Virus record (IMG/VR): IMGVR_UViG_2744054854_000009
Length of the DNA: 30,480 nucleotides
Origin: a virus
Lineage: Duplodnaviria > Heunggongvirae > Uroviricota > Caudoviricetes
Strand: one strand, 5' to 3'
Shown: piece by piece, positions 1 to 30,480 of the stretch
How positions within the stretch are numbered: position 1 is the stretch's first letter
How the letters are laid out: each line of letters starts with the position of its first letter
The notes under the pieces: model-generated
What the model saw: only the letters and a program-made list of their open reading frames with translations
Database searches by the model: none
Told to the model about the DNA's origin: nothing
Translations under genes and position numbers: made by a program

Positions 1-396
1 CTATTGTGCGGCCGATTCTTCTGGGCCGCACAATTTCTCGTAATCTTTTGGCGCCGTTCTATCTAAACCTGTGTAAATTTCTTTCCTCATGATTGAGTAG
101 GTTACACCCTTTGAGAAGGCGCCCTTAGGAACCATATTTATTTCTACCAGGAAGGGAGAAAAACCAGCGTAAGCCCCAAACCCATTTTTTGCATTCAGCT
201 GCCCGCATACGATCCCCTTAACCTCACCATCTTTTGTTTCTTCTGTTTGCACAAAACGCATATACCGAAATTTTGCGCTATCTGGATCTCTTGTATCTGC
301 GGCAACCTCTTTCTGCGCCAGTTCAATAGCCTTATCAACACCAGGCTTACACCCTACAAGCCCGATTAATGCCAGTAAAACCATGGTTTTTCTCAT
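1..396 (-). CDS. putative secreted lipoprotein (131 aa); prophage-border moron or flanking host gene
   Basis: ORF runs to window edge (stop at 1-3). ATG at 396 preceded by GGGGAA SD-like sequence. N-terminus MRKTMVLLALIGLVGC is a signal peptide plus lipobox. The track's upstream start at 462 is a TTG and less likely. Confidence 0.6.
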   Translation of the reverse strand: MRKTMVLLALIGLVGCKPGVDKAIELAQKEVAADTRDPDSAKFRYMRFVQTEETKDGEVKGIVCGQLNAKNGFGAYAGFSPFLVEINMVPKGAFSKGVTYSIMRKEIYTGLDRTAPKDYEKLCGPEESAAQ

Positions 397-429
397 TTTC
401 GTTCCCCACTTCCATTGGTAAGAGCGGTA

Positions 430-458
430 ATTATCATTTTCTGCTGATTGCTTCTCAA
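430..458 (-). promoter_or_regulatory. candidate sigma70 promoter for the lipoprotein gene
   Basis: On minus strand: TTGAGA (458..453), 17-nt spacer, GATAAT (435..430); lies between the ogr terminator hairpin and the lipoprotein RBS. Confidence 0.4.
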
Positions 459-460
459 GC

Positions 461-486
461 AAAACCCCGCAAATGCGGGGTTTTCT
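461..486. terminator. bidirectional intrinsic terminator after ogr
   Basis: Hairpin CCCCGC-aaat-GCGGGG (465-480) flanked by AAAA (461-464) and TTTT (481-484); immediately follows the ogr stop codon (487-489). Confidence 0.55.
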
Positions 487-735
487 TCATACTGCGAGAC
501 TGAGTTGACTGCTTCCATAATGCGAAGCGGGGAAAGCATCTGATGGGATGAAATCAGCCGGTAACTTATCGCGTGGTGCGCGTTTGGTTACCAGCTTCTC
601 AACGCTGTTGAGCGTAGTAAACGTAATACTGCATTCGAAATTCTGGCACTGGTGATAATGCCGGACTGTCATTTCACTAAGATGGCGACTGGTGCGCGTA
701 CGGGCGACGGCACCACAAACAGGACACTTAAACAT
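487..735 (-). CDS. ogr: Ogr/Delta-family zinc-finger late gene transcriptional activator
   Basis: 82 aa; MFKCPVCG...RHYHQCQNFECSITFTT has the Ogr CxxC...CxxxxC zinc finger and the conserved YHQCQN motif; GGGAGG SD 7 nt before ATG; sits after D as in P2. Confidence 0.9.
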   Translation of the reverse strand: MFKCPVCGAVARTRTSRHLSEMTVRHYHQCQNFECSITFTTLNSVEKLVTKRAPRDKLPADFIPSDAFPASHYGSSQLSLAV

Positions 736-780
736 AATGGCCTCCCATGGCGGGAGTTGAACTCGCTCATATTATGGCCG

Positions 781-1935
781 CTATGATTCGGTTTCTGCAA
801 TCCATTCAGGTATTTTTGCTTCCAGTTCCAGCCGCGTTTTAAATCCACTGCTGTCAATAGTGTGGCTTGCCTTGGCAATTATCCAGTCCTGGCCGTCAAT
901 GACGTCTTTGAATTCCGTTACCGTTCCGTGCATCTCCGGATACAGATCCGCGCGCCCGTAAGCCAGGGTTAAAGTGAACTCAGCTGCTCCTCGCTGGAGT
1001 TGTTGCCATTTTGCAGCTGCTGCACGTTGTGCGGCCATCTCACTGCTGTACGTAGTGCGGAGTACAAAAACGTTACCATCTTCACCGGCAATATAGTCCC
1101 CTTCCCGGCTGCTGCTACGCGGCTTTTTGTCTGCGGTTTTCTTCCGTTTTTTAACAGTGACCTTTTTCTTTTTTCCGAAATCCATATCAAGCCAGTACGC
1201 CTGCACGCCAGTGTATGCGTCACGATCTGCAATCCGGAAAGAATGTCGATCTCCGCTGCTGCGCGTGATGGAAAACTCCGGTAACGCTCTGCCGTTTGCA
1301 CTGACGCCACCACCAGGCAGGATGAACAGCAGGTAACCATTTTTCACAGTTGCAATAGCGCCCAGCATTTCCGCCATGCGCGTCAGAAACGACATGTCAC
1401 TTTCTTGTGTCTGATCTGCATGGTCGATCTCGGCGGACATCAGTTGCTCTGAGATGAGAGGTTTTAACTTGTACCGGTGAGCTATAGCAGAGACGATGCG
1501 CTCAACTGTAACGTCATGCCACGACACCTCCCGTTTGACGTTAAACTCATCGCGGAAATCTGCACTTCTGGCCGTGATCTCGATACGGTCCGGCGGCCCT
1601 GAGTGCGCAATTTCATCCACGATGAAAATCCCTTTGTGAACCAGTTTTTCTCCCTGCCAGCCTATCGCTACTGACAATTCTGCACCACGCGGGGGTAACT
1701 CAATATCTCCCTGGCTATCATCAACAGTGATGGTCAGCTCATCAGCATTAAAGCCCCTGTTATCTGTTAATTCTAATGAGACCAGGTTCCCATCCAGCAT
1801 GATCAACGCCTTGCCGCCAAGCATGACGTTAAACGCAGGTACACGTGACAGGTCGCCCGGATAATTTTTGAATTTCTCAGCACCCGCATTCAGCAGGCTT
1901 TTTGCGCTCTCTATTGCGTCAGTTGTCAGTGCCAT
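781..1935 (-). CDS. D: tail protein D (late control gene D family)
   Basis: Long ORF with gpD-like sequence and internal Lys-rich stretch. Start chosen at ATG 1935 (MALTTD) with GAGGAG SD, giving 384 aa against about 387 aa for P2 gpD; track ORF extends to 2016. Confidence 0.85.
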   Translation of the reverse strand: MALTTDAIESAKSLLNAGAEKFKNYPGDLSRVPAFNVMLGGKALIMLDGNLVSLELTDNRGFNADELTITVDDSQGDIELPPRGAELSVAIGWQGEKLVHKGIFIVDEIAHSGPPDRIEITARSADFRDEFNVKREVSWHDVTVERIVSAIAHRYKLKPLISEQLMSAEIDHADQTQESDMSFLTRMAEMLGAIATVKNGYLLFILPGGGVSANGRALPEFSITRSSGDRHSFRIADRDAYTGVQAYWLDMDFGKKKKVTVKKRKKTADKKPRSSSREGDYIAGEDGNVFVLRTTYSSEMAAQRAAAAKWQQLQRGAAEFTLTLAYGRADLYPEMHGTVTEFKDVIDGQDWIIAKASHTIDSSGFKTRLELEAKIPEWIAETES

Positions 1936-1993
1936 CGCTTTCTCCTCACGCAAATATTTCCATGCGCGCGCGATAGGACAAACAGCCTTTTGT

Positions 1994-2011
1994 TGTCGCC
2001 TTTCTGTGACA
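1994..2011. promoter_or_regulatory. Ogr-type late promoter activator box (TGT-N12-ACA) between divergent D and FI
   Basis: tgt-cgcctttctgtg-aca read directly; centre about 55 nt upstream of plausible start sites for both FI (plus; GAATAT -10-like at 2046-2051) and D (minus; AAATAT-like around 1954-1959). Confidence 0.5.
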
Positions 2012-2086
2012 TCCATCGTGACGTGTCTGCCGCCCGGAATTCAGCGAATATCACCATGAACTCACTAAACATGATGGCGGTAGAGT

Positions 2087-3268
2087 ATGACCGACAACTT
2101 TTTCCACGGATCACGCACCAAAGAAAACACCGACCTTCTGGCCGCGATCAATGACATTGATTCAACGGTCATTGGTCTGGTCGCGGTGGCCGATGATGCC
2201 GATCCCCTCACCTTTCCACTTGATACACCAGTCCTGATCACTCGCGTGATTAGCGTGCTGGGTAAGGCAGGCAAGACAGGCTCACTGTATAAATCTCTCA
2301 AGGCTATTTCCGACCAGGTCAGCACGCGCGTCATTGTTGTTCGTGTCGCTGAGGCCAAAGAGGGTGAAGATGAAAAAACACAATCTCAGCTCATTATCGG
2401 TGGCACTCAGGCTGACGGAAGCTATACCGGTATGTTTGCCCTGCTGACCGCAGAGCAGAAAACGGGTTATCGCCCTCGAATCCTCGGCATTCCGATGTAT
2501 GACACGCAGGAAGTAACCGCACAGCTGCGCGTAATTGCGAAGCAACTGCGTGCGTTCTCTTACAGCTATTGTGATGGCTGCGAGACTATTGCCGAAGCGA
2601 AGACCTACCGCGAGCAGTTCGCCGAACGTGAAGGGATGTTAATTTGGCCTAACTTCATCGCCTACAACCCGCAGACCGGCGTTAATGAAGAATTCCCGGC
2701 TGTTGCCTATGCGCTTGGCCTGCGGGCACTGATTGATAATGAGCAGGGCTGGCACAAATCACTTTCTAACGTTGCGGTGAAAAACGTCCTGGGTATCTCT
2801 AAAGACGTGTTCTGGGCGTTACAGGCGGAGGACTCCGACGCTAATGAGCTGAACGCTAACGAGATTACCACGCTGATCAAACGCGATGGCTTCCGGTTCT
2901 GGGGTAACCGTACCACCGACACCGAAGAGTATATTTTCGAGGTGTTCACCCGGACGGCCCAAATTCTTGCGGACAGCATTGCGGAAGCACAATTCACCAC
3001 CGTGGATAAACCGCTTACCCCGGCTAACGTCAAAGACGTTGTAAGCGGGATCAATGCCAAGCTTCAGGCGCTGGTCACTGCTGGCAAGCTGATTGGTGCA
3101 GCGTGCTGGTTTGATATTGTCGACAACCCGACCACTGGTATTCGCCAGGGTAAAGTTGTTATTCGCTACAACTACAGTCCCGTACCACCGCTGGAAAACC
3201 TGACGCTGATCCAGACGTTTACCGATCAGTATTACGAACCAGCCTTTGCATCGCTGGGAGGTGCATAA
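2087..3268 (+). CDS. FI: contractile tail sheath protein
   Basis: 393 aa; strong collinear similarity to P2 gpFI as recalled (e.g. LIKRDGFRFWGNRT, PVPPLENLTLIQ). Confidence 0.95.
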   Translation: MTDNFFHGSRTKENTDLLAAINDIDSTVIGLVAVADDADPLTFPLDTPVLITRVISVLGKAGKTGSLYKSLKAISDQVSTRVIVVRVAEAKEGEDEKTQSQLIIGGTQADGSYTGMFALLTAEQKTGYRPRILGIPMYDTQEVTAQLRVIAKQLRAFSYSYCDGCETIAEAKTYREQFAEREGMLIWPNFIAYNPQTGVNEEFPAVAYALGLRALIDNEQGWHKSLSNVAVKNVLGISKDVFWALQAEDSDANELNANEITTLIKRDGFRFWGNRTTDTEEYIFEVFTRTAQILADSIAEAQFTTVDKPLTPANVKDVVSGINAKLQALVTAGKLIGAACWFDIVDNPTTGIRQGKVVIRYNYSPVPPLENLTLIQTFTDQYYEPAFASLGGA

Positions 3269-3784
3269 ATGGCTATTCCTAAGAAACTCCGCCTGTTCAC
3301 GATGTTTGTCGATGGCGACAACTACATCGGGAAAATACCCAGCGTCACGCTCCCGAAAATCACCCGTAAAACGGAAGATTACCAGGGTGGCGGTATGCTT
3401 GGCTCTGCTGCTGTTGATCTCGGCCTTGATTCAGGTGCACTGGATGCATCAATGATTGTTGGTGGCATGGTCGAGGAGCTGATCCTGAAATGGGGTGGGG
3501 ATATTGACGAACTACGCACGCGCTTTGTCGGTGAGATCTACAGCGGCGGTACAAGCTCCCTGCTTGAGGTCGAGATGCGCGGACGTATTACCGAAGTCGA
3601 CCAGGGCGAAGCCAAGCAAGGTGATGACACCAATCATACTTATGCGCTCAAAAATACGTATTACAAGCTGTCCGTGGATGACAAACCTCTGCTGGAAATC
3701 GACCTGCTGAACTTCATCTACAAGCGCAACGGTAAGAGCCTCTACCCGGATCGCATTGCGTCCGCTCTGGGCCTCGGCCAGTAA
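3269..3784 (+). CDS. FII: tail tube protein
   Basis: 171 aa; MAIPKKLRLFTMFVDG... resembles P2 gpFII; GGGAGG SD; start abuts FI stop. Confidence 0.95.
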   Translation: MAIPKKLRLFTMFVDGDNYIGKIPSVTLPKITRKTEDYQGGGMLGSAAVDLGLDSGALDASMIVGGMVEELILKWGGDIDELRTRFVGEIYSGGTSSLLEVEMRGRITEVDQGEAKQGDDTNHTYALKNTYYKLSVDDKPLLEIDLLNFIYKRNGKSLYPDRIASALGLGQ

Positions 3785-3805
3785 CCTTTTTTAACCACTA
3801 CAAAT

Positions 3806-3824
3806 GGCGGCCAGTCTGGCCGCC
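3806..3824 (+). other. perfect stem-loop between FII and E (possible attenuator or RNA processing element)
   Basis: GGCGGCCA-gtc-TGGCCGCC, 8-bp stem and 3-nt loop, no trailing U-run. Confidence 0.3.
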
Positions 3825-3837
3825 CGGAGAAAGAATA

Positions 3838-4137
3838 ATGTCAGTAACTCTCAGCCAACCCATTAAACGCGGCGATCAGGAAATCAAATCCGTCTCAATC
3901 ACCGACACAATCAAGCAGGCTGGCTCACTGCGCGGGCTGCGTCTGGTTGATGTTCTCAACTTCGATTATGACGCGGTATCAACTCTGCTGACTCGCGTAA
4001 CCACGCCCCAGCTGACAACTGCCGATATTTCCTCAATGGCGACCGGCGACTTTACGGCCCTGTGCGAAGAAATCACGCCTTTTTTGACGAAAGCGGCGCC
4101 GTCCGCACCGAGCGAGGCGGCAACGGCGAGCAAGTAA
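3838..4137 (+). CDS. E: tail assembly chaperone E
   Basis: 99 aa ORF directly after tail tube, GGAGAAAG SD; position and size as P2 gpE; contains slippery TTTTTTG near its 3' end. Confidence 0.85.
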   Translation: MSVTLSQPIKRGDQEIKSVSITDTIKQAGSLRGLRLVDVLNFDYDAVSTLLTRVTTPQLTTADISSMATGDFTALCEEITPFLTKAAPSAPSEAATASK

Positions 4138-4310
4138 GAGAGGCAGTATTCAGCGATGTCGACGATCTGATCGCCGATATCGCTGTGATATTTCACTGGC
4201 CGCCCTCCGAAATGCACAGCATGGAGTTGCGCGAGCTGATGGCCTGGCGCGAACGGGCGGCCATCAGAAGCGGCAACCATGATAAGGAGGATGACGACGA
4301 TGGATCTTAG
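3838..4310 (+). CDS. E': tail assembly chaperone E+E' made by programmed -1 ribosomal frameshift
   Basis: Slippery heptamer T-TTT-TTG at 4080-4086 in E frame; the -1 frame is open from there to TAG at 4308-4310 (track ORF 4062..4310), overlapping the T start; mirrors the P2 E/E' (lambda G/GT-like) arrangement. Confidence 0.75.
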
Positions 4311-7239
4311 TATTCGCGTTGCGTTCAGTGCAATTGACAAGCTCACCCGCCCGGTCAGCGCCGCCAGTAAAGCTATTGGCGGCCTTTCCGACTCCCTCAA
4401 AAAAACTCAGTCCTCCATCAAAGACCTGGAAAAAAGCGCAACATCATTTGATAAGTTACGCTCGCAAGCCAATGACACTGCGCAGAAGCTGAAAAGCACC
4501 CAGCGGGCATTTAACGGTCTAAACCAGAAGCAACGTGAAGGCGGCCAGCTTACTGAAGCCCAGACGGCACGGCTTGAGTCACTTCGCACCAGGCTTTCCC
4601 GGCTGACGGAAACCTACGGCAGGCAAACGACGCAGCTGCGCACAGCAGCGCAGGCTGTGCGCCAGCATGGCGTTAATCTCACCACCGGTAGCGGCGCCAT
4701 CCAGAGTGCCATCAGGCGTACGGAACAATACAACCAGGCACTTGAGCGCGAACGTCGTCAGCTGGCTGCTACCCAGAAAGCCCAGGCCAGATACGAACAG
4801 GCAAAAGAGACTGCGGGTAAACTTCGCGGTGCAGGCATGGGGATGATGCTTGGCACTGCTGCTGCGGGCTACGCTGGCGGATCATTCCTTGCGCCTGCGA
4901 TTGGTTTCGACGAGGAAATGTCACGCGTCCAGGCCTTAACCCGCCTTAATAAAGACTCTTCCCAGATGGGAGATCTGCGCGCGCAGGCTAAAAAACTCGG
5001 TGCAGAAACTGCATTCACCTCTCGCGATGCAGCCAGCGGGCAGGCGTTTCTTGCAATGGCTGGCTTTACTCCAGAGGCCATTCAGGCGGCATTGCCCGGC
5101 GTTCTGAATATGGCGCTGGCCGGTGGCATGGATCTTGGTGAAAGTGCCGATATCAGCTCCAACATTCTTTCGCAGTTCCGCCTTGATCCAAAGGAAATGG
5201 ATCGGGTCAGTGATGTTTTGACCGCAGCATTTACCCGTACTAACACCGATTTAATGAACATCGGTGAGGCGATGAAGTATGCAGGAACCGGGATGGCTGG
5301 TCTTGGCGTTGATGTTGAGCGCACAACCGCCATGATCGGTGTAATGGCCAACGTTGGCCTGCGGGGTAGTATTGCAGGTACTGGCCTACAAACCACCTTT
5401 TCACGTCTGGCCGCACCAACAGGCAAGGCTCAGGCAGCCCTGAAAGAATTGGGCGTTTCTGTTGCTGATGCCACCGGAAAAATGCGACCGGCCGAAGTGG
5501 TCTTGTCTGATATTTATAAATCTATCAAAAAGTACGGCGATACAGACCAGCTTTCATTCTTCAAAGATATCGCTGGCGAGGAGGCAGCAAAGTCATTTCA
5601 GGCGCTGGTTAGATCGGCTGGTAGCGGTGAGCTGCAAAAACTCCTTGCCGATTTGCGCGGCTCTCATGGTGAAGCGCAGAAGGCAGCGAAGGTCATGGCT
5701 GACAACCTCAGCGGTGATCTGAAAAACCTGGACAGCGCATGGGAGGGTTTCCGCATTCAGATTGAGGAGACTGCCGACGGCCCTCTGCGCTCTCTCACTC
5801 AGGGGCTTAGCGATATGATCACCGCCGCCAGTACCTGGGTAAAAGAAAACCCCCGACTGACACAAACAATCATTCTGGTTGTCGGTGGGACACTTGCACT
5901 GGTGGCGGCAATTGGCGCTGCATCACTGGCGATGGGTATTCTTATTGGCCCCCTCGCCAAACTTCAGCTCGGCTTTTCACTGCTGACCGGTGGTCGCGGG
6001 CTACTCGGCACCATTGCAGCTTTTCGCACTCTCGGCACTGTCGCGGGCCCGGCCATGGCAAGTGTCAGAGGATGGTCCGTCGTACTGTCAGGAATCGCCC
6101 CTAACCTGGGAAGAATTTCAGCTATTCTCCCTGCGGTTCGCTCTGGTCTGCTTACTGCATTCCTGTCTCCTGGCGCACTTGTGGGATCGCTGACTAAAAA
6201 CATTGGCATGCTGCTGCTTCGCCTCACTGGCTTACCAGCAATCTGGGGCATGATCACCGGTGCGATATCTGTTCTTGGTGGGGCTTTATCTTTTTTACTC
6301 AGTCCAATAGGCCTGATTGGTGCCGCGTTTGTATCTGCGGGATTGCTAATCTGGCGATACTGGGAACCCATTAAGACATTTTTCCTCGGTATGTTTACCG
6401 GAGTTATGCAGGCGATCTCCCCTCTCAGGGATGCCTTTGCCACCTTTTTCCCCATCTTTGACATGATCAGCAATGGGGTGAAATCCGTCTGGCAGTGGTT
6501 TACAAACCTTTTGTCGCCAATGCAGACCAGCAAAGAGACGCTTGATAAATGCGCGAGCGCTGGCGTGATCTTCGGTAACGTGCTCGGCGGTGCGATTAAT
6601 CTCGTCCTGACCCCAGCCAGGATGCTACTTGATACTCTGGGCTGGATACTTGAAAAACTTGGTGTACTACCTGATGAAGCAGAGAGGGCGCGCAAGAAAA
6701 TTGAGGATGCGCAACGCTCTGCCCTCCTTCAGGATAAGGTGGCTTTCCTTGCCGGTGATATGGCTAAAGTCGCCCCCAAAAAAGCAGAGTCGCCAGTTAC
6801 TACTGCTGCACCCGCTGCGGCCTCGCCGCTATCAGGAAATACCGGTACGCAACGACGCCTGCAAAGCATCGCAGACAATACAAAAGCAACCGCTGACAAC
6901 ACCAAGAAAGTCGGGCCGGGTGACATTATTTTCAAAAACCTGCCGCGCGCTCTGGCTTTACGTGGCGCATACCAGGAAGCGCGTGTTACACCGCAGTCAG
7001 TGCCGCGAGTGGCAACGCCCGCCGCTGGCGGCATTATTTCCGCGACAGCAGCCACTCAGGCACCGGTATCGGCCCCCGTTACCGCGCCCACCGGCAATGC
7101 TCCAGTGTTTAACATTACCTTTAACGATGTTGGTAAGCGCACGGATCAGGAGCTGGAAAGAATGGTACGCAATGTTGTGCGTGATGCGATGGCCAGTACC
7201 AACAGAAATAACCGTGGTTCTTTCCGCGACAGAGATTAG
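4300..7239 (+). CDS. T: tail tape measure protein
   Basis: About 979 aa with coiled-coil-like N-terminal part, hydrophobic/Gly-rich central segments and low-complexity C-terminus; follows E/E'. Start chosen at ATG 4300 (AAGGAGG SD 9 nt upstream); track start 4279. Confidence 0.9.
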   Translation: MDLSIRVAFSAIDKLTRPVSAASKAIGGLSDSLKKTQSSIKDLEKSATSFDKLRSQANDTAQKLKSTQRAFNGLNQKQREGGQLTEAQTARLESLRTRLSRLTETYGRQTTQLRTAAQAVRQHGVNLTTGSGAIQSAIRRTEQYNQALERERRQLAATQKAQARYEQAKETAGKLRGAGMGMMLGTAAAGYAGGSFLAPAIGFDEEMSRVQALTRLNKDSSQMGDLRAQAKKLGAETAFTSRDAASGQAFLAMAGFTPEAIQAALPGVLNMALAGGMDLGESADISSNILSQFRLDPKEMDRVSDVLTAAFTRTNTDLMNIGEAMKYAGTGMAGLGVDVERTTAMIGVMANVGLRGSIAGTGLQTTFSRLAAPTGKAQAALKELGVSVADATGKMRPAEVVLSDIYKSIKKYGDTDQLSFFKDIAGEEAAKSFQALVRSAGSGELQKLLADLRGSHGEAQKAAKVMADNLSGDLKNLDSAWEGFRIQIEETADGPLRSLTQGLSDMITAASTWVKENPRLTQTIILVVGGTLALVAAIGAASLAMGILIGPLAKLQLGFSLLTGGRGLLGTIAAFRTLGTVAGPAMASVRGWSVVLSGIAPNLGRISAILPAVRSGLLTAFLSPGALVGSLTKNIGMLLLRLTGLPAIWGMITGAISVLGGALSFLLSPIGLIGAAFVSAGLLIWRYWEPIKTFFLGMFTGVMQAISPLRDAFATFFPIFDMISNGVKSVWQWFTNLLSPMQTSKETLDKCASAGVIFGNVLGGAINLVLTPARMLLDTLGWILEKLGVLPDEAERARKKIEDAQRSALLQDKVAFLAGDMAKVAPKKAESPVTTAAPAAASPLSGNTGTQRRLQSIADNTKATADNTKKVGPGDIIFKNLPRALALRGAYQEARVTPQSVPRVATPAAGGIISATAATQAPVSAPVTAPTGNAPVFNITFNDVGKRTDQELERMVRNVVRDAMASTNRNNRGSFRDRD

Positions 7240-7248
7240 GTGACGATT

Positions 7249-7737
7249 ATGATGATGGTTTTTGGAATGTTCGTTTTTATGCTGCGCACCACGCCCTACC
7301 AGCAACTCCAGCACTCGCAGGAGTGGAGGCACGTTAAAAACGAGCGCGTTAACCAGTCAGCAGGCTGGCAGTACATCGGCACTGGTGATGACAACATAAC
7401 CCTTTCAGGTGTTCTTTACCCGGAGATCACGGGGGGAAACCTCTCGCTATCCGCCCTTGAAACTATCGGCTATGCGGGGCGCCCATGGCCGCTTATTGAG
7501 GGTACGGGACGTATTTATGGTATGTACGTTTTAACACGGCTGGAGCGAGGTAAATCCGAATTCGATCAATTTGGGAATCCCAAAAAAATTGAATTTACCC
7601 TCAGCCTGAGCCGTGTCGACGCGGATTACAGGGAGAAGCTGCAAAGCTCGACCGTCAGCGACGCCCTTGCCGGGTTAAAGACGAGTGCAAATAATGCGAT
7701 AAACCAGGTGAAAGACTCGCTCAACGGTCTGTTTTAG
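7249..7737 (+). CDS. U: tail protein U
   Basis: MMMVFGMFVF...LSGVLYPEITGG... matches P2 gpU as recalled (MMMVLGLFVF...); ATG 7249 with AGGTGA SD; track's GTG start at 7240 overlaps T stop. Confidence 0.9.
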   Translation: MMMVFGMFVFMLRTTPYQQLQHSQEWRHVKNERVNQSAGWQYIGTGDDNITLSGVLYPEITGGNLSLSALETIGYAGRPWPLIEGTGRIYGMYVLTRLERGKSEFDQFGNPKKIEFTLSLSRVDADYREKLQSSTVSDALAGLKTSANNAINQVKDSLNGLF

Positions 7738-7744
7738 CAGTGGC

Positions 7745-8313
7745 TTAAACCCCTTCATGTTCCCTTCTTCTTGAAGGGAACTTCTTGTAAAGCGTCGATA
7801 TTCCGACATCAAAAATAATAGCCACCTGCTGCCGTTTTTCCCCTGCGGCGATCAGCCTTCCCGCCTGTTCCCATTGCTGCTTTGTCAGTTTTGGCCGCCT
7901 CCCGCCTATTCTTCCTTCTGCGCGGGCAGCCGCCAAACCGGCGCGGGTACGCTCAACGATCAATTCTCTCTCCATTTCTGCCAGCGCCCCCATGACGTGA
8001 AAGAAAAAGCGCCCATGGGTGTTGAGGTATCAATGCTGTCTGTCAGGCTGCGGAAGTTAACACCGCGATTGCGTAGCTCTTCGATCATTGTCACCAGGTG
8101 GCGCATGCTCCGCCCAAGACGATCAAGCTTCCAGACAACCAGCGTATCACCCTCCGATAAGGTCCGTAATAAACGCTTAAGCCCCGGCCTTTCCGCTTTA
8201 GTGCCGCTTATTTTGTCTTCAAATATTTGTTCACATCCTGCGCTTACCAGCGCATTTCTTTGCAGCGCAGTGTTCTGGTCATTTGTTGACACCCTTACAT
8301 AGCCGATCAGCAT
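7745..8313 (-). pseudogene. Hin/Gin/Cin-family serine DNA invertase, reading frame broken by a 1-nt loss in a homopolymer
   Basis: N-terminal ORF (7960..8313) has the catalytic serine motif GYVRVSTNDQ; C-terminal ORF (7745..7993) has the HTH part MGALAEMERELIVERT...GRRPKLT. Frames meet at an A5 tract (8004-8008, T5 on coding strand); one more T would restore the conserved ...GAFFFHVMGALAEMEREL... read-through. Confidence 0.8.
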
Positions 8314-8351
8314 AAAAATCCCCTTTTATTTAGATGTCATAGTCCCTCGCA

Positions 8352-8624
8352 TTGTATCGAGCATCGTCATTTCTGGCTGTACTGCAGGTCTGGTACCGCA
8401 CCGTCAGAAGTAACCATGTCTTCCGGAAAACGTTGGTTTCAGAAGTCAATACCTACATCAATACCCATCAGTGGCCTGGCAAAGCTGCTATTGGTCGTCT
8501 GAAAGGCGAGGAACTGGCGCAATATAATTCGTGGCTGGATTATCTGGACGCACTGGAACTGGTCGATACTTCCTGTGCGCCAGATATTGAATGGCCTACG
8601 CCTCCGGCAGTTCAGGCCAGCTAA
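8352..8624 (+). pseudogene. 5'-truncated remnant of an alternative tail fibre assembly gene (tfa', convergent with G)
   Basis: No ATG in the ORF (track start is TTG); C-terminal half ...YNSWLDYLDALELVDTSCAPDIEWPTPP matches the conserved Tfa C-terminal motif (W..Y...VDTS.APDIEWP) also seen at the end of G; no alternative tail-fibre C-terminus lies between it and the invertase. Confidence 0.6.
8421..8446. other. candidate degenerate invertase crossover site (hix/gix-like)
   Basis: ttccggAAAACG-TT-GGTTTCagaagt: quasi-palindrome around a central TT, opposite orientation to the site at 9471-9496. Confidence 0.3.
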
Positions 8625-9021
8625 CATGGTTGGGGTCGGTTTTCACATCAACCAATTTCACAGTGTTCTTATATGTCAGCCACGCCGACAGATTTGTCCT
8701 GTTGGTGTCACTGATTTCTCCCAGCATTAATTCTGTACGCCAGTCGAGCATCATCGCATCAGCATGAGCCAACAGCCGCTGACGTTCATTCTCAGCAGTC
8801 GCAATCAACTCTTCCTTGGTCGGAGGTGGAATATCAACCCAACCAGGCATCCCATTCACTGACCCCAGCTTTTTACCGGAGGGAGCTGCACCACAAAATT
8901 GGAGGTGAAGCACATGGGTAATTTCAATCAAATCATCAGGCCAGTTTCCCGCACGCTCGTAGGCTTCTTTGCGGTCGTCATCATAGAAACCAACAGTTGA
9001 CGCACTAAATAAAATTTTCAT
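8596..9021 (-). CDS. G: tail fibre assembly protein
   Basis: ATG at 9021 (MKILFSASTVGFYDDD...) 2 nt after the H-frame stop; C-terminus ...VDVKTDPNHVSWPELPEA has the Tfa-type motif; track ORF extends to 9096. Confidence 0.85.
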   Translation of the reverse strand: MKILFSASTVGFYDDDRKEAYERAGNWPDDLIEITHVLHLQFCGAAPSGKKLGSVNGMPGWVDIPPPTKEELIATAENERQRLLAHADAMMLDWRTELMLGEISDTNRTNLSAWLTYKNTVKLVDVKTDPNHVSWPELPEA

Positions 9022-9022
9022 A

Positions 9023-9346
9023 TCAATACCCCAGTGCGAACCAGAATCCGCCACTATTTGAGTTAAAATCAGAATCTTGCGCGACATGAAAACCAAATCC
9101 AGTTCTTACCACTCCGATAGCTGAACAACCAAACCCCTTTGTTGGCCGTGCCGTAGCGTCCAGTGTACACATCACGGCAACAGTAGCTGTCGGGTGAGTT
9201 ATAGTAAATGTGACGTTTGTAGTTTGCCCTGCGTTGGTTGGGCCAACTTTACCCCACTGCAAAATCAGTCCACCTGGTAGATACTGATATCCGATCGCGT
9301 TTTTCAATATAGACGTTTGTAGTTTGCCCTGCGTTGGTTGGGCCAA
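9023..9346 (-). pseudogene. H: out-of-frame C-terminal portion of tail fibre gene H, separated from the main ORF by a 100-bp duplication
   Basis: ORF repeats ...LKNAIGYQYLPGGLILQWGKVGPTNAGQTTNV (encoded by the repeat) then continues TFTITHPTATVAV...GGFWFALGY to a stop abutting G; has no independent start signal. Confidence 0.6.
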
Positions 9347-9409
9347 CTTTACCCCACTGCAAAATCAGTCCACCTGGTAGATACTGATATCCGATCGCGT
9401 TTTTCAATA
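9212..9409. repeat. perfect tandem direct repeat, 2 x 98 bp with period 100 bp, inside tail fibre gene H
   Basis: 9212-9309 is identical to 9312-9409 (read directly); period is not a multiple of 3, so the H frame shifts and stops at 9249-9251. Confidence 0.9.
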
Positions 9410-10091
9410 CTCCAAACGAACCCATGTCGGGGATTTGGTTTGTACCCGCACCCACATCACACAGTGCTGCCGATTTAATTCCAAGGTTTTGGAGAACCTG
9501 ATTTACCAGCCCAGCATCAACCATTTCTTTTAATGCATTAGCTATCAGTGGGTATTGCTTGTGCGGATTTGCAGCAGCTACGTGCTTTTTCATCACATCA
9601 TCGGCGTATGCCTTAACTTCAATAACGGCATCATCAACATATTTACGGGTTGCCAGCACCACTGACGGATCGATTTTCAGCGTCACAGCCTCGGTGCTGC
9701 TGACGATCAGGATCACGCGAATAACCTGCACGCGCCCGCTACCTTCCTGCAACTGCGGTTTATAAGTCTCTGCACAGTTGGCAACCGCAATCATATCGCC
9801 GTCTTTATCAAACAGGCCAATCTCACGGATCCACCATCCGCCCGCGTCTTCCGGTATAACCTGTTCCGCAATGATCTGATTGGTGTTTACCGGGTCAACA
9901 GTCAGCATGTTCAGCTGCGCGCGGCGCAGCTCATGCACGAGGGCGGTTTGGGCCGGATTGGGTGTCGGCAGCGCGCCGTTACCATCACCGACGGCCATTT
10001 GGGTGATCTCAACCTGCGCACCCAATGCCGTGGCGTTTGCCAGTTTTGCCGCCCCGATATTGGTTAACAGGGCAAAATATTTAGTCGCCAC
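9249..10091 (-). CDS. H: tail fibre protein H, truncated form (280 aa) ending inside the duplicated segment
   Basis: N-terminal region ATKYFALLTNIGAAKLANATALG...MAVGDGNGALP...YKPQLQEGSGR resembles P2 gpH N-terminus; GTG start at 10091 with GGAGA SD (track start is TTG at 10112); premature stop caused by the 100-bp duplication. Confidence 0.8.
   Translation of the reverse strand: MATKYFALLTNIGAAKLANATALGAQVEITQMAVGDGNGALPTPNPAQTALVHELRRAQLNMLTVDPVNTNQIIAEQVIPEDAGGWWIREIGLFDKDGDMIAVANCAETYKPQLQEGSGRVQVIRVILIVSSTEAVTLKIDPSVVLATRKYVDDAVIEVKAYADDVMKKHVAAANPHKQYPLIANALKEMVDAGLVNQVLQNLGIKSAALCDVGAGTNQIPDMGSFGVLKNAIGYQYLPGGLILQWGKVGPTNAGQTTNVYIEKRDRISVSTRWTDFAVG
9471..9496. other. candidate invertase crossover site (gix/hix-like) inside H
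   Basis: Coding-strand sequence TTCTCCAAAACC-TT-GGAATTAAATCG; left half matches the recalled conserved Hin/Gin half-site TTATCCAAAACC at 11 of 12 positions; encodes H residues VLQNLGIK just upstream of the C-terminal region. Confidence 0.4.
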
Positions 10092-10695
10092 TTGCGATCT
10101 CCACGGTATCAATTAAATGGACTGCCGCGCCGGTGTAGTCGCCACCGCCCACGGATATGGTTTCAGGAAAATAGGGGTAAACGGTCAACGTATCGCCGAT
10201 ATAACACCCCGCTCCGGCTTCGATATACCCCTGCGTCTGAAGCGAAAGCGAAAGGCCGGTAAGGTGGCGGCTTCTGGGTTTCGCGTCATCAATCAGGCGT
10301 TCAAGCTCCTGATATGTTTCCTCGGTTATCCCTTCGTCCTGAATGCCAATTTCAAGCTTGAAAGTGCCGGGCTCCTCGCCGCTCTGCCACCACTCAATCA
10401 CCCTCAGCAAATAGCCGAAAGGTTCAACAACGCGCCTCAACGCCGAAATCGTGCCTTTGTGGCGATGGACAAGCCACGAGGCTTTAATTACCTGCCTTTT
10501 GGTCTGTTCAGACCAGCGCTTATCCCAGCGATCAACAGACAACGCCCAGGCCAGATAGGGTAAAAACTCCACGGGGCATTCATCCGGATCCCAGAGCTTT
10601 CGAAGGTCGACAGGAATACCGCTGATCCGCGCCGTCGGTTTCTCCGCATTCCGCATGAAATTGCTGGCTGAAGGCGGCAGGAGGTTGTTATTCAT
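10081..10695 (-). CDS. I: baseplate assembly protein I
   Basis: 204 aa; MNNNLLPP...LPYLAWALSVDRWD...HRHKGT matches P2 gpI as recalled. Confidence 0.9.
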   Translation of the reverse strand: MNNNLLPPSASNFMRNAEKPTARISGIPVDLRKLWDPDECPVEFLPYLAWALSVDRWDKRWSEQTKRQVIKASWLVHRHKGTISALRRVVEPFGYLLRVIEWWQSGEEPGTFKLEIGIQDEGITEETYQELERLIDDAKPRSRHLTGLSLSLQTQGYIEAGAGCYIGDTLTVYPYFPETISVGGGDYTGAAVHLIDTVEIASGD

Positions 10696-11584
10696 CCGTT
10701 CCCCCTACGCTGATGGTGTGCGAAATACACCGTGCAGCCTGGGTATCATCGATCACGATATCTTCCAGAGGGTTCAGCAAGACGACGCGCTGCACCCCCT
10801 GAACATGCAGAGCGGCCATAATGGCCGAACGCGCAACATCGCGACCGATTTTCCCCTGCGCTCCCAGCCATGCCTGCAATGCATCATCTGCCGCGCTCAG
10901 GATCGGCTCAGATTCCGGCCCCGGATAGAGATAAAGCAGAGCGTTAATTTCATAATTCACAATCTCCGCTGACTGGACGGTGAGCCTGTCAGCGACAGGC
11001 CGCTTATCATCCGCTGAGAGCGTGTCGTTTACCGTTGCGATCAGCTCGGCGCTCGCCGTGCCATCTCCTTCGGTAGACAGAATGGATACGACGACGACAG
11101 CGGGAGAAGGACTGGTTGCTTTGGCGTCTGCAACTTTACCGCTGGCGCTTTTCGCAAAATATTCATAAGCCCCGGTAGGACCGGCAACGCTCAGCCCTTC
11201 AAAAGCGGATTGTGCACGCAAACGCAGTGATGTATCGCTTTCCATCTCCGCATCAGTGGTTTCCGTAGCAGGAACACGAACCAGGCGTTCGGTGTTCAGG
11301 TTGCCAGCAAGGTTATCAAGGTCAGTGGATACGGAATGGCTTAACATGCAGGCCGCAGCGCCCTCATTGATTCGCTGACGCAGCATTAATTCCCGGTAGG
11401 CAATTACCTGCGCCAGTATGGTCAGGGGTTCAGACTCAAGTTTTAACGCAGCGGCAACAGAAGCCTGCTGTTCATCAGGGAAAGCCGCGATCATGACGGC
11501 TTTGACATCCGCCAGGATCACTTCAAAATCCAGCACTTCAATAATTTGCGGCGGTGGTAACTGCGCCAAATCAACTGTTGCCAT
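10688..11584 (-). CDS. J: baseplate assembly protein J
   Basis: 298 aa; position between W and I and P2 gpJ-like sequence; overlaps neighbours by a few nt. Confidence 0.9.
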   Translation of the reverse strand: MATVDLAQLPPPQIIEVLDFEVILADVKAVMIAAFPDEQQASVAAALKLESEPLTILAQVIAYRELMLRQRINEGAAACMLSHSVSTDLDNLAGNLNTERLVRVPATETTDAEMESDTSLRLRAQSAFEGLSVAGPTGAYEYFAKSASGKVADAKATSPSPAVVVVSILSTEGDGTASAELIATVNDTLSADDKRPVADRLTVQSAEIVNYEINALLYLYPGPESEPILSAADDALQAWLGAQGKIGRDVARSAIMAALHVQGVQRVVLLNPLEDIVIDDTQAARCISHTISVGGTDE

Positions 11585-11939
11585 TGCTGCTTTTCCTGAG
11601 TGTTAAAGTTGTCTTCTGCTGTTCCATGGATTCTGTCAGCGAGCCTGATAATCCCGCTTCCACTGCCCCGGACTGAGAAAAGCGTACATCCACGGCGCTC
11701 AGAGTGATCCGTGGTTCCCATGTCGCCAGCGCAATCACCACCGCGCTCATCAGCTGCATACGTGTAACGTCGTTTTGCGGGCCATCAATCAGGTCAGGAA
11801 CAAGAGAGCCGTAATCACGGCGCATGAGCCTTGAGCCAATCGGGGTGTTAAGAATGTCACTGGCTGACTGCCACACGTGGGCGGCGTCCGTCAGCGTTCC
11901 CGTGCCATCAGGATTCATCCCGGTATAGCGCACCGTCAT
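11571..11939 (-). CDS. W: baseplate assembly protein W (gp25/lysozyme-like baseplate wedge family)
   Basis: 122 aa; position between V and J; ATGA-type overlap with V. Confidence 0.85.
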   Translation of the reverse strand: MTVRYTGMNPDGTGTLTDAAHVWQSASDILNTPIGSRLMRRDYGSLVPDLIDGPQNDVTRMQLMSAVVIALATWEPRITLSAVDVRFSQSGAVEAGLSGSLTESMEQQKTTLTLRKSSNGNS

Positions 11940-12520
11940 TTCGTGCCCTCCGTCCAGCTTCCGCCACGCTGTACAGCACCATGACCATGATCATCAACCT
12001 GCACACCGTTTGAGATGAACGCACCGCCTGTGTGCGTAAAGTCCCCCTGCATTTTGCCGCCTTCCGTAACGGTGAAGTTTTTGGTTTTCAGCATCTCGGT
12101 ACACTCGACCAGCGGCGTTTTCAGTAAGACCTTAACCGACGCCTCAATCGTTGCTGATTTGATGCCACTGACCTGCAAAGCCCCTGCCTCTGCGTCATAG
12201 CGAAACTTCGCGCCATCCGGCGCGGTCACGATCATTTCTTTTGTCGATGCGCCTGGCGCCGGATTGTCGTTGCTGTAAAGACTTCCCCCGATGATCGCAG
12301 CGGTTGTATTCCCCCCCAGACTCAGGAACCAAACCTGCTCGCCAACAGACGGCGGCACCCAGACGCTGAAAGCGCCTGCACGCTGTGCATTCCAGCGCAG
12401 CCAGGTGGAATCCAGCTCTCCGCTTTGTACCCGTACCCGCCATTTTTTCTCGTCAATCTCCGTCACCGTACCGGTGCGAACGATGTTTTCCAGCAGGCGG
12501 ATGACCTCAGCCAGATCCAT
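11936..12520 (-). CDS. V: baseplate spike/assembly protein V
   Basis: 194 aa; ...PPSVGEQVWFLSLGG...HTGGAFISNGVQVDDHGH resembles P2 gpV; start shares one nt with S stop (TGATG). Confidence 0.9.
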   Translation of the reverse strand: MDLAEVIRLLENIVRTGTVTEIDEKKWRVRVQSGELDSTWLRWNAQRAGAFSVWVPPSVGEQVWFLSLGGNTTAAIIGGSLYSNDNPAPGASTKEMIVTAPDGAKFRYDAEAGALQVSGIKSATIEASVKVLLKTPLVECTEMLKTKNFTVTEGGKMQGDFTHTGGAFISNGVQVDDHGHGAVQRGGSWTEGTK

Positions 12521-13161
12521 CAGCTCACCCCCAGAGAATCAATGACCTGTCTGGCGATAGCCATGCGGTCCGCTTTGCTCAGGCCGAGCAACTCACGGCG
12601 CGGATAACTCGCCATCGCTCCGCTGTCGTTAACCCTGTCCCGTAACCCGTACTGGTGAACACGGGCGATGCGGGCAGCTGCACCAGAGAAACCAACTACA
12701 GCCCCCTCAGAAGTCGCTCTTGCTTTCAGAAAACGGGTTGTGCGCAGTCGGCGAAACATAGGATCACTTTTTGTGGTATCGCGGCGCGTCTCGCTGAAAC
12801 TGATATCAAGATAACGCTCAATATCAGAGCGATAGAACGAGCGAACAGCCCCCTTACCCTCATCAAAGCCTGTCAGCATGCGTCCCCGGCTTCCACGGCT
12901 TGCCCGCCAGTTTCGCAGGCGACGCTCCTCACCCTGCCAGATAAACCCGATCCCAGCCTGGGAGCGTAAGACACGGCGGCGACGCTTCGGGTATTTTGTG
13001 CCATCCGGAGCTGTCTGTTTTCCGATGCGCTGGCTCTGGCTACGGCGTAATGTAGTCGCTATTCCGCGCGCTGTACGCAACCGGCCCGCTGGCGCCATTG
13101 CGGAAAGGATGTCTGCAAAAACCTGATCGAGCTGATGAAACAGCGCTGCATCACCGGTCAT
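12520..13161 (-). CDS. S: tail completion / virion morphogenesis protein S
   Basis: Start chosen at ATG 13161 (MTGDAALF..., GGAGGAG SD), overlapping R stop by 4 nt; Arg-rich gpS-like protein; track start 13194. Confidence 0.85.
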   Translation of the reverse strand: MTGDAALFHQLDQVFADILSAMAPAGRLRTARGIATTLRRSQSQRIGKQTAPDGTKYPKRRRRVLRSQAGIGFIWQGEERRLRNWRASRGSRGRMLTGFDEGKGAVRSFYRSDIERYLDISFSETRRDTTKSDPMFRRLRTTRFLKARATSEGAVVGFSGAAARIARVHQYGLRDRVNDSGAMASYPRRELLGLSKADRMAIARQVIDSLGVS

Positions 13162-13607
13162 GCCAGCTCTCCTCCGCCAAATACCACCTCCCACTCACCG
13201 CCATAGATGCGAGGGCGGTCTTCACTCAGGTGTTTCGCGACTGGCTTCCCGTCAACGATTTCCACCATGACGCGCTCCCAGACCGGCACCTTGAAGAGAA
13301 GATCAGCCAGGTCATCGCTGATAATGTCGGCGTCAAACTCCACCTTGCGGTTATTGTCAGGATTCAGCAGTAAATCCGGCTGATATTGCCAGGCCCAGGC
13401 CATAATCGGCAGCATCAGGTCATCAACCGCCCCGGGGAACTCCACGGCGAGAACATTGATGGTGTAGAGATACATGAATGACGGTTCGCCGGTCGCTTCA
13501 ATCCCGATATTGCCTTTTTCCACCCAGACGGTGATTTGCTCCGGGTTGGCCTTACACCAGGTGTTACCGGCTATCAGGGCTTCACGCATCAACTCTGCTT
13601 TTTTCAC
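13158..13607 (-). CDS. R: tail completion protein R
   Basis: 149 aa; GTG start at 13607 with GGGGGA SD; ...ALIAGNTWCKANPEQITVWV aligns with P2 gpR N-terminus as recalled. Confidence 0.85.
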   Translation of the reverse strand: MKKAELMREALIAGNTWCKANPEQITVWVEKGNIGIEATGEPSFMYLYTINVLAVEFPGAVDDLMLPIMAWAWQYQPDLLLNPDNNRKVEFDADIISDDLADLLFKVPVWERVMVEIVDGKPVAKHLSEDRPRIYGGEWEVVFGGGELA

Positions 13608-13900
13608 TTTATCCCCCTGGCAATTCGCCGCAGTTCCAGCTCTCTGATACCCGCCTTATCGGCGTTGCATGTGTCCAGCGCATCCAGCAGCGCATCGGAC
13701 CACGGAGCGAGACTCCCGTATGTCATTGGTTTTGGCGGTGCTGGCGTTTCAGTTTTTGCCGTCAGGCTTTCCGGCAAAGGTTCCTGAATAATCACCGGCG
13801 CTGACTTCGGCGGCTCGCTGGTACAGGCTGTCAGCCACACGGTCAGGCACAGGCACAGCGGCACATTTATCACCGGCCAGCTCAGTTTTGATATTTTCAC
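13604..13900 (-). CDS. outer-membrane lipoprotein spanin (o-spanin, LysC/Rz1-like), overlapping the i-spanin gene
   Basis: 98 aa; signal peptide with lipobox (VWLTAC), Pro-rich mature part; reading frame overlaps the 3' part of the i-spanin gene (13749-13900). Confidence 0.7.
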   Translation of the reverse strand: MKISKLSWPVINVPLCLCLTVWLTACTSEPPKSAPVIIQEPLPESLTAKTETPAPPKPMTYGSLAPWSDALLDALDTCNADKAGIRELELRRIARGIK

Positions 13901-14144
13901 GGCGCTTTTCCCCTGTATCGCTACGCTTCTGAGCCAGTGTTTTCAGACCGACGGCCACTTCGTTTACGTCGTTACGTAACGCCCTGACCTCGGCCAGCAC
14001 TTCACCGGTTTGCTTAAGCCTCTGGTTGGCTTCTCCAAGGGCCTTCTCTGCGGCCTCTCGTTTACTGCTCTCCAGCGTCAGCCTGACGCCTGCGATGACC
14101 AGCAGAAGGGATATAAAAACGGAAAATACACCCAGCGCTTTCAT
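13749..14144 (-). CDS. inner-membrane spanin (i-spanin, LysB/Rz-like)
   Basis: 131 aa; N-terminal transmembrane helix (LGVFSVFISLLLVIAGV) followed by charged coiled-coil-like region; ATGA overlap with endolysin stop. Confidence 0.75.
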   Translation of the reverse strand: MKALGVFSVFISLLLVIAGVRLTLESSKREAAEKALGEANQRLKQTGEVLAEVRALRNDVNEVAVGLKTLAQKRSDTGEKRRENIKTELAGDKCAAVPVPDRVADSLYQRAAEVSAGDYSGTFAGKPDGKN

Positions 14145-14692
14145 TTCGCCCCCTTCAGCTCAGGCTCTGACAGGCACCAGTCCCGAAACTCTTCCCGACG
14201 CTTTACCAGCCCCGGCAGACGTTTTCCGCCGGAGTTAACAAAGTCTGTGAGCCGCTCGCAAACGCCCCGCCAGTTACCATCCTGTGCATTGCGCCAGATT
14301 GTTGTTCTGACCTTCTGGCCCCTTTTGTTGGTGTACCAGCCAAGACCACCACAACCGACGTTAAATGCGCCATCAGTCAGCGCTTCGAAAACACGTTGTG
14401 GTGCAGCTGCGCCATTAAACTCGCGGTTTACGCATTTCTCAGCACGAAACAGGTCATTCACCCATCGCTCGGCGATCTCGCGCTCGGCGTATTCGCGGTT
14501 CTGCACGTTACTGGTCGACCCCATGCCTACGGTCAGCACACCCGCCGGGCAGTAATACGGCGTCTTTCGACAATCCTCGTATTTCGCCATCTTCAGCTGC
14601 GCTTCAGGACTTGTACGCAGCGTCTGCGGCCAGAGTGCCGCTGCGAGAGAGACAATCGCCGCAACAGAACAGGCAATAATTCCTCTTTTCAT
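14141..14692 (-). CDS. phage endolysin, probable signal-anchor-release (SAR) lysozyme
   Basis: 183 aa; weakly hydrophobic Ala/Gly/Ser-rich N-terminus (GIIACSVAAIVSLAAALW) followed by a lysozyme-like catalytic region (YEDCRKTPYYCPAGVLTVGMGST); ATGA overlap with holin. Confidence 0.75.
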   Translation of the reverse strand: MKRGIIACSVAAIVSLAAALWPQTLRTSPEAQLKMAKYEDCRKTPYYCPAGVLTVGMGSTSNVQNREYAEREIAERWVNDLFRAEKCVNREFNGAAAPQRVFEALTDGAFNVGCGGLGWYTNKRGQKVRTTIWRNAQDGNWRGVCERLTDFVNSGGKRLPGLVKRREEFRDWCLSEPELKGAK

Positions 14693-14970
14693 CGCGGTGA
14701 CTCCCTGATAGTCCGGATTAACTCCTTCACGTCCTGCCGGTTCTCGGTATCGTCCCGAATCGCATCGATCAATTCATTCAGCAGAACATTATTGGTTTCA
14801 TGGATGCGGGACATCCGGCGGCGATGGAGTTCACCCAGCACGGCAACCACGATCCCGGTGAGCGCAGCAATGAAAGCCAGCCAGTCCTTCTGCGTCATCA
14901 TGCCTACGCCCGTCAGCAGCATCGACCAGAGGTATACCGTCCAGTTCCAGAGGCGGTTTATCAGCTCCAT
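14689..14970 (-). CDS. putative holin
   Basis: 93 aa, two hydrophobic segments and charged C-terminus; sits between tail gene X and the endolysin as the P2 holin Y does. Confidence 0.65.
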   Translation of the reverse strand: MELINRLWNWTVYLWSMLLTGVGMMTQKDWLAFIAALTGIVVAVLGELHRRRMSRIHETNNVLLNELIDAIRDDTENRQDVKELIRTIRESPR

Positions 14971-15161
14971 AATTGAACAGTCTCCTTTGTCGCAGAGGTG
15001 TCGACGTCAGGCAGTTCAACTTCCTGCCCTGCATCAAGGAAGATCTGACCGGCCAGCGCATGATTCGCAGCCAGTACGATCTCGGTCACGCCCTGGGTGA
15101 TGCCGTAGTGACGCTGACACAACAAATCCACTGTATCGCCCTGCAATGCCTTCACTTTCAT
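14961..15161 (-). CDS. X: tail protein X (LysM-like)
   Basis: 66 aa; MKVKALQGDTVDLLCQRHYG...VELPDV... matches P2 gpX as recalled. Confidence 0.85.
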   Translation of the reverse strand: MKVKALQGDTVDLLCQRHYGITQGVTEIVLAANHALAGQIFLDAGQEVELPDVDTSATKETVQLWS

Positions 15162-15658
15162 CAGAACGCCTCCGCAGAGTTACGGACCACACCCTGAATA
15201 TCCGAGATAGCCCAGCGCGCATCACGCCAGTGATCATTCGCCTGGGTTGCGAGTGCGGCGGCGCGCTTCTCGCCCGCGTCGCCCGTGGTGTCAACATCGC
15301 GGAAAGTCTCGATCAGCAGGGCACGCGAGATGCTGTAAACTGCGCGGCGCCAGCGATATACCTTTACGCTCTCGTCGTTTATCACCATGGCCGGTACGGC
15401 GGCCAAACTGGTATATCCGGCCCCAATCTGTTCAGCCTGCCATTGCTTCAGCTGGTCAGCAGTGTGAGCTACGGCTTCGATGACCACCTGCTTTAAACGC
15501 GAAGTGGTAACCGCACCGGTGATCCGCATCTCCTTACGGACGTTGCTCAGCACTATCTCGGGCCAGAACTCCCCGGCGGTGACTTTCTCTCCGCCGTCAT
15601 CCACGTCCGGCACATCCTCCGCAGAGGGGGTAACTGTGCGAGGGGCCACAAGGCTCAT
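15161..15658 (-). CDS. L: capsid completion protein L
   Basis: 165 aa; ...EFWPEI...YRWRRAVYSI...DARWAISDI matches P2 gpL as recalled. Confidence 0.9.
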   Translation of the reverse strand: MSLVAPRTVTPSAEDVPDVDDGGEKVTAGEFWPEIVLSNVRKEMRITGAVTTSRLKQVVIEAVAHTADQLKQWQAEQIGAGYTSLAAVPAMVINDESVKVYRWRRAVYSISRALLIETFRDVDTTGDAGEKRAAALATQANDHWRDARWAISDIQGVVRNSAEAF

Positions 15659-15761
15659 CGTGTAGTCTCCAGAAAAGGTTGGCGGTGAGCGGACGGAGAA
15701 AAGCTAACGCGATGCGTTGCAGATCTCCGCCCGCGCCGCCAGCGCACGGGGCGCAAGTCGG

Positions 15762-16625
15762 TTATTTTTTATCGGCGGTGCTCTTTTTCGTCGTTGTTTT
15801 GCGGGCCGCCGTTTTACGTGTTGTGTTGCCAGGGTTGCTTTTGGTGGCTGGCTTTTTGGCAGCTGGCACCGTCACTTCCGGCGTTGCTGCAGCCTGATCA
15901 TTACCCCCTTCGCCCCCGCTCTGGTCTGCGCCCTCACTGTCTGATGCATTTTCCGCAGAGGCCTTTTTCACCTGCCTGGCAAGCTTATCGATCAGTTTTT
16001 TCACCCCGGCGCCGGAGTCGAGATTCAGCGCACGGCGCAACAGCTCCAGCGCAGTCGCCTGTTCATCCGTTGTGCCGTTGCACAATGCAAAAGCGCGGGC
16101 TTTATACAGCTTGGCCCGGACAACGTCTGGCATATCGCTGTTTTCAGTGATCTCCTGGACCTCATCGAGCACCGCCAGATATGGCTTAACATCAGTGCTG
16201 TCATCCGCCTTGACCTGCAACAGAATGGGATCGCAAATCTCATCGACCAGCGCTGTCGCTGCCGTGCGGTTAAACCGGTCTGGCATTGCCAGATTGTGCG
16301 CGATGACATACCGACCGATGCGGACGGCCAGTGGATAATCACGAATATCAATCGCCCAAATCATCAGTCGCGTGATCACTTCATCCTGTCGCCCGCTGTC
16401 TCCCTCCAGCGTTCCTTCAATCCACCCCTCGTAATTGGGTAGCAGCTGGCGTTTAAGCGCGGCTTTTGCCTGTTCGCCCTGAATTTTCTTCAGCGCACTC
16501 ATATCCATACGCATGCGATGCAGAATTTGCTCGTGCGCAGTACGCGCTGTTTCTGACAGATCATCTGCCTTGCCATGGCGTTCAGCCATGACGCGTTGAA
16601 AATGTCGTTGTGCCGGTGTCAGCAT
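15762..16625 (-). CDS. M: terminase endonuclease (small) subunit M
   Basis: Start chosen at ATG 16625 (MLTPAQRHF..., cf. P2 M MTSPAQRH...); basic Lys/Thr-rich C-terminal tail; track ORF extends to 16715. Confidence 0.9.
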   Translation of the reverse strand: MLTPAQRHFQRVMAERHGKADDLSETARTAHEQILHRMRMDMSALKKIQGEQAKAALKRQLLPNYEGWIEGTLEGDSGRQDEVITRLMIWAIDIRDYPLAVRIGRYVIAHNLAMPDRFNRTAATALVDEICDPILLQVKADDSTDVKPYLAVLDEVQEITENSDMPDVVRAKLYKARAFALCNGTTDEQATALELLRRALNLDSGAGVKKLIDKLARQVKKASAENASDSEGADQSGGEGGNDQAAATPEVTVPAAKKPATKSNPGNTTRKTAARKTTTKKSTADKK

Positions 16626-16671
16626 TGTTTCTTCCCCGATGAACGGCGGGCCGAAGCCCGCCAGTGTGCGG

Positions 16672-17721
16672 TTATGCGCCGCCTGCCGGCGCCTCGGCAA
16701 AGGTAATGCCGTCAATGAATGCGACGTTGCCGTAGTCCTCGATCACAAAGTCATCATTCGATGACTGATAAGTCGCAATACGGTTGTATTCCGGCTCCTC
16801 CTTGATCGTCCGGCGCAGTCCACCGCGCTGGTAGTACACGGACAGGTTTTTAAACGGCGTGATCAGTACGCCATTGACCGGGAAGTACGGCGCGATGAAG
16901 GTCGGCATGTTGCCGACACGTTCCTGCGCAACAATCAGCTGACCGGCCAGCATTTCGGTGTTCGGGTTGGTCTGGCTCATGGCGTTAATCGCCGGGAAGT
17001 TGCCGGTGGTCAACAGGTCGCCCGCCAGGATCACCACGTTGTCAGGATTACGTTTGTGCCATTCATCCATCAGGCTGTTTTTGGCGTCGTACACCGCCGC
17101 ACCCAGGTTGCCGTAAGTCCCTTTCGCAATAACCTTGTTATCTTCATCACGGGAAGTGATCGTGACGCCGGAAATCACGCGGTGTGAGGCTTCAGTACGG
17201 ATTTTCTCCAGCCAGCCAATGCCACAATCCTGCAACAGTGGGTTAGCCGCGCGGTCTGATGGATCGCTGTATTTGGTGCCGTTGAAACCGATCATGATGC
17301 GGTCAAGTGACATCTGACGAGCCATCGCCTTGCTGATTAGAGGCTGGAATTCCGGCATGTGCGCCCAGGCATCAAGCTGTTCATAGCTGATCCCGTAGTC
17401 GTAGTTGACCTTGCGGCACATGTAATCAAACGGCTCCATTGAATGGTTAGCACCTGGATTACGACGGTTGGTGGTGCTGTTGTTAACGCCAGCCATCGGG
17501 CCTTTGCTGCCAATCAGCACTTTCTGACCAATCTGCTGGTTAACGCCAAACACGTTAATTTTGCTCAGGAAAGAATCACTCTCCTGTGCGGCCTGCTCCA
17601 GGCGTTGCTGACGCGCCGGGTCTACCGCAAATTTCGCAGCGACTGCCGCAGTCGATACGCCGTTTAACTGCGCCTGGCGCGCAATGTACTGATCAAACAG
17701 CTGGCGGGTATTGTTTTCCAT
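16672..17721 (-). CDS. N: major capsid protein N
   Basis: 349 aa; P2 gpN-like throughout (e.g. MIGFNGTKYSDPSDRAANPLLQD, LSVYYQ). Confidence 0.95.
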   Translation of the reverse strand: MENNTRQLFDQYIARQAQLNGVSTAAVAAKFAVDPARQQRLEQAAQESDSFLSKINVFGVNQQIGQKVLIGSKGPMAGVNNSTTNRRNPGANHSMEPFDYMCRKVNYDYGISYEQLDAWAHMPEFQPLISKAMARQMSLDRIMIGFNGTKYSDPSDRAANPLLQDCGIGWLEKIRTEASHRVISGVTITSRDEDNKVIAKGTYGNLGAAVYDAKNSLMDEWHKRNPDNVVILAGDLLTTGNFPAINAMSQTNPNTEMLAGQLIVAQERVGNMPTFIAPYFPVNGVLITPFKNLSVYYQRGGLRRTIKEEPEYNRIATYQSSNDDFVIEDYGNVAFIDGITFAEAPAGGA

Positions 17722-17744
17722 GTTCTCTGCTCTCGTAGTGGATA

Positions 17745-18578
17745 TCAGTAATCAGCCAGCTGCGCGTTGGCGCCGCCGTTCGCAGGTGGTCGCTGACTGA
17801 AGGAAGCTTCAGTGCTCCCCAGCTTCTGGCGCAGCTCCGCAAGCTCAGTGGTCAGCTTCTGGATAGCGGCCTTATCCTCCTTGCGCTCCTGCTCTGCGGC
17901 ACTGAAGCGATCAATTTGCTCGGATTGCGATTGCGCCACGGCCTCAACGACCTGATGCATCTGATTGAAGCGCTGATCGTCCGTTTTCTGACCTTTGCCA
18001 ATAATGCTCATCACGCGATTAAACCACTTGGCACCTTCATCGCTGCGCTGGGCTGTCAGCTCGATCACCTCTGCTTCAAGCGCTTCGGTGAACATCGGCG
18101 CCTCACCCTGCTGGTTATTGAAGGCCATCACCGATGCACGCTGCTGTGAGGCAAATTTAAGACGCTCAGTGCCCAGGCTCGCCGGGGTGTCGGTCATTGC
18201 CAGCCCGACAACATAGGCTTTGCCGTTGAGGGCAAACTGCGGATGCAGCTCAATACTGGAATAGACTTTTTGCCCTTTGTCGGTCATCTGCACCATGCGC
18301 TCGGATGGTTCGATTTCGGCATAAAGCGCGGTGCGCCCCGCCAGTGCACCTTCGGTGATGTCTTCAGTGCTGAGGGCTACCACATCTCCCATCGCCCCAA
18401 AATCACTATTCGGGAACATAGAGAGATAGTGCTCAATGTTGACCCGCGCGCCATACACCTCAGGGTTGTAATTTGCTGCTGCATCGCGAAGGTGCTGCGG
18501 TTGAATTTCGCGCCCATCAACGGTATTTCCGGAGACGGCCACGCGAAACTTCTTACGTGGTTTTGCTGTGCCTGCCAT
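17745..18578 (-). CDS. O: capsid scaffolding protein O
   Basis: 277 aa; ...VYGARVNIEHY...VYSSIELHPQFA...YVVGLAMTDTPASLGTE... matches P2 gpO. Confidence 0.9.
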   Translation of the reverse strand: MAGTAKPRKKFRVAVSGNTVDGREIQPQHLRDAAANYNPEVYGARVNIEHYLSMFPNSDFGAMGDVVALSTEDITEGALAGRTALYAEIEPSERMVQMTDKGQKVYSSIELHPQFALNGKAYVVGLAMTDTPASLGTERLKFASQQRASVMAFNNQQGEAPMFTEALEAEVIELTAQRSDEGAKWFNRVMSIIGKGQKTDDQRFNQMHQVVEAVAQSQSEQIDRFSAAEQERKEDKAAIQKLTTELAELRQKLGSTEASFSQRPPANGGANAQLADY

Positions 18579-18654
18579 GTTCGTTTACTCGCTTGTTTTC
18601 TGAGTTCCCGGAGATGATGGCAGGGGGACGCATCCCCCCTCAACGCGTTGTTGT

Positions 18655-18672
18655 TGTGAGCGGAGCACTACA
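18655..18672. promoter_or_regulatory. Ogr-type activator box (TGT-N12-ACA) in the divergent O/P promoter region
   Basis: tgt-gagcggagcact-aca read directly; roughly central in the 160-bp O-P intergenic region; GGGGGA-cgca-TCCCCC hairpin lies at 18623-18638. Confidence 0.45.
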
Positions 18673-18738
18673 ACCTAAAGCGAGCGCAAGGGTACGCGCG
18701 CGCGGGTTAATCTCCCCGGCAGGAAGCGAGGAGGATTA

Positions 18739-20460
18739 ATGGCGATTGAAGAAGCATTCATCATGCAGCGTGCACGACAGCTTTACTGGCAGGGCTACCC
18801 GCCAGCAGAGATCGCACGCCTGATGGGGATCAACCAGAACACGGTTTACTCATGGAAAAAGCGAGATGAATGGGACACCACACCGCCGATCCAGCGCGTG
18901 ACAACATCCATTGATGCCAGGCTAATTCAGCTCACTGGCAAAGACAAAAAGACCGGCGGTGATTTCAAAGAGATTGACCTTCTCACCCGTCAGCTGAAAA
19001 AGCTGGATAACGGCACAGCAGCCACCCAGCCGAAGAAAAAGATCCGCAAAAAGCAAAACTATTTCTCAGAGTCGCAGATTGCCGCGCTGCGGGAGAACAT
19101 TCTCGGCTCTCTGCACTGGCACCAGAAAGGGTGGTATGACAATCACCACTGGCGCAACCGTATGATCCTGAAAAGCCGTCAGGTTGGTGCGACGTGGTAT
19201 TTCGCGCGTGAAGCTCTGGTGCGCGCCCTGTCTGAGGATGTGAAATACAAGCATCAGCGCAACCAAATCTTTTTATCGGCAAGCCGCCGCCAGGCGTACC
19301 AGTTTCGCAGTTTCATTCGCTCGGCCGCCGAAGAAGTTGATGTGGAGCTTAAGGGCGGCGACATGATCCAGCTGTTCAACGGCGCCGAGCTGCATTTTCT
19401 TGGCACGTCAGCGGCTACCGCTCAGTCATACACGGGCAACCTGTATTTCGACGAATTCTTTTGGGTAGGCCAGTTTGCCAACCTGAAAAAAGTCGCGGGC
19501 GCTATGGCAACGCTAAAAGGCCTTACGCGTACCTATTTCTCCACCCCTTCAGCCGAAAGCCATGAGGCTTATCCATTCTGGACAGGTGAAGCATTTAACA
19601 AAGGTCGCAGCCATGGCAAGCGCATTGAGTTTGATACATCCTGGAAAACACTTAACAGCGGCCTGATGTGCCCGGACAAGATCTGGAGGCAGATTGTCAC
19701 GTTGCAGGATGCTATCGACCATGGATGGGATCTGACTGATATCGACGAAATCCGGGAAGAGAACAGCCCGGAAGAGTACGACAACCTGTACGGATGCCAG
19801 TTCATCAAAAGCGGTGAAAGCGCCTTTGACTATAACAGGCTACTGGCATGCGGTGCTGATGGTTATGACGACTGGCCCGACTGGCGGCCATATGCGGCCC
19901 GCCCTATGGCTGATCGTCCCGTCTGGATTGGCTACGACCCGAACGGCGCCAGCGGCAAGGGGGACAGTGGAGCCATATCCGTTAACGCTGTGCCGATGGT
20001 GCCCGGCGGCAAGTTCCGCACGATTGAGACACTACGCATACGAGGGATGGAGTTCGAAGAGCAGGCCAATCTCATTATCGGCATGCTCACCCGGTACAAC
20101 GTGCAGCACATTGGGATCGATGGCACCGGTATTGGTGAAGCGGTTTATCAGCTGGTTAAAAAGCATTTCCCGGCAGCGGTTTGTTACCAGTTCTCACCGT
20201 CCAGCAAGCGAATGCTCGTTCTGAAGATGCAACAGCTGATTCGTGGCGGGCGCTGGGAGTTTGATCGTGGTGAGCTTGACCTGGTTGGTGCATTCAACTC
20301 TGTCCGCAAGATCGTTACCCCTGGCGGCGTTGTCACTTACGACACGGACCGCTCTCGCGGCGTCAGTCATGGCGATCTCGCATGGGCGACGATGCTTGCC
20401 ACCATTAACGAACCGCTGGGACAAGAAGGCGGCAGCAGTATGACAGTTACGGAGTATTAA
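18739..20460 (+). CDS. P: terminase ATPase (large) subunit P
   Basis: 573 aa; GAGGAGG SD; P-loop-like segment SRQVGATWYFA; divergent from O as in P2. Confidence 0.95.
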   Translation: MAIEEAFIMQRARQLYWQGYPPAEIARLMGINQNTVYSWKKRDEWDTTPPIQRVTTSIDARLIQLTGKDKKTGGDFKEIDLLTRQLKKLDNGTAATQPKKKIRKKQNYFSESQIAALRENILGSLHWHQKGWYDNHHWRNRMILKSRQVGATWYFAREALVRALSEDVKYKHQRNQIFLSASRRQAYQFRSFIRSAAEEVDVELKGGDMIQLFNGAELHFLGTSAATAQSYTGNLYFDEFFWVGQFANLKKVAGAMATLKGLTRTYFSTPSAESHEAYPFWTGEAFNKGRSHGKRIEFDTSWKTLNSGLMCPDKIWRQIVTLQDAIDHGWDLTDIDEIREENSPEEYDNLYGCQFIKSGESAFDYNRLLACGADGYDDWPDWRPYAARPMADRPVWIGYDPNGASGKGDSGAISVNAVPMVPGGKFRTIETLRIRGMEFEEQANLIIGMLTRYNVQHIGIDGTGIGEAVYQLVKKHFPAAVCYQFSPSSKRMLVLKMQQLIRGGRWEFDRGELDLVGAFNSVRKIVTPGGVVTYDTDRSRGVSHGDLAWATMLATINEPLGQEGGSSMTVTEY

Positions 20461-20462
20461 CC

Positions 20463-21515
20463 TTGAGCAAACAAAGACCCACACGCGGCAGGAAGTATGC
20501 CAGGGAGCAGGCAGATCTCGCCGCCTCACTGAAAGCGTCACCGGAGCTGAACTCATTCACCTTCGACGGCCCATGGCCGGTGAGTGGTGCCAGCGACCTG
20601 CTTGATAACATGTATTGCGCAGACAACGGGCGATACTACGAAACCCCCATTGACTGGTATGGCCTCGCCCGTCAGTTTGGCTATGCAAGCTGGCACCAGT
20701 CGGCGCTTTATTTCAAGCGCAATGTCCTTGCCGGATGCTTTATCCCGCACAAACTTCTTTCCCGCCAGGTGTTCTCCGCCTTCGCGCTGGACTGGTTTGT
20801 CTTCGGGAATGGCTATCTTGAGATGCGAAAAAACCGGCTTGGTGGTTCCTTTGGCTTTCGTCACTCGCTGGCGAAATACACACGACGTGGTTCTGACCTG
20901 GACACTTACTGGTTTATTCAGGCCGGGCTACAGGATCACATGTTTTCAACGGGCTCGGTATGTCACGTTCTCAGCCCGGATATTCACCAGGAAATATACG
21001 GCATGCCTGAGTATTTCGCTGGCCTGCTGTCTGCAAACCTGGCCCATTCTGCTGACAAGTTCAGAAAGCTCTACTACGACAACGGCTCGCACGCTGGCTG
21101 CATCGTCTACGTTAACAGCGCGATGGCCGACCAGGAGAGCCTTGATAAGCTCAAAAAGACGCTGACGGATACCCGGCGGGGCGGTGCGTTTAAGAACATC
21201 CTTCTGCACGCACCTAACGGCGGCAAAGACTCCGTGCAAATACTGCCATTCAGCCAGATATCGGCTAAGGATGAGTTTGTGGGGGTGAAGTCTTCCACCC
21301 GCGATGACATGCTGGCAGCGCACCGGGTGCCGCCGCAACTGATGGGAGCCATTCCGGAAGGGAACGGTTCATTCGGTGATATTGAGAAAGCGGCTCGCGT
21401 GTTCGCCGTCAACGAGCTGACACCCTGCATGGAAGCCATGAAGCATGTTAACGACTGGCTGGGTGAGGAGGTGATTCGCTTCAACCCTTACGCATTGCTT
21501 GAACCCACGAAGTGA
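20463..21515 (+). CDS. Q: portal (capsid vertex) protein Q
   Basis: 350 aa, close to P2 gpQ length (344 aa as recalled); TTG start 2 nt after P stop with GGAG 8 nt upstream; start codon choice uncertain. Confidence 0.85.
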   Translation: MSKQRPTRGRKYAREQADLAASLKASPELNSFTFDGPWPVSGASDLLDNMYCADNGRYYETPIDWYGLARQFGYASWHQSALYFKRNVLAGCFIPHKLLSRQVFSAFALDWFVFGNGYLEMRKNRLGGSFGFRHSLAKYTRRGSDLDTYWFIQAGLQDHMFSTGSVCHVLSPDIHQEIYGMPEYFAGLLSANLAHSADKFRKLYYDNGSHAGCIVYVNSAMADQESLDKLKKTLTDTRRGGAFKNILLHAPNGGKDSVQILPFSQISAKDEFVGVKSSTRDDMLAAHRVPPQLMGAIPEGNGSFGDIEKAARVFAVNELTPCMEAMKHVNDWLGEEVIRFNPYALLEPTK

Positions 21516-21749
21516 TCTCCTGGCCGCATCGTCATTTCTGGCGGTGCGGTACCACCCGCAGCACCATCATTTCCGTCCATATCGGCCACTCACGAAACAC
21601 AAATAAATCACTCCCCCTGTCAGACGCAGCCAGCGCGCTTCTGGCGCGACTTCTCTCGCGCTACCGCTTTGTTCAGCCATCAACATGAGCGCCCGACAGA
21701 CGGCGAATGGCAGAGGATATGACCCCCTGCCTGACCCCCTTTGCGCGCG

Positions 21750-21768
21750 CTTGCTCCCCCGCCTCGCC
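21750..21768. other. candidate cos cohesive-end site
   Basis: Reverse complement GGCGAGGCGGGGGAGCAAG shares its first 12 nt with the P2 cohesive-end sequence as I recall it (GGCGAGGCGGGGAAAGCAC); lies just beyond Q as in P2. Confidence 0.45.
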
Positions 21769-21791
21769 TGCGCGCTAAACCGACCTCTTTT

Positions 21792-21879
21792 TGTGCACTT
21801 TGTGCAGGCCGCCCAGGCCCCGCCAGCGCTGGGGCGGCATGGAAAAAACGTTGTTTCAAAAATTGTGCAAATTTGTGCA
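21792..21879. repeat. two pairs of TGTGCA motifs flanking a GC-rich palindrome next to cos
   Basis: TGTGCA at 21792, 21801, 21864 and 21874; CCAGCGCTGG palindrome between the pairs; no convincing ORF here. Confidence 0.4.
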
Positions 21880-21906
21880 ACTTTTTGCATCCGCGCGGCC
21901 CCATTT

Positions 21907-22605
21907 TTACACCTGATCAACCTCGCCGAGCGCCACCATAATCGCCAGGCGCTCAGCAGGCGGTAACGCTGCAAATTTTTCCTTCCAGCGCTGCGCCTTT
22001 CGCTTGATTCGATAGCGATCATTGTAATTTTTACCTGCAAAAGTATGCGAATAAGCGCGCCCCTCCTGGTAGTTCATCCAGATCTTCTCTGTCCTCACCC
22101 CGCCGCGCGTCATTGCCTGAAACTCTCGGGCGCGCCAGTCATGTAACATGCGGTCATAAAATCCTGACGGATAGCCCGATAAAATTACGCTGACGTTATC
22201 CGGGAGATCGCGTAAACGCGTCAGCAATCGTTCATGGTCTTTAACAGAATACTCGCACCGATAGCGCGCAGAGCTGCTTCGCGTTTCATGCAGATAAGGC
22301 GGATCAGCGTAGATCAGCACCCGGCCAGCATAAGAATAATCAAAGCGCTCCAAAAACGTCACCGCGTCGCCGACGTCAATAAACAGACTATCGCCCAGAG
22401 CATCCAGAAATTCATGATTACTCTGGTTAAATGCCTCAATGGTCAGCGGATCAATATCAATCCCCCAACTGACTTTCGCCGGTGGCTTACGTAGCATGAC
22501 AGCGCCACCGCCCAAGTGAGTTTCGATGTACGTGTCATGCGGTGGCATCTCGGCAATAATTTTTTGATAAACACCGCTCGCCGCTTTGCTTCCCAGATAG
22601 CTCAT
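21907..22605 (-). CDS. phage-type DNA N6-adenine methyltransferase (orphan)
   Basis: Start chosen at ATG 22605 (MSYLGSK...; track start is GTG at 22641); has YLGSK and ADPPY motifs typical of N6-adenine methyltransferases; no nuclease partner seen. Confidence 0.7.
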   Translation of the reverse strand: MSYLGSKAASGVYQKIIAEMPPHDTYIETHLGGGAVMLRKPPAKVSWGIDIDPLTIEAFNQSNHEFLDALGDSLFIDVGDAVTFLERFDYSYAGRVLIYADPPYLHETRSSSARYRCEYSVKDHERLLTRLRDLPDNVSVILSGYPSGFYDRMLHDWRAREFQAMTRGGVRTEKIWMNYQEGRAYSHTFAGKNYNDRYRIKRKAQRWKEKFAALPPAERLAIMVALGEVDQV

Positions 22606-22717
22606 AACTTTCTCGTTCCCAAAAAAACCAACCTGCAGCACCGCCTAAAATGACGTTGCTCGATAGAATGGCCAGAACCGTCAAAAGCGACCATGGCTGA
22701 CCATCTCACTCACTGCT

Positions 22718-25357
22718 TCAATCCTGTCTTTTTCGTTTAGCCGCCTTCTTCCAGCGCGTGACCAGGTCACACACCGCCACGTATTCAGACGTCGGTTTAT
22801 CTTTCTCACCGGCACGCCATGCCTTCACTTCCTGCAACCGGCCATTATTCATGGCGAGCAGTCCGCCGCCGTGGCGAACGCGGGCACCGCCAGCAATCGA
22901 CCTCACAACATCATCGCTGACGAAAATCCTGCAACTACGCAGCTGCGCGCCGATGCTGGCGATGGTTTCCTGGCTGACCCCGCCTTGTTTCGCAGCCTCT
23001 CTTTTCTGTACCTGCCGCAGCGCCGCTTCGGCTTTTTTCTTCTGGTATTCCGCAACTGCGGCGGCATAGTTATCCGCACGCAGCTCCGCTTCGGTCCGCA
23101 GCTGTTGTCGCCAACGCTGTTCTGCCTCTTCTGGTGTCAGGCTCATATCTTTCGCTGCGGCCACTTTTGGCCCCCACGTCAACGCAGTTTCATCATCAAC
23201 AGACGTGCGCAGACCGCGCGCGGTACGCTCGAAGGCTTGATCTGAGCTTTCGCGGCCAAAGTTTTTCAGTCTGCTGGTGATTTCCTGCCGTTGCTGGCGT
23301 GAATATCGGCGCAAATCTTCGATATTCAGCGGAAGTTCTGTCATCTGACTGTCCGGGTGATCAATACCGGCATGCATCGTCGGTTTTGACGGTGTGGTAC
23401 CAGCTGGCACCGCCACTTTTAACGGTGGTTTTTCGTCCGTTCCGGAGCGCCCCGTACAGTTATTGACAGAACTCCGAGGGGCCGCTGCGCGGCCTTCTAA
23501 GGTCAAAATCTCGACCGGCGACGGCTTACGCTTCGGCACAATCTTGTAATCGGTGGTGCGGGTAAAAATGACTGATTCGCTGCCCGTATAAGGGCAATAA
23601 ACGCCAGTAATTTTGGCGACCGTGTCCCCATAATCATTGCCATTTTCGGTGAATTCATAGTTAAGCCGAACGCGCAGGCAATCGCGCGCGACAAATGGCC
23701 CGCCCTGAGCGTTGGTGTATCCCGGCCAGTCTGGCGCATCGGCTGCTGCCCGTGCCGCTTCCAGTTCCGGATGTAATACCAGCTCGCGACTACCTAACCG
23801 GCGCAATTCGCGCCAAGTGGTAACGGGCGCACCGCCAATCTGCTGAAACTGGCGGATATTCCAGCGTGAAGCCCAGGCGCGTACACGCTTTGCCATCTCC
23901 CTGACCGGCTGGCCTGACTCAAGATCCACTTCACCATCCATGCCGTAGCCATCGATGTTTTTCGAGATGTATTTCGCGATATAGCCTGTTGCAGACCCAA
24001 ATTGCTCGTCCATCGGCGTAACAGTAAAACGGTGCTCTGAAGCACCTTTCTCGTTACCGTCCTCTTTCATGGCGTGTTTGCGGAAAATGGCTGTTGCATA
24101 CTCTACTTCCTCAGGACGGAGGAAAAGCAACAGATGCCAGTGAGGGGTTCCATCGTGGTGAGGCTCTGCAACACGAAAACCAAACGTGCGAATACCTTCG
24201 CGACTCCATTTGGCTCTGACGCGCGCCCAGACTTTGCAAAGGTATTTTTGCGTCTGACGCGGGCTGGCGTGCTGGTACTTATCGTTTCGTCTGCCTGACT
24301 GGACATGTGTTGAGTGGTAACGCGACGGCGCTGTCAGCGTGTAGAACATGCCAACCAGCCCCATTTCATTCGCCATATCCTCAAACCCGCGCATGCGCAC
24401 CATCAGCTCATGCCGCGCGATCTTCGGGTTGGAAACACTACCCATCACCTTATCCAGTAATGAGCTGCGCTCGCCGGTGTCCTGGTCTTCCAGCTCCATC
24501 GCCTGAAGGAATTCGAAGTTCGCTTTTTTCTGCGCAACCCATTCCCTGAAGCATGGATCAGAGCAATATGGTGAAGCCACTTTGCTGACATAGCCGGTCG
24601 CGATCATAAGATGTTCGCGCCAGCAGTCATGGATACGGCGGATTTTGTTAAGCCACCATTTTTCGGAATGAAGTCTGCCAGCGGCACGCAGCGCCTCGTC
24701 GGCGTCCAACTCTTCATCGCAATAACGCGCCCATCCGGGGATCGCGATATTGAGCGTCGCCGCCTTGCTCGCTATAGCCCCGTATGCGTAAATCGACGAA
24801 AACTCAAGATCGGATGTTTGTTCATACTGAAAATCAAACTCGCGCATAAACTCGCTTTTCATCAAGTTCGCAAGCTTATACGCCAGTCTTTTCAGGCGCT
24901 TTTTGTCCGCCCACGGCAGCAGGTGAAATTCATCACGCAGCGGAAGAAGAAGCGCCGGGAGCGTACTTTGTGGGAGGTATTGCGCGTTAACCGCATCAAC
25001 ACGGCGTAAGACATGCCGCTCAAACGTACCGAACAGCCAACGCACGACGTCTTTTGGCTTGCTGCGTTCGAGGTTTTCAAGGTGCTGCGAGAAGCGCTTA
25101 CGGATAAACGCCGGGAGCGTTTGCACCCGGCGGCGGAGGTAGTTAGCGCGGCCATTTCGATCAAATGCCTCACGCGCATCGCCCTCGCGCGGGCGCAATG
25201 GCGCGCGGTATACCGTATCAACCAGATCACCATAAGCGAGCGCCCTGCGCTCGCCTTTCGGTGTCAGATACTCAATGGCTGAACTTTCGGTTTTATGGGG
25301 GTTGATGGCCTGCCGTTTGGTATTCCATTCCCATGCTAAGGCGGTGAGATCTGACAT
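22718..25357 (-). CDS. A: replication initiation protein A (rolling-circle nicking endonuclease)
   Basis: 879 aa; HUH-type motif PHWHLLLF and tyrosine motif GYIAKYISK; roughly 100 aa longer than P2 gpA (761 aa as recalled), with a charged C-terminal extension. Confidence 0.9.
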   Translation of the reverse strand: MSDLTALAWEWNTKRQAINPHKTESSAIEYLTPKGERRALAYGDLVDTVYRAPLRPREGDAREAFDRNGRANYLRRRVQTLPAFIRKRFSQHLENLERSKPKDVVRWLFGTFERHVLRRVDAVNAQYLPQSTLPALLLPLRDEFHLLPWADKKRLKRLAYKLANLMKSEFMREFDFQYEQTSDLEFSSIYAYGAIASKAATLNIAIPGWARYCDEELDADEALRAAGRLHSEKWWLNKIRRIHDCWREHLMIATGYVSKVASPYCSDPCFREWVAQKKANFEFLQAMELEDQDTGERSSLLDKVMGSVSNPKIARHELMVRMRGFEDMANEMGLVGMFYTLTAPSRYHSTHVQSGRRNDKYQHASPRQTQKYLCKVWARVRAKWSREGIRTFGFRVAEPHHDGTPHWHLLLFLRPEEVEYATAIFRKHAMKEDGNEKGASEHRFTVTPMDEQFGSATGYIAKYISKNIDGYGMDGEVDLESGQPVREMAKRVRAWASRWNIRQFQQIGGAPVTTWRELRRLGSRELVLHPELEAARAAADAPDWPGYTNAQGGPFVARDCLRVRLNYEFTENGNDYGDTVAKITGVYCPYTGSESVIFTRTTDYKIVPKRKPSPVEILTLEGRAAAPRSSVNNCTGRSGTDEKPPLKVAVPAGTTPSKPTMHAGIDHPDSQMTELPLNIEDLRRYSRQQRQEITSRLKNFGRESSDQAFERTARGLRTSVDDETALTWGPKVAAAKDMSLTPEEAEQRWRQQLRTEAELRADNYAAAVAEYQKKKAEAALRQVQKREAAKQGGVSQETIASIGAQLRSCRIFVSDDVVRSIAGGARVRHGGGLLAMNNGRLQEVKAWRAGEKDKPTSEYVAVCDLVTRWKKAAKRKRQD

Positions 25358-25367
25358 ACACCACCTA

Positions 25368-25538
25368 AACCGTCACTGTGTCACCGGGCTGAACCTGGCG
25401 AGCATCTTTTTCGGTATCACGGATAATGGTCGTACGGCTGTACCTGCCCCAGCTCAACACCTCCACCTCAACGATCCAGAAATGGCGGTATGGGCGAACG
25501 TCGAGCACGCGAGTGATCACTGCATCAACTGTGTTCAT
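25368..25538 (-). CDS. small hypothetical protein (56 aa), translationally coupled upstream of A
   Basis: Below the ORF-track threshold; ATG at 25538 overlaps the stop of the upstream ORF (ATGA) with GGGAGG SD; stop is 7 nt before the A start codon. Confidence 0.4.
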
Positions 25539-25741
25539 CGGGTGGCGACCTCCCGAATCTCTTCGATTGAGTCAAGCAGCAGTCGACGGCGGGTATGTTC
25601 GGCAAAGTGACGTTTGCCGGTGTCTTTCCGGTAGCACTCTGTCTTGCCGACTACCCACATGGATTCCGTCTGGTGCAACTTCTTGCGCTGCGGGCCGTCT
25701 TTGGTAATAACGATGCCCGTATGAGTCTTTTTAATGGTCAT
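25535..25741 (-). CDS. hypothetical protein (68 aa)
   Basis: Start shares a nucleotide with the dam stop (TGATG); basic protein; no family recognised. Confidence 0.5.
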   Translation of the reverse strand: MTIKKTHTGIVITKDGPQRKKLHQTESMWVVGKTECYRKDTGKRHFAEHTRRRLLLDSIEEIREVATR

Positions 25742-26706
25742 CAGAAAGGCTCCTGCGTTTCACAGCCCTTGGCAGGGTCGAAGCCTAAAAACATCTCGCC
25801 GTAAGTCGCATTCCCCATTACCGGCCCACAATCCGGGCAGCAACCACCGCCAGCACGATCGCAGCCATCACACACGCGAAGAACGCCAATAACCTCGCCA
25901 GCCATATCGCGGCTTTTGGCGCTCACAGAGCGGCGGACACTCAGGGAGTGAAGGTTGAAGGCGGAATAAATTTCGCGAGTTTCAGGCGTGTCGCTGTTTG
26001 AGATGATCGAGCGGGTGGCGTACTGACGGTTAACAGCCACAAGAGCCGCTACCAGAGCGCGATGATCAACCAGGGTAAAGGGTTTGCCGTAAGCGGTGAA
26101 ATTGGCGGTATCGCTCGCAGGAATATAGGGCGGGTCACAATAAATCACCGCGTCATGCGCGAGTTGCATAACGTCAGGGATAGATTGGCGGAAATCACTA
26201 TGGATAAAGACCGCTTTTGTGTCGCTGGCCTTTTCGGCGAATAAGCGCATTTCCGCTTCAGGAAAGTAAGGCTCGGCATACTTACCGAATGGAACGTTGA
26301 ATTCGCCCTTCTGGTTAACGCGATACAGACCGTTATAGCCATGGCGATTCAGATACAGGAAATACGCGGCATAAAGCATTGCTGCGTCCGGATCAGAGTC
26401 AGCCTGGCGGGCCAGTGAATTGAACTCTGTGCGCCGTCTGTAGTATTCCTCCGCACTGTTTCCGCCTTTGAAAGCCCAGCGGCAGGCGGCAATAGCGTCT
26501 TCTTTGCGGCCGGTTAATTGTCGGAAAAAATTAATCAGCGCGATATTGCTGTCGCAGAGAACGTAGCGGCGGTAATCCGTGTTCATAAACACAGTTCCAC
26601 TACCCACAAACGGCTCAATCAGACAATCCGCTTTCGGCAAATGCTTAAGCAGCTGCGGCATAACGCGGGTTTTTCCTCCCGCCCATTTGATTGGCGATCT
26701 GATCAT
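25741..26706 (-). CDS. dam: Dam-family DNA adenine methyltransferase with Cys-rich C-terminal tail
   Basis: 321 aa; PIKWAGGK motif near N-terminus and DPPY catalytic motif; C-terminus RVCDGCDRAGGGCCPDCGP looks like a small zinc-binding extension; AGGAG SD. Confidence 0.9.
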   Translation of the reverse strand: MIRSPIKWAGGKTRVMPQLLKHLPKADCLIEPFVGSGTVFMNTDYRRYVLCDSNIALINFFRQLTGRKEDAIAACRWAFKGGNSAEEYYRRRTEFNSLARQADSDPDAAMLYAAYFLYLNRHGYNGLYRVNQKGEFNVPFGKYAEPYFPEAEMRLFAEKASDTKAVFIHSDFRQSIPDVMQLAHDAVIYCDPPYIPASDTANFTAYGKPFTLVDHRALVAALVAVNRQYATRSIISNSDTPETREIYSAFNLHSLSVRRSVSAKSRDMAGEVIGVLRVCDGCDRAGGGCCPDCGPVMGNATYGEMFLGFDPAKGCETQEPF

Positions 26707-26930
26707 TTGCGAAACTCCTGGTTGTAGGTTTCATGGGTCATGAGTCGCCACTGAGCGCCGCCGTTTTTGCTAAGCAAGCGCCAGCGACGGCCAATGCGGA
26801 TCACGAGATAGGCGTGCGGTTTGACGCGGGAGAAGTTGTGCTGACCACGTGAAAAACATTTCAGGGCGGCAATCGCCCTGGTGCATACAGGCAATGGCGC
26901 GCTGCAAACGATTGAAAGACGCGGATGCAT
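26703..26930 (-). CDS. hypothetical protein (75 aa)
   Basis: Start chosen at ATG 26930 with GAGGG SD (track start is GTG at 26942); stop overlaps dam start (ATGA). Confidence 0.45.
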   Translation of the reverse strand: MHPRLSIVCSAPLPVCTRAIAALKCFSRGQHNFSRVKPHAYLVIRIGRRWRLLSKNGGAQWRLMTHETYNQEFRK

Positions 26931-26938
26931 GGTGGCCC

Positions 26939-27487
26939 TCACAATGTTTCAAGGTGAGGGGAGGTCAGACGTTGCCATATCTCGCAGGCTTGCTCGGCTT
27001 GATAGGCAGCATCGGTCAACATATAGGTAGCCGTTGACCTACGTGGATGGGGGGCATAACCGGTAACGCCTGCCAGCATGATCAGAGAGGCAAGGCAACG
27101 CAGTTTGAATGCGACGAATTGATGTCCCAAATCGTGCCTTCTTGCCGCATGGATTAACCACTGCGGCACTCGAGCAGAGCCCACAGTCCAGCAATTCAAC
27201 TCGGTATGCAGGGAAGCATTTTCGCGAATGAAGGAAAAAAGCCCCGCTACCGCATTAAGTTCAGTGCATGTCGCAGAGATAACCTCTGCTCTTTGATGGG
27301 CATCTCCTTTAAGCAGCTCCAGCACTGCTTCTGGATCGATATATTCAACAGTGCGAAGGTCTACAGCCCGATAATATTGCGGGCCTAACTTTCCTGTTGA
27401 TGGCTCGAAGAAAACACACTCAATAGCAAAGATTGGCGAATCTGGCGCTTTCCCCAGCGCTCGAATATCTAACATGAAGTTATTCAT
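26939..27487 (-). CDS. hypothetical early-operon protein (182 aa); possible exonuclease-fold protein
   Basis: GAGGAT SD; ATGA overlap with upstream ORF; N-terminal FMLDIRALGK and C-terminal YMLTDAAYQ loosely resemble DnaQ-like exonuclease motifs, unverified. Confidence 0.55.
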   Translation of the reverse strand: MNNFMLDIRALGKAPDSPIFAIECVFFEPSTGKLGPQYYRAVDLRTVEYIDPEAVLELLKGDAHQRAEVISATCTELNAVAGLFSFIRENASLHTELNCWTVGSARVPQWLIHAARRHDLGHQFVAFKLRCLASLIMLAGVTGYAPHPRRSTATYMLTDAAYQAEQACEIWQRLTSPHLETL

Positions 27488-27708
27488 TGTTTGTTATCCT
27501 CGTTAATGGTTAATTCGCGGCTTGCGATCCACCGCTCGACTGATGAATAAATCTCTTCTGGTGTGGCGCTTTCCTTTTTCAGCTGGCCGACAAAAATACG
27601 AAGCAACCCCAAAAGGTGGGCGCGTTCGTGTTTTCGTGCGTTGGTGCTTATCTCTACAAACTCCGGATCACTTATTTCGCCATCCAGCTTTATTGACTTA
27701 ACCGACAT
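27484..27708 (-). CDS. hypothetical protein (74 aa)
   Basis: Start chosen at ATG 27708 with AGGAGG SD 5 nt upstream; track start 27729. Confidence 0.55.
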   Translation of the reverse strand: MSVKSIKLDGEISDPEFVEISTNARKHERAHLLGLLRIFVGQLKKESATPEEIYSSVERWIASRELTINEDNKQ

Positions 27709-27775
27709 GCAACCTCCTGAAAAAGGCAAAACGAATCCCCGGCAAAATAAATGCCGTTAATTTAAGCCTGCTTAA

Positions 27776-28048
27776 TTAGTGGTTAGGGCGAGGTTTTCTT
27801 TTAACCTGTTTAAACAACCTTTCGTGCCAGTAATAAAGAAAATCAATAAAGGTCATTCGCGCACGCTCGTGATTACCTCGGATTGTTTTCTCCAGCCCGT
27901 AAATAATCAGATCAATAGACGGGCTATCTGGCGCAATGATAATGCGATTTCCGTTTTTCAAAATTACTGTAAAACCCTGCTCCGCATTTTCTACCGCCTC
28001 GCGGATCAGCATTTCCCGTTCCCACGATGTTTTCTCTTCAGTAAACAT
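27776..28048 (-). CDS. hypothetical protein (90 aa), in lower-GC island
   Basis: ATG with AAGGGG SD; lower GC than flanking phage genes; no family recognised. Confidence 0.55.
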   Translation of the reverse strand: MFTEEKTSWEREMLIREAVENAEQGFTVILKNGNRIIIAPDSPSIDLIIYGLEKTIRGNHERARMTFIDFLYYWHERLFKQVKRKPRPNH

Positions 28049-28065
28049 GTAAGCCCCTTTTCTTG

Positions 28066-28293
28066 TTACAAGAGTTTTTTAAATGCTCTTGCCAGGGTAG
28101 CCAGCACGCCTTTATTTATCTTTTTTGTATAAATAAAAGGTTTGCTCATTTCCTTAACAAAACGAACCTTATTAGGCTCCGGCTTAAAGAAACGCCCGTC
28201 CGGGCATTCAACCCAGCCCCGCGTATTACGGTAGTGTGTAACCTGACAACCATTTTTCAGGAGGCTTGCAAGTGATGGGATCTCTTCGTTCAT
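28066..28293 (-). CDS. hypothetical protein (75 aa), in lower-GC island
   Basis: ATG start, 18-nt spacing to downstream gene; basic, Lys-rich. Confidence 0.5.
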   Translation of the reverse strand: MNEEIPSLASLLKNGCQVTHYRNTRGWVECPDGRFFKPEPNKVRFVKEMSKPFIYTKKINKGVLATLARAFKKLL

Positions 28294-28305
28294 ATCGTAT
28301 ACCTG

Positions 28306-28479
28306 TTAAAGTTGCCCGCGTGCTTTGCGCTCTACTTCTTCCCGGCGCGCTTTAAATTCTGATAAGGCTTTTTCTCTTTTCTGCCTAACTTTCTTGCAGT
28401 GCAACCTGATTAAAAGCTGAATCAGGCTTATTACTGCGATAGAAAAAATTAAGAGCCCAACAATCATTTCAAGCTTCAT
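28306..28479 (-). CDS. small single-pass membrane protein (about 57 aa)
   Basis: Hydrophobic helix IVGLLIFSIAVISLIQLLI followed by a highly basic tail; ATG at 28479 (track start is GTG at 28488); RBS weak. Confidence 0.45.
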   Translation of the reverse strand: MKLEMIVGLLIFSIAVISLIQLLIRLHCKKVRQKREKALSEFKARREEVERKARGQL

Positions 28480-28684
28480 ATTTTTCACCGCGCTTTAATC
28501 TATCAATGGTCACCATTGCCTCTGCAAACGCAAAATCAATACCGAAATAGCAGCCGCCGTGCGTAATCTGATATCGCTGGCGGCTGTATGGTTTTTTGCG
28601 TGGGAGTTTCAGAATGGTAAAGCCACGGTAAAGGCTGGTTTTACTATTCAGCTGCGTCACCGCTCCGCCAAATCCACTTTTCAT
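28469..28684 (-). CDS. hypothetical protein (71 aa), first gene after cox
   Basis: Start chosen at ATG 28684 with GGGAGGGGG SD; track start is GTG at 28726, which would overlap cox. Confidence 0.5.
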   Translation of the reverse strand: MKSGFGGAVTQLNSKTSLYRGFTILKLPRKKPYSRQRYQITHGGCYFGIDFAFAEAMVTIDRLKRGEKYEA

Positions 28685-28710
28685 GTTCCCCCTCCCTGAA
28701 GCGGTTCGCA

Positions 28711-28983
28711 TTAAAGCCCCATCCACAACAACCAGGCATCACGCTGTTCTACCGGGCGGTTGTAATACGCCTCACGCACAGCACGATTGAACTCAGGGAT
28801 GTAAACCCAGCGCTCACCGGCGCGTGCGTTCGGTTTGGTTGGGTCGCGCAGTTCAATCACTGGCAGCTTTCGGGCTTTGATCATTTCTTCTACTGCGGTC
28901 TTAGGTTTGCCGATCAGCTCGGCGAACTTCTCCACATGGACAGCATCAAGCGGATATTTGATTGCGTAATCGCTCGCTTCCAT
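28711..28983 (-). CDS. cox: Cox-like excisionase / early-operon regulator
   Basis: 90 aa; ...EKFAELIGKPKTAVEEMIKARKLPVI...GERWVYIPEFN...RDAWLLWMGL aligns with P2 Cox as recalled; divergent from C. Confidence 0.85.
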   Translation of the reverse strand: MEASDYAIKYPLDAVHVEKFAELIGKPKTAVEEMIKARKLPVIELRDPTKPNARAGERWVYIPEFNRAVREAYYNRPVEQRDAWLLWMGL

Positions 28984-29136
28984 CGTTCACGCTCCTGTTA
29001 GCTCGTGTTAATCTCGTAAGATCCAGCCCTTTCTAAACCGTTTGAAAACGTTCTAGCGGCTGGCTTTCACTCCTCGCAAGGTTCCATAAACGAACCTTGA
29101 TGAGGGCAAATCTAGTTCTAATTTGGAACTCTGTCA
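28984..29136. promoter_or_regulatory. immunity/early control region with divergent promoters and probable operators
   Basis: 153-bp gap between divergent cox and C; short inverted repeats (GTTC-taatttg-GAAC) and repeated TCTAG motifs; operators not assigned. Confidence 0.45.
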
Positions 29137-29430
29137 ATGACCTTTGAAGAGAAGCTAAAGCTGATCCGCAGTGCGGAAGAGATCAACCAAGCACAACTTT
29201 CTGATATGACTGGAATTTCATTAAGTACGTTGAAGAAGATTGAGGCTGGGTATCACGATCCGGGCTGGAATGTTTTAAGCAAGATCACTCAACATCCCCG
29301 CTTTCAGAAATACACGCTATGGCTGATGACTGACAAAACCTCCCCGCAGGCTGGTCAGATTGCACCGGCCCTCGCGCACATTGGGCCAGACTCGCCGGAA
29401 TCAGACCAATCCGAGAAACAGACTGGCTAA
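29137..29430 (+). CDS. C: immunity repressor C
   Basis: 97 aa; ...LSDMTGISLSTLKKIEAGY... HTH and ...QKYTLWLMTDKTSPQAGQIAPALAH... match P2 C repressor as recalled. Confidence 0.85.
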   Translation: MTFEEKLKLIRSAEEINQAQLSDMTGISLSTLKKIEAGYHDPGWNVLSKITQHPRFQKYTLWLMTDKTSPQAGQIAPALAHIGPDSPESDQSEKQTG

Positions 29431-29499
29431 CAGTTTATAAACATTACATTTTCACTATTTGTTACCAAGATAGTGAAATCTGCGCCGGAGGGCTTTCTT

Positions 29500-30480
29500 A
29501 TGTCGATTAAGAAGCTCGATGATGGTCGCTACATGGTGGACATTAGACCGCGCGGGGCAGCAGGACGCCGCATCCGCAAGACGTTTGACAGAAAGGCAGA
29601 AGCTACCGCGTTTGAGCAATACACGATAGCGAACGCCAGCCAAAAAGAATGGGCTGGTAAGCGCGCCGACCGGCGGCCTTTAAGTGAGTTGCTCGATGCC
29701 TGGTGGCGGTATCACGGGCAAAACCATGAAAACGGCAAAAAGGAATTCAATCACCTTTTGAAAACAATAAGTGGCCTCGGCGATCCCGCCGTTAGCCGGT
29801 TAAGCAAAAGGGATTTAATGGATTACCGCTCAAGCCGTTTGAATGCCGGGATCAAGGCATCAACGATTAATCGCGAGATGTACCGATTATCCGGCATGTT
29901 TACGAAGTTAATACAGATAGAGGAATTTAGCGGGCAACACCCTGTTAACGGGCTTCCACCACTGGCGGAAGAAAACCCGGAAATGACATTCCTGGAGCGG
30001 GAAGAGATCAACAGTTTGCTGAGCGTGCTGGAGGGGGATTATCTGTTAGTTGCCCTACTGTGCCTGAGCACCGGCGGAAGATGGTCAGAGGTCGCCACGC
30101 TTAAGCGGTCGAATATCGTTAATTGCCGCGTCACGTTCCTGAAGACCAAGAACGGGAAAAAGCGAACGGTGCCGATCTCTGAAGAGCTGGAAAACAAGGT
30201 GAAAAAAGAGGCCAGCGGGAAGCTGTTCAAAGTGGATTATGAAAGGTTCTGCAAGATACTGCGGGCGGTGAAGCCGGATATTCCGGAAAACCAGGCAACA
30301 CACATCCTGCGACACACCTTTGCAAGCCATTTCATGATGAACGGCGGGAATATTATCGCACTGCAACAGATTCTGGGACATGCGAATATTCAGCAAACGA
30401 TGGTCTATGCGCACCTGTCGCCTGACTACCTGCAAAACGCGGTTACACTGAATCCATTGCAGGGAGGAATTGCGGCATAA
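29500..30480 (+). CDS. int: tyrosine site-specific integrase (P2 Int-like)
   Basis: ATG 29500 with GGAGGG SD (track start is GTG at 29473); C-terminal catalytic motifs HILRHTFASHFMMNGG...LGHANIQQTMVYAHL; stop codon is the last triplet of the window. Confidence 0.9.
   Translation: MSIKKLDDGRYMVDIRPRGAAGRRIRKTFDRKAEATAFEQYTIANASQKEWAGKRADRRPLSELLDAWWRYHGQNHENGKKEFNHLLKTISGLGDPAVSRLSKRDLMDYRSSRLNAGIKASTINREMYRLSGMFTKLIQIEEFSGQHPVNGLPPLAEENPEMTFLEREEINSLLSVLEGDYLLVALLCLSTGGRWSEVATLKRSNIVNCRVTFLKTKNGKKRTVPISEELENKVKKEASGKLFKVDYERFCKILRAVKPDIPENQATHILRHTFASHFMMNGGNIIALQQILGHANIQQTMVYAHLSPDYLQNAVTLNPLQGGIAA

Follow-up and report, generated by a model that had tools for sequence, protein, structure and literature searches.

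The window analyzed here, meaning the whole stretch of 30,480 nucleotides, comprises a complete P2-like (Peduoviridae) prophage, the genes of which have been identified from Pfam matches and the table of open reading frames. The tail/baseplate hub gene D and an ogr homolog are read leftward, and the tail operon FI-FII-E-T-U, beginning with the sheath (FI) and tube (FII) genes, is read rightward, so that the 151-bp gap between the divergent D and FI genes (1936-2086) precedes genes for virion structure, that is, late genes. Compared with the P2 reference record, the FI-U block is inverted and D and ogr have retained the P2 orientation, with D now facing FI; the module inversion assumed in an earlier note on this DNA is borne out by that record. 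The Ogr homolog shares 49% identity with its P2 counterpart, and its gene adjoins D in nearly all relatives. The D start at 1935 is supported by a conserved ATG and ribosome-binding site. The longest open reading frame assigned to D (781-2016, minus strand, 411 aa) carries an extension which is not conserved as a reading frame in relatives and is therefore probably a mis-annotation. A search for Rfam families gave no match across the whole window.

Table 1 Genes and predicted regulatory features of the prophage (positions in the window)
Feature	Coordinates	Strand	Basis or remark
Rho-independent terminator CCCCGC-ATTT-GCGGGG-TTTT after ogr	461-484	minus	Read from sequence
ogr homolog (Ogr/Delta zinc-finger protein, 82 aa)	487-735	minus	Pfam Ogr_Delta PF04606, E = 1.9e-18
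D (tail/baseplate hub, 384 aa)	781-1935	minus	Pfam Phage_GPD
GAGGAG ribosome-binding site of D	1947-1942	minus	D ATG at 1935
Predicted D transcription start, G1947	1947	minus	Box at -55.5; predicted from -10 position and P2 start rule
Putative PD extended -10 (TG, G, AAATAT)	TG 1962-1961; AAATAT 1959-1954	minus	Last T 48.5 nt from box center
Alternating GCGCGCGCG run	1964-1972		Directly upstream of the PD -10; conserved
Predicted Ogr-type activator box TGT-N12-ACA, TGTCGCCTTTCTGTGACA	1994-2011		Center 2002.5
CGTG, weak -35-like element in the PF -35 region	2022-2025	plus	Conserved gCgTG block; putative function
PF -10 hexamer GAATAT	2046-2051	plus	Last T 48.5 nt from box center
Predicted FI-operon start, G2058, in conserved GAACTCA block	2058-2064	plus	Box at -55.5
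FI, FII, E, T, U tail operon	2087-7737	plus	Pfam and ORF table
DNA invertase, split	7745-8313	minus	Pfam
Tail fibre, baseplate, lysis and head genes up to O	O start 18578	minus	Pfam
Sister box GTTGT-N12-ACAAC	18655-18672		O/P gap; -10-like hexamers 49.5 nt from center on both sides
P and Q	from 18739	plus	Pfam
Replication gene A, Dam-type methylase, cox, repressor-like gene, integrase			Pfam

The earlier note had taken the single TGT-N12-ACA element of the D/FI gap for an Ogr-type box that drives promoters in both directions and so keeps D under late control. All the elements it named (the box, the GAATAT and AAATAT hexamers, the GAGGAG sequence and both ATG codons, that of FI being at 2087) are found where it had placed them, and a motif scan confirmed that the box is the only exact match in the 151 bp. 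The hexamers are weak and come with no good -35, and a scan of positions 400-2400 with the sigma-70 consensus calls no promoter in the gap.

A precedent for such an arrangement is provided by P2 itself, as judged from the annotation of the P2 reference record and its sequence. In the record just one feature, "activator binding site; pO, pP promoters" (3057-3087), lies between the annotated starts of the P operon (3016) and the O operon (3127), which are 111 bp apart. The box within this site reads TGT-N12-CCA (3063-3080, center 3071.5). Measured from the box center, the last base of the -10 hexamer is 48.5 nt away for PO (GAAACT) as well as for PP (TAGCCT), and each start is the seventh base after its hexamer, 55.5 nt from the center; P2 late promoters are known to depend on a dyad near -55. 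When the P2 start rule is applied to the D/FI gap, starts are predicted at G1947 on the minus strand and G2058 on the plus strand, also 111 bp apart. The distance of about 55 nt proposed earlier between the box and plausible starts on both strands thereby becomes 55.5 nt on either side.

The D/FI gap and the P2 PP/PO region thus share one partly palindromic TGT-N12-(A/C)CA box between back-to-back late operons, with the -10 hexamers ending 48.5 nt and the starts lying 55.5 nt from its center, the starts being annotated in P2 and predicted in the D/FI gap. In both cases the side from which the box appears as (degenerate arm)-N12-ACAAC has a G+C-rich run before its -10, and P2 PP, like the D side, reads the box through an imperfect distal arm (TGG-N12-ACA). 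The P2 PP counterpart of the run is CGCGGGGCGCG, at about 3026-3036 of P2; a run like that at 1964-1972 of the window occurs at the same offset in the P promoter halves of the window (18693-18704) and of phage 3LV2017. The two regions differ in the genes served, which are D-ogr and FI-U here and terminase/portal and scaffold/capsid genes in P2, and in the conserved TG of the extended -10, found on the D side but not in PP.

The rightward half of the gap is the counterpart of the P2 promoter PF. In both, the TGT arm is distal, FI comes first in the operon and the start, predicted in the case of the window, is the seventh base beyond the -10; the hexamers are GAAAAT in P2 and GAATAT in the window, both about 48.5-49.5 nt from the box center. 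P2 PF, however, is one-directional and its operon (FI-FII-E-T-U-D) closes with D, whereas here FI-U is inverted, D has been left out of the operon and a -10 has been acquired on the far side of the box. The far side of P2 PF has no -10-like hexamer at the corresponding place (CCTGCC), which serves as a negative control with n = 1.

The occurrence of the bare motif is unremarkable. The window contains four exact copies of TGT-N12-ACA, compared with 6.13 +/- 2.35 in shuffled sequences (87 of 100 shuffles had at least four); two lie in coding regions, those of FII and the capsid gene, and the other two are in the D/FI and O/P gaps. TTGT-N12-ACAA with one mismatch is not enriched either (12 copies, 11.6 expected). 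The stricter GTTGT-N12-ANA is found seven times against 2.9, and only the matches in the D/FI and O/P gaps stand between late genes. Another match to this pattern, at 26835-26854 (plus strand), is non-coding and belongs to the early region, between the methylase gene (end 26706) and the next open reading frame on the minus strand (26939). Since the bare motif is present at chance frequency, motif counting cannot carry the case, and the significance of the box, as far as it can be read from the sequences, comes from its conservation and geometry over 41 related gaps.

These gaps were collected by a scan with the D protein, taking one genome per species, which yielded 39 loci with FI divergent from D in more than 25 species of Enterobacterales. 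The closest relative is that of Yokenella regensburgei ATCC 49455 (98% identity in D), and the same layout is present in the Serratia phage KSP20, the Klebsiella phage 3LV2017 (Reginaelenavirus), the Enterobacter phage phiT5282H (Novemvirus) and the Salmonella phages SEN4 and SEN5 (Senquatrovirus); more distant relatives from Burkholderia keep the P2 order U-D. The length of the D/FI gap is held at about 147-157 bp. The alignment consisted of 40 distinct gaps, and the gap-free comparison anchored on the box included 41 (SEN5 added).

The conserved core of the box extends to 1988-2013 (tTTGTTGTc ... A.A.C). Its left arm TTGTTGT is at least 90% invariant in the 40 unique gaps, and tTTGTTGTc (1988-1997) is the strongest block of all. 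The N12 spacer is free to vary. On the right, A2009, A2011 and C2013 are kept; about half of the relatives have ACA here and the others AGA or AGG, so the distal half-site, as read towards D, is often imperfect. No second box for D, nor any other dyad-like conserved block, was found in the 40 aligned gaps. Further conserved blocks on the FI side are GAwTAT and cGAACT-CA (the latter at least 90% conserved), and on the D side CA(T/C)GCGCGCGCG together with the hexamer region.

A hexamer of the form nAnnnT ending 48.5 nt from the box center is present on both strands in 39 of the 41 gaps, a count which, like others of this kind, overstates the number of independent observations because the relatives share ancestry. 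The distance from the box to the hexamer is fixed in 39 of 41 on each side, and the distance from the box to the ATG varies (67.5-71.5 nt for D and 78.5-88.5 nt for FI), which means that both leaders tolerate indels and the stretches from the box to the two -10 hexamers do not. That the two sides are equally rigid is the strongest argument from computation for a coupling of both putative promoters to the box.

The composition of the hexamers points the same way. The -11A and -7T of the FI-side hexamer are kept in 39 of 41 relatives. On the D side the box-anchored gaps have T in 38 and G in 39 of 41 at -15/-14, A at -11 in all 41 and T at -7 in 39, and the inner bases vary between lineages, giving at least ten variants, among them AAATAT, AACCAT, AACTAT, GATCCT, AATCAT, GATCGT, GACCAT and AATTAT. 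Retention of TG, -11A and -7T amid such variation is, on the aligned bases, the pattern of a working extended -10 and not of simple shared ancestry. A point against PD is the predicted D leader of only 12 nt, which would place the ribosome-binding site at the very 5' end of the transcript.

Taken together, the conserved box, the two -10 hexamers and the fixed spacing support the idea of a shared two-way site keeping D under late control, and we put the probability that the D/FI gap holds back-to-back P2-type late promoters, PD and PF, sharing one Ogr site at roughly three in four. The transcription starts, the binding of Ogr and the dependence of both promoters on it are what we infer from these sequence data.

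The main rival explanation keeps the box for PF only and has D and ogr expressed independently of Ogr, from an extended -10 promoter (TGn-AAATAT) lying opposite by chance. Promoters of the extended -10 type can function without a -35 element or an activator, and the TG at -15/-14, conserved in 38-39 of 41 gaps on the D side only and not present in the P2 late promoters examined, is what such a promoter would have; the TG could also make PD partly activator-independent. An independent promoter, however, would have no need of a box-to-hexamer distance as rigid as that of the FI side (39 of 41), several of its hexamers are poor (AACCAT, GATCCT, GACCAT), and P2 PP/PO is a direct precedent for the two-way use of one site. 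Moreover, there is no terminator between D and ogr, so that an unregulated PD would make the late activator in lysogens. We regard this explanation as unlikely.

A second alternative, to which we attach very little weight, is that the conserved box is bound by some other regulator, a host or a phage protein, and resembles an Ogr site only incidentally. The chance frequency of the exact consensus in the window would agree with this, as would the further conserved blocks in the same gap, (CG)n and CGTG. It is contradicted by the recurrence of the GTTGT-N12-ACA(AC) box in the O/P gap, the place at which the activator site is annotated in P2, by the Ogr homolog which the phage encodes, at 49% identity to that of P2, and by the distance to both -10 hexamers, which equals that in P2 promoters with annotated starts. 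The weakest proposal, that the gap lacks a promoter for D and the gene is transcribed by minus-strand read-through or from within FI, the hexamer being a by-product of conservation, is hardly credible, given that the nearest upstream genes on the minus strand lie beyond 7745 and read-through would involve 5.6 kb of antisense transcription through FI-U, that the consensus scan found no sigma-70-like site on the minus strand in 1936-2400, that a terminator-like hairpin on that strand (2144-2131) precedes the gap, and that the selection on TG, -11A and -7T fits a working -10.

According to the shared-site model, Ogr (encoded at 487-735) would bind the partly palindromic box centered at 2002.5 and, from about -55.5, would recruit RNA polymerase in both directions. 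The activator of P2 acts via the C-terminal domain of the alpha subunit of polymerase. Rightward, transcription from PF would start near G2058, proceed through FI-FII-E-T-U and probably end at a hairpin at 7759-7781. Leftward, transcription from PD would start near G1947, cover D, cross the 45-nt gap to ogr and end at the terminator at 461-484, which has an equivalent after ogr in P2. Read-through from PD into ogr would constitute positive feedback, and in P2 the read-through from PF into ogr likewise feeds back positively. An analogy can be drawn with the bacterial CRP-dependent divergent promoter pairs that are served by one symmetric activator site, in that polymerase on either flank is contacted from a symmetric site lying upstream in a class I-like position; the CRP activator family is unrelated to Ogr, and the comparison is meant as an analogy without any claim of membership.

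As to its origin, PD most likely arose through the inversion of the PF-FI...U block in an ancestor. This event would have brought the far side of the symmetric PF box directly upstream of D, and a -10 would then have evolved at the mirror-image distance on the D side. The more inclusive proposition, that PD was born by inversion with a TG-extended -10 evolving afterwards, that the whole late programme of the clade (P-Q, O to the tail fibres, FI-U and D-ogr) depends on two two-way boxes and that ogr receives direct feedback, we hold to be slightly more probable than its negation.

The second of these boxes is the sister box in the O/P gap of the window, which phage 3LV2017 keeps with a different spacer. 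The similar single box in this gap and the presence of the same design in P2 PP/PO both go beyond the earlier note. The possibility that the D/FI gap is a duplicate of the O/P gap was considered and rejected, as local alignments gave short matches only. The D and P halves match in the (CG)n run (a score attained by 14 of 500 shuffles), the FI and O halves in the GAACTCA block, and the cross pairs between the D/FI and O/P halves gave no local-alignment match; the pattern suggests shared constraints and is too weak for a claim of homology. The heptamer GAACTCA, which belongs to a local match of 22 nt (a score attained by 11 of 500 shuffles), is located exactly at the predicted starts of both the FI (2058-2064) and the O (18604-18598, minus strand) transcripts. 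A promoter of the PV type was also looked for; S and V abut, which leaves no gap for it, and the motif match at 12737, inside S, is taken as chance. The late genes of the clade seem, from these arrangements, to be run from two two-way boxes.

Comparable sites have been predicted in other P2-like phages. A single 18-bp TGT-N12-ACA element of the Stenotrophomonas phage Smp131 has been assigned to both PP' and PO' (PMC3931495), and the late-promoter motif of the Ralstonia phages phiRSY1 and phiRSA1 is TGTTGT-N13-ACAACA (PMC5694545). The latter shares the TTGT/ACAA arms and, as in the D/FI gap, represents an Ogr-type dyad upstream of late operons. These cases concern P/O or one-directional promoters and do not include a D/FI pair, and they differ in spacer length and hosts. 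A literature search turned up neither an account of promoters paired between D and FI in KSP20, 3LV2017 or their relatives nor transcript or mutational data for the group. The annotation of P2 PP/PO already embodies the principle of one site for two promoters, which makes the advance incremental, and the PD/PF pair would be a further case of the P2 PP/PO design, in P2-like phages that form a widespread group with a rearranged gene order. It would explain how the essential tail gene D has kept its late control after a large inversion had split it from its operon, and would offer a clean case from nature in which a symmetric activator site is put to a second use, facing the other way.

The locus is also of practical relevance for annotation, because gene calls that pick the longest reading frame for D, or start FI at an upstream ATG, take in the promoter region in this group, which includes Reginaelenavirus, Novemvirus, Senquatrovirus, KSP20 and many prophages of Enterobacterales. 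The calls for the deposited gpD-like coding sequence of KSP20 (838-2268), the FI start of phiT5282H (3121) and a small "hypothetical protein" of SEN5 (2823-2975) all extend through it, in each case as judged from the promoter alignment only.

The ogr gene probably also keeps its own promoter, as in P2, besides the read-through from D. A sigma-70-like sequence TTGCAG-N18-CATAAT overlaps the D stop codon (736-800, minus strand), and it is this site at the end of D that suggests such a promoter; relatives with a shorter D-ogr gap have CTGACT-N17-TAGAAT instead. The ogr leader (738-770, minus strand) contains a highly conserved GAGTTCAACTCCC...GGGAGG and can form a short hairpin which pairs the ribosome-binding site (-9.6 kcal/mol for the fold in the window), its 3-bp core being kept in 29-31 of 31 variants. 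Judging from the predicted fold, the hairpin may damp the translation of Ogr.

At the other end of the inverted block, the stop codons of the FI-U operon and of the convergent invertase gene are 7 bp apart, and the terminator-like hairpin at 7759-7781 (plus strand) is inside the 3' coding end of the invertase gene. A search of 7700-10300 for inverted repeats of at least 16 bp that could connect the FI-U inversion with the neighboring invertase gave none. The invertase, of the Hin/Gin type, is encoded by two overlapping open reading frames (7960-8313 and 7745-7993, minus strand), a split which indicates a frameshift or a sequencing error. Beside it there is a fragment of a tail-fibre assembly gene on the opposite strand (8352-8624, plus), and a tail-fibre gene nearby is broken in two (9023-10112, minus strand); the invertase and the fibre fragments look like a decayed invertible host-range segment.

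What the first reader, a model, noticed from the sequence alone, without database searches (positions are those of the whole stretch)
2087..7737. Tail sheath-tube-tape measure module is inverted relative to canonical P2 gene order
In P2 and 186 the late genes O..S, V W J I H G, FI FII E T U, D and ogr all run in one direction. Here everything from O to G and D-ogr is on the minus strand, but FI-FII-E/E'-T-U is on the plus strand. Read along the minus strand the order is G, invertase, then U-T-E-FII-FI backwards, then D: a clean 5.65-kb inversion. One breakpoint lies in the 7 bp between the U stop (7737) and the invertase stop (7745); the other lies in the D/FI intergenic region (1936-2086). 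A serine invertase gene sits at one breakpoint. I could not find a convincing crossover-site pair at the junctions, so the mechanism is open.
Basis: partly seen in the sequence, partly recalled or inferred. Interest (0 to 1): 0.6.

Follow-up and report, generated by a model that had tools for sequence, protein, structure and literature searches.

The report
Clade-wide inverted tail module in P2-like prophage
The tail sheath-to-tape-measure genes of this P2-like prophage do run backwards compared with phage P2, but this is an old, fixed gene order shared by a whole branch of enterobacterial P2-like phages, not a recent flip, an assembly error or the work of the neighbouring invertase gene.

Summary
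FI-FII-E/E'-T-U (2087-7737, +) lies opposite to D-ogr and to the O…G late genes (all -). In P2 and 186 all of these genes share one strand.

The same divergent D/FI junction and convergent U end occur in isolated phages of four ICTV genera: P88, 3LV2017, SEN5 and phiT5282H. They also occur in Serratia phage KSP20, in 11 E. coli genomes, and in every informative enterobacterial prophage recovered from about 20 genera. In total 47 loci are inverted. These loci form one clade in FI, FII, U and D trees.

The invertase is not involved:
- It is a frameshifted pseudogene here.
- It is absent from 31 of 39 relatives that share the inversion.
- No crossover sites flank the module.
- Its single remnant site (8421-8446) belongs to the tail-fibre cassette.

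The 151-bp D/FI spacer carries a conserved TGT-N12-ACA activator dyad about 55 bp from two outward-facing -10-like elements. This matches the shared pP/pO (P2) and p12/pV (186) sites, so D probably has its own late promoter (inferred).

The finding is ordinary, and its interest is low.

The parts
487..735 (-). ogr/Delta-type zinc-finger late activator gene
   Evidence: Pfam PF04606, E 1.9e-18. Annotated as ogr/Delta-like in the 99.9% identical E. coli prophage.
781..1935 (-). gpD (tail/baseplate hub, late control D). It lies outside the inverted block and is separated from U, unlike in P2.
   Evidence: Pfam PF05954. The start at 1935 follows the annotation of relatives and the conserved CAT in alignment A1. 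47% identical to P2 D.
1936..2086 (.). D/FI divergent spacer; predicted bidirectional Ogr-dependent late promoter region
   Evidence: Blocks at least 90% conserved in 44 unique relatives: CA.GCGCGCG.G (1961-1973), TTTGTTGT (1989-1996), GA.tAT (2046-2051) and GAACTCA (2058-2064).
1994..2011 (.). TGT-N12-ACA dyad (TGTCGCCTTTCTGTGACA); predicted Ogr binding site, centre at 2002.5
   Evidence: One of only 4 such matches in the window; another lies in the O/P divergent spacer. 41 of 44 relatives have TGT-N12-A[CG]A centred 74-90 nt upstream of the FI ATG. Distance from centre to the FI ATG: 84.5 nt here, 83 in P2, 82.5 in 186.
2087..3268 (+). gpFI tail sheath
   Evidence: Pfam PF04984, PF17482 and PF22671. 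49% identical to P2 FI.
3269..3784 (+). gpFII tail tube
   Evidence: Pfam PF04985, E 2.4e-46.
3838..4310 (+). gpE tail assembly chaperone (3838-4137) and its -1 frameshift extension E' (to 4310). Slippery T TTT TTG at 4080-4086.
   Evidence: Pfam PF10109 for E and PF06528 (GpE) in the -1 frame ORF 4062-4310. Sequence read. P2 has the same arrangement.
4279..7239 (+). gpT tape measure protein (the annotated start in the near-identical E. coli prophage corresponds to 4300)
   Evidence: Pfam PF10145, E 6e-50.
7240..7737 (+). gpU tail protein (ORF starts at GTG 7240; the relatives' annotated ATG corresponds to 7249)
   Evidence: Pfam PF06995, E 1.4e-41.
7759..7781 (+). Terminator-like hairpin downstream of U, lying inside the 3' end of the invertase pseudogene
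   Evidence: 9-bp stem followed by a T-rich tail. Conserved in the E. coli 6409 copy. Its function is inferred.
7745..8313 (-). Gin/Pin-family serine invertase pseudogene (frameshifted). It is accessory cargo of the tail-fibre switch, not part of the inversion.
   Evidence: Pfam Resolvase and HTH_7, split over two ORFs. 1-bp deletion relative to the intact 189-aa homologue. Annotated as frameshifted in E. coli PCP06171. Absent from 31 of 39 relatives.
8421..8446 (.). Single gix/cix/pix-like crossover site (TTCCGGAAAACGTTGGTTTCAGAAGT) of the tail-fibre cassette
   Evidence: Unique in the window. Homology to two relatives ends exactly at 8439/8440, the site centre. The relative PCP06171 keeps two inverted sites.
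18655..18672 (.). TGT-N12-ACA dyad in the O/P divergent spacer (the canonical shared late-promoter site); used for comparison
   Evidence: The P2 equivalent is annotated at 3057-3087 and serves pP and pO.

Best explanation
The window is a P2-like (Peduoviridae) prophage of the P88 / 3LV2017 / SEN4-5 / phiT5282H branch. In the common ancestor of that branch, the block running from the P_F promoter through FI-FII-E/E'-T-U was inverted once, in place. The breakpoints were (a) upstream of the P_F activator site and (b) at the U/D boundary.

The arrangement has been fixed since then, so here it is inherited and not a local event.

It probably works as follows. The inversion placed the dyad-symmetric Ogr binding site of P_F next to the start of D. 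The 151-bp spacer now acts as a bidirectional late promoter: FI…U is transcribed rightward and D(-ogr) leftward from one shared activator site. P2 does the same at pP/pO, and 186 does the same at p12/pV.

The adjacent serine invertase is unrelated cargo of the tail-fibre host-range switch, and it is dead in this copy.

Shown: the gene order, its distribution, monophyly, conservation of the spacer motifs, and the state of the invertase. Inferred: a single in-situ origin and the promoter function.
For: Arrangement shared with relatives:
- One contiguous alignment across D, the spacer and FI in KSP20, 3LV2017 and others. 48 phage records span the junction.
- The annotated maps of 3LV2017, KSP20, P88, SEN5, phiT5282H and E. 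coli 6409 all show D(-)/FI..U(+)/tail fibre(-).
- 11 of 13 E. coli genomes with a match carry the junction intact.

Bacterial species-representative genome scan (GTDB):
- All enterobacterial loci holding both D and FI are inverted (47 loci counting phages and the window).
- All 16 collinear loci are P2, 186, BIS20, Klebsiella phage ST512-KPC3phi13.6, Burkholderia and Roseibium.

Fused U+D tblastn:
- 367 of 527 phage records have U-D adjacent and collinear.
- The sampled records with U and D split are those with the highest D identity (59-82%, against at most 51% for collinear records).

Origin of the block:
- The inverted group is monophyletic in neighbour-joining trees of FI, FII, U and D.
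- Identity to P2 is similar inside the block (FI 49, FII 46, U 50) and outside it (D 47, J 56, I 55, W 48). This argues for an in-situ inversion and against an imported module.

Spacer and promoter model:
- Conserved dyad and flanking boxes.
- The geometry is symmetric. The -10-like GAATAT (2046-2051) and, on the minus strand, GAAATA (1955-1960) are each about 45 nt from the dyad centre.
- The P2 record annotates one activator site for pP and pO, with transcription starts 55-56 nt to either side. The 186 record annotates one B site for 'activation of pV and p12'.
- P2 late promoters are defined by TGT-N12-ACA and depend on Ogr (PMC3931495).

Members of the clade are viable phages:
- P88 is induced and lyses a range of E. 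coli strains (PMC5285337; PMC6456863).
- PhiSM is described as an active temperate phage (PMC6456863).
- SEN4/5 (PMC5261728).
- Particles of the KSP20-like prophage PP4 were seen (PMC9826266).
Against: - No transcription data were available. The D-side -10 element is weakly conserved: GAAATA here but AAACCA-type in several relatives.
- A transcription start 55 nt from the dyad would leave only about a 12-nt leader, beginning within the Shine-Dalgarno sequence.
- TGT-N12-ACA is not enriched in the window as a whole (4 found, 6.1 expected). Only its position and conservation are informative.
- The trees are neighbour-joining without bootstrap. The collinear set is small (16) and was sampled by similarity to D.
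- None of the four papers on members of this clade that I term-searched for inversion or orientation wording mentions the arrangement. 'Known' therefore rests on deposited genome maps.
Confidence: 0.85

Rival explanations
1. A recent, local inversion of the 5.65-kb block in this particular genome.
For: The block is inverted relative to P2 and 186.
Against: The junctions and orientation are identical in 47 loci from about 20 genera and in isolated phages that share only 60-80% protein identity. The spacer is a conserved regulatory unit. No relative shows the uninverted state.
Confidence: 0.02
2. The adjacent Gin/Pin-type serine invertase inverted the module. This could be a programmed switch, or a one-off event at quasi-sites in the ancestor.
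For: An invertase gene abuts the U end here and in 8 of 39 informative relatives, always convergent with U and 14-265 bp away. From my own knowledge, such enzymes can act on secondary sites.
Against: No crossover-like site or inverted repeat lies at 1936-2086 or 7738-7745. The gene is frameshifted here. 31 of 39 relatives with the inversion lack it. Its recognisable site (8421-8446) lies on the tail-fibre side and marks a cassette boundary. No opposite-orientation isoform was seen in any relative. An ancient quasi-site event cannot be excluded, because the sites would have decayed.
Confidence: 0.04
3. Ancestral module replacement: a foreign FI-U cassette was acquired in the opposite orientation, and no in-situ inversion took place.
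For: P2-like genomes are mosaic, and tail-fibre and cargo regions are visibly exchanged here. T is the least conserved gene within the clade (27-100% identity).
Against: FI, FII and U are as similar to P2 (46-50%) as the flanking D, J, I and W are (47-56%). Genes inside and outside the block give the same monophyletic group. The spacing from the dyad to the FI ATG is that of P2 P_F and 186 pJ.
Confidence: 0.08
4. An assembly error at one of the junctions.
For: None beyond the general possibility. Read data were not available.
Against: The same junction sequence occurs in independent complete chromosomes (for example CP010371 and CP109924) and in independently sequenced phage isolates.
Confidence: 0.01

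Closest known systems
Phages P88 (Xuanwuvirus), Klebsiella phage 3LV2017 (Reginaelenavirus), SEN4/SEN5 (Senquatrovirus), Enterobacter phage phiT5282H (Novemvirus) and Serratia phage KSP20
   Same: Identical module order and strands: ogr-D on one strand, FI-FII-E-T-U divergent, then the convergent tail-fibre genes. A D/FI spacer of roughly 110-160 bp by annotation. FI is 61-90% and D 60-83% identical to the window. P88 also has an invertase directly after U.
   Different: The tail-fibre and cargo regions differ. 3LV2017, SEN5 and phiT5282H have no invertase. Nucleotide identity to the nearest isolated phages is only about 76-77% over about half of the first 10.2 kb, so the window probably does not belong to the same species as any isolated phage.
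F operon of P2 (FI FII E E' T U D, promoter P_F) and J operon of 186
   Same: Same genes in the same internal order, the same E/E' -1 frameshift signal (T TTT TTG), and the same distance from the activator site to the FI start (83-85 nt).
   Different: In P2 and 186 the operon is collinear with V-G and includes D (U and D overlap). Here the block is inverted, D is split off, and D must be transcribed from the spacer.
Shared-activator divergent late promoters pP/pO of P2 and p12/pV of 186
   Same: One dyad (TGT-N12-ACA type) lies midway between two outward-facing promoters. Starts are about 55 nt to each side in P2. The window's O/P spacer (18655-18672) and D/FI spacer (1994-2011) both fit this geometry, and both have a CGCGCGCG box about 21-22 nt from the dyad on one side.
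   Different: The function of the D/FI spacer is inferred from sequence only. The D-side leader would be unusually short.
Gin/Cin/Pin/Hin tail-fibre inversion systems (Mu G segment, P1 C segment, e14 P segment)
   Same: A serine invertase gene next to tail-fibre and tail-fibre-assembly cassettes, a 26-bp site resembling gix/cix, and a fragment 98.9% identical over 188 bp (8440-8627) to E. coli genes annotated tfaE on the opposite strand. The related E. coli PCP06171 prophage keeps two inverted sites.
   Different: Here the invertase is frameshifted and only one site remains, so the switch is dead. It concerns the tail-fibre region at about 8.3-9.4 kb, not the FI-U block.

Membership tests
P2-like phages (Peduoviridae) | P2-type morphogenetic gene set: Q/P divergent from O-N-M-L, then R-S-V-W-J-I-H-G and FI-FII-E-T-U-D | tested here: met
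   Pfam hits for GPO, Phage_cap_P2, the small and large terminase subunits, portal, GPL, GpR, Phage_tail_S, Tail_P2_I, sheath, tube, GpE, GpU and GPD. tblastn identity to P2 is 34-56%.
P2-like phages (Peduoviridae) | Ogr/Delta zinc-finger late activator, GpA rolling-circle replication protein and a tyrosine integrase | tested here: met
   PF04606 (487-735), PF05840 (22718-25357), and PF00589 with Int_N (29473-30480).
P88/3LV2017-type clade with inverted FI-U block | D divergent from FI across a spacer of about 150 bp, with U convergent on the tail-fibre end of the V-G genes | tested here: met
   The spacer is 151 bp and aligns with those of relatives.
P88/3LV2017-type clade with inverted FI-U block | Falls inside the clade in trees of genes both inside and outside the block | tested here: met
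   Neighbour-joining trees of FI, FII, U and D: the window nests with E. coli 6409, Yokenella, 3LV2017 and KSP20, and the inverted group is monophyletic. No bootstrap support was calculated.
ICTV genus Reginaelenavirus (the nearest isolated phage is 3LV2017) | At least 70% nucleotide identity over the whole genome length (ICTV genus criterion, from my own knowledge) | tested here: inconclusive
   Only the first 10.2 kb was compared: 77.5% identity over 47% of it. The whole genome was not compared.
Ogr-dependent late promoter | TGT-N12-ACA dyad centred about 55 nt upstream of the transcription start | tested here: met
   Dyad at 1994-2011. -10-like elements about 45 nt to each side. Conserved in 41 of 44 relatives. 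Definition from PMC3931495 and the P2 and 186 records.
Ogr-dependent late promoter | Transcription that actually starts there and depends on Ogr | not testable with these tools
   Needs 5'-RACE or RNA-seq, or reporter assays.
Gin/Hin-type invertible DNA switch acting on the FI-U block | Two inverted crossover sites flanking the invertible segment | tested here: not met
   No site or inverted repeat at 1936-2086 or 7738-7745. Only one site in the window, at 8421-8446.
Gin/Hin-type invertible DNA switch acting on the FI-U block | Intact serine invertase | tested here: not met
   A 1-bp deletion splits the gene into 117-aa and 82-aa ORFs.
Gin/Hin-type invertible DNA switch acting on the FI-U block | Both orientations found among copies or relatives | tested here: not met
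   All 47 clade members have the same orientation. Read-level heterogeneity could not be tested.

The most novel reading that the evidence does not exclude
The ancestral inversion was produced by a Gin/Pin-family invertase acting on quasi-crossover sites. It survived only because it placed the palindromic P_F Ogr site next to D, which created a second bidirectional late promoter. This would be a documented case of a host-range-switch recombinase reshaping a phage's core operon structure.
Probability: 0.04. Interest if true: 0.35.

Novelty: already known. Interest (0 to 1): 0.1.

Why it matters
It matters little. The arrangement already appears in the deposited, annotated genomes of several classified peduovirus genera and in many enterobacterial prophages. 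The window is simply another, partly decayed, member.

Two modest points are useful.
- P2 and 186 are poor gene-order references for this large enterobacterial branch. Annotation or synteny-based scans should therefore not flag its members as rearranged.
- The clade offers a natural experiment in operon rewiring. D was cut out of the F operon and appears to have been rescued by sharing a dyad-symmetric activator site. This is easy to test with reporter fusions in P88 or PhiSM.

Tried and rejected
- **Inverted repeats across 1-10500**. Only short arms at 70-88% complementarity were found, and none pairs the two junctions.
- **Crossover-site searches.** I used the exact 26-mer with 3 mismatches, the AAACCNNGGTTT core, and a degenerate gix/cix consensus. 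There is one real site at 8421-8446. A palindrome AAACCATGGTTT at 378-389 is consistent with chance (0.85 matches expected per window) and matches neither breakpoint.
- **Window-wide enrichment of TGT-N12-ACA**. There is none (4 found, 6.1 expected). Only position and conservation carry weight.
- **Generic sigma-70 scan**. It found nothing in the D/FI spacer, as expected for activator-dependent late promoters, and gave no more hits than shuffled sequence.
- **Rfam and tRNA scans of the window**. Nothing found.
- **Literature**. None of the four papers on members of this clade that I term-searched uses inversion or orientation wording. The Burkholderia paper's uses of 'inversion' and 'inverted' concern IS elements and invertase references.
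- **Single-copy relative of the 100-bp duplication in H**. That part of the cassette is absent from complete E. coli genomes, so the duplication could not be compared.
- **The long D start at 2016.** I rejected it in favour of 1935, on the basis of the annotation of relatives and the alignment.
Full report
**What is in the window**

The window is a P2-like prophage read in the reverse of the conventional P2 map.
- ogr at 487-735 (-)
- D at 781-1935 (-)
- FI at 2087-3268 (+)
- FII at 3269-3784 (+)
- E at 3838-4137 (+), with the GpE domain in the -1 frame and the P2 slippery heptamer T TTT TTG at 4080-4086
- T, ending at 7239 (+)
- U, ending at 7737 (+)
- a resolvase-type recombinase at 7745-8313 (-)
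- tail-fibre assembly and tail-fibre genes, then I, J, W, V, S, R, L, M, N and O, all (-)
- P and Q (+)
- replication gene A (-) and the integrase at the right end

In the RefSeq records of P2 and 186, the V-G genes, FI-FII-E-T-U-D and ogr/B all lie on one strand, and U overlaps D. The factual core of the finding is therefore right: relative to P2 and 186, exactly one block (FI to U with its upstream promoter region) is inverted.

**It is a lineage feature, not a local event**

- A 10.2-kb query gave single contiguous alignments running from D across the spacer into FI and on to T, in Serratia phage KSP20 and Klebsiella phage 3LV2017.
- A 1.5-kb query centred on the D/FI junction was spanned on one strand by 48 phage records. 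These include Klebsiella, Escherichia, Salmonella, Enterobacter, Citrobacter and Serratia phages.
- The same query was spanned by 11 of the 13 complete E. coli genomes that matched at all.
- The deposited annotations all show D on one strand, FI-FII-E-T-U divergent from it, and the tail-fibre genes convergent on U. This holds for 3LV2017 (Reginaelenavirus), P88 (Xuanwuvirus), SEN5 (Senquatrovirus), phiT5282H (Novemvirus), KSP20 and an E. coli 6409 prophage.

A fused U+D protein query separates the two architectures across the phage collection.
- 367 of 527 matching records have U and D adjacent and collinear. These include P2, L-413C and Burkholderia, Ralstonia, Pseudomonas and Mannheimia phages.
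- The sampled records in which U and D are split are the ones whose D is most similar to the window's: 59-82% identity, against at most 51% for collinear phages.

A scan of bacterial species-representative genomes (GTDB) with the D protein returned 55 loci, which I classified by tblastn.
- Every enterobacterial locus holding both D and FI is inverted. The genera are Yokenella (98% D identity), Raoultella, Klebsiella, Kosakonia, Enterobacter, Chania, Serratia, Pectobacterium, Brenneria, Trabulsiella, Symbiopectobacterium, Erwinia, Kluyvera, Pantoea, Mixta, Salmonella, Izhakiella, Edwardsiella and Citrobacter.
- The Burkholderia, Paraburkholderia and Roseibium loci are collinear.
- Counting phages and the window, 47 loci are inverted and 16 collinear.

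In neighbour-joining trees the inverted loci are monophyletic for FI, FII and U (inside the block) and also for D (outside it). Identity to P2 is about the same inside the block (FI 49%, FII 46%, U 50%) and outside it (D 47%, J 56%, I 55%, W 48%). The simplest reading is a single in-situ inversion in the ancestor of this branch.

Members of the branch are working phages:
- P88 is inducible and lyses a range of E. coli strains (PMC5285337; PMC6456863).
- PhiSM is described as an active temperate phage (PMC6456863).
- SEN4/5 were recovered as phages (PMC5261728).
- Particles of the KSP20-like prophage PP4 were observed (PMC9826266).

None of these four papers, term-searched for inversion or orientation wording, remarks on the arrangement.

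**The invertase is not involved**

- In the window it is a pseudogene. A 1-bp deletion in a C/G run (about 8012-8014) splits it into 117-aa and 82-aa ORFs, compared with the intact 189-aa E. coli 6409 homologue. The 99.9% identical E. coli PCP06171 prophage is annotated as frameshifted too.
- Of 39 inverted loci with at least 1 kb of sequence beyond U, only 8 have an invertase or a fragment of one there. 3LV2017 and SEN5 have none, and none was detected in the 900 bp beyond U in phiT5282H.
- No inverted repeat or crossover-like site lies at either junction.
- The only gix/cix-like site is at 8421-8446, on the tail-fibre side. Homology with two relatives ends exactly at its centre, 8439/8440.
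- PCP06171 retains two inverted sites bracketing alternative tail-fibre cassettes.

The invertase therefore belongs to a Mu-G / P1-C / e14-type tail-fibre switch. That switch is decayed in this copy.

**How the inverted arrangement probably works (inferred)**

D is cut off from the F operon, so it needs its own promoter in the 151-bp spacer. That spacer contains TGTCGCCTTTCTGTGACA (1994-2011), a perfect TGT-N12-ACA. This is the motif that defines Ogr-dependent P2 late promoters (PMC3931495).

Only four such matches occur in the whole window, which is no more than chance. Two of the four, however, sit in the two divergent late spacers: D/FI, and O/P at 18655-18672.

Conservation across 44 unique relatives:
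- The left half TTTGTTGT is at least 90% conserved.
- 41 of 44 have TGT-N12-A[CG]A centred 74-90 nt upstream of the FI start.
- Further blocks are conserved on both sides: CA.GCGCGCG.G toward D, and GA.TAT and GAACTCA toward FI.

The distance from the dyad centre to the FI ATG is 84.5 nt. It is 83 nt in P2 P_F and 82.5 nt in 186 pJ. The FI half of the spacer is therefore the orthologue of P_F and travelled with the block.

-10-like hexamers lie about 45 nt to either side of the dyad centre, which predicts starts near 2058 (+) and 1947 (-). This is the geometry that the P2 record annotates for pP/pO: one activator site at 3057-3087, with starts at 3016 and 3127. The 186 record annotates the same for p12/pV: one B site for 'activation of pV and p12'.

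Weak points of the model:
- The D-side -10 element is poorly conserved.
- The D leader would be only about 12 nt long.
- There are no transcript data.

**Verdict**

The interpretation as a discrete, possibly invertase-linked event is not supported. The arrangement is already present in public genomes of several classified genera, so it is not new. The residual interest is a small, testable hypothesis about how a dyad-symmetric activator site allowed an operon to be split.

Noticed in passing
window 7745-8313 (-): The serine invertase is a pseudogene. A 1-bp deletion in a C/G run (about 8012-8014) splits it into two ORFs. The same lesion is annotated in the 99.9% identical E. coli PCP06171 prophage, while E. 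coli 6409 has an intact 189-aa copy.
   Followed up: yes
window 8421-8446: An orphan gix/cix-like crossover site. Homology with two related prophages stops exactly at its centre (8439/8440), so the tail-fibre cassette to its right (8440-9412) was exchanged by site-specific recombination. No partner site remains in the window. 186 carries a similar vestigial 'Mu-like inversion crossover site' in its tail-fibre gene.
   Followed up: partly
window 9212-9409 (within tail-fibre gene H, 9023-10112, -): A perfect 100-bp tandem duplication (2.0 copies, 100% match) duplicates the start of the Gp53-like C-terminal domain and shifts the frame. This splits H into ORFs 9249-10112 and 9023-9346. Either the prophage has a broken tail fibre or this is an assembly artefact. 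No single-copy relative was found in complete E. coli genomes.
   Followed up: partly
window 8352-8624 (+): A C-terminal fragment of a tail-fibre assembly gene on the opposite strand. Positions 8440-8627 are 98.9% identical to E. coli genes annotated tfaE. It is a leftover of the alternative cassette of the dead inversion switch.
   Followed up: partly
window 1961-1973 and 18695-18704: A CGCGCGCG box lies 21-22 nt from the activator dyad on the D side of the D/FI spacer and on the P side of the O/P spacer. On the D side it is at least 90% conserved across 44 relatives. Its role is unknown; it may be a lineage-specific promoter element.
   Followed up: partly
window 12520 (S/V boundary) and 11936-13607: R, S and V are contiguous, with no spacer, no orf30 equivalent and no TGT-N12-ACA upstream of V. 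This lineage may therefore lack a separate P_V promoter and transcribe O…G as one unit.
   Followed up: no
window 7759-7781: A 9-bp-stem hairpin with a T-rich tail, just downstream of U and inside the invertase 3' coding end. It is conserved in the intact E. coli 6409 copy and may be the terminator for the FI-U transcript.
   Followed up: no
L035 (NZ_JBQPOM010000071.1) and L059 (DEQA01000038.1): P88-like enterobacterial prophage sequence appears in assemblies labelled Vagococcus sp. WN89Y and Planococcaceae bacterium UBA3378 (both Firmicutes). This is probably contamination or mis-binning in those records.
   Followed up: no
window 1-10200 vs L004 (E. coli PCP06171) and L010 (Yokenella regensburgei ATCC 49455): Apart from the tail-fibre cassette, the first 10.2 kb of the window is 99.9% identical to a prophage next to fieF/pfkA in a seawater E. 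coli, and its D protein is 98% identical to one in Yokenella. Near-identical prophages thus occur in different genera, and only the host-range cassette is swapped.
   Followed up: partly
window 1-462 (-): A 153-aa ORF between ogr and the prophage end has no Pfam hit and is annotated as hypothetical in the E. coli relative. It is possibly a cargo gene at the position where P2-like phages often carry accessory genes.
   Followed up: no

Follow-up and report, generated by a model that had tools for sequence, protein, structure and literature searches.

The closest described relatives of the locus reported here are Gin of phage Mu, known from the G-segment and from crystal structures (PDB 3UJ3/4M6F), and the other invertases of the Din family, namely Cin of P1, Pin of e14, and Hin of Salmonella. 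These proteins share with the gene studied here a Resolvase plus HTH_7 architecture, the Ser9 motif, and the sequence MGRFFFHVMGALAEMEREL, and the gene likewise adjoins a tail-fibre cassette bounded by inverted sites of the 26-bp type with a 2-bp core. Its surroundings are those of P2-like phages with a tail-fibre invertase (Fels-2, Escherichia phage pro483, the E. coli O157:H43 T22 phage, and Citrobacter phage Chris1), in which the same gene order is found, with the invertase between gpU and tfa/H. A further comparison is offered by the P-segment of e14 in E. coli K-12, a tail-fibre cassette for which flipping by invertases from other chromosomal locations is documented (PMC12529663), the mechanism that we propose for the present cassette. 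PinQ, PinR, and PinE each invert the e14 P segment (PMC12529663), and e14 complements Mu gin (van de Putte 1984, PMC215459, as quoted in PMC12529663).

The stretch of DNA analysed, called the window throughout, is the whole of IMG/VR record IMGVR_UViG_2744054854_000009 (30,480 nt). It is a nearly complete P2-like prophage with the order ogr, D, FI, FII, E/E', T, U, invertase, tfa, H, I, J, W, V ... gpA, Dam methylases, Cox, C, and integrase, and it matches the Pfam families P2_GpU, P2_GpE, Tail_P2_I, and Phage_GPA. PGAP likewise annotates the P2 late-gene order and the hallmark families of the Peduoviridae in the PCP06171 prophage (99.9% identical), whose integration site in E. coli lies between fieF and cpxP. 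Only two genes of the PCP06171 prophage, the invertase and the tail-fibre gene H, are flagged as pseudogenes; the latter (L001, 11269-12249) is labelled 'phage tail protein, incomplete', and a separate gp53-like ORF follows it after a 177-nt gap. Among deposited phages, Klebsiella phage 3LV2017 is nearest, with structural genes only about 77% identical, and the invertase genes of Fels-2, pro483, the P2-like O157:H43 phage, Chris1, and P1 reach 72–74% nucleotide identity. The features discussed below are collected in Table 1.

Table 1. Coordinates of the invertase gene, the crossover sites, and the tail-fibre cassette in the window.
Feature	Position	Strand	Evidence or remark
P2 gpU-like tail protein, neighbour of the invertase on the side opposite the cassette	7240..7737	+	PF06995
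Gin/Hin-type (Din family) serine DNA invertase, frameshifted pseudogene	7745..8313	-	569 nt vs 570 expected
C-terminal ORF, 82 aa: end of helix E and HTH_7	7745..7993	- (-1 frame)	Pfam PF02796, E=1.3e-14
N-terminal ORF, 117 aa: catalytic resolvase domain, Ser9 motif YVRVST	7960..8313	-	Pfam PF00239, E=6.6e-38
A5 tract named in the original prediction; unaltered in intact alleles (codons CGC TTT TTC)	8004..8008	.	Nucleotide comparison
Lesion site: plus-strand C3 (coding G3); C4/G4 in intact alleles	8012..8014	.	Comparison with L014, L016, L017, L015, L002, L003
Invertase-proximal crossover site (TTCCGGAAAACG TT GGTTTCAGAAGT, core 8433-8434)	8421..8446	.	Homology break and pattern scan
Truncated alternative tfa, C-terminal ~63 codons	8433..8627	+	Identity of 99% to the 147-aa Tfa found in e14-type elements
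Remnant invertible cassette, 1,052 bp core to core	8435..9482	.	About 1,850-1,935 bp in most sisters
Tail-fibre assembly protein (Caudo_TAP), expressed orientation	8596..9096	-	Pfam PF02413, E=1.2e-26
Tail-fibre gene (P2 H-like, Gp53-like C-terminus), split: ORFs 9249-10112 and 9023-9346	9023..10112	-	100-nt tandem duplication
Two perfect 98-nt direct copies, period 100 (9212-9309, 9312-9409)	9212..9409	.	Repeat analysis
Crossover site within the tail-fibre gene, constant/variable boundary, core 9483-9484	9471..9496	.	Homology break and pattern scan

The original prediction, made from the letters of the window, held that the catalytic and HTH halves of the invertase lie in different frames, and the Pfam searches agree, with Resolvase and HTH_7 falling in separate minus-strand ORFs and both matches, judged by their E-values, far above chance. 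The N-terminal ORF contains the nucleophilic serine (Ser9/10), its segment MLIGYVRVSTNDQ aligning with Gin residues 1-13, and ends in a tail of 16 out-of-frame residues (AFSFTSWGRWQKWREN). The 82-aa ORF additionally covers the end of the Resolvase profile (28 positions), and the helix-E motif MGRFFFHVMGALAEMEREL is encoded intact in its frame. The longest product is 117 aa; HTH_7 and resolvase are joined in one polypeptide of ~190 aa only when one G is restored, and the protein so repaired shares 77% identity with Mu Gin across 185 aa. On sequence grounds, the gene classifies as a pseudogene of a Din-family member and not as a functional member. The 117-aa product would keep the Ser9 catalytic core and would be without the dimer/tetramer interface formed by helix E and without the HTH DNA-binding domain; by the known architecture of Gin and gamma-delta resolvase, it is predicted to be unable to recombine DNA.

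The base responsible had been placed in the A5 tract (T5 on the coding strand), and comparison with homologous invertases moves it to the neighbouring run of plus-strand C residues, about 4-10 nt away. The tract does stand where it was said to stand, but intact alleles have A5 too. The nearest of these (L014, L016, and L017) are 99.65% identical to the window, differing over the gene by a single synonymous mismatch and one gap, and read CCCATGGGGCGCTTTTTCTTTCAC at the site (codons CCC ATG GGG CGC TTT TTC TTT CAC); CCCATGGGCGCTTTTTCTTTCAC, or codon by codon CCCATGGGCGCTTTTTC, is found in the window and in all of the frameshifted relatives. Intact alleles have CCCATGGGGCGC where the window has CCCATGGGCGC. 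Two intact homologues at 94% identity (WP_039268389.1, in E. coli 6409 and C 236-04A) read CCT ATG GGG CGT TTT TTC TTT CAC. Intact alleles are G4 plus T5 and all frameshifted loci are G3 plus T5, and because the closest intact alleles also have T5, this (plus-strand A5) is the wild-type state. The comparison indicates that the lesion is a G4 to G3 change on the coding strand. One G was lost from the run ATGGGGCGC (codons Met100-Gly101-Arg102), taking translation off frame after Gly101 and to a stop 16 codons further on.

The protein sequences agree with this placement. The C-terminal frame reads HGRFFFHVMGALAEM through the T5 run without any repair, Mu Gin (PDB 3uj3, 4m6f) has MGRFFFHVMGALAE at the same position, and restoring the G gives the conserved MGRFFFHVMGALAEM of Gin. 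The exact G-repaired protein of 189 aa exists as WP_459111416.1 in Enterobacter cloacae. One extra base at A5 does produce read-through, as had been predicted, in the form of a 189-aa ORF (...MGAFFFHVMG...), but GAFFFH is not the conserved sequence, and an exact look-up among ~15 billion proteins found no T-repaired (GAFFFH) protein. A lesion in A5 is excluded by the look-up together with the nearest intact alleles. Reads with A6, originally proposed as the sign of an intact gene, would be the wrong thing to look for, because intact alleles have A5.

The frameshift is not peculiar to the window. An exact match to the truncated product of 117 aa, out-of-frame tail included, is found on 249 public contigs (356 index blocks; NCBI, ENA, Logan), among them one from E. 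coli 541-15 (2012-era; EIL45742.1). In 33 fetched loci and in PCP06171 (NZ_CM129872.1), the gene is 100% or 99.8% identical to that of the window and always G3, and PGAP labels the identical PCP06171 gene 'recombinase family protein; frameshifted'. The flanks of most G3 loci are at least 99.9% identical to the window, with only one mismatch in 12,354 nt in GCA_001640145.1 (L012); the exceptions are L021 (99.74% in the right flank), L031 and L036 (99.8-99.9%), and the mosaic L018. Relative to the 94%-identical homologues, the gene has 24-26 synonymous and 7 non-synonymous codon changes, and relative to the nearest intact allele it has one, which is synonymous; this pattern points to purifying selection until a recent, single loss. 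These comparisons indicate that the frameshift is real and inherited and not a sequencing error, and that the deletion was a single recent event ancestral to a group of prophages that is today widespread in E. coli and inherits it stably. The pseudogene offered as one of three readings in the original prediction is the one that holds, its 1-nt deletion being inherited over many independent assemblies.

The mosaic locus L018 (GCA_054551965.1) is 99.95-100% identical to the window over the invertase pseudogene and the baseplate side, and its identity falls to 93.5-96% from gpU and the tape measure onward, with a tape measure of 907 aa vs 979. A breakpoint of homologous recombination lies just downstream of its invertase gene.

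The homology of the window with all sister prophages stops at 8434-8439 and at 9481, which are the centres of the two crossover sites. The sites are inverted and share a 2-bp core (TT and AA). The outer half of the site within the tail-fibre gene, TTCTCCAAAACC, matches the gix/hix half-site at 11 of its 12 positions. The inner halves in the window are degenerate, that of the invertase-proximal site having been replaced by tfa-internal sequence, and the two sites match each other at 15 of 26 positions. Sister prophages have clean inverted inner half-sites (GGTTTGGGAGAAG), and most of their cassettes, of ~1.85-1.93 kb, contain a pair of alternative fibre tips of the Gp53-like or Collar type, arranged head to head and each accompanied by a tfa of its own.

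Cassettes of the sister loci L004-L030 are 81-99% identical to window positions 8435-9482, and all stand beside the same dead invertase. Sister cassettes differ by 2-19% and in content, which includes Gly-rich tips, a 500-aa ORF, and, in L020, an IS; their flanks are near-identical up to the cores. The breakpoints at both crossover cores suggest that whole cassettes have been exchanged between elements by site-specific recombination. The IS element of L020 (GCA_030410235.2, 4823-6030) lies between the cassette and the dead invertase and encodes a 402-aa transposase with HTH_Tnp_1 and rve domains.

Two further observations concern the crossover cores. All four contigs with an intact G4 gene (L014-L017) end 0-23 nt inside the crossover core, as would be expected if the sample held both orientations, yet some G3 contigs also end in this manner or 45-240 nt inside. 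At the ogr end of the prophage, within a variable cargo ORF (1-462), a perfect 14-nt palindrome (AAAACCATGGTTTT, 377-390) resembles a crossover centre but has an AT core, and the likeness is probably coincidental. Logan contig L014, from another sample, ends about 26 nt past this palindrome.

Both orientations of the cassette are found among prophages with the dead gene. Loci L007 and L019, each with the frameshifted invertase, show no differences in 9,212 nt of flank, and their cassettes are inverted relative to each other at 99.6% identity (7 differences in 1,895 nt). A second inverted pair is formed by L020 and L030, and NCBI isolate and complete assemblies differ in orientation as well (PCP06171 vs GCA_045608685.1). 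Since the same cassette stands in opposite orientations on identical flanks beside a dead gene, inversion continued after the frameshift. The expectation that loss of the invertase would fix the tail-fibre segment consequently fails at the level of the lineage, as L007 and L019 illustrate; in the window itself, however, inversion would be a dead end.

All of the differences between the L007 and L019 cassettes fall in the regions of the two receptor-binding tips (positions 92-352 and 1507-1578 of 1,895), with none in the tfa genes. This restriction to the tips hints at extra processes, such as gene conversion from paralogues, selection, or assembly paths through paralogues.

An origin of the orientation diversity without site-specific recombination after the frameshift is unlikely. 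It would require that G3 spread by homologous recombination into prophages that already differed in cassette, or that the contigs were mis-assembled across it, and the mosaicism of P2-like prophages, including the breakpoint just downstream of the invertase gene in L018, and the origin of several contigs from short-read or metagenome assemblies are compatible with it. Against this, both flanks are near-identical up to the crossover cores in all loci, the difference in orientation extends to NCBI isolate and complete assemblies, and inverted repeats of 13-15 nt are too short to mislead assemblers.

Continued inversion is most likely due to the action in trans of other Din-family invertases, whereby invertases of co-resident elements would use cis sites that are still intact. 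Of the 5,426 complete E. coli genomes searched, 3,556 contain one or more homologues of the invertase gene, and in PCP06171 distant blastn shows a second place in the chromosome that is homologous to it. In PCP06171 no e14 stands at icd, where it usually lies, and its Pin was rejected as the helper in that strain. In Gin and Hin, the Fis-dependent recombinational enhancer lies in the 5' part of the invertase gene, within the first ~170 bp, and the present lesion, at gene position ~300, falls outside the region where the enhancer is expected. A more far-reaching reading, to which we give something short of even odds, is that the cassette has become an orphan host-range cassette, with its own invertase dead, that is inverted, and exchanged at its cores (including the 99% e14-type sequence), by invertases that prophages or plasmids in the same cell supply; the dead gene might then be retained for its 5' cis enhancer.

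A little full-length invertase could alternatively be made by the frameshifted gene itself, through rare -1 ribosomal slippage or transcriptional slippage on T5 (giving MGAFFFH...), and such leaky expression would explain the continued inversion that evidently went on in the lineage. The two frames overlap by ~24 codons, the shift required is -1, U UUU permits P-site re-pairing (for example, tRNA-Phe on GCU-UUU-U), and invertases are active at very low levels. However, five T's are insufficient for efficient transcriptional slippage. Inspection of the ~24-codon overlap found no X XXY YYZ heptamer in phase, which led us to reject programmed -1 frameshifting, and nothing points to a stimulatory element. 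In the product, Arg102 would also be replaced by Ala within the conserved MGRFFFH motif, and complementation in trans is the documented and simpler route. We regard leaky expression as quite improbable and retain invertases acting in trans as the preferred explanation.

Still less probable is the proposal, also part of the original prediction, that a slippage-prone tract switches the invertase ON and OFF by phase variation. Short homopolymers, G3/G4 and T5, do both stand at the frame junction, and G3 and G4 alleles are both present in public data. However, T5 is invariant between intact and broken alleles, and G3 is found in 33 of the 33 fetched loci of the 99.9%-identical lineage as well as in PCP06171. 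The G4 alleles occur on flanks that are 99.4-99.75% identical (98.2% for L015, an E. cloacae contig), which marks them as a sister clade and not as revertants. Phase-varying homopolymer tracts are usually of 7 or more, so the G4 run is far below the lengths of known ones; a contingency locus would show a long homopolymer whose length varies among close isolates, and here the tract is G3/G4. With no G4 seen in the 99.9%-identical lineage and no slippery motif, the switch is unsupported. The remaining proposal, that a homopolymer sequencing or assembly error hides a gene that is intact in the real genome, scarcely deserves credence: although the lesion lies in a short homopolymer and PCP06171, the complete genome that matches best, comes as a WGS-type chromosome record in which several annotations read 'frameshifted', the same deletion recurs in 33 independently assembled loci and with the truncated product on 249 contigs, from different sources and assemblers, and an identical G4 to G3 mistake in all of them is not credible.

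In the window, the cassette itself has decayed in addition to the invertase, and only one complete set of tail-fibre tip and tfa is left. The truncated tfa, the C-terminal third of the gene, lies directly inside the invertase-proximal site and is joined to the crossover core via a shared heptamer, TTGGTTT. Intact tfa reads AAAAAAATATCT TT GGTTTCAGAAGT at the junction, which makes it a look-alike of a crossover site; e14-type elements with the 147-aa Tfa are found in many E. coli. The fusion of the tfa remnant to the core implies a deletion of the alternative tip and of the tfa N-terminus. This set would have been removed by a join between the crossover site and the look-alike inside tfa, either by quasi-site recombination or by microhomology. 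When inversion of the window cassette was simulated, the constant part of the fibre became fused to 28 nonsense codons. Window positions 8628-9480 have no match at 85% identity or more in 5,426 complete E. coli genomes.

The tail-fibre gene is broken as well, its frame being interrupted by the 100-nt tandem duplication; removal of one 100-nt unit restores a Gp53-like fibre ORF of 329 aa. The same duplication is present in GCA_001640145.1 (L012), and it is either biological or a shared assembly artefact or history. As the alternative cassette has been deleted and the tail-fibre gene carries the tandem duplication, the switch in the window is dead irrespective of the invertase.

We hold with high confidence the overall reading of an inherited pseudogene caused by loss of a G, with inversion continuing probably via invertases in trans and with the switch further decayed in the window. 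Prophage pseudogenes of this kind, from a well-known enzyme family, are routine, and annotation pipelines already flag this one; its value is mainly for annotation, in that the gene should be repaired to G4 and not to A6, and the lesion is no sequencing error. The only mildly novel aspect is that inversion and cassette exchange appear to proceed without the resident invertase, by a mechanism that we infer. The lineage is mildly useful as a case from nature of a tail-fibre switch that was not frozen when its resident invertase was lost, and its continued inversion fits recent evidence that several Pin recombinases service one segment.

Set against the described systems, the locus departs from Gin and the Din family in that the gene of the window is frameshifted, so that the helix E and HTH parts are not made in frame, and in that its cassette lacks the alternative set and has degenerate inner half-sites. 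It also differs from the P2-like phages Fels-2, pro483, O157:H43 T22, and Chris1, whose invertases are annotated as intact. The e14 P-segment offers the nearest parallel for service by invertases encoded elsewhere, and window positions 8433-8627 are 99% identical to an e14-type tfa; however, e14 retains its own pinE in K-12, whereas in the window the resident invertase is dead and the helper in trans is putative.

Follow-up and report, generated by a model that had tools for sequence, protein, structure and literature searches.

The segment at positions 8421-9496 of the window, by which we mean the whole 30,480-nucleotide stretch of DNA that was analysed, belongs to a P2-like E. coli prophage and is very probably an invertible tail-fibre segment of the Gin/Hin type that is locked in one state. 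The system type is already known, and the present copy is a decayed allele of it. In the working form, the two inverted 26-bp crossover sites are cut at their central dinucleotides by a serine invertase, which is assisted by the host protein Fis and an enhancer. One site is located in the fibre gene H and the other immediately upstream of the gene for the invertase. Inversion connects the constant N-terminal part of H in alternation to two receptor-binding tips, and each tip comes with a chaperone gene of its own. In the present locus, a single fixed fibre tip would be expressed, because half-sites have been lost, only one cassette remains, the invertase is frameshifted and any residual inversion would destroy H. 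The first-pass annotation of this DNA had described a two-state host-range segment that has lost one of its states, and the comparison with sister prophages supports this description directly. The tail and baseplate set of P2 is present (V, W, J, I, H, G, FI, FII, E, T, U, D and ogr), as recognized from Pfam matches of identical products in locus L010 and from the annotation of E. coli sister loci. The convergent order of the FI-U and V-H genes was considered as a rearrangement, but this was rejected as the same order is the normal one in the sister prophages.

Features of the locked tail-fibre segment and the adjacent invertase pseudogene (positions refer to the window)
Feature	Position	Strand	Description
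Gin/Hin-family serine DNA invertase pseudogene	7745-8313	-	1-nt deletion; split into ORFs 7960-8313 and 7745-7993
Frameshift site	8012-8014	-	plus-strand CCC run, CCCC in intact homologues
Far (invertase-proximal) crossover-site remnant	8421-8446	+	outer half TTCCGGAAAACG 8421-8432, core TT 8433-8434, tfa' sequence GGTTTCAGAAGT 8435-8446 at the inner-half position
Junction overlap TTGGTTT	8433-8439	+	present both in an intact far site and inside full-length tfa'; three-way alignment of L001, window and UTI89
tfa' 3' remnant	8433-8624	+	last 63 codons and stop; convergent with tfa, 29-bp overlap; tblastn
tfa (P2 gene G analogue), tail-fibre assembly chaperone	8596-9021	-	intact ORF, 141 aa; Pfam Caudo_TAP on identical product
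Tail-fibre gene H	9023-10091	-	GTG start at 10091; constant part up to near site, variable gp53-like tip below; Pfam Phage_tail_fib, Gp53-like_C
Perfect tandem duplication in H variable region	9212-9409	.	two 98-bp copies, period 100, 2-bp TA filler
Near crossover-site remnant in H	9471-9496	+	degenerate inner half CGATTTAATTCC 9471-9482, core AA 9483-9484, outer half GGTTTTGGAGAA 9485-9496

The positions proposed earlier for the pair of crossover sites are exact, and the sister prophages carry complete 26-bp sites at both. In reverse complement (TTCTCCAAAACC), the right half of the near site agrees with the Mu gix half TTATCCAAAACC, taken from the Mu record, at 11 of 12 positions, as had been claimed. 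It is the sole match with at most one mismatch to this half-site in the 30-kb window, where 0.10 would be expected by chance, and the near site does align with characterized gix sites. On the minus strand, the site encodes the peptide VLQNLGIKS inside H, again in agreement with the first-pass annotation. In the sister prophages, the near site reads TTCTCCAAAACC TT GGTTTGGGAGAA on the coding strand. The site coincides with the boundary between the constant and the variable parts of H, where the homology to other H genes ends at 9481-9489. The homology to L002 ends at 9481, and the homologies to L054 and L006 begin at 9489 and 9496, respectively. Three different H constant regions are fused to the present variable region (Hv) at one identical point.

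The far site has three mismatches to the Mu half-site, and 38 such matches occur within the window. A scan of the window for the full palindromic hix/gix consensus gave no match within three mismatches, and the core motif AAACCNNGGTTT is not enriched in it, so the far site cannot be established from the sequence alone. The earlier description of a weaker quasi-palindrome with a core opposite to that of the near site is correct with regard to the core. The quasi-palindrome itself is not distinguishable from chance by its sequence alone, yet the sister prophages have a complete site there. The plus strand has TT in the far core and AA in the near core, which places the two sites in inverted orientation. 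The far site is identical to that of the sister prophages through 8439 (TTCCGGAAAACG TT GGTTT) and diverges afterwards; the sisters continue after the core with GGTTTGGGAGAA and similar sequences, followed by Hv' in frame. The sequence that replaces them belongs to tfa'. E. coli UTI89 carries a full-length tfa', to whose 3' end (codons 85-147) the remnant is 99% identical, and the match starts at 8433, the first base of the core. The corresponding quasi-site sequence in UTI89 is AAAAAAATATCT TT GGTTTCAGAAGT, and the truncation endpoint of tfa' falls within the 7 bp TTGGTTT, which include the crossover core.

With a half-site matrix derived from the relatives, the near and far sites outscore all other 26-mers of the window, at 18.0 and 14.3 bits, scores that were reached by two and seven of 100 shuffles, respectively. 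This test is partly circular since the outer halves are common to the relatives and the window. With the same matrix, the outer halves score 17.2 and 11.7 bits and the inner halves 0.8 and 2.6 bits, by which measure the sites consist of an outer half and a core only, with inner halves that are foreign or degenerate. The two 26-bp sites that inversion requires, each with two inverted 12-bp half-sites, are complete in the sister loci but not here.

The sister loci are ten loci with the same backbone (L038-L047), one of which, L046, is the twin of the window. Their backbones match with zero to one differences both over 688 bp on the invertase side and over 1500 bp of H and gpI. Complete 26-bp sites and two mirrored Hv-tfa modules are present in eight of the ten loci, in a segment of 1.8-1.9 kb with opposite TT and AA cores, and in L041 and L042 one such segment is found in opposite orientations with 98.6% identity. 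All ten loci agree exactly in their outer halves, cores and flanks and begin to diverge directly past the cores, and every homology breakpoint is located on the cores. L040 represents a second, independent locked allele, in which foreign DNA begins at both cores. The locked segment of the window was found in a single orientation in three independent assemblies (the window with its twin L046, L010 and L011), compared at the assembly level.

The region between the sites contains the C-terminal region of H, tfa and a truncated tfa', all as had been annotated, and the tfa' is indeed convergent, truncated at its 5' end and without an ATG. An alternative H C-terminus is absent, as claimed; tblastn revealed no second Hv and no intact tfa'/Hv' pair. 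Instead of two mirrored Hv-tfa modules, the segment has one Hv, one full tfa and the 63-codon remnant of tfa'. A simulated inversion joins H across the far site out of frame, in line with the first reading, and yields a 233-aa product with a 31-aa junk tail, and the fibre gene is not in frame in both orientations. Furthermore, H is frameshifted by the duplication, giving a truncated 280-aa product, and deletion of 100 bp in silico gives a 322-aa H that is identical to the product in L010. The 100-bp duplication is missing from L010 and L011, but present in L046 (NCBI assembly GCA_001640145.1). Even the one remaining fibre tip is thus predicted to be broken in the present genome by this duplication. 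The loss of both inner half-sites, the frameshift in the invertase and this duplication are additions to the first-pass annotation.

The Mu Gin protein matches the resident invertase gene with 76-77% identity across two frames in a tblastn search, and alignment with the intact homologue in L003 identified one missing base. The addition of one C restores a 189-aa invertase with 78% identity to Mu Gin and 97% identity to the L003 homologue, and the identical products in L010 and L011 match the Pfam domains Resolvase and HTH_7. The frameshift is common to all ten sister loci, and the frameshifted 117-aa product is recorded in about 356 blocks of the assembly collection. In working segments, the Fis-dependent recombinational enhancer is located in the 5' part of the invertase gene, and the coding sequence of the present pseudogene is conserved with Gin. 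A programmed ribosomal frameshift was rejected after inspection of the sequence, as the canonical slippery heptamer is absent at the site.

The present cassette otherwise occurs in unrelated Pam3/E217-like myovirus prophages, and it is always joined at the central dinucleotides. In one of them, L054, the truncated cassette adjoins a different, intact invertase (56% identical), which means that the truncation need not date from the present prophage, and two different invertase-proximal half-sites, those of the window and of L054, are joined to the cassette at the same dinucleotides. No Hv-tip relatives were found by a protein-pattern scan of the GTDB representative genomes, and an exact search for the far junction gave no match in the same genomes. 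A metagenome scan with a 19-mer spanning the near junction produced only chance matches in unrelated genes encoding GIKSAA. No close DNA match to the Hv-tfa interior was found among complete E. coli genomes, phages and plasmids, nor was a donor with the full two-module version of the cassette found in the searches made, and the donor of the L040 cassette was not found in complete E. coli genomes or IMG/VR.

The alternative module was probably lost when the far site recombined, at the crossover core, with a quasi-site in tfa' that has one good half, and the cassette would also have been exchanged between phages at both cores. For both module loss and cassette exchange, the most likely catalyst would be a serine invertase that acted in cis or in trans. 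In the unrelated myovirus prophages, the same cassette is always joined at the central dinucleotides, which is suggestive of joining by an invertase at quasi-sites but falls short of proof. A less likely explanation, to which we give perhaps a quarter of the weight, accepts the locked remnant but ascribes the joins to short-homology recombination, illegitimate or by slippage, at the 7-bp sequences TTGGTTT and ACCTTGG, without an invertase. It predicts the same products, and 7-bp identity is indeed seen at the far and near junctions. Such identity is found at every junction, since the bases concerned form the conserved portion of the crossover site. Wild-type invertases such as Hin and Gin also strongly favour inversion in cis over deletion or intermolecular exchange, and a deletion is thus disfavoured as their product. 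The topology of the invertasome has been described (PMC3798978). In addition, the resident invertase is frameshifted in each sister locus, from which it follows that the enzyme was probably dead before the alleles diverged and that a trans-acting enzyme must be assumed. In EC958, a segment with a truncated invertase of its own has been reported to invert in trans (PMC4134206), and exchange of fibre genes has been ascribed to invertases (PMC3945230). Several observations speak against short homology. The TTGGTTT overlap is the only one of nine candidate 7-mer repeat pairs situated on the core, and core-located pairs are 1 of 9 to 120 of those available. Moreover, the same dinucleotide is joined in four contexts on the far or tfa' side and in three on the near side, and again in the independent L040, and the far junction is under no functional selection. 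The sharp edges of heterology at the cores could nevertheless be old and maintained by homologous recombination in the identical flanks.

Two further explanations concern the state of the segment itself. It is highly improbable that the locus is a still-working switch, flipped in trans by the invertase of another prophage between a full H (on) and a truncated H (off). The inverted TT and AA cores, with one good half per site, and the trans inversion reported for EC958 (PMC4134206) are consistent with such a switch, but the inner halves score far below the 11.7-17.2 bits of real halves, all three assemblies show one orientation, and the inverted state gives only the 233-aa truncated H. The probability that the hix/gix resemblance arose by chance in a locus that was never invertible is close to nil. 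The far site alone is not significant and the palindromic consensus search was empty within three mismatches, which fits such a coincidence, but this reading is already refuted by the sister prophages, whose backbone is identical, whose corresponding positions hold complete sites and whose segments occur in either orientation. A homologue of Gin located 107 bp away and the tfa' remnant are likewise at odds with it.

If the segment is a locked allele as proposed, the window represents the ordinary decay of a classic phage host-range switch, and its chief use is in correct annotation. The 5'-truncated tfa', the split invertase ORFs and the split H ORFs are remnants rather than genes, and the prophage would make at most one fibre type. 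In the 1990s, it was proposed that invertase sites mediate the horizontal exchange of receptor-binding modules. We tentatively suggest, with somewhat less than even confidence, that Gin-type cores serve as docking points for the exchange of whole fibre-tip cassettes between unrelated phages, with invertases acting in trans and with locked alleles as by-products of quasi-site recombination. On this view, the present cassette has moved between a P2-like prophage and Pam3/E217-like myovirus prophages. Action in trans is proposed because exchange occurs even in a lineage with a dead invertase. If this is true, the ten near-clonal sisters, each with a different sequence between the cores, record a rapid site-specific turnover of cassettes and not an old polymorphism. 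Joins at the central dinucleotides that are exact to the base pair across several phage backbones, together with a hypervariable cassette in an otherwise clonal prophage, lend natural support to the proposal from the 1990s, which is relevant for predicting and engineering the host range of phages and tailocins.

Among the closest known systems is the G segment of phage Mu (Gin, gix; S/U and S'/U'). Besides the 78% identity of the repaired invertase to Gin and the match of the near outer half to the gix half at 11 of 12 positions, the two share one site in the fibre gene at the constant/variable junction, a second site just upstream of an invertase gene that reads away from the segment, and convergent chaperone genes. 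In Mu, however, both sites are complete and lie within 34-bp inverted repeats, and there are two full modules, whereas the present locus has outer halves and cores, one module with a 192-bp tfa' remnant and a frameshifted invertase, in a backbone that is P2-like and not Mu-like. The invertible segments of E. coli P2-like prophages (EC958 Phi2, EPEC E2348/69 and L038-L047) share both the backbone and the position, and the sister loci are identical to the present locus outside the segment. Compared with these, the present allele lacks the second module and both inner half-sites and carries a cassette known otherwise from Pam3/E217-like myovirus prophages. The 26-bp sites of the sisters belong to the type published for EC958 (PMC4134206). 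The swapping of fibre and chaperone genes in the P2 hotspot, and the presence of invertases there, have already been described.

The far junction also resembles the cixQ quasi-site of phage P1, in that it behaves as if a true site had recombined with a sequence that has the same central dinucleotide and one good half. In the work of Iida and Hiestand-Nauer from 1986 and 1987, recombination by P1 Cin at such quasi-sites was reportedly demonstrated by experiment and gave mostly inversions. The event here is instead deduced from a natural junction, and its product would be a deletion or a cassette exchange. Finally, the locus is now functionally equivalent to the fixed, non-invertible H-G region of phage P2, with one H, one tfa and no switching, and P2-type records likewise show a partial second tfa beside G. 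In contrast to P2, the present locus keeps an invertase pseudogene and recognizable half-sites, and for this reason it is visibly derived from an invertible ancestor.

The genes around the segment (table below) were classified from precomputed Pfam matches of identical sequences in a public assembly of the same allele (L010), in which H matches Phage_tail_fib and Gp53-like_C, tfa matches Caudo_TAP, the invertase matches Resolvase and HTH_7, and the neighbouring genes make up the complete P2 set of tail genes. Facing the invertase from its other side are the convergent tail genes FI to U, in the order usual for E. coli sister prophages. The twin locus L046 (NCBI GCA_001640145.1, E. coli) is 99.989% identical to the window across 9.35 kb, and its 107-aa ORF carries the name E. 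coli gp53-like protein. On the plus strand, an ORF of 90 codons opening with TTG is also predicted at 8352-8624. It continues in frame from the invertase upstream region through the far site to the end of the tfa' remnant; no gene is called at this place in L010.

Features of the fibre region in the window, with the crossover sites written as half-site, core and half-site
Feature	Position	Strand	Description
Baseplate genes V, W, J, I		minus	P2-type
H, fibre gene	GTG start at 10091	minus	
Near site	9471-9496		CGATTTAATTCC AA GGTTTTGGAGAA
tfa, chaperone gene	9021-8596	minus	
ATG-less tfa' fragment	8433-8624	plus	between tfa and invertase; codes for conserved C-terminal domain of tail-fibre assembly protein
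Far site	8421-8446		TTCCGGAAAACG TT GGTTTCAGAAGT
Gin-like invertase gene	8313-7745	minus	

The first-pass annotation had proposed a crossover-like site inside H and a weaker one near the invertase, with their central dinucleotides (cores) in opposite orientations, and both sets of coordinates proved exact. The right half of the near site matches the Mu gix half, TTATCCAAAACC in the Mu record, at 11 of 12 positions, confirming the likeness to a characterised site whose absence had been named as grounds for rejecting the proposal. It is the sole such match within the window (0.10 expected). The far site taken alone shows no similarity above chance, and a scan of the window with the strict palindromic consensus gave no match. 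A half-site matrix derived from relatives ranks both sites above all other 26-mers of the window, the outer halves, which lie outside the inter-core segment, reaching 17.2 and 11.7 bits and the inner halves 0.8 and 2.6 bits. On the near side, the outer half and the core are followed by GGAATTAAATCG (G-I-K-S), where a complete site has GGTTTGGGAGAA (G-L-G-E).

Ten loci with the same backbone (L038-L047) were retrieved by exact matching of the frameshifted invertase fragment. Their backbone is nearly clonal (0-7 differences over about 6.5 kb), with 0-1 in 688 bp on the invertase side, 0-7 in 4285 bp of gpU and tape measure, and 0-1 in 1500 bp of gpI and the H constant part. Complete sites occur in eight of the ten loci, enclosing 1.8-1.9 kb with two mirrored modules of fibre tip (Hv) and tfa; their near site reads TTCTCCAAAACC TT GGTTT(G/A)GGAGAA and their far site TTC(T/C)CC(C/T)AAACC AA CGTTTTCCGGAA. 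One segment, 98.6% identical between L041 and L042, is inverted in one of them relative to the other. All ten loci are identical through the outer half-sites and the cores and diverge directly inside, and the flagged positions coincide with the sister-locus sites in the alignment to related P2-like prophages that had been suggested as a check, with complete sites also at the far position. This comparison of sequences indicates that the near and far positions are genuine crossover sites and belong to a genuine inversion system. The inter-core DNA differs in every locus, comprising eight distinct two-module segments and two locked alleles (fixed in one state), with divergence starting immediately past the central dinucleotides; pairwise alignments of the two-module segments cover only about 46-66%, with 81-90% identity.

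The proposal that one of two states has been lost is supported and can be sharpened, as the sister loci keep two modules while the window has one and a tfa' remnant. The segment holds the H C-terminal region, tfa and a convergent, 5'-truncated tfa' without ATG, as described. The stretch 8433-8627, which begins with the first base of the far core, has 99% identity to the final 195 bp of the full-length 147-aa tfa' of UTI89, which resides in a Mu-like prophage, and the tip of the alternative module (Hv') and the first 84 tfa' codons are missing. A three-way alignment limits the identity between an intact far site and the sequence AAAAAAATATCT TT GGTTTCAGAAGT inside tfa' to TTGGTTT, made up of the core and the five most conserved bases of a half-site. 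A tblastn search of the window with the Hv, Hv', tfa and tfa' proteins of four relatives and Mu recovered a single Hv, one full tfa and the tfa' remnant, but no second Hv, in agreement with the claimed absence of an alternative H C-terminus; nor was there an intact tfa'/Hv' pair, which could have overturned the reading. A simulated core-to-core inversion fuses the H constant part to the remnant out of frame, as anticipated, giving a 233-aa product with 31 junk residues. The window and its twin, and the independent assemblies L010 and L011, have identical junctions in one orientation.

A perfect tandem duplication is located in the variable part of H at 9212-9409 (98-bp copies, period 100, 2-bp TA filler), which shifts the frame and cuts H to 280 aa. 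It is present in L046 and absent from the otherwise identical L010 and L011, and may be a real mutation or an assembly artefact. In E. coli PCP06171, the closest complete-genome relative, H is likewise annotated as broken (partial or frameshifted; L001 8782-8960), which may stem from indel errors of that assembly.

Across the whole interior (8433 to about 9489), the window shares 98-99% identity with a cassette of Pam3/E217-like myovirus prophages (L006, L048, L054). There, the same Hv is joined at ...ACC TT GG... to two other, unrelated H constant regions, with the outer halves TTACCACAAACC and TTCTCACATACC. At L054 6001-7855 (NCBI GCA_903980485.1), the cassette again comprises Hv, tfa and the truncated tfa' and is joined at the same central dinucleotides. 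On the invertase side, the AA dinucleotide links the tfa' remnant to another outer half, CCTTTCAAATAT, which precedes an intact 187-aa invertase only 56% identical to that of the window. L040 is the other, independent locked allele of the P2-like backbone; its foreign cassette is a different one and likewise starts at both cores, where the E. coli flank homology ends. Its 716 bp between the cores (3650-4393 of ENA ERZ28587215 scaffold_44) contain a different Hv and a short ORF of 60-70 aa, and in its far site, ATCCGGAATAGG AA CGTTTTCCGGAA, the inner half is a 9/12 inverted copy of the outer half. No donor of this cassette was found in complete E. coli genomes or IMG/VR.

The sole lesion in the invertase gene of the window is one C missing from the run at 8012-8014, and with that base restored the gene encodes an uninterrupted protein of 189 aa with 78% identity to Mu Gin. 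The pseudogene allele is widespread: 356 blocks of the public assembly collection contain its frameshifted 117-aa product. The invertases of UTI89 and PCP06171 are truncated or frameshifted, and a related prophage of E. coli CFSAN051542 (NZ_CP020835.1; L002 4193-4413) retains two modules and both crossover sites in complete form but has no invertase gene at all between gpU and the segment. Enzyme decay with surviving sites appears common.

We lean towards an origin of the junctions by serine-invertase chemistry at quasi-sites, which would have acted through deletion, cassette exchange or both, because the exact cleavage position is reused, even at the far side, where protein function imposes no constraint. 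A reconstructed ancestor contains 120 pairs of 7-mer direct repeats spaced by 200-1800 bp. Recombination at nine of these would delete Hv' and the 5' part of tfa', and only one of the nine sits on the core. However, every junction also has 7 bp of identity, since the conserved part of the site consists of these bases. The sharp edges of heterology could be old. Invertases also disfavour deletion and intermolecular reactions, which counts against junctions made by such an enzyme. The topology of the invertasome has been treated elsewhere (PMC3798978). Since the frameshift is common to all sister loci, serine-invertase chemistry would require a trans-acting enzyme, which is plausible because EC958 Phi4 inverts although its invertase is truncated (PMC4134206).

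The chief interest lies outside the window, in the base-pair-exact cassette boundaries at crossover cores on several phage backbones and in an otherwise clonal lineage. Swapping of fibre and chaperone genes, with a frequent invertase at the same P2 hotspot, has been reported (bioRxiv 10.1101/2024.10.15.618418), and fibre-gene exchange among unrelated phages has been ascribed to invertase-catalysed site-specific recombination (PMC3945230, citing Sandmeier 1994). The working form belongs with the Mu G, P1 C and e14 P invertible segments, whose type of 26-bp site is tabulated with the Sandmeier consensus (PMC4134206), and with many P2-like prophage relatives. A functional member has two modules between complete sites and yields in-frame products in either orientation, whereas the window allele lacks all three of these features and is therefore a remnant, not countable as a working member; the system is of a known kind, in a decayed state.

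What the first reader, a model, noticed from the sequence alone, without database searches (positions are those of the whole stretch)
9212..9409. Perfect 100-bp-period tandem duplication breaks tail fibre gene H
Positions 9212-9309 and 9312-9409 are identical (98 bp, 2-bp junction). Because the period is not a multiple of three, H stops at 9249 after 280 codons, and the remaining 62-codon C-terminal region (ending at 9023, abutting G) is left out of frame. Removing one copy gives a continuous tail fibre of about 329 aa. A perfect tandem repeat is unstable, so this is either a recent inactivating duplication, a reversible on/off switch by duplication and deletion, or an assembly artifact.
Basis: seen in the sequence. 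Interest (0 to 1): 0.6.

Follow-up and report, generated by a model that had tools for sequence, protein, structure and literature searches.

The report
Assembly join artefact in tail-fibre gene
The perfect 100-bp-period repeat that appears to break a prophage tail-fibre gene is most likely two overlapping assembly pieces joined end to end, because the source record has an unknown base (N) exactly at the joint and near-identical prophages elsewhere carry one copy.

Summary
Positions 9212-9309 and 9312-9409 are identical, with a 2-nt spacer. The repeat stops tail-fibre gene H (minus strand) after 280 codons.

The biology is probably not real. The window comes from E. coli assembly GCA_001640145.1, a 4.6-Mb "contig". 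In that record the spacer base at window 9311 is an N. It is the only non-ACGT base in the 28.5 kb of the record I could read. If that N were T, the structure would be 99 nt + 1 nt + 99 nt.

A Logan contig (SRR27009823) matches the window over 19,119 nt with one mismatch and has a single copy. It encodes an intact 322-aa H. Four other independent contigs are also single-copy. The two-copy arrangement was found in no other collection searched.

The end points share no microhomology, and the 2-nt spacer (T plus the N) matches neither flank. That is unusual for a genuine E. coli duplication. It is expected when two contigs that overlap by about k-1 bases or one read length are scaffolded with a 1-N gap, an artefact class already described (PMC8081667).

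Verdict: not a real feature (about 0.88). The main alternative is a genuine, very recent and unstable knockout (about 0.09). Interest is low.

The parts
9212..9309 (.). Copy 1 of the 98-nt repeat. On the artefact reading this is the start of the contig that continues to lower coordinates.
   Evidence: Identical to 9312-9409. Matches the single copy in L002-L006 and L020 at 100%.
9310..9311 (.). 2-nt spacer, the joint. It reads TA in the window, but 9311 is N in source record LWDC01000001.1. The T at 9310 matches neither flank of the single-copy allele.
   Evidence: this is the only non-ACGT base in L007 and L030; if 9311 were T, the repeat would be 99 nt (9211-9309 = 9311-9409).
9312..9409 (.). 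Copy 2 of the 98-nt repeat. On the artefact reading this is the end of the contig that comes from higher coordinates.
9249..10091 (-). Tail-fibre gene H as it reads in the window: 280 codons plus stop. The last 13 codons are frameshifted read-through of copy 1.
   Evidence: called as a 280-aa product in the source record. Pfam Phage_tail_fib N-terminal domain, E = 2.8e-64.
9023..9211 (-). The last 62 codons plus stop of H, left out of frame in the window. This is the end of the Gp53-like_C receptor-binding domain.
   Evidence: Pfam Gp53-like_C on residues 238-322 of the repaired protein. RefSeq names the 107-aa leftover ORF (9023-9346) a gp53-like domain-containing protein.
8596..9021 (-). Tail-fibre assembly chaperone (P2 G / lambda Tfa type), 141 aa, intact.
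   Evidence: Pfam Caudo_TAP, E = 7e-27. The same 141-aa protein follows the intact 322-aa H in L005/L020; in L006 it follows a 201-aa C-terminal H fragment that runs off the contig end.
9479..9496 (+). Single hix/gix-like crossover half-site pair (TTCC AA GGTTTTGGAGAA). It lies at the boundary between the constant and variable parts of H. This is context, not part of the repeat.
   Evidence: Identity to the E. coli PCP06171 prophage stops at 9481. Only one such site exists in the window. The resemblance to hix/gix is from memory of those consensus sequences.
7745..8313 (-). Hin/Gin/Cin-type serine invertase gene split by a frameshift into 117-aa and 82-aa ORFs. This is context.
   Evidence: Pfam Resolvase and HTH_7 hits on the two ORFs. 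The same 117-aa ORF is called in relatives.

Best explanation
The tandem repeat is an assembly artefact, not a feature of the E. coli chromosome.

**Proposed mechanism.** Two contigs that abut inside gene H each kept the same terminal 98-99 nt. That length corresponds to k-1 for a de Bruijn graph built with k about 99-100, or to about one 100-nt read. A scaffolding or finishing step joined them end to end with a single N instead of merging the overlap. The result was deposited as one 4.6-Mb "contig". When the window was prepared, the N was written as a base (A on the + strand), so the joint looked like an ordinary 2-nt junction.

**Expected true sequence.** It has one copy and encodes an intact 322-aa P2-type tail fibre with a Gp53-like C-terminal tip.

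**Shown.**
- The N sits at the joint.
- Close relatives are single-copy.
- The two-copy allele appears nowhere else I could search.
- The end points lack microhomology.

**Inferred.**
- Which assembler and k were used.
- That the N marks a contig join.
For: 1. **Source and the N.** The leftover 107-aa ORF is on record on one contig only, GCA_001640145.1 LWDC01000001.1 (4,615,684 nt; E. coli). That record equals the window over 19,346 nt except for one position, window 9311, where it has N. Together, L007 and L030 give 28.5 kb of the record read directly. That N is the only non-ACGT base in it, and it is flanked by the 98-nt duplicate. A lone N landing by chance in a 2-nt spacer within about 20 kb has odds of about 1e-4.
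2. **Possible 99-nt repeat.** With N = T the repeat becomes 99 + 1 + 99 nt. The other spacer base, T at 9310, matches neither flank, as a stray contig-end base would.
3. **Single copy in a near-identical contig.** L005/L020 (Logan SRR27009823, 30,886-nt contig) aligns to the window over 19,119 nt with one mismatch (at 1753). It lacks exactly the 100 nt and encodes a 322-aa H.
4. **Single copy in four more contigs.** L002, L003 and L004 (ENA metagenome scaffolds) and L006 (Logan SRR28428819) are 99.4-100% identical around the site and single-copy.
5. **Two-copy allele not found elsewhere.** The arrangement with any 2-nt spacer is absent from genome contigs and metagenome contigs. The exact TA-spacer junction as the window reads it is also absent from viral contigs. 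The NN pattern does match L007, so the search can find it.
6. **End points.** There is no microhomology at either end point, and the 2-nt spacer matches neither flank. From established knowledge, RecA-independent duplications in E. coli normally form at short direct repeats, and E. coli lacks Ku/LigD end joining.
7. **Known artefact class.** Rhie et al. [quoted passage not shown]
8. **Intact surroundings.** Apart from the 100 nt, the window matches the L020 contig at all but one of 19,119 aligned bases, and the genes called on the two are the same apart from H. The lesion is isolated rather than part of general decay.
Against: - I could not see reads, the assembly method or the rest of the record. 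Whether other isolated Ns with duplicated flanks occur in this assembly is untested.
- No repeat elsewhere explains why contigs would break here. The 98-mer region has no similar sequence in 5,426 complete E. coli genomes.
- The single-copy contigs come from other samples, not demonstrably from the same strain. They show the ancestral state, not the state in this strain.
- A real duplication junction could also attract a low-confidence base call.
Confidence: 0.88

Rival explanations
1. This is a genuine, very recent tandem duplication of 98 nt plus 2 filler nucleotides in this one strain. It truncates H after residue 267, adds 13 frameshifted residues and removes the end of the receptor-binding tip, so any virions made would lack a working fibre.
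For: The sequence as deposited carries it. Apart from it, the 19.1 kb shared with L020 contains one substitution, which would fit an event only generations old. The prophage already carries one decayed module, a frameshifted invertase with a lost partner recombination site.
Against: An N sits exactly at the junction. The end points have no microhomology, and there is filler, which is atypical for E. coli. The allele is seen in one assembly only. The copy length of 98-99 nt matches common assembler k or read lengths. Perfect 101-bp tandem repeats are lost by RecA-independent deletion in E. coli (PMC7145654), so such an allele would be short-lived.
Confidence: 0.09
2. This is a reversible on/off switch of tail-fibre production by gain and loss of one repeat copy (phase variation by duplication and deletion).
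For: Only the off-to-on direction is plausible. Loss of one copy of a 98-nt perfect tandem repeat restores the 322-aa frame exactly, and such deletions are frequent in E. coli (PMC7145654).
Against: Nothing would drive re-formation of the same duplication. There is no microhomology at the end points. There is no short-unit repeat tract. None of the single-copy relatives shows any intermediate or alternative copy number. All the arguments for the artefact also apply.
Confidence: 0.02
3. The duplication was introduced when the window was prepared and is not in any public record.
For: The window differs from the record at the joint, with a base where the record has N.
Against: The public record itself carries both copies.
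Confidence: 0.01

Closest known systems
False 'homotype' duplication at contig boundaries (Rhie et al. 2021, PMC8081667)
   Same: Two identical copies in tandem, roughly one read (or k-1) long, with a gap character between them. It is created when overlapping contig ends are scaffolded rather than merged, and it produces a false gene disruption.
   Different: That work described large vertebrate long-read assemblies. Here the case is a bacterial draft, the 'gap' is a single N, and the whole thing was deposited as one contig. The assembler is unknown.
Engineered 101-bp tandem-repeat deletion reporters in E. coli (pSTL57 tetA series; PMC7145654)
   Same: A tandem duplication of about 100 bp inside a gene gives a null allele that reverts by precise loss of one copy.
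   Different: Those reporters are engineered and proven by selection. Here the existence of the duplication in DNA is itself doubtful.
P2 gpH / Mu S-type tail fibres with Din-family (Hin/Gin/Cin/Pin) invertible C-terminal segments
   Same: The gene has a constant N-terminal collar-fibre domain, a swappable C-terminal tip, a downstream chaperone, an adjacent serine invertase gene and a hix/gix-like site at the constant/variable boundary.
   Different: This is the genomic context, not an explanation of the direct repeat. In this prophage the inversion module is decayed: the invertase is frameshifted, only one site remains and only a fragment of the alternative chaperone is left.

Membership tests
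Assembly artefact: unmerged contig overlap joined by scaffolding | Two identical copies directly in tandem | tested here: met
   98 of 98 nt identical, period 100.
Assembly artefact: unmerged contig overlap joined by scaffolding | Gap or ambiguity character between the copies in the deposited record | tested here: met
   N at window 9311 in LWDC01000001.1. It is the only non-ACGT base in 28.5 kb read directly.
Assembly artefact: unmerged contig overlap joined by scaffolding | Copy length equals k-1 of the assembler or about one read | tested here: inconclusive
   98 nt (99 if N = T) fits k = 99-100 or 100-nt reads. The assembly method of GCA_001640145.1 could not be read with these tools.
Assembly artefact: unmerged contig overlap joined by scaffolding | No reads span the joint; depth per copy is half that of the flanks | not testable with these tools
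   No access to raw reads.
Assembly artefact: unmerged contig overlap joined by scaffolding | Independent assemblies of the same sequence carry one copy | tested here: met
   L002, L003, L004, L005/L020 and L006 are all single-copy. The two-copy pattern is absent elsewhere.
Genuine slippage or template-switch tandem duplication | Short direct repeat (microhomology) at the two end points | tested here: not met
   0 nt of microhomology on either side. The 2-nt spacer (T plus the record's N) matches neither flank.
Genuine slippage or template-switch tandem duplication | Junction supported by sequence reads or by a second isolate | tested here: not met
   The junction is found only in the one record, where it contains N. 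Reads are not available.
Phase-variable contingency locus | A mechanism for frequent change in both directions (simple-sequence tract or invertible element acting on the gene) | tested here: not met
   There is no short-unit tract. The duplication end points have no homology to re-form it. The invertase is frameshifted and only one crossover site is left.
P2-type tail fibre H (collar-fibre N-terminus plus Gp53-like tip) | Phage_tail_fib N-terminal domain and Gp53-like_C domain in one polypeptide, followed by a Caudo_TAP chaperone gene | tested here: met
   This holds for the single-copy reconstruction: PF12571 at 2.8e-64, PF21882 at 1.9e-14 and PF02413 at 7e-27. The reconstruction is identical to P0121, which is on record.

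The most novel reading that the evidence does not exclude
The duplication is real in this strain. It is a freshly arisen, microhomology-independent 98+2-nt tandem duplication that silences the tail fibre of an otherwise intact P2-like prophage and reverts at high frequency by precise loss of one copy. That would be an unstable, one-way-revertible off state.
Probability: 0.09. Interest if true: 0.25.

Novelty: not a real feature. Interest (0 to 1): 0.05.

Why it matters
The finding has practical rather than biological value. A single N, written out as an ordinary base, turned an unmerged contig overlap into what looks like a gene-breaking duplication. RefSeq now carries a 107-aa 'gp53-like domain-containing protein' that exists only because of it.

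Scans for pseudogenes, phase variation or recent duplications should check ambiguity characters in the original record first. They should also be suspicious of perfect tandem repeats of about 98-127 nt, which match assembler k values or read lengths.

If the duplication were real after all, it would be an ordinary, short-lived knockout of one prophage gene.

Tried and rejected
- **Invertase-related origin.** I asked whether the repeat was tied to the tail-fibre inversion system, for example duplicated crossover sites. It is not. The only hix/gix-like site is at 9479-9496, outside the repeat, and no inverted partner exists.
- **Natural in-frame two-copy homologues.** I looked for H homologues that carry both copies in frame. 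None were found. The closest homologues are 322 aa, and the best 120 hits show no internal repeat of this segment.
- **The truncated 280-aa protein.** I looked it up with Y or X at the joint. It is not on record, probably because the N gives an ambiguous residue.
- **Junction searches.** The first searches used the window's TA spacer. They could not have matched the record's N, so I repeated them with NN in genome contigs and metagenome contigs.
- **More of the source record.** I tried to read further to find other N joins. This gave 9.2 kb of left flank with no further N. The attempt on the right side did not return the source record, and lookups with the ogr and repressor proteins returned only other genomes.
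- **Literature.** A search for the assembly accession found nothing.
- **A repeat that would break contigs here.** I looked for a second genomic copy of the 98-mer region. Complete E. coli genomes have none.

Full report
**1. The observation**

Window 9212-9309 and 9312-9409 are identical over 98 nt and are separated by two bases that read TA in the window. Tandem Repeats Finder reports period 100, 2.0 copies, 100% matches and score 396. It finds no other long tandem repeat in the 30.5 kb. An exact 98-nt repeat cannot be a chance match.

On the minus strand the repeat lies inside a tail-fibre gene. From the GTG at 10091 the frame runs 280 codons to a stop at 9251-9249, inside copy 1. The last 62 codons plus stop (9211-9023) are in another frame. 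Deleting 100 nt restores one frame.

**2. Context**

- **Element and host site.** The window is a P2-like prophage that runs from ogr (487-735) to the integrase (ends at 30480). It is 98.8% identical over 94% of its first 25 kb to a prophage of E. coli PCP06171. In related genomes and in the source record it lies between fieF and cpxP.
- **The fibre protein.** The repaired H has a Phage_tail_fib N-terminal domain (E = 2.8e-64) and a Gp53-like_C tip on residues 238-322 (E = 1.9e-14).
- **The chaperone.** The next gene (9021-8596) is a Caudo_TAP chaperone.
- **A decayed inversion module.**
  - Beyond the chaperone lie a fragment of a second chaperone on the other strand (8352-8624) and a Hin/Gin-type serine invertase gene split by a frameshift (8313-7745).
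  - Relatives carry a full invertible tail-fibre segment at this position.
  - Identity to the PCP06171 prophage stops at 9481. A hix/gix-like sequence sits at 9479-9496 and is the only one in the window.
  - The direct repeat lies inside the variable part and has no relation to the crossover site.

**3. Relatives are single-copy**

- **Closest proteins.** A protein search with the repaired H found 322-aa proteins at 98% identity (P0001, P0002) and an 85% E. coli homologue, also 322 aa.
- **Metagenome contigs.** Their contigs (L002, L003, L004) are 100% identical to the window from 10700 down to 9312. They are 99.4-99.5% identical from 9309 onwards, and the 98-nt segment occurs once.
- **Logan contigs.**
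  - The exact chaperone protein led to two Logan contigs.
  - L005/L020 (SRR27009823, 30,886 nt) aligns to the window over 19,119 nt with one mismatch (at 1753). It lacks exactly the 100 nt.
  - L006 is also single-copy.
- **The repaired protein.** The exact repaired 322-aa protein is on record from the L005/L020 contig (P0121).

**4. The source record**

The leftover 107-aa ORF (9346-9023) is on record on a single contig, NCBI GCA_001640145.1 LWDC01000001.1 (4,615,684 nt), from Escherichia coli. RefSeq calls it a 'gp53-like domain-containing protein'.

That record (L007) equals the window over 19,346 nt, duplication included, except at one position. Where the window has A at 9311 (T on the minus strand), the record has N.

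A second fetch (L030) added 9.2 kb of chromosomal flank. Over the 28.5 kb of the record read directly, this N is the only non-ACGT character, and it is flanked by the 98-nt duplicate. If the N stood for T, the repeat would be 99 nt with a 1-nt spacer. The other spacer base (T at 9310) matches neither the base that follows the unit in the single-copy allele (C) nor the one that precedes it (G).

**5. Searches for the two-copy allele elsewhere**

- The joint with the window's TA spacer was absent from genome contigs, viral contigs and metagenome contigs.
- Those searches could not have matched an N, so I repeated them with NN at the spacer. Genome contigs and metagenome contigs gave nothing, while the same pattern does hit L007.
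- The two-copy allele is therefore known from one assembly only.

**6. Mechanism**

The simplest account is that two contigs meeting inside H each kept the same terminal 98-99 nt. That length is k-1 for a de Bruijn graph with k about 99-100, or about one 100-nt read. A scaffolding or finishing step then joined them with a single N. From my own knowledge, short runs of N are treated by the archive as ambiguous bases rather than gaps. That would explain why a scaffold can appear as one 4.6-Mb 'contig'.

Rhie et al. [quoted passage not shown]

A biological origin is less likely on mechanistic grounds. The end points share no microhomology, and the 2-nt spacer matches neither flank. By established knowledge, RecA-independent duplications in E. 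coli form at short direct repeats, and E. coli lacks Ku/LigD end joining.

If the duplication were real it would also be short-lived. Tandem 101-bp repeats are lost by RecA-independent deletion in E. coli (PMC7145654). That instability fits the near-absence of other differences from L020. A pure artefact fits that observation equally well.

**7. What is not shown**

- I could not see reads, the stated assembly method or the rest of the record.
- I do not know why contigs would break at this position. Complete E. coli genomes contain no second copy of this segment.
- The single-copy contigs come from other samples, so they establish the ancestral state, not the state in this strain.
- For these reasons I leave about 0.09 for a genuine recent knockout and about 0.02 for a switch.

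**8. Verdict**

The feature is most likely not real, with confidence 0.88. It is not novel and its interest is low. The useful lesson is to check ambiguity characters in the source record before interpreting perfect tandem repeats of roughly read or k-mer length.

Noticed in passing
window 7745-8313 (minus strand), lesion near 8010-8016: The Hin/Gin/Cin-type invertase gene is split into a 117-aa Resolvase ORF and an 82-aa ORF carrying the rest of the Resolvase domain plus HTH_7. The reading ...TPMG|AFSFTSW..., where Gin-type enzymes have TPMGRFFFHVMGALAEME (from memory), suggests one G lost from ATGGGG. The same 117-aa ORF is called in several relatives (L004, L005, L006, L023, L028, L029), so the frameshift is old and widespread in this prophage lineage.
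   Followed up: partly
window 8352-8624 (+ strand): This is the C-terminal fragment of a second Caudo_TAP tail-fibre chaperone on the opposite strand (Pfam E = 3.2e-15, profile positions 72-130). It is the remnant of the alternative half of an invertible tail-fibre segment. Relatives such as L009, L013, L022 and L027 still carry both alternative tips (Collar and Gp53-like_C) and both chaperones.
   Followed up: partly
window 9479-9496: A hix/gix-like sequence (TTCC AA GGTTTTGGAGAA) lies exactly where identity to the E. coli PCP06171 prophage stops (9481). That point is the constant/variable boundary of H. No inverted partner exists in the window, so the segment appears locked in one orientation.
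   Followed up: partly
window 9023-9480 compared with complete E. coli genomes: The DNA of this particular Gp53-like tip has no match in 5,426 complete E. coli genomes, even in distant mode. The rest of the prophage is common. The tip is known only from a few metagenome and Logan contigs, so it is a rare receptor-binding cassette on a common P2-like backbone.
   Followed up: partly
L020 (Logan SRR27009823 contig, 30,886 nt) compared with the window: By extrapolating the alignment offsets, the Logan contig appears to span almost exactly the prophage plus roughly 130-370 nt on each side. Its ends would then lie close to the attachment sites. That may mean both occupied and empty sites, or an excised form, were present in that sample.
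   Followed up: no
window 1753: This is the only substitution between the window and the SRR27009823 contig over 19.1 kb (G in the window, T in the contig). It lies inside the gpD-like gene (781-1935, minus strand). The window's version of the 384-aa protein is nevertheless common, listed in 323 blocks of the collection.
   Followed up: no
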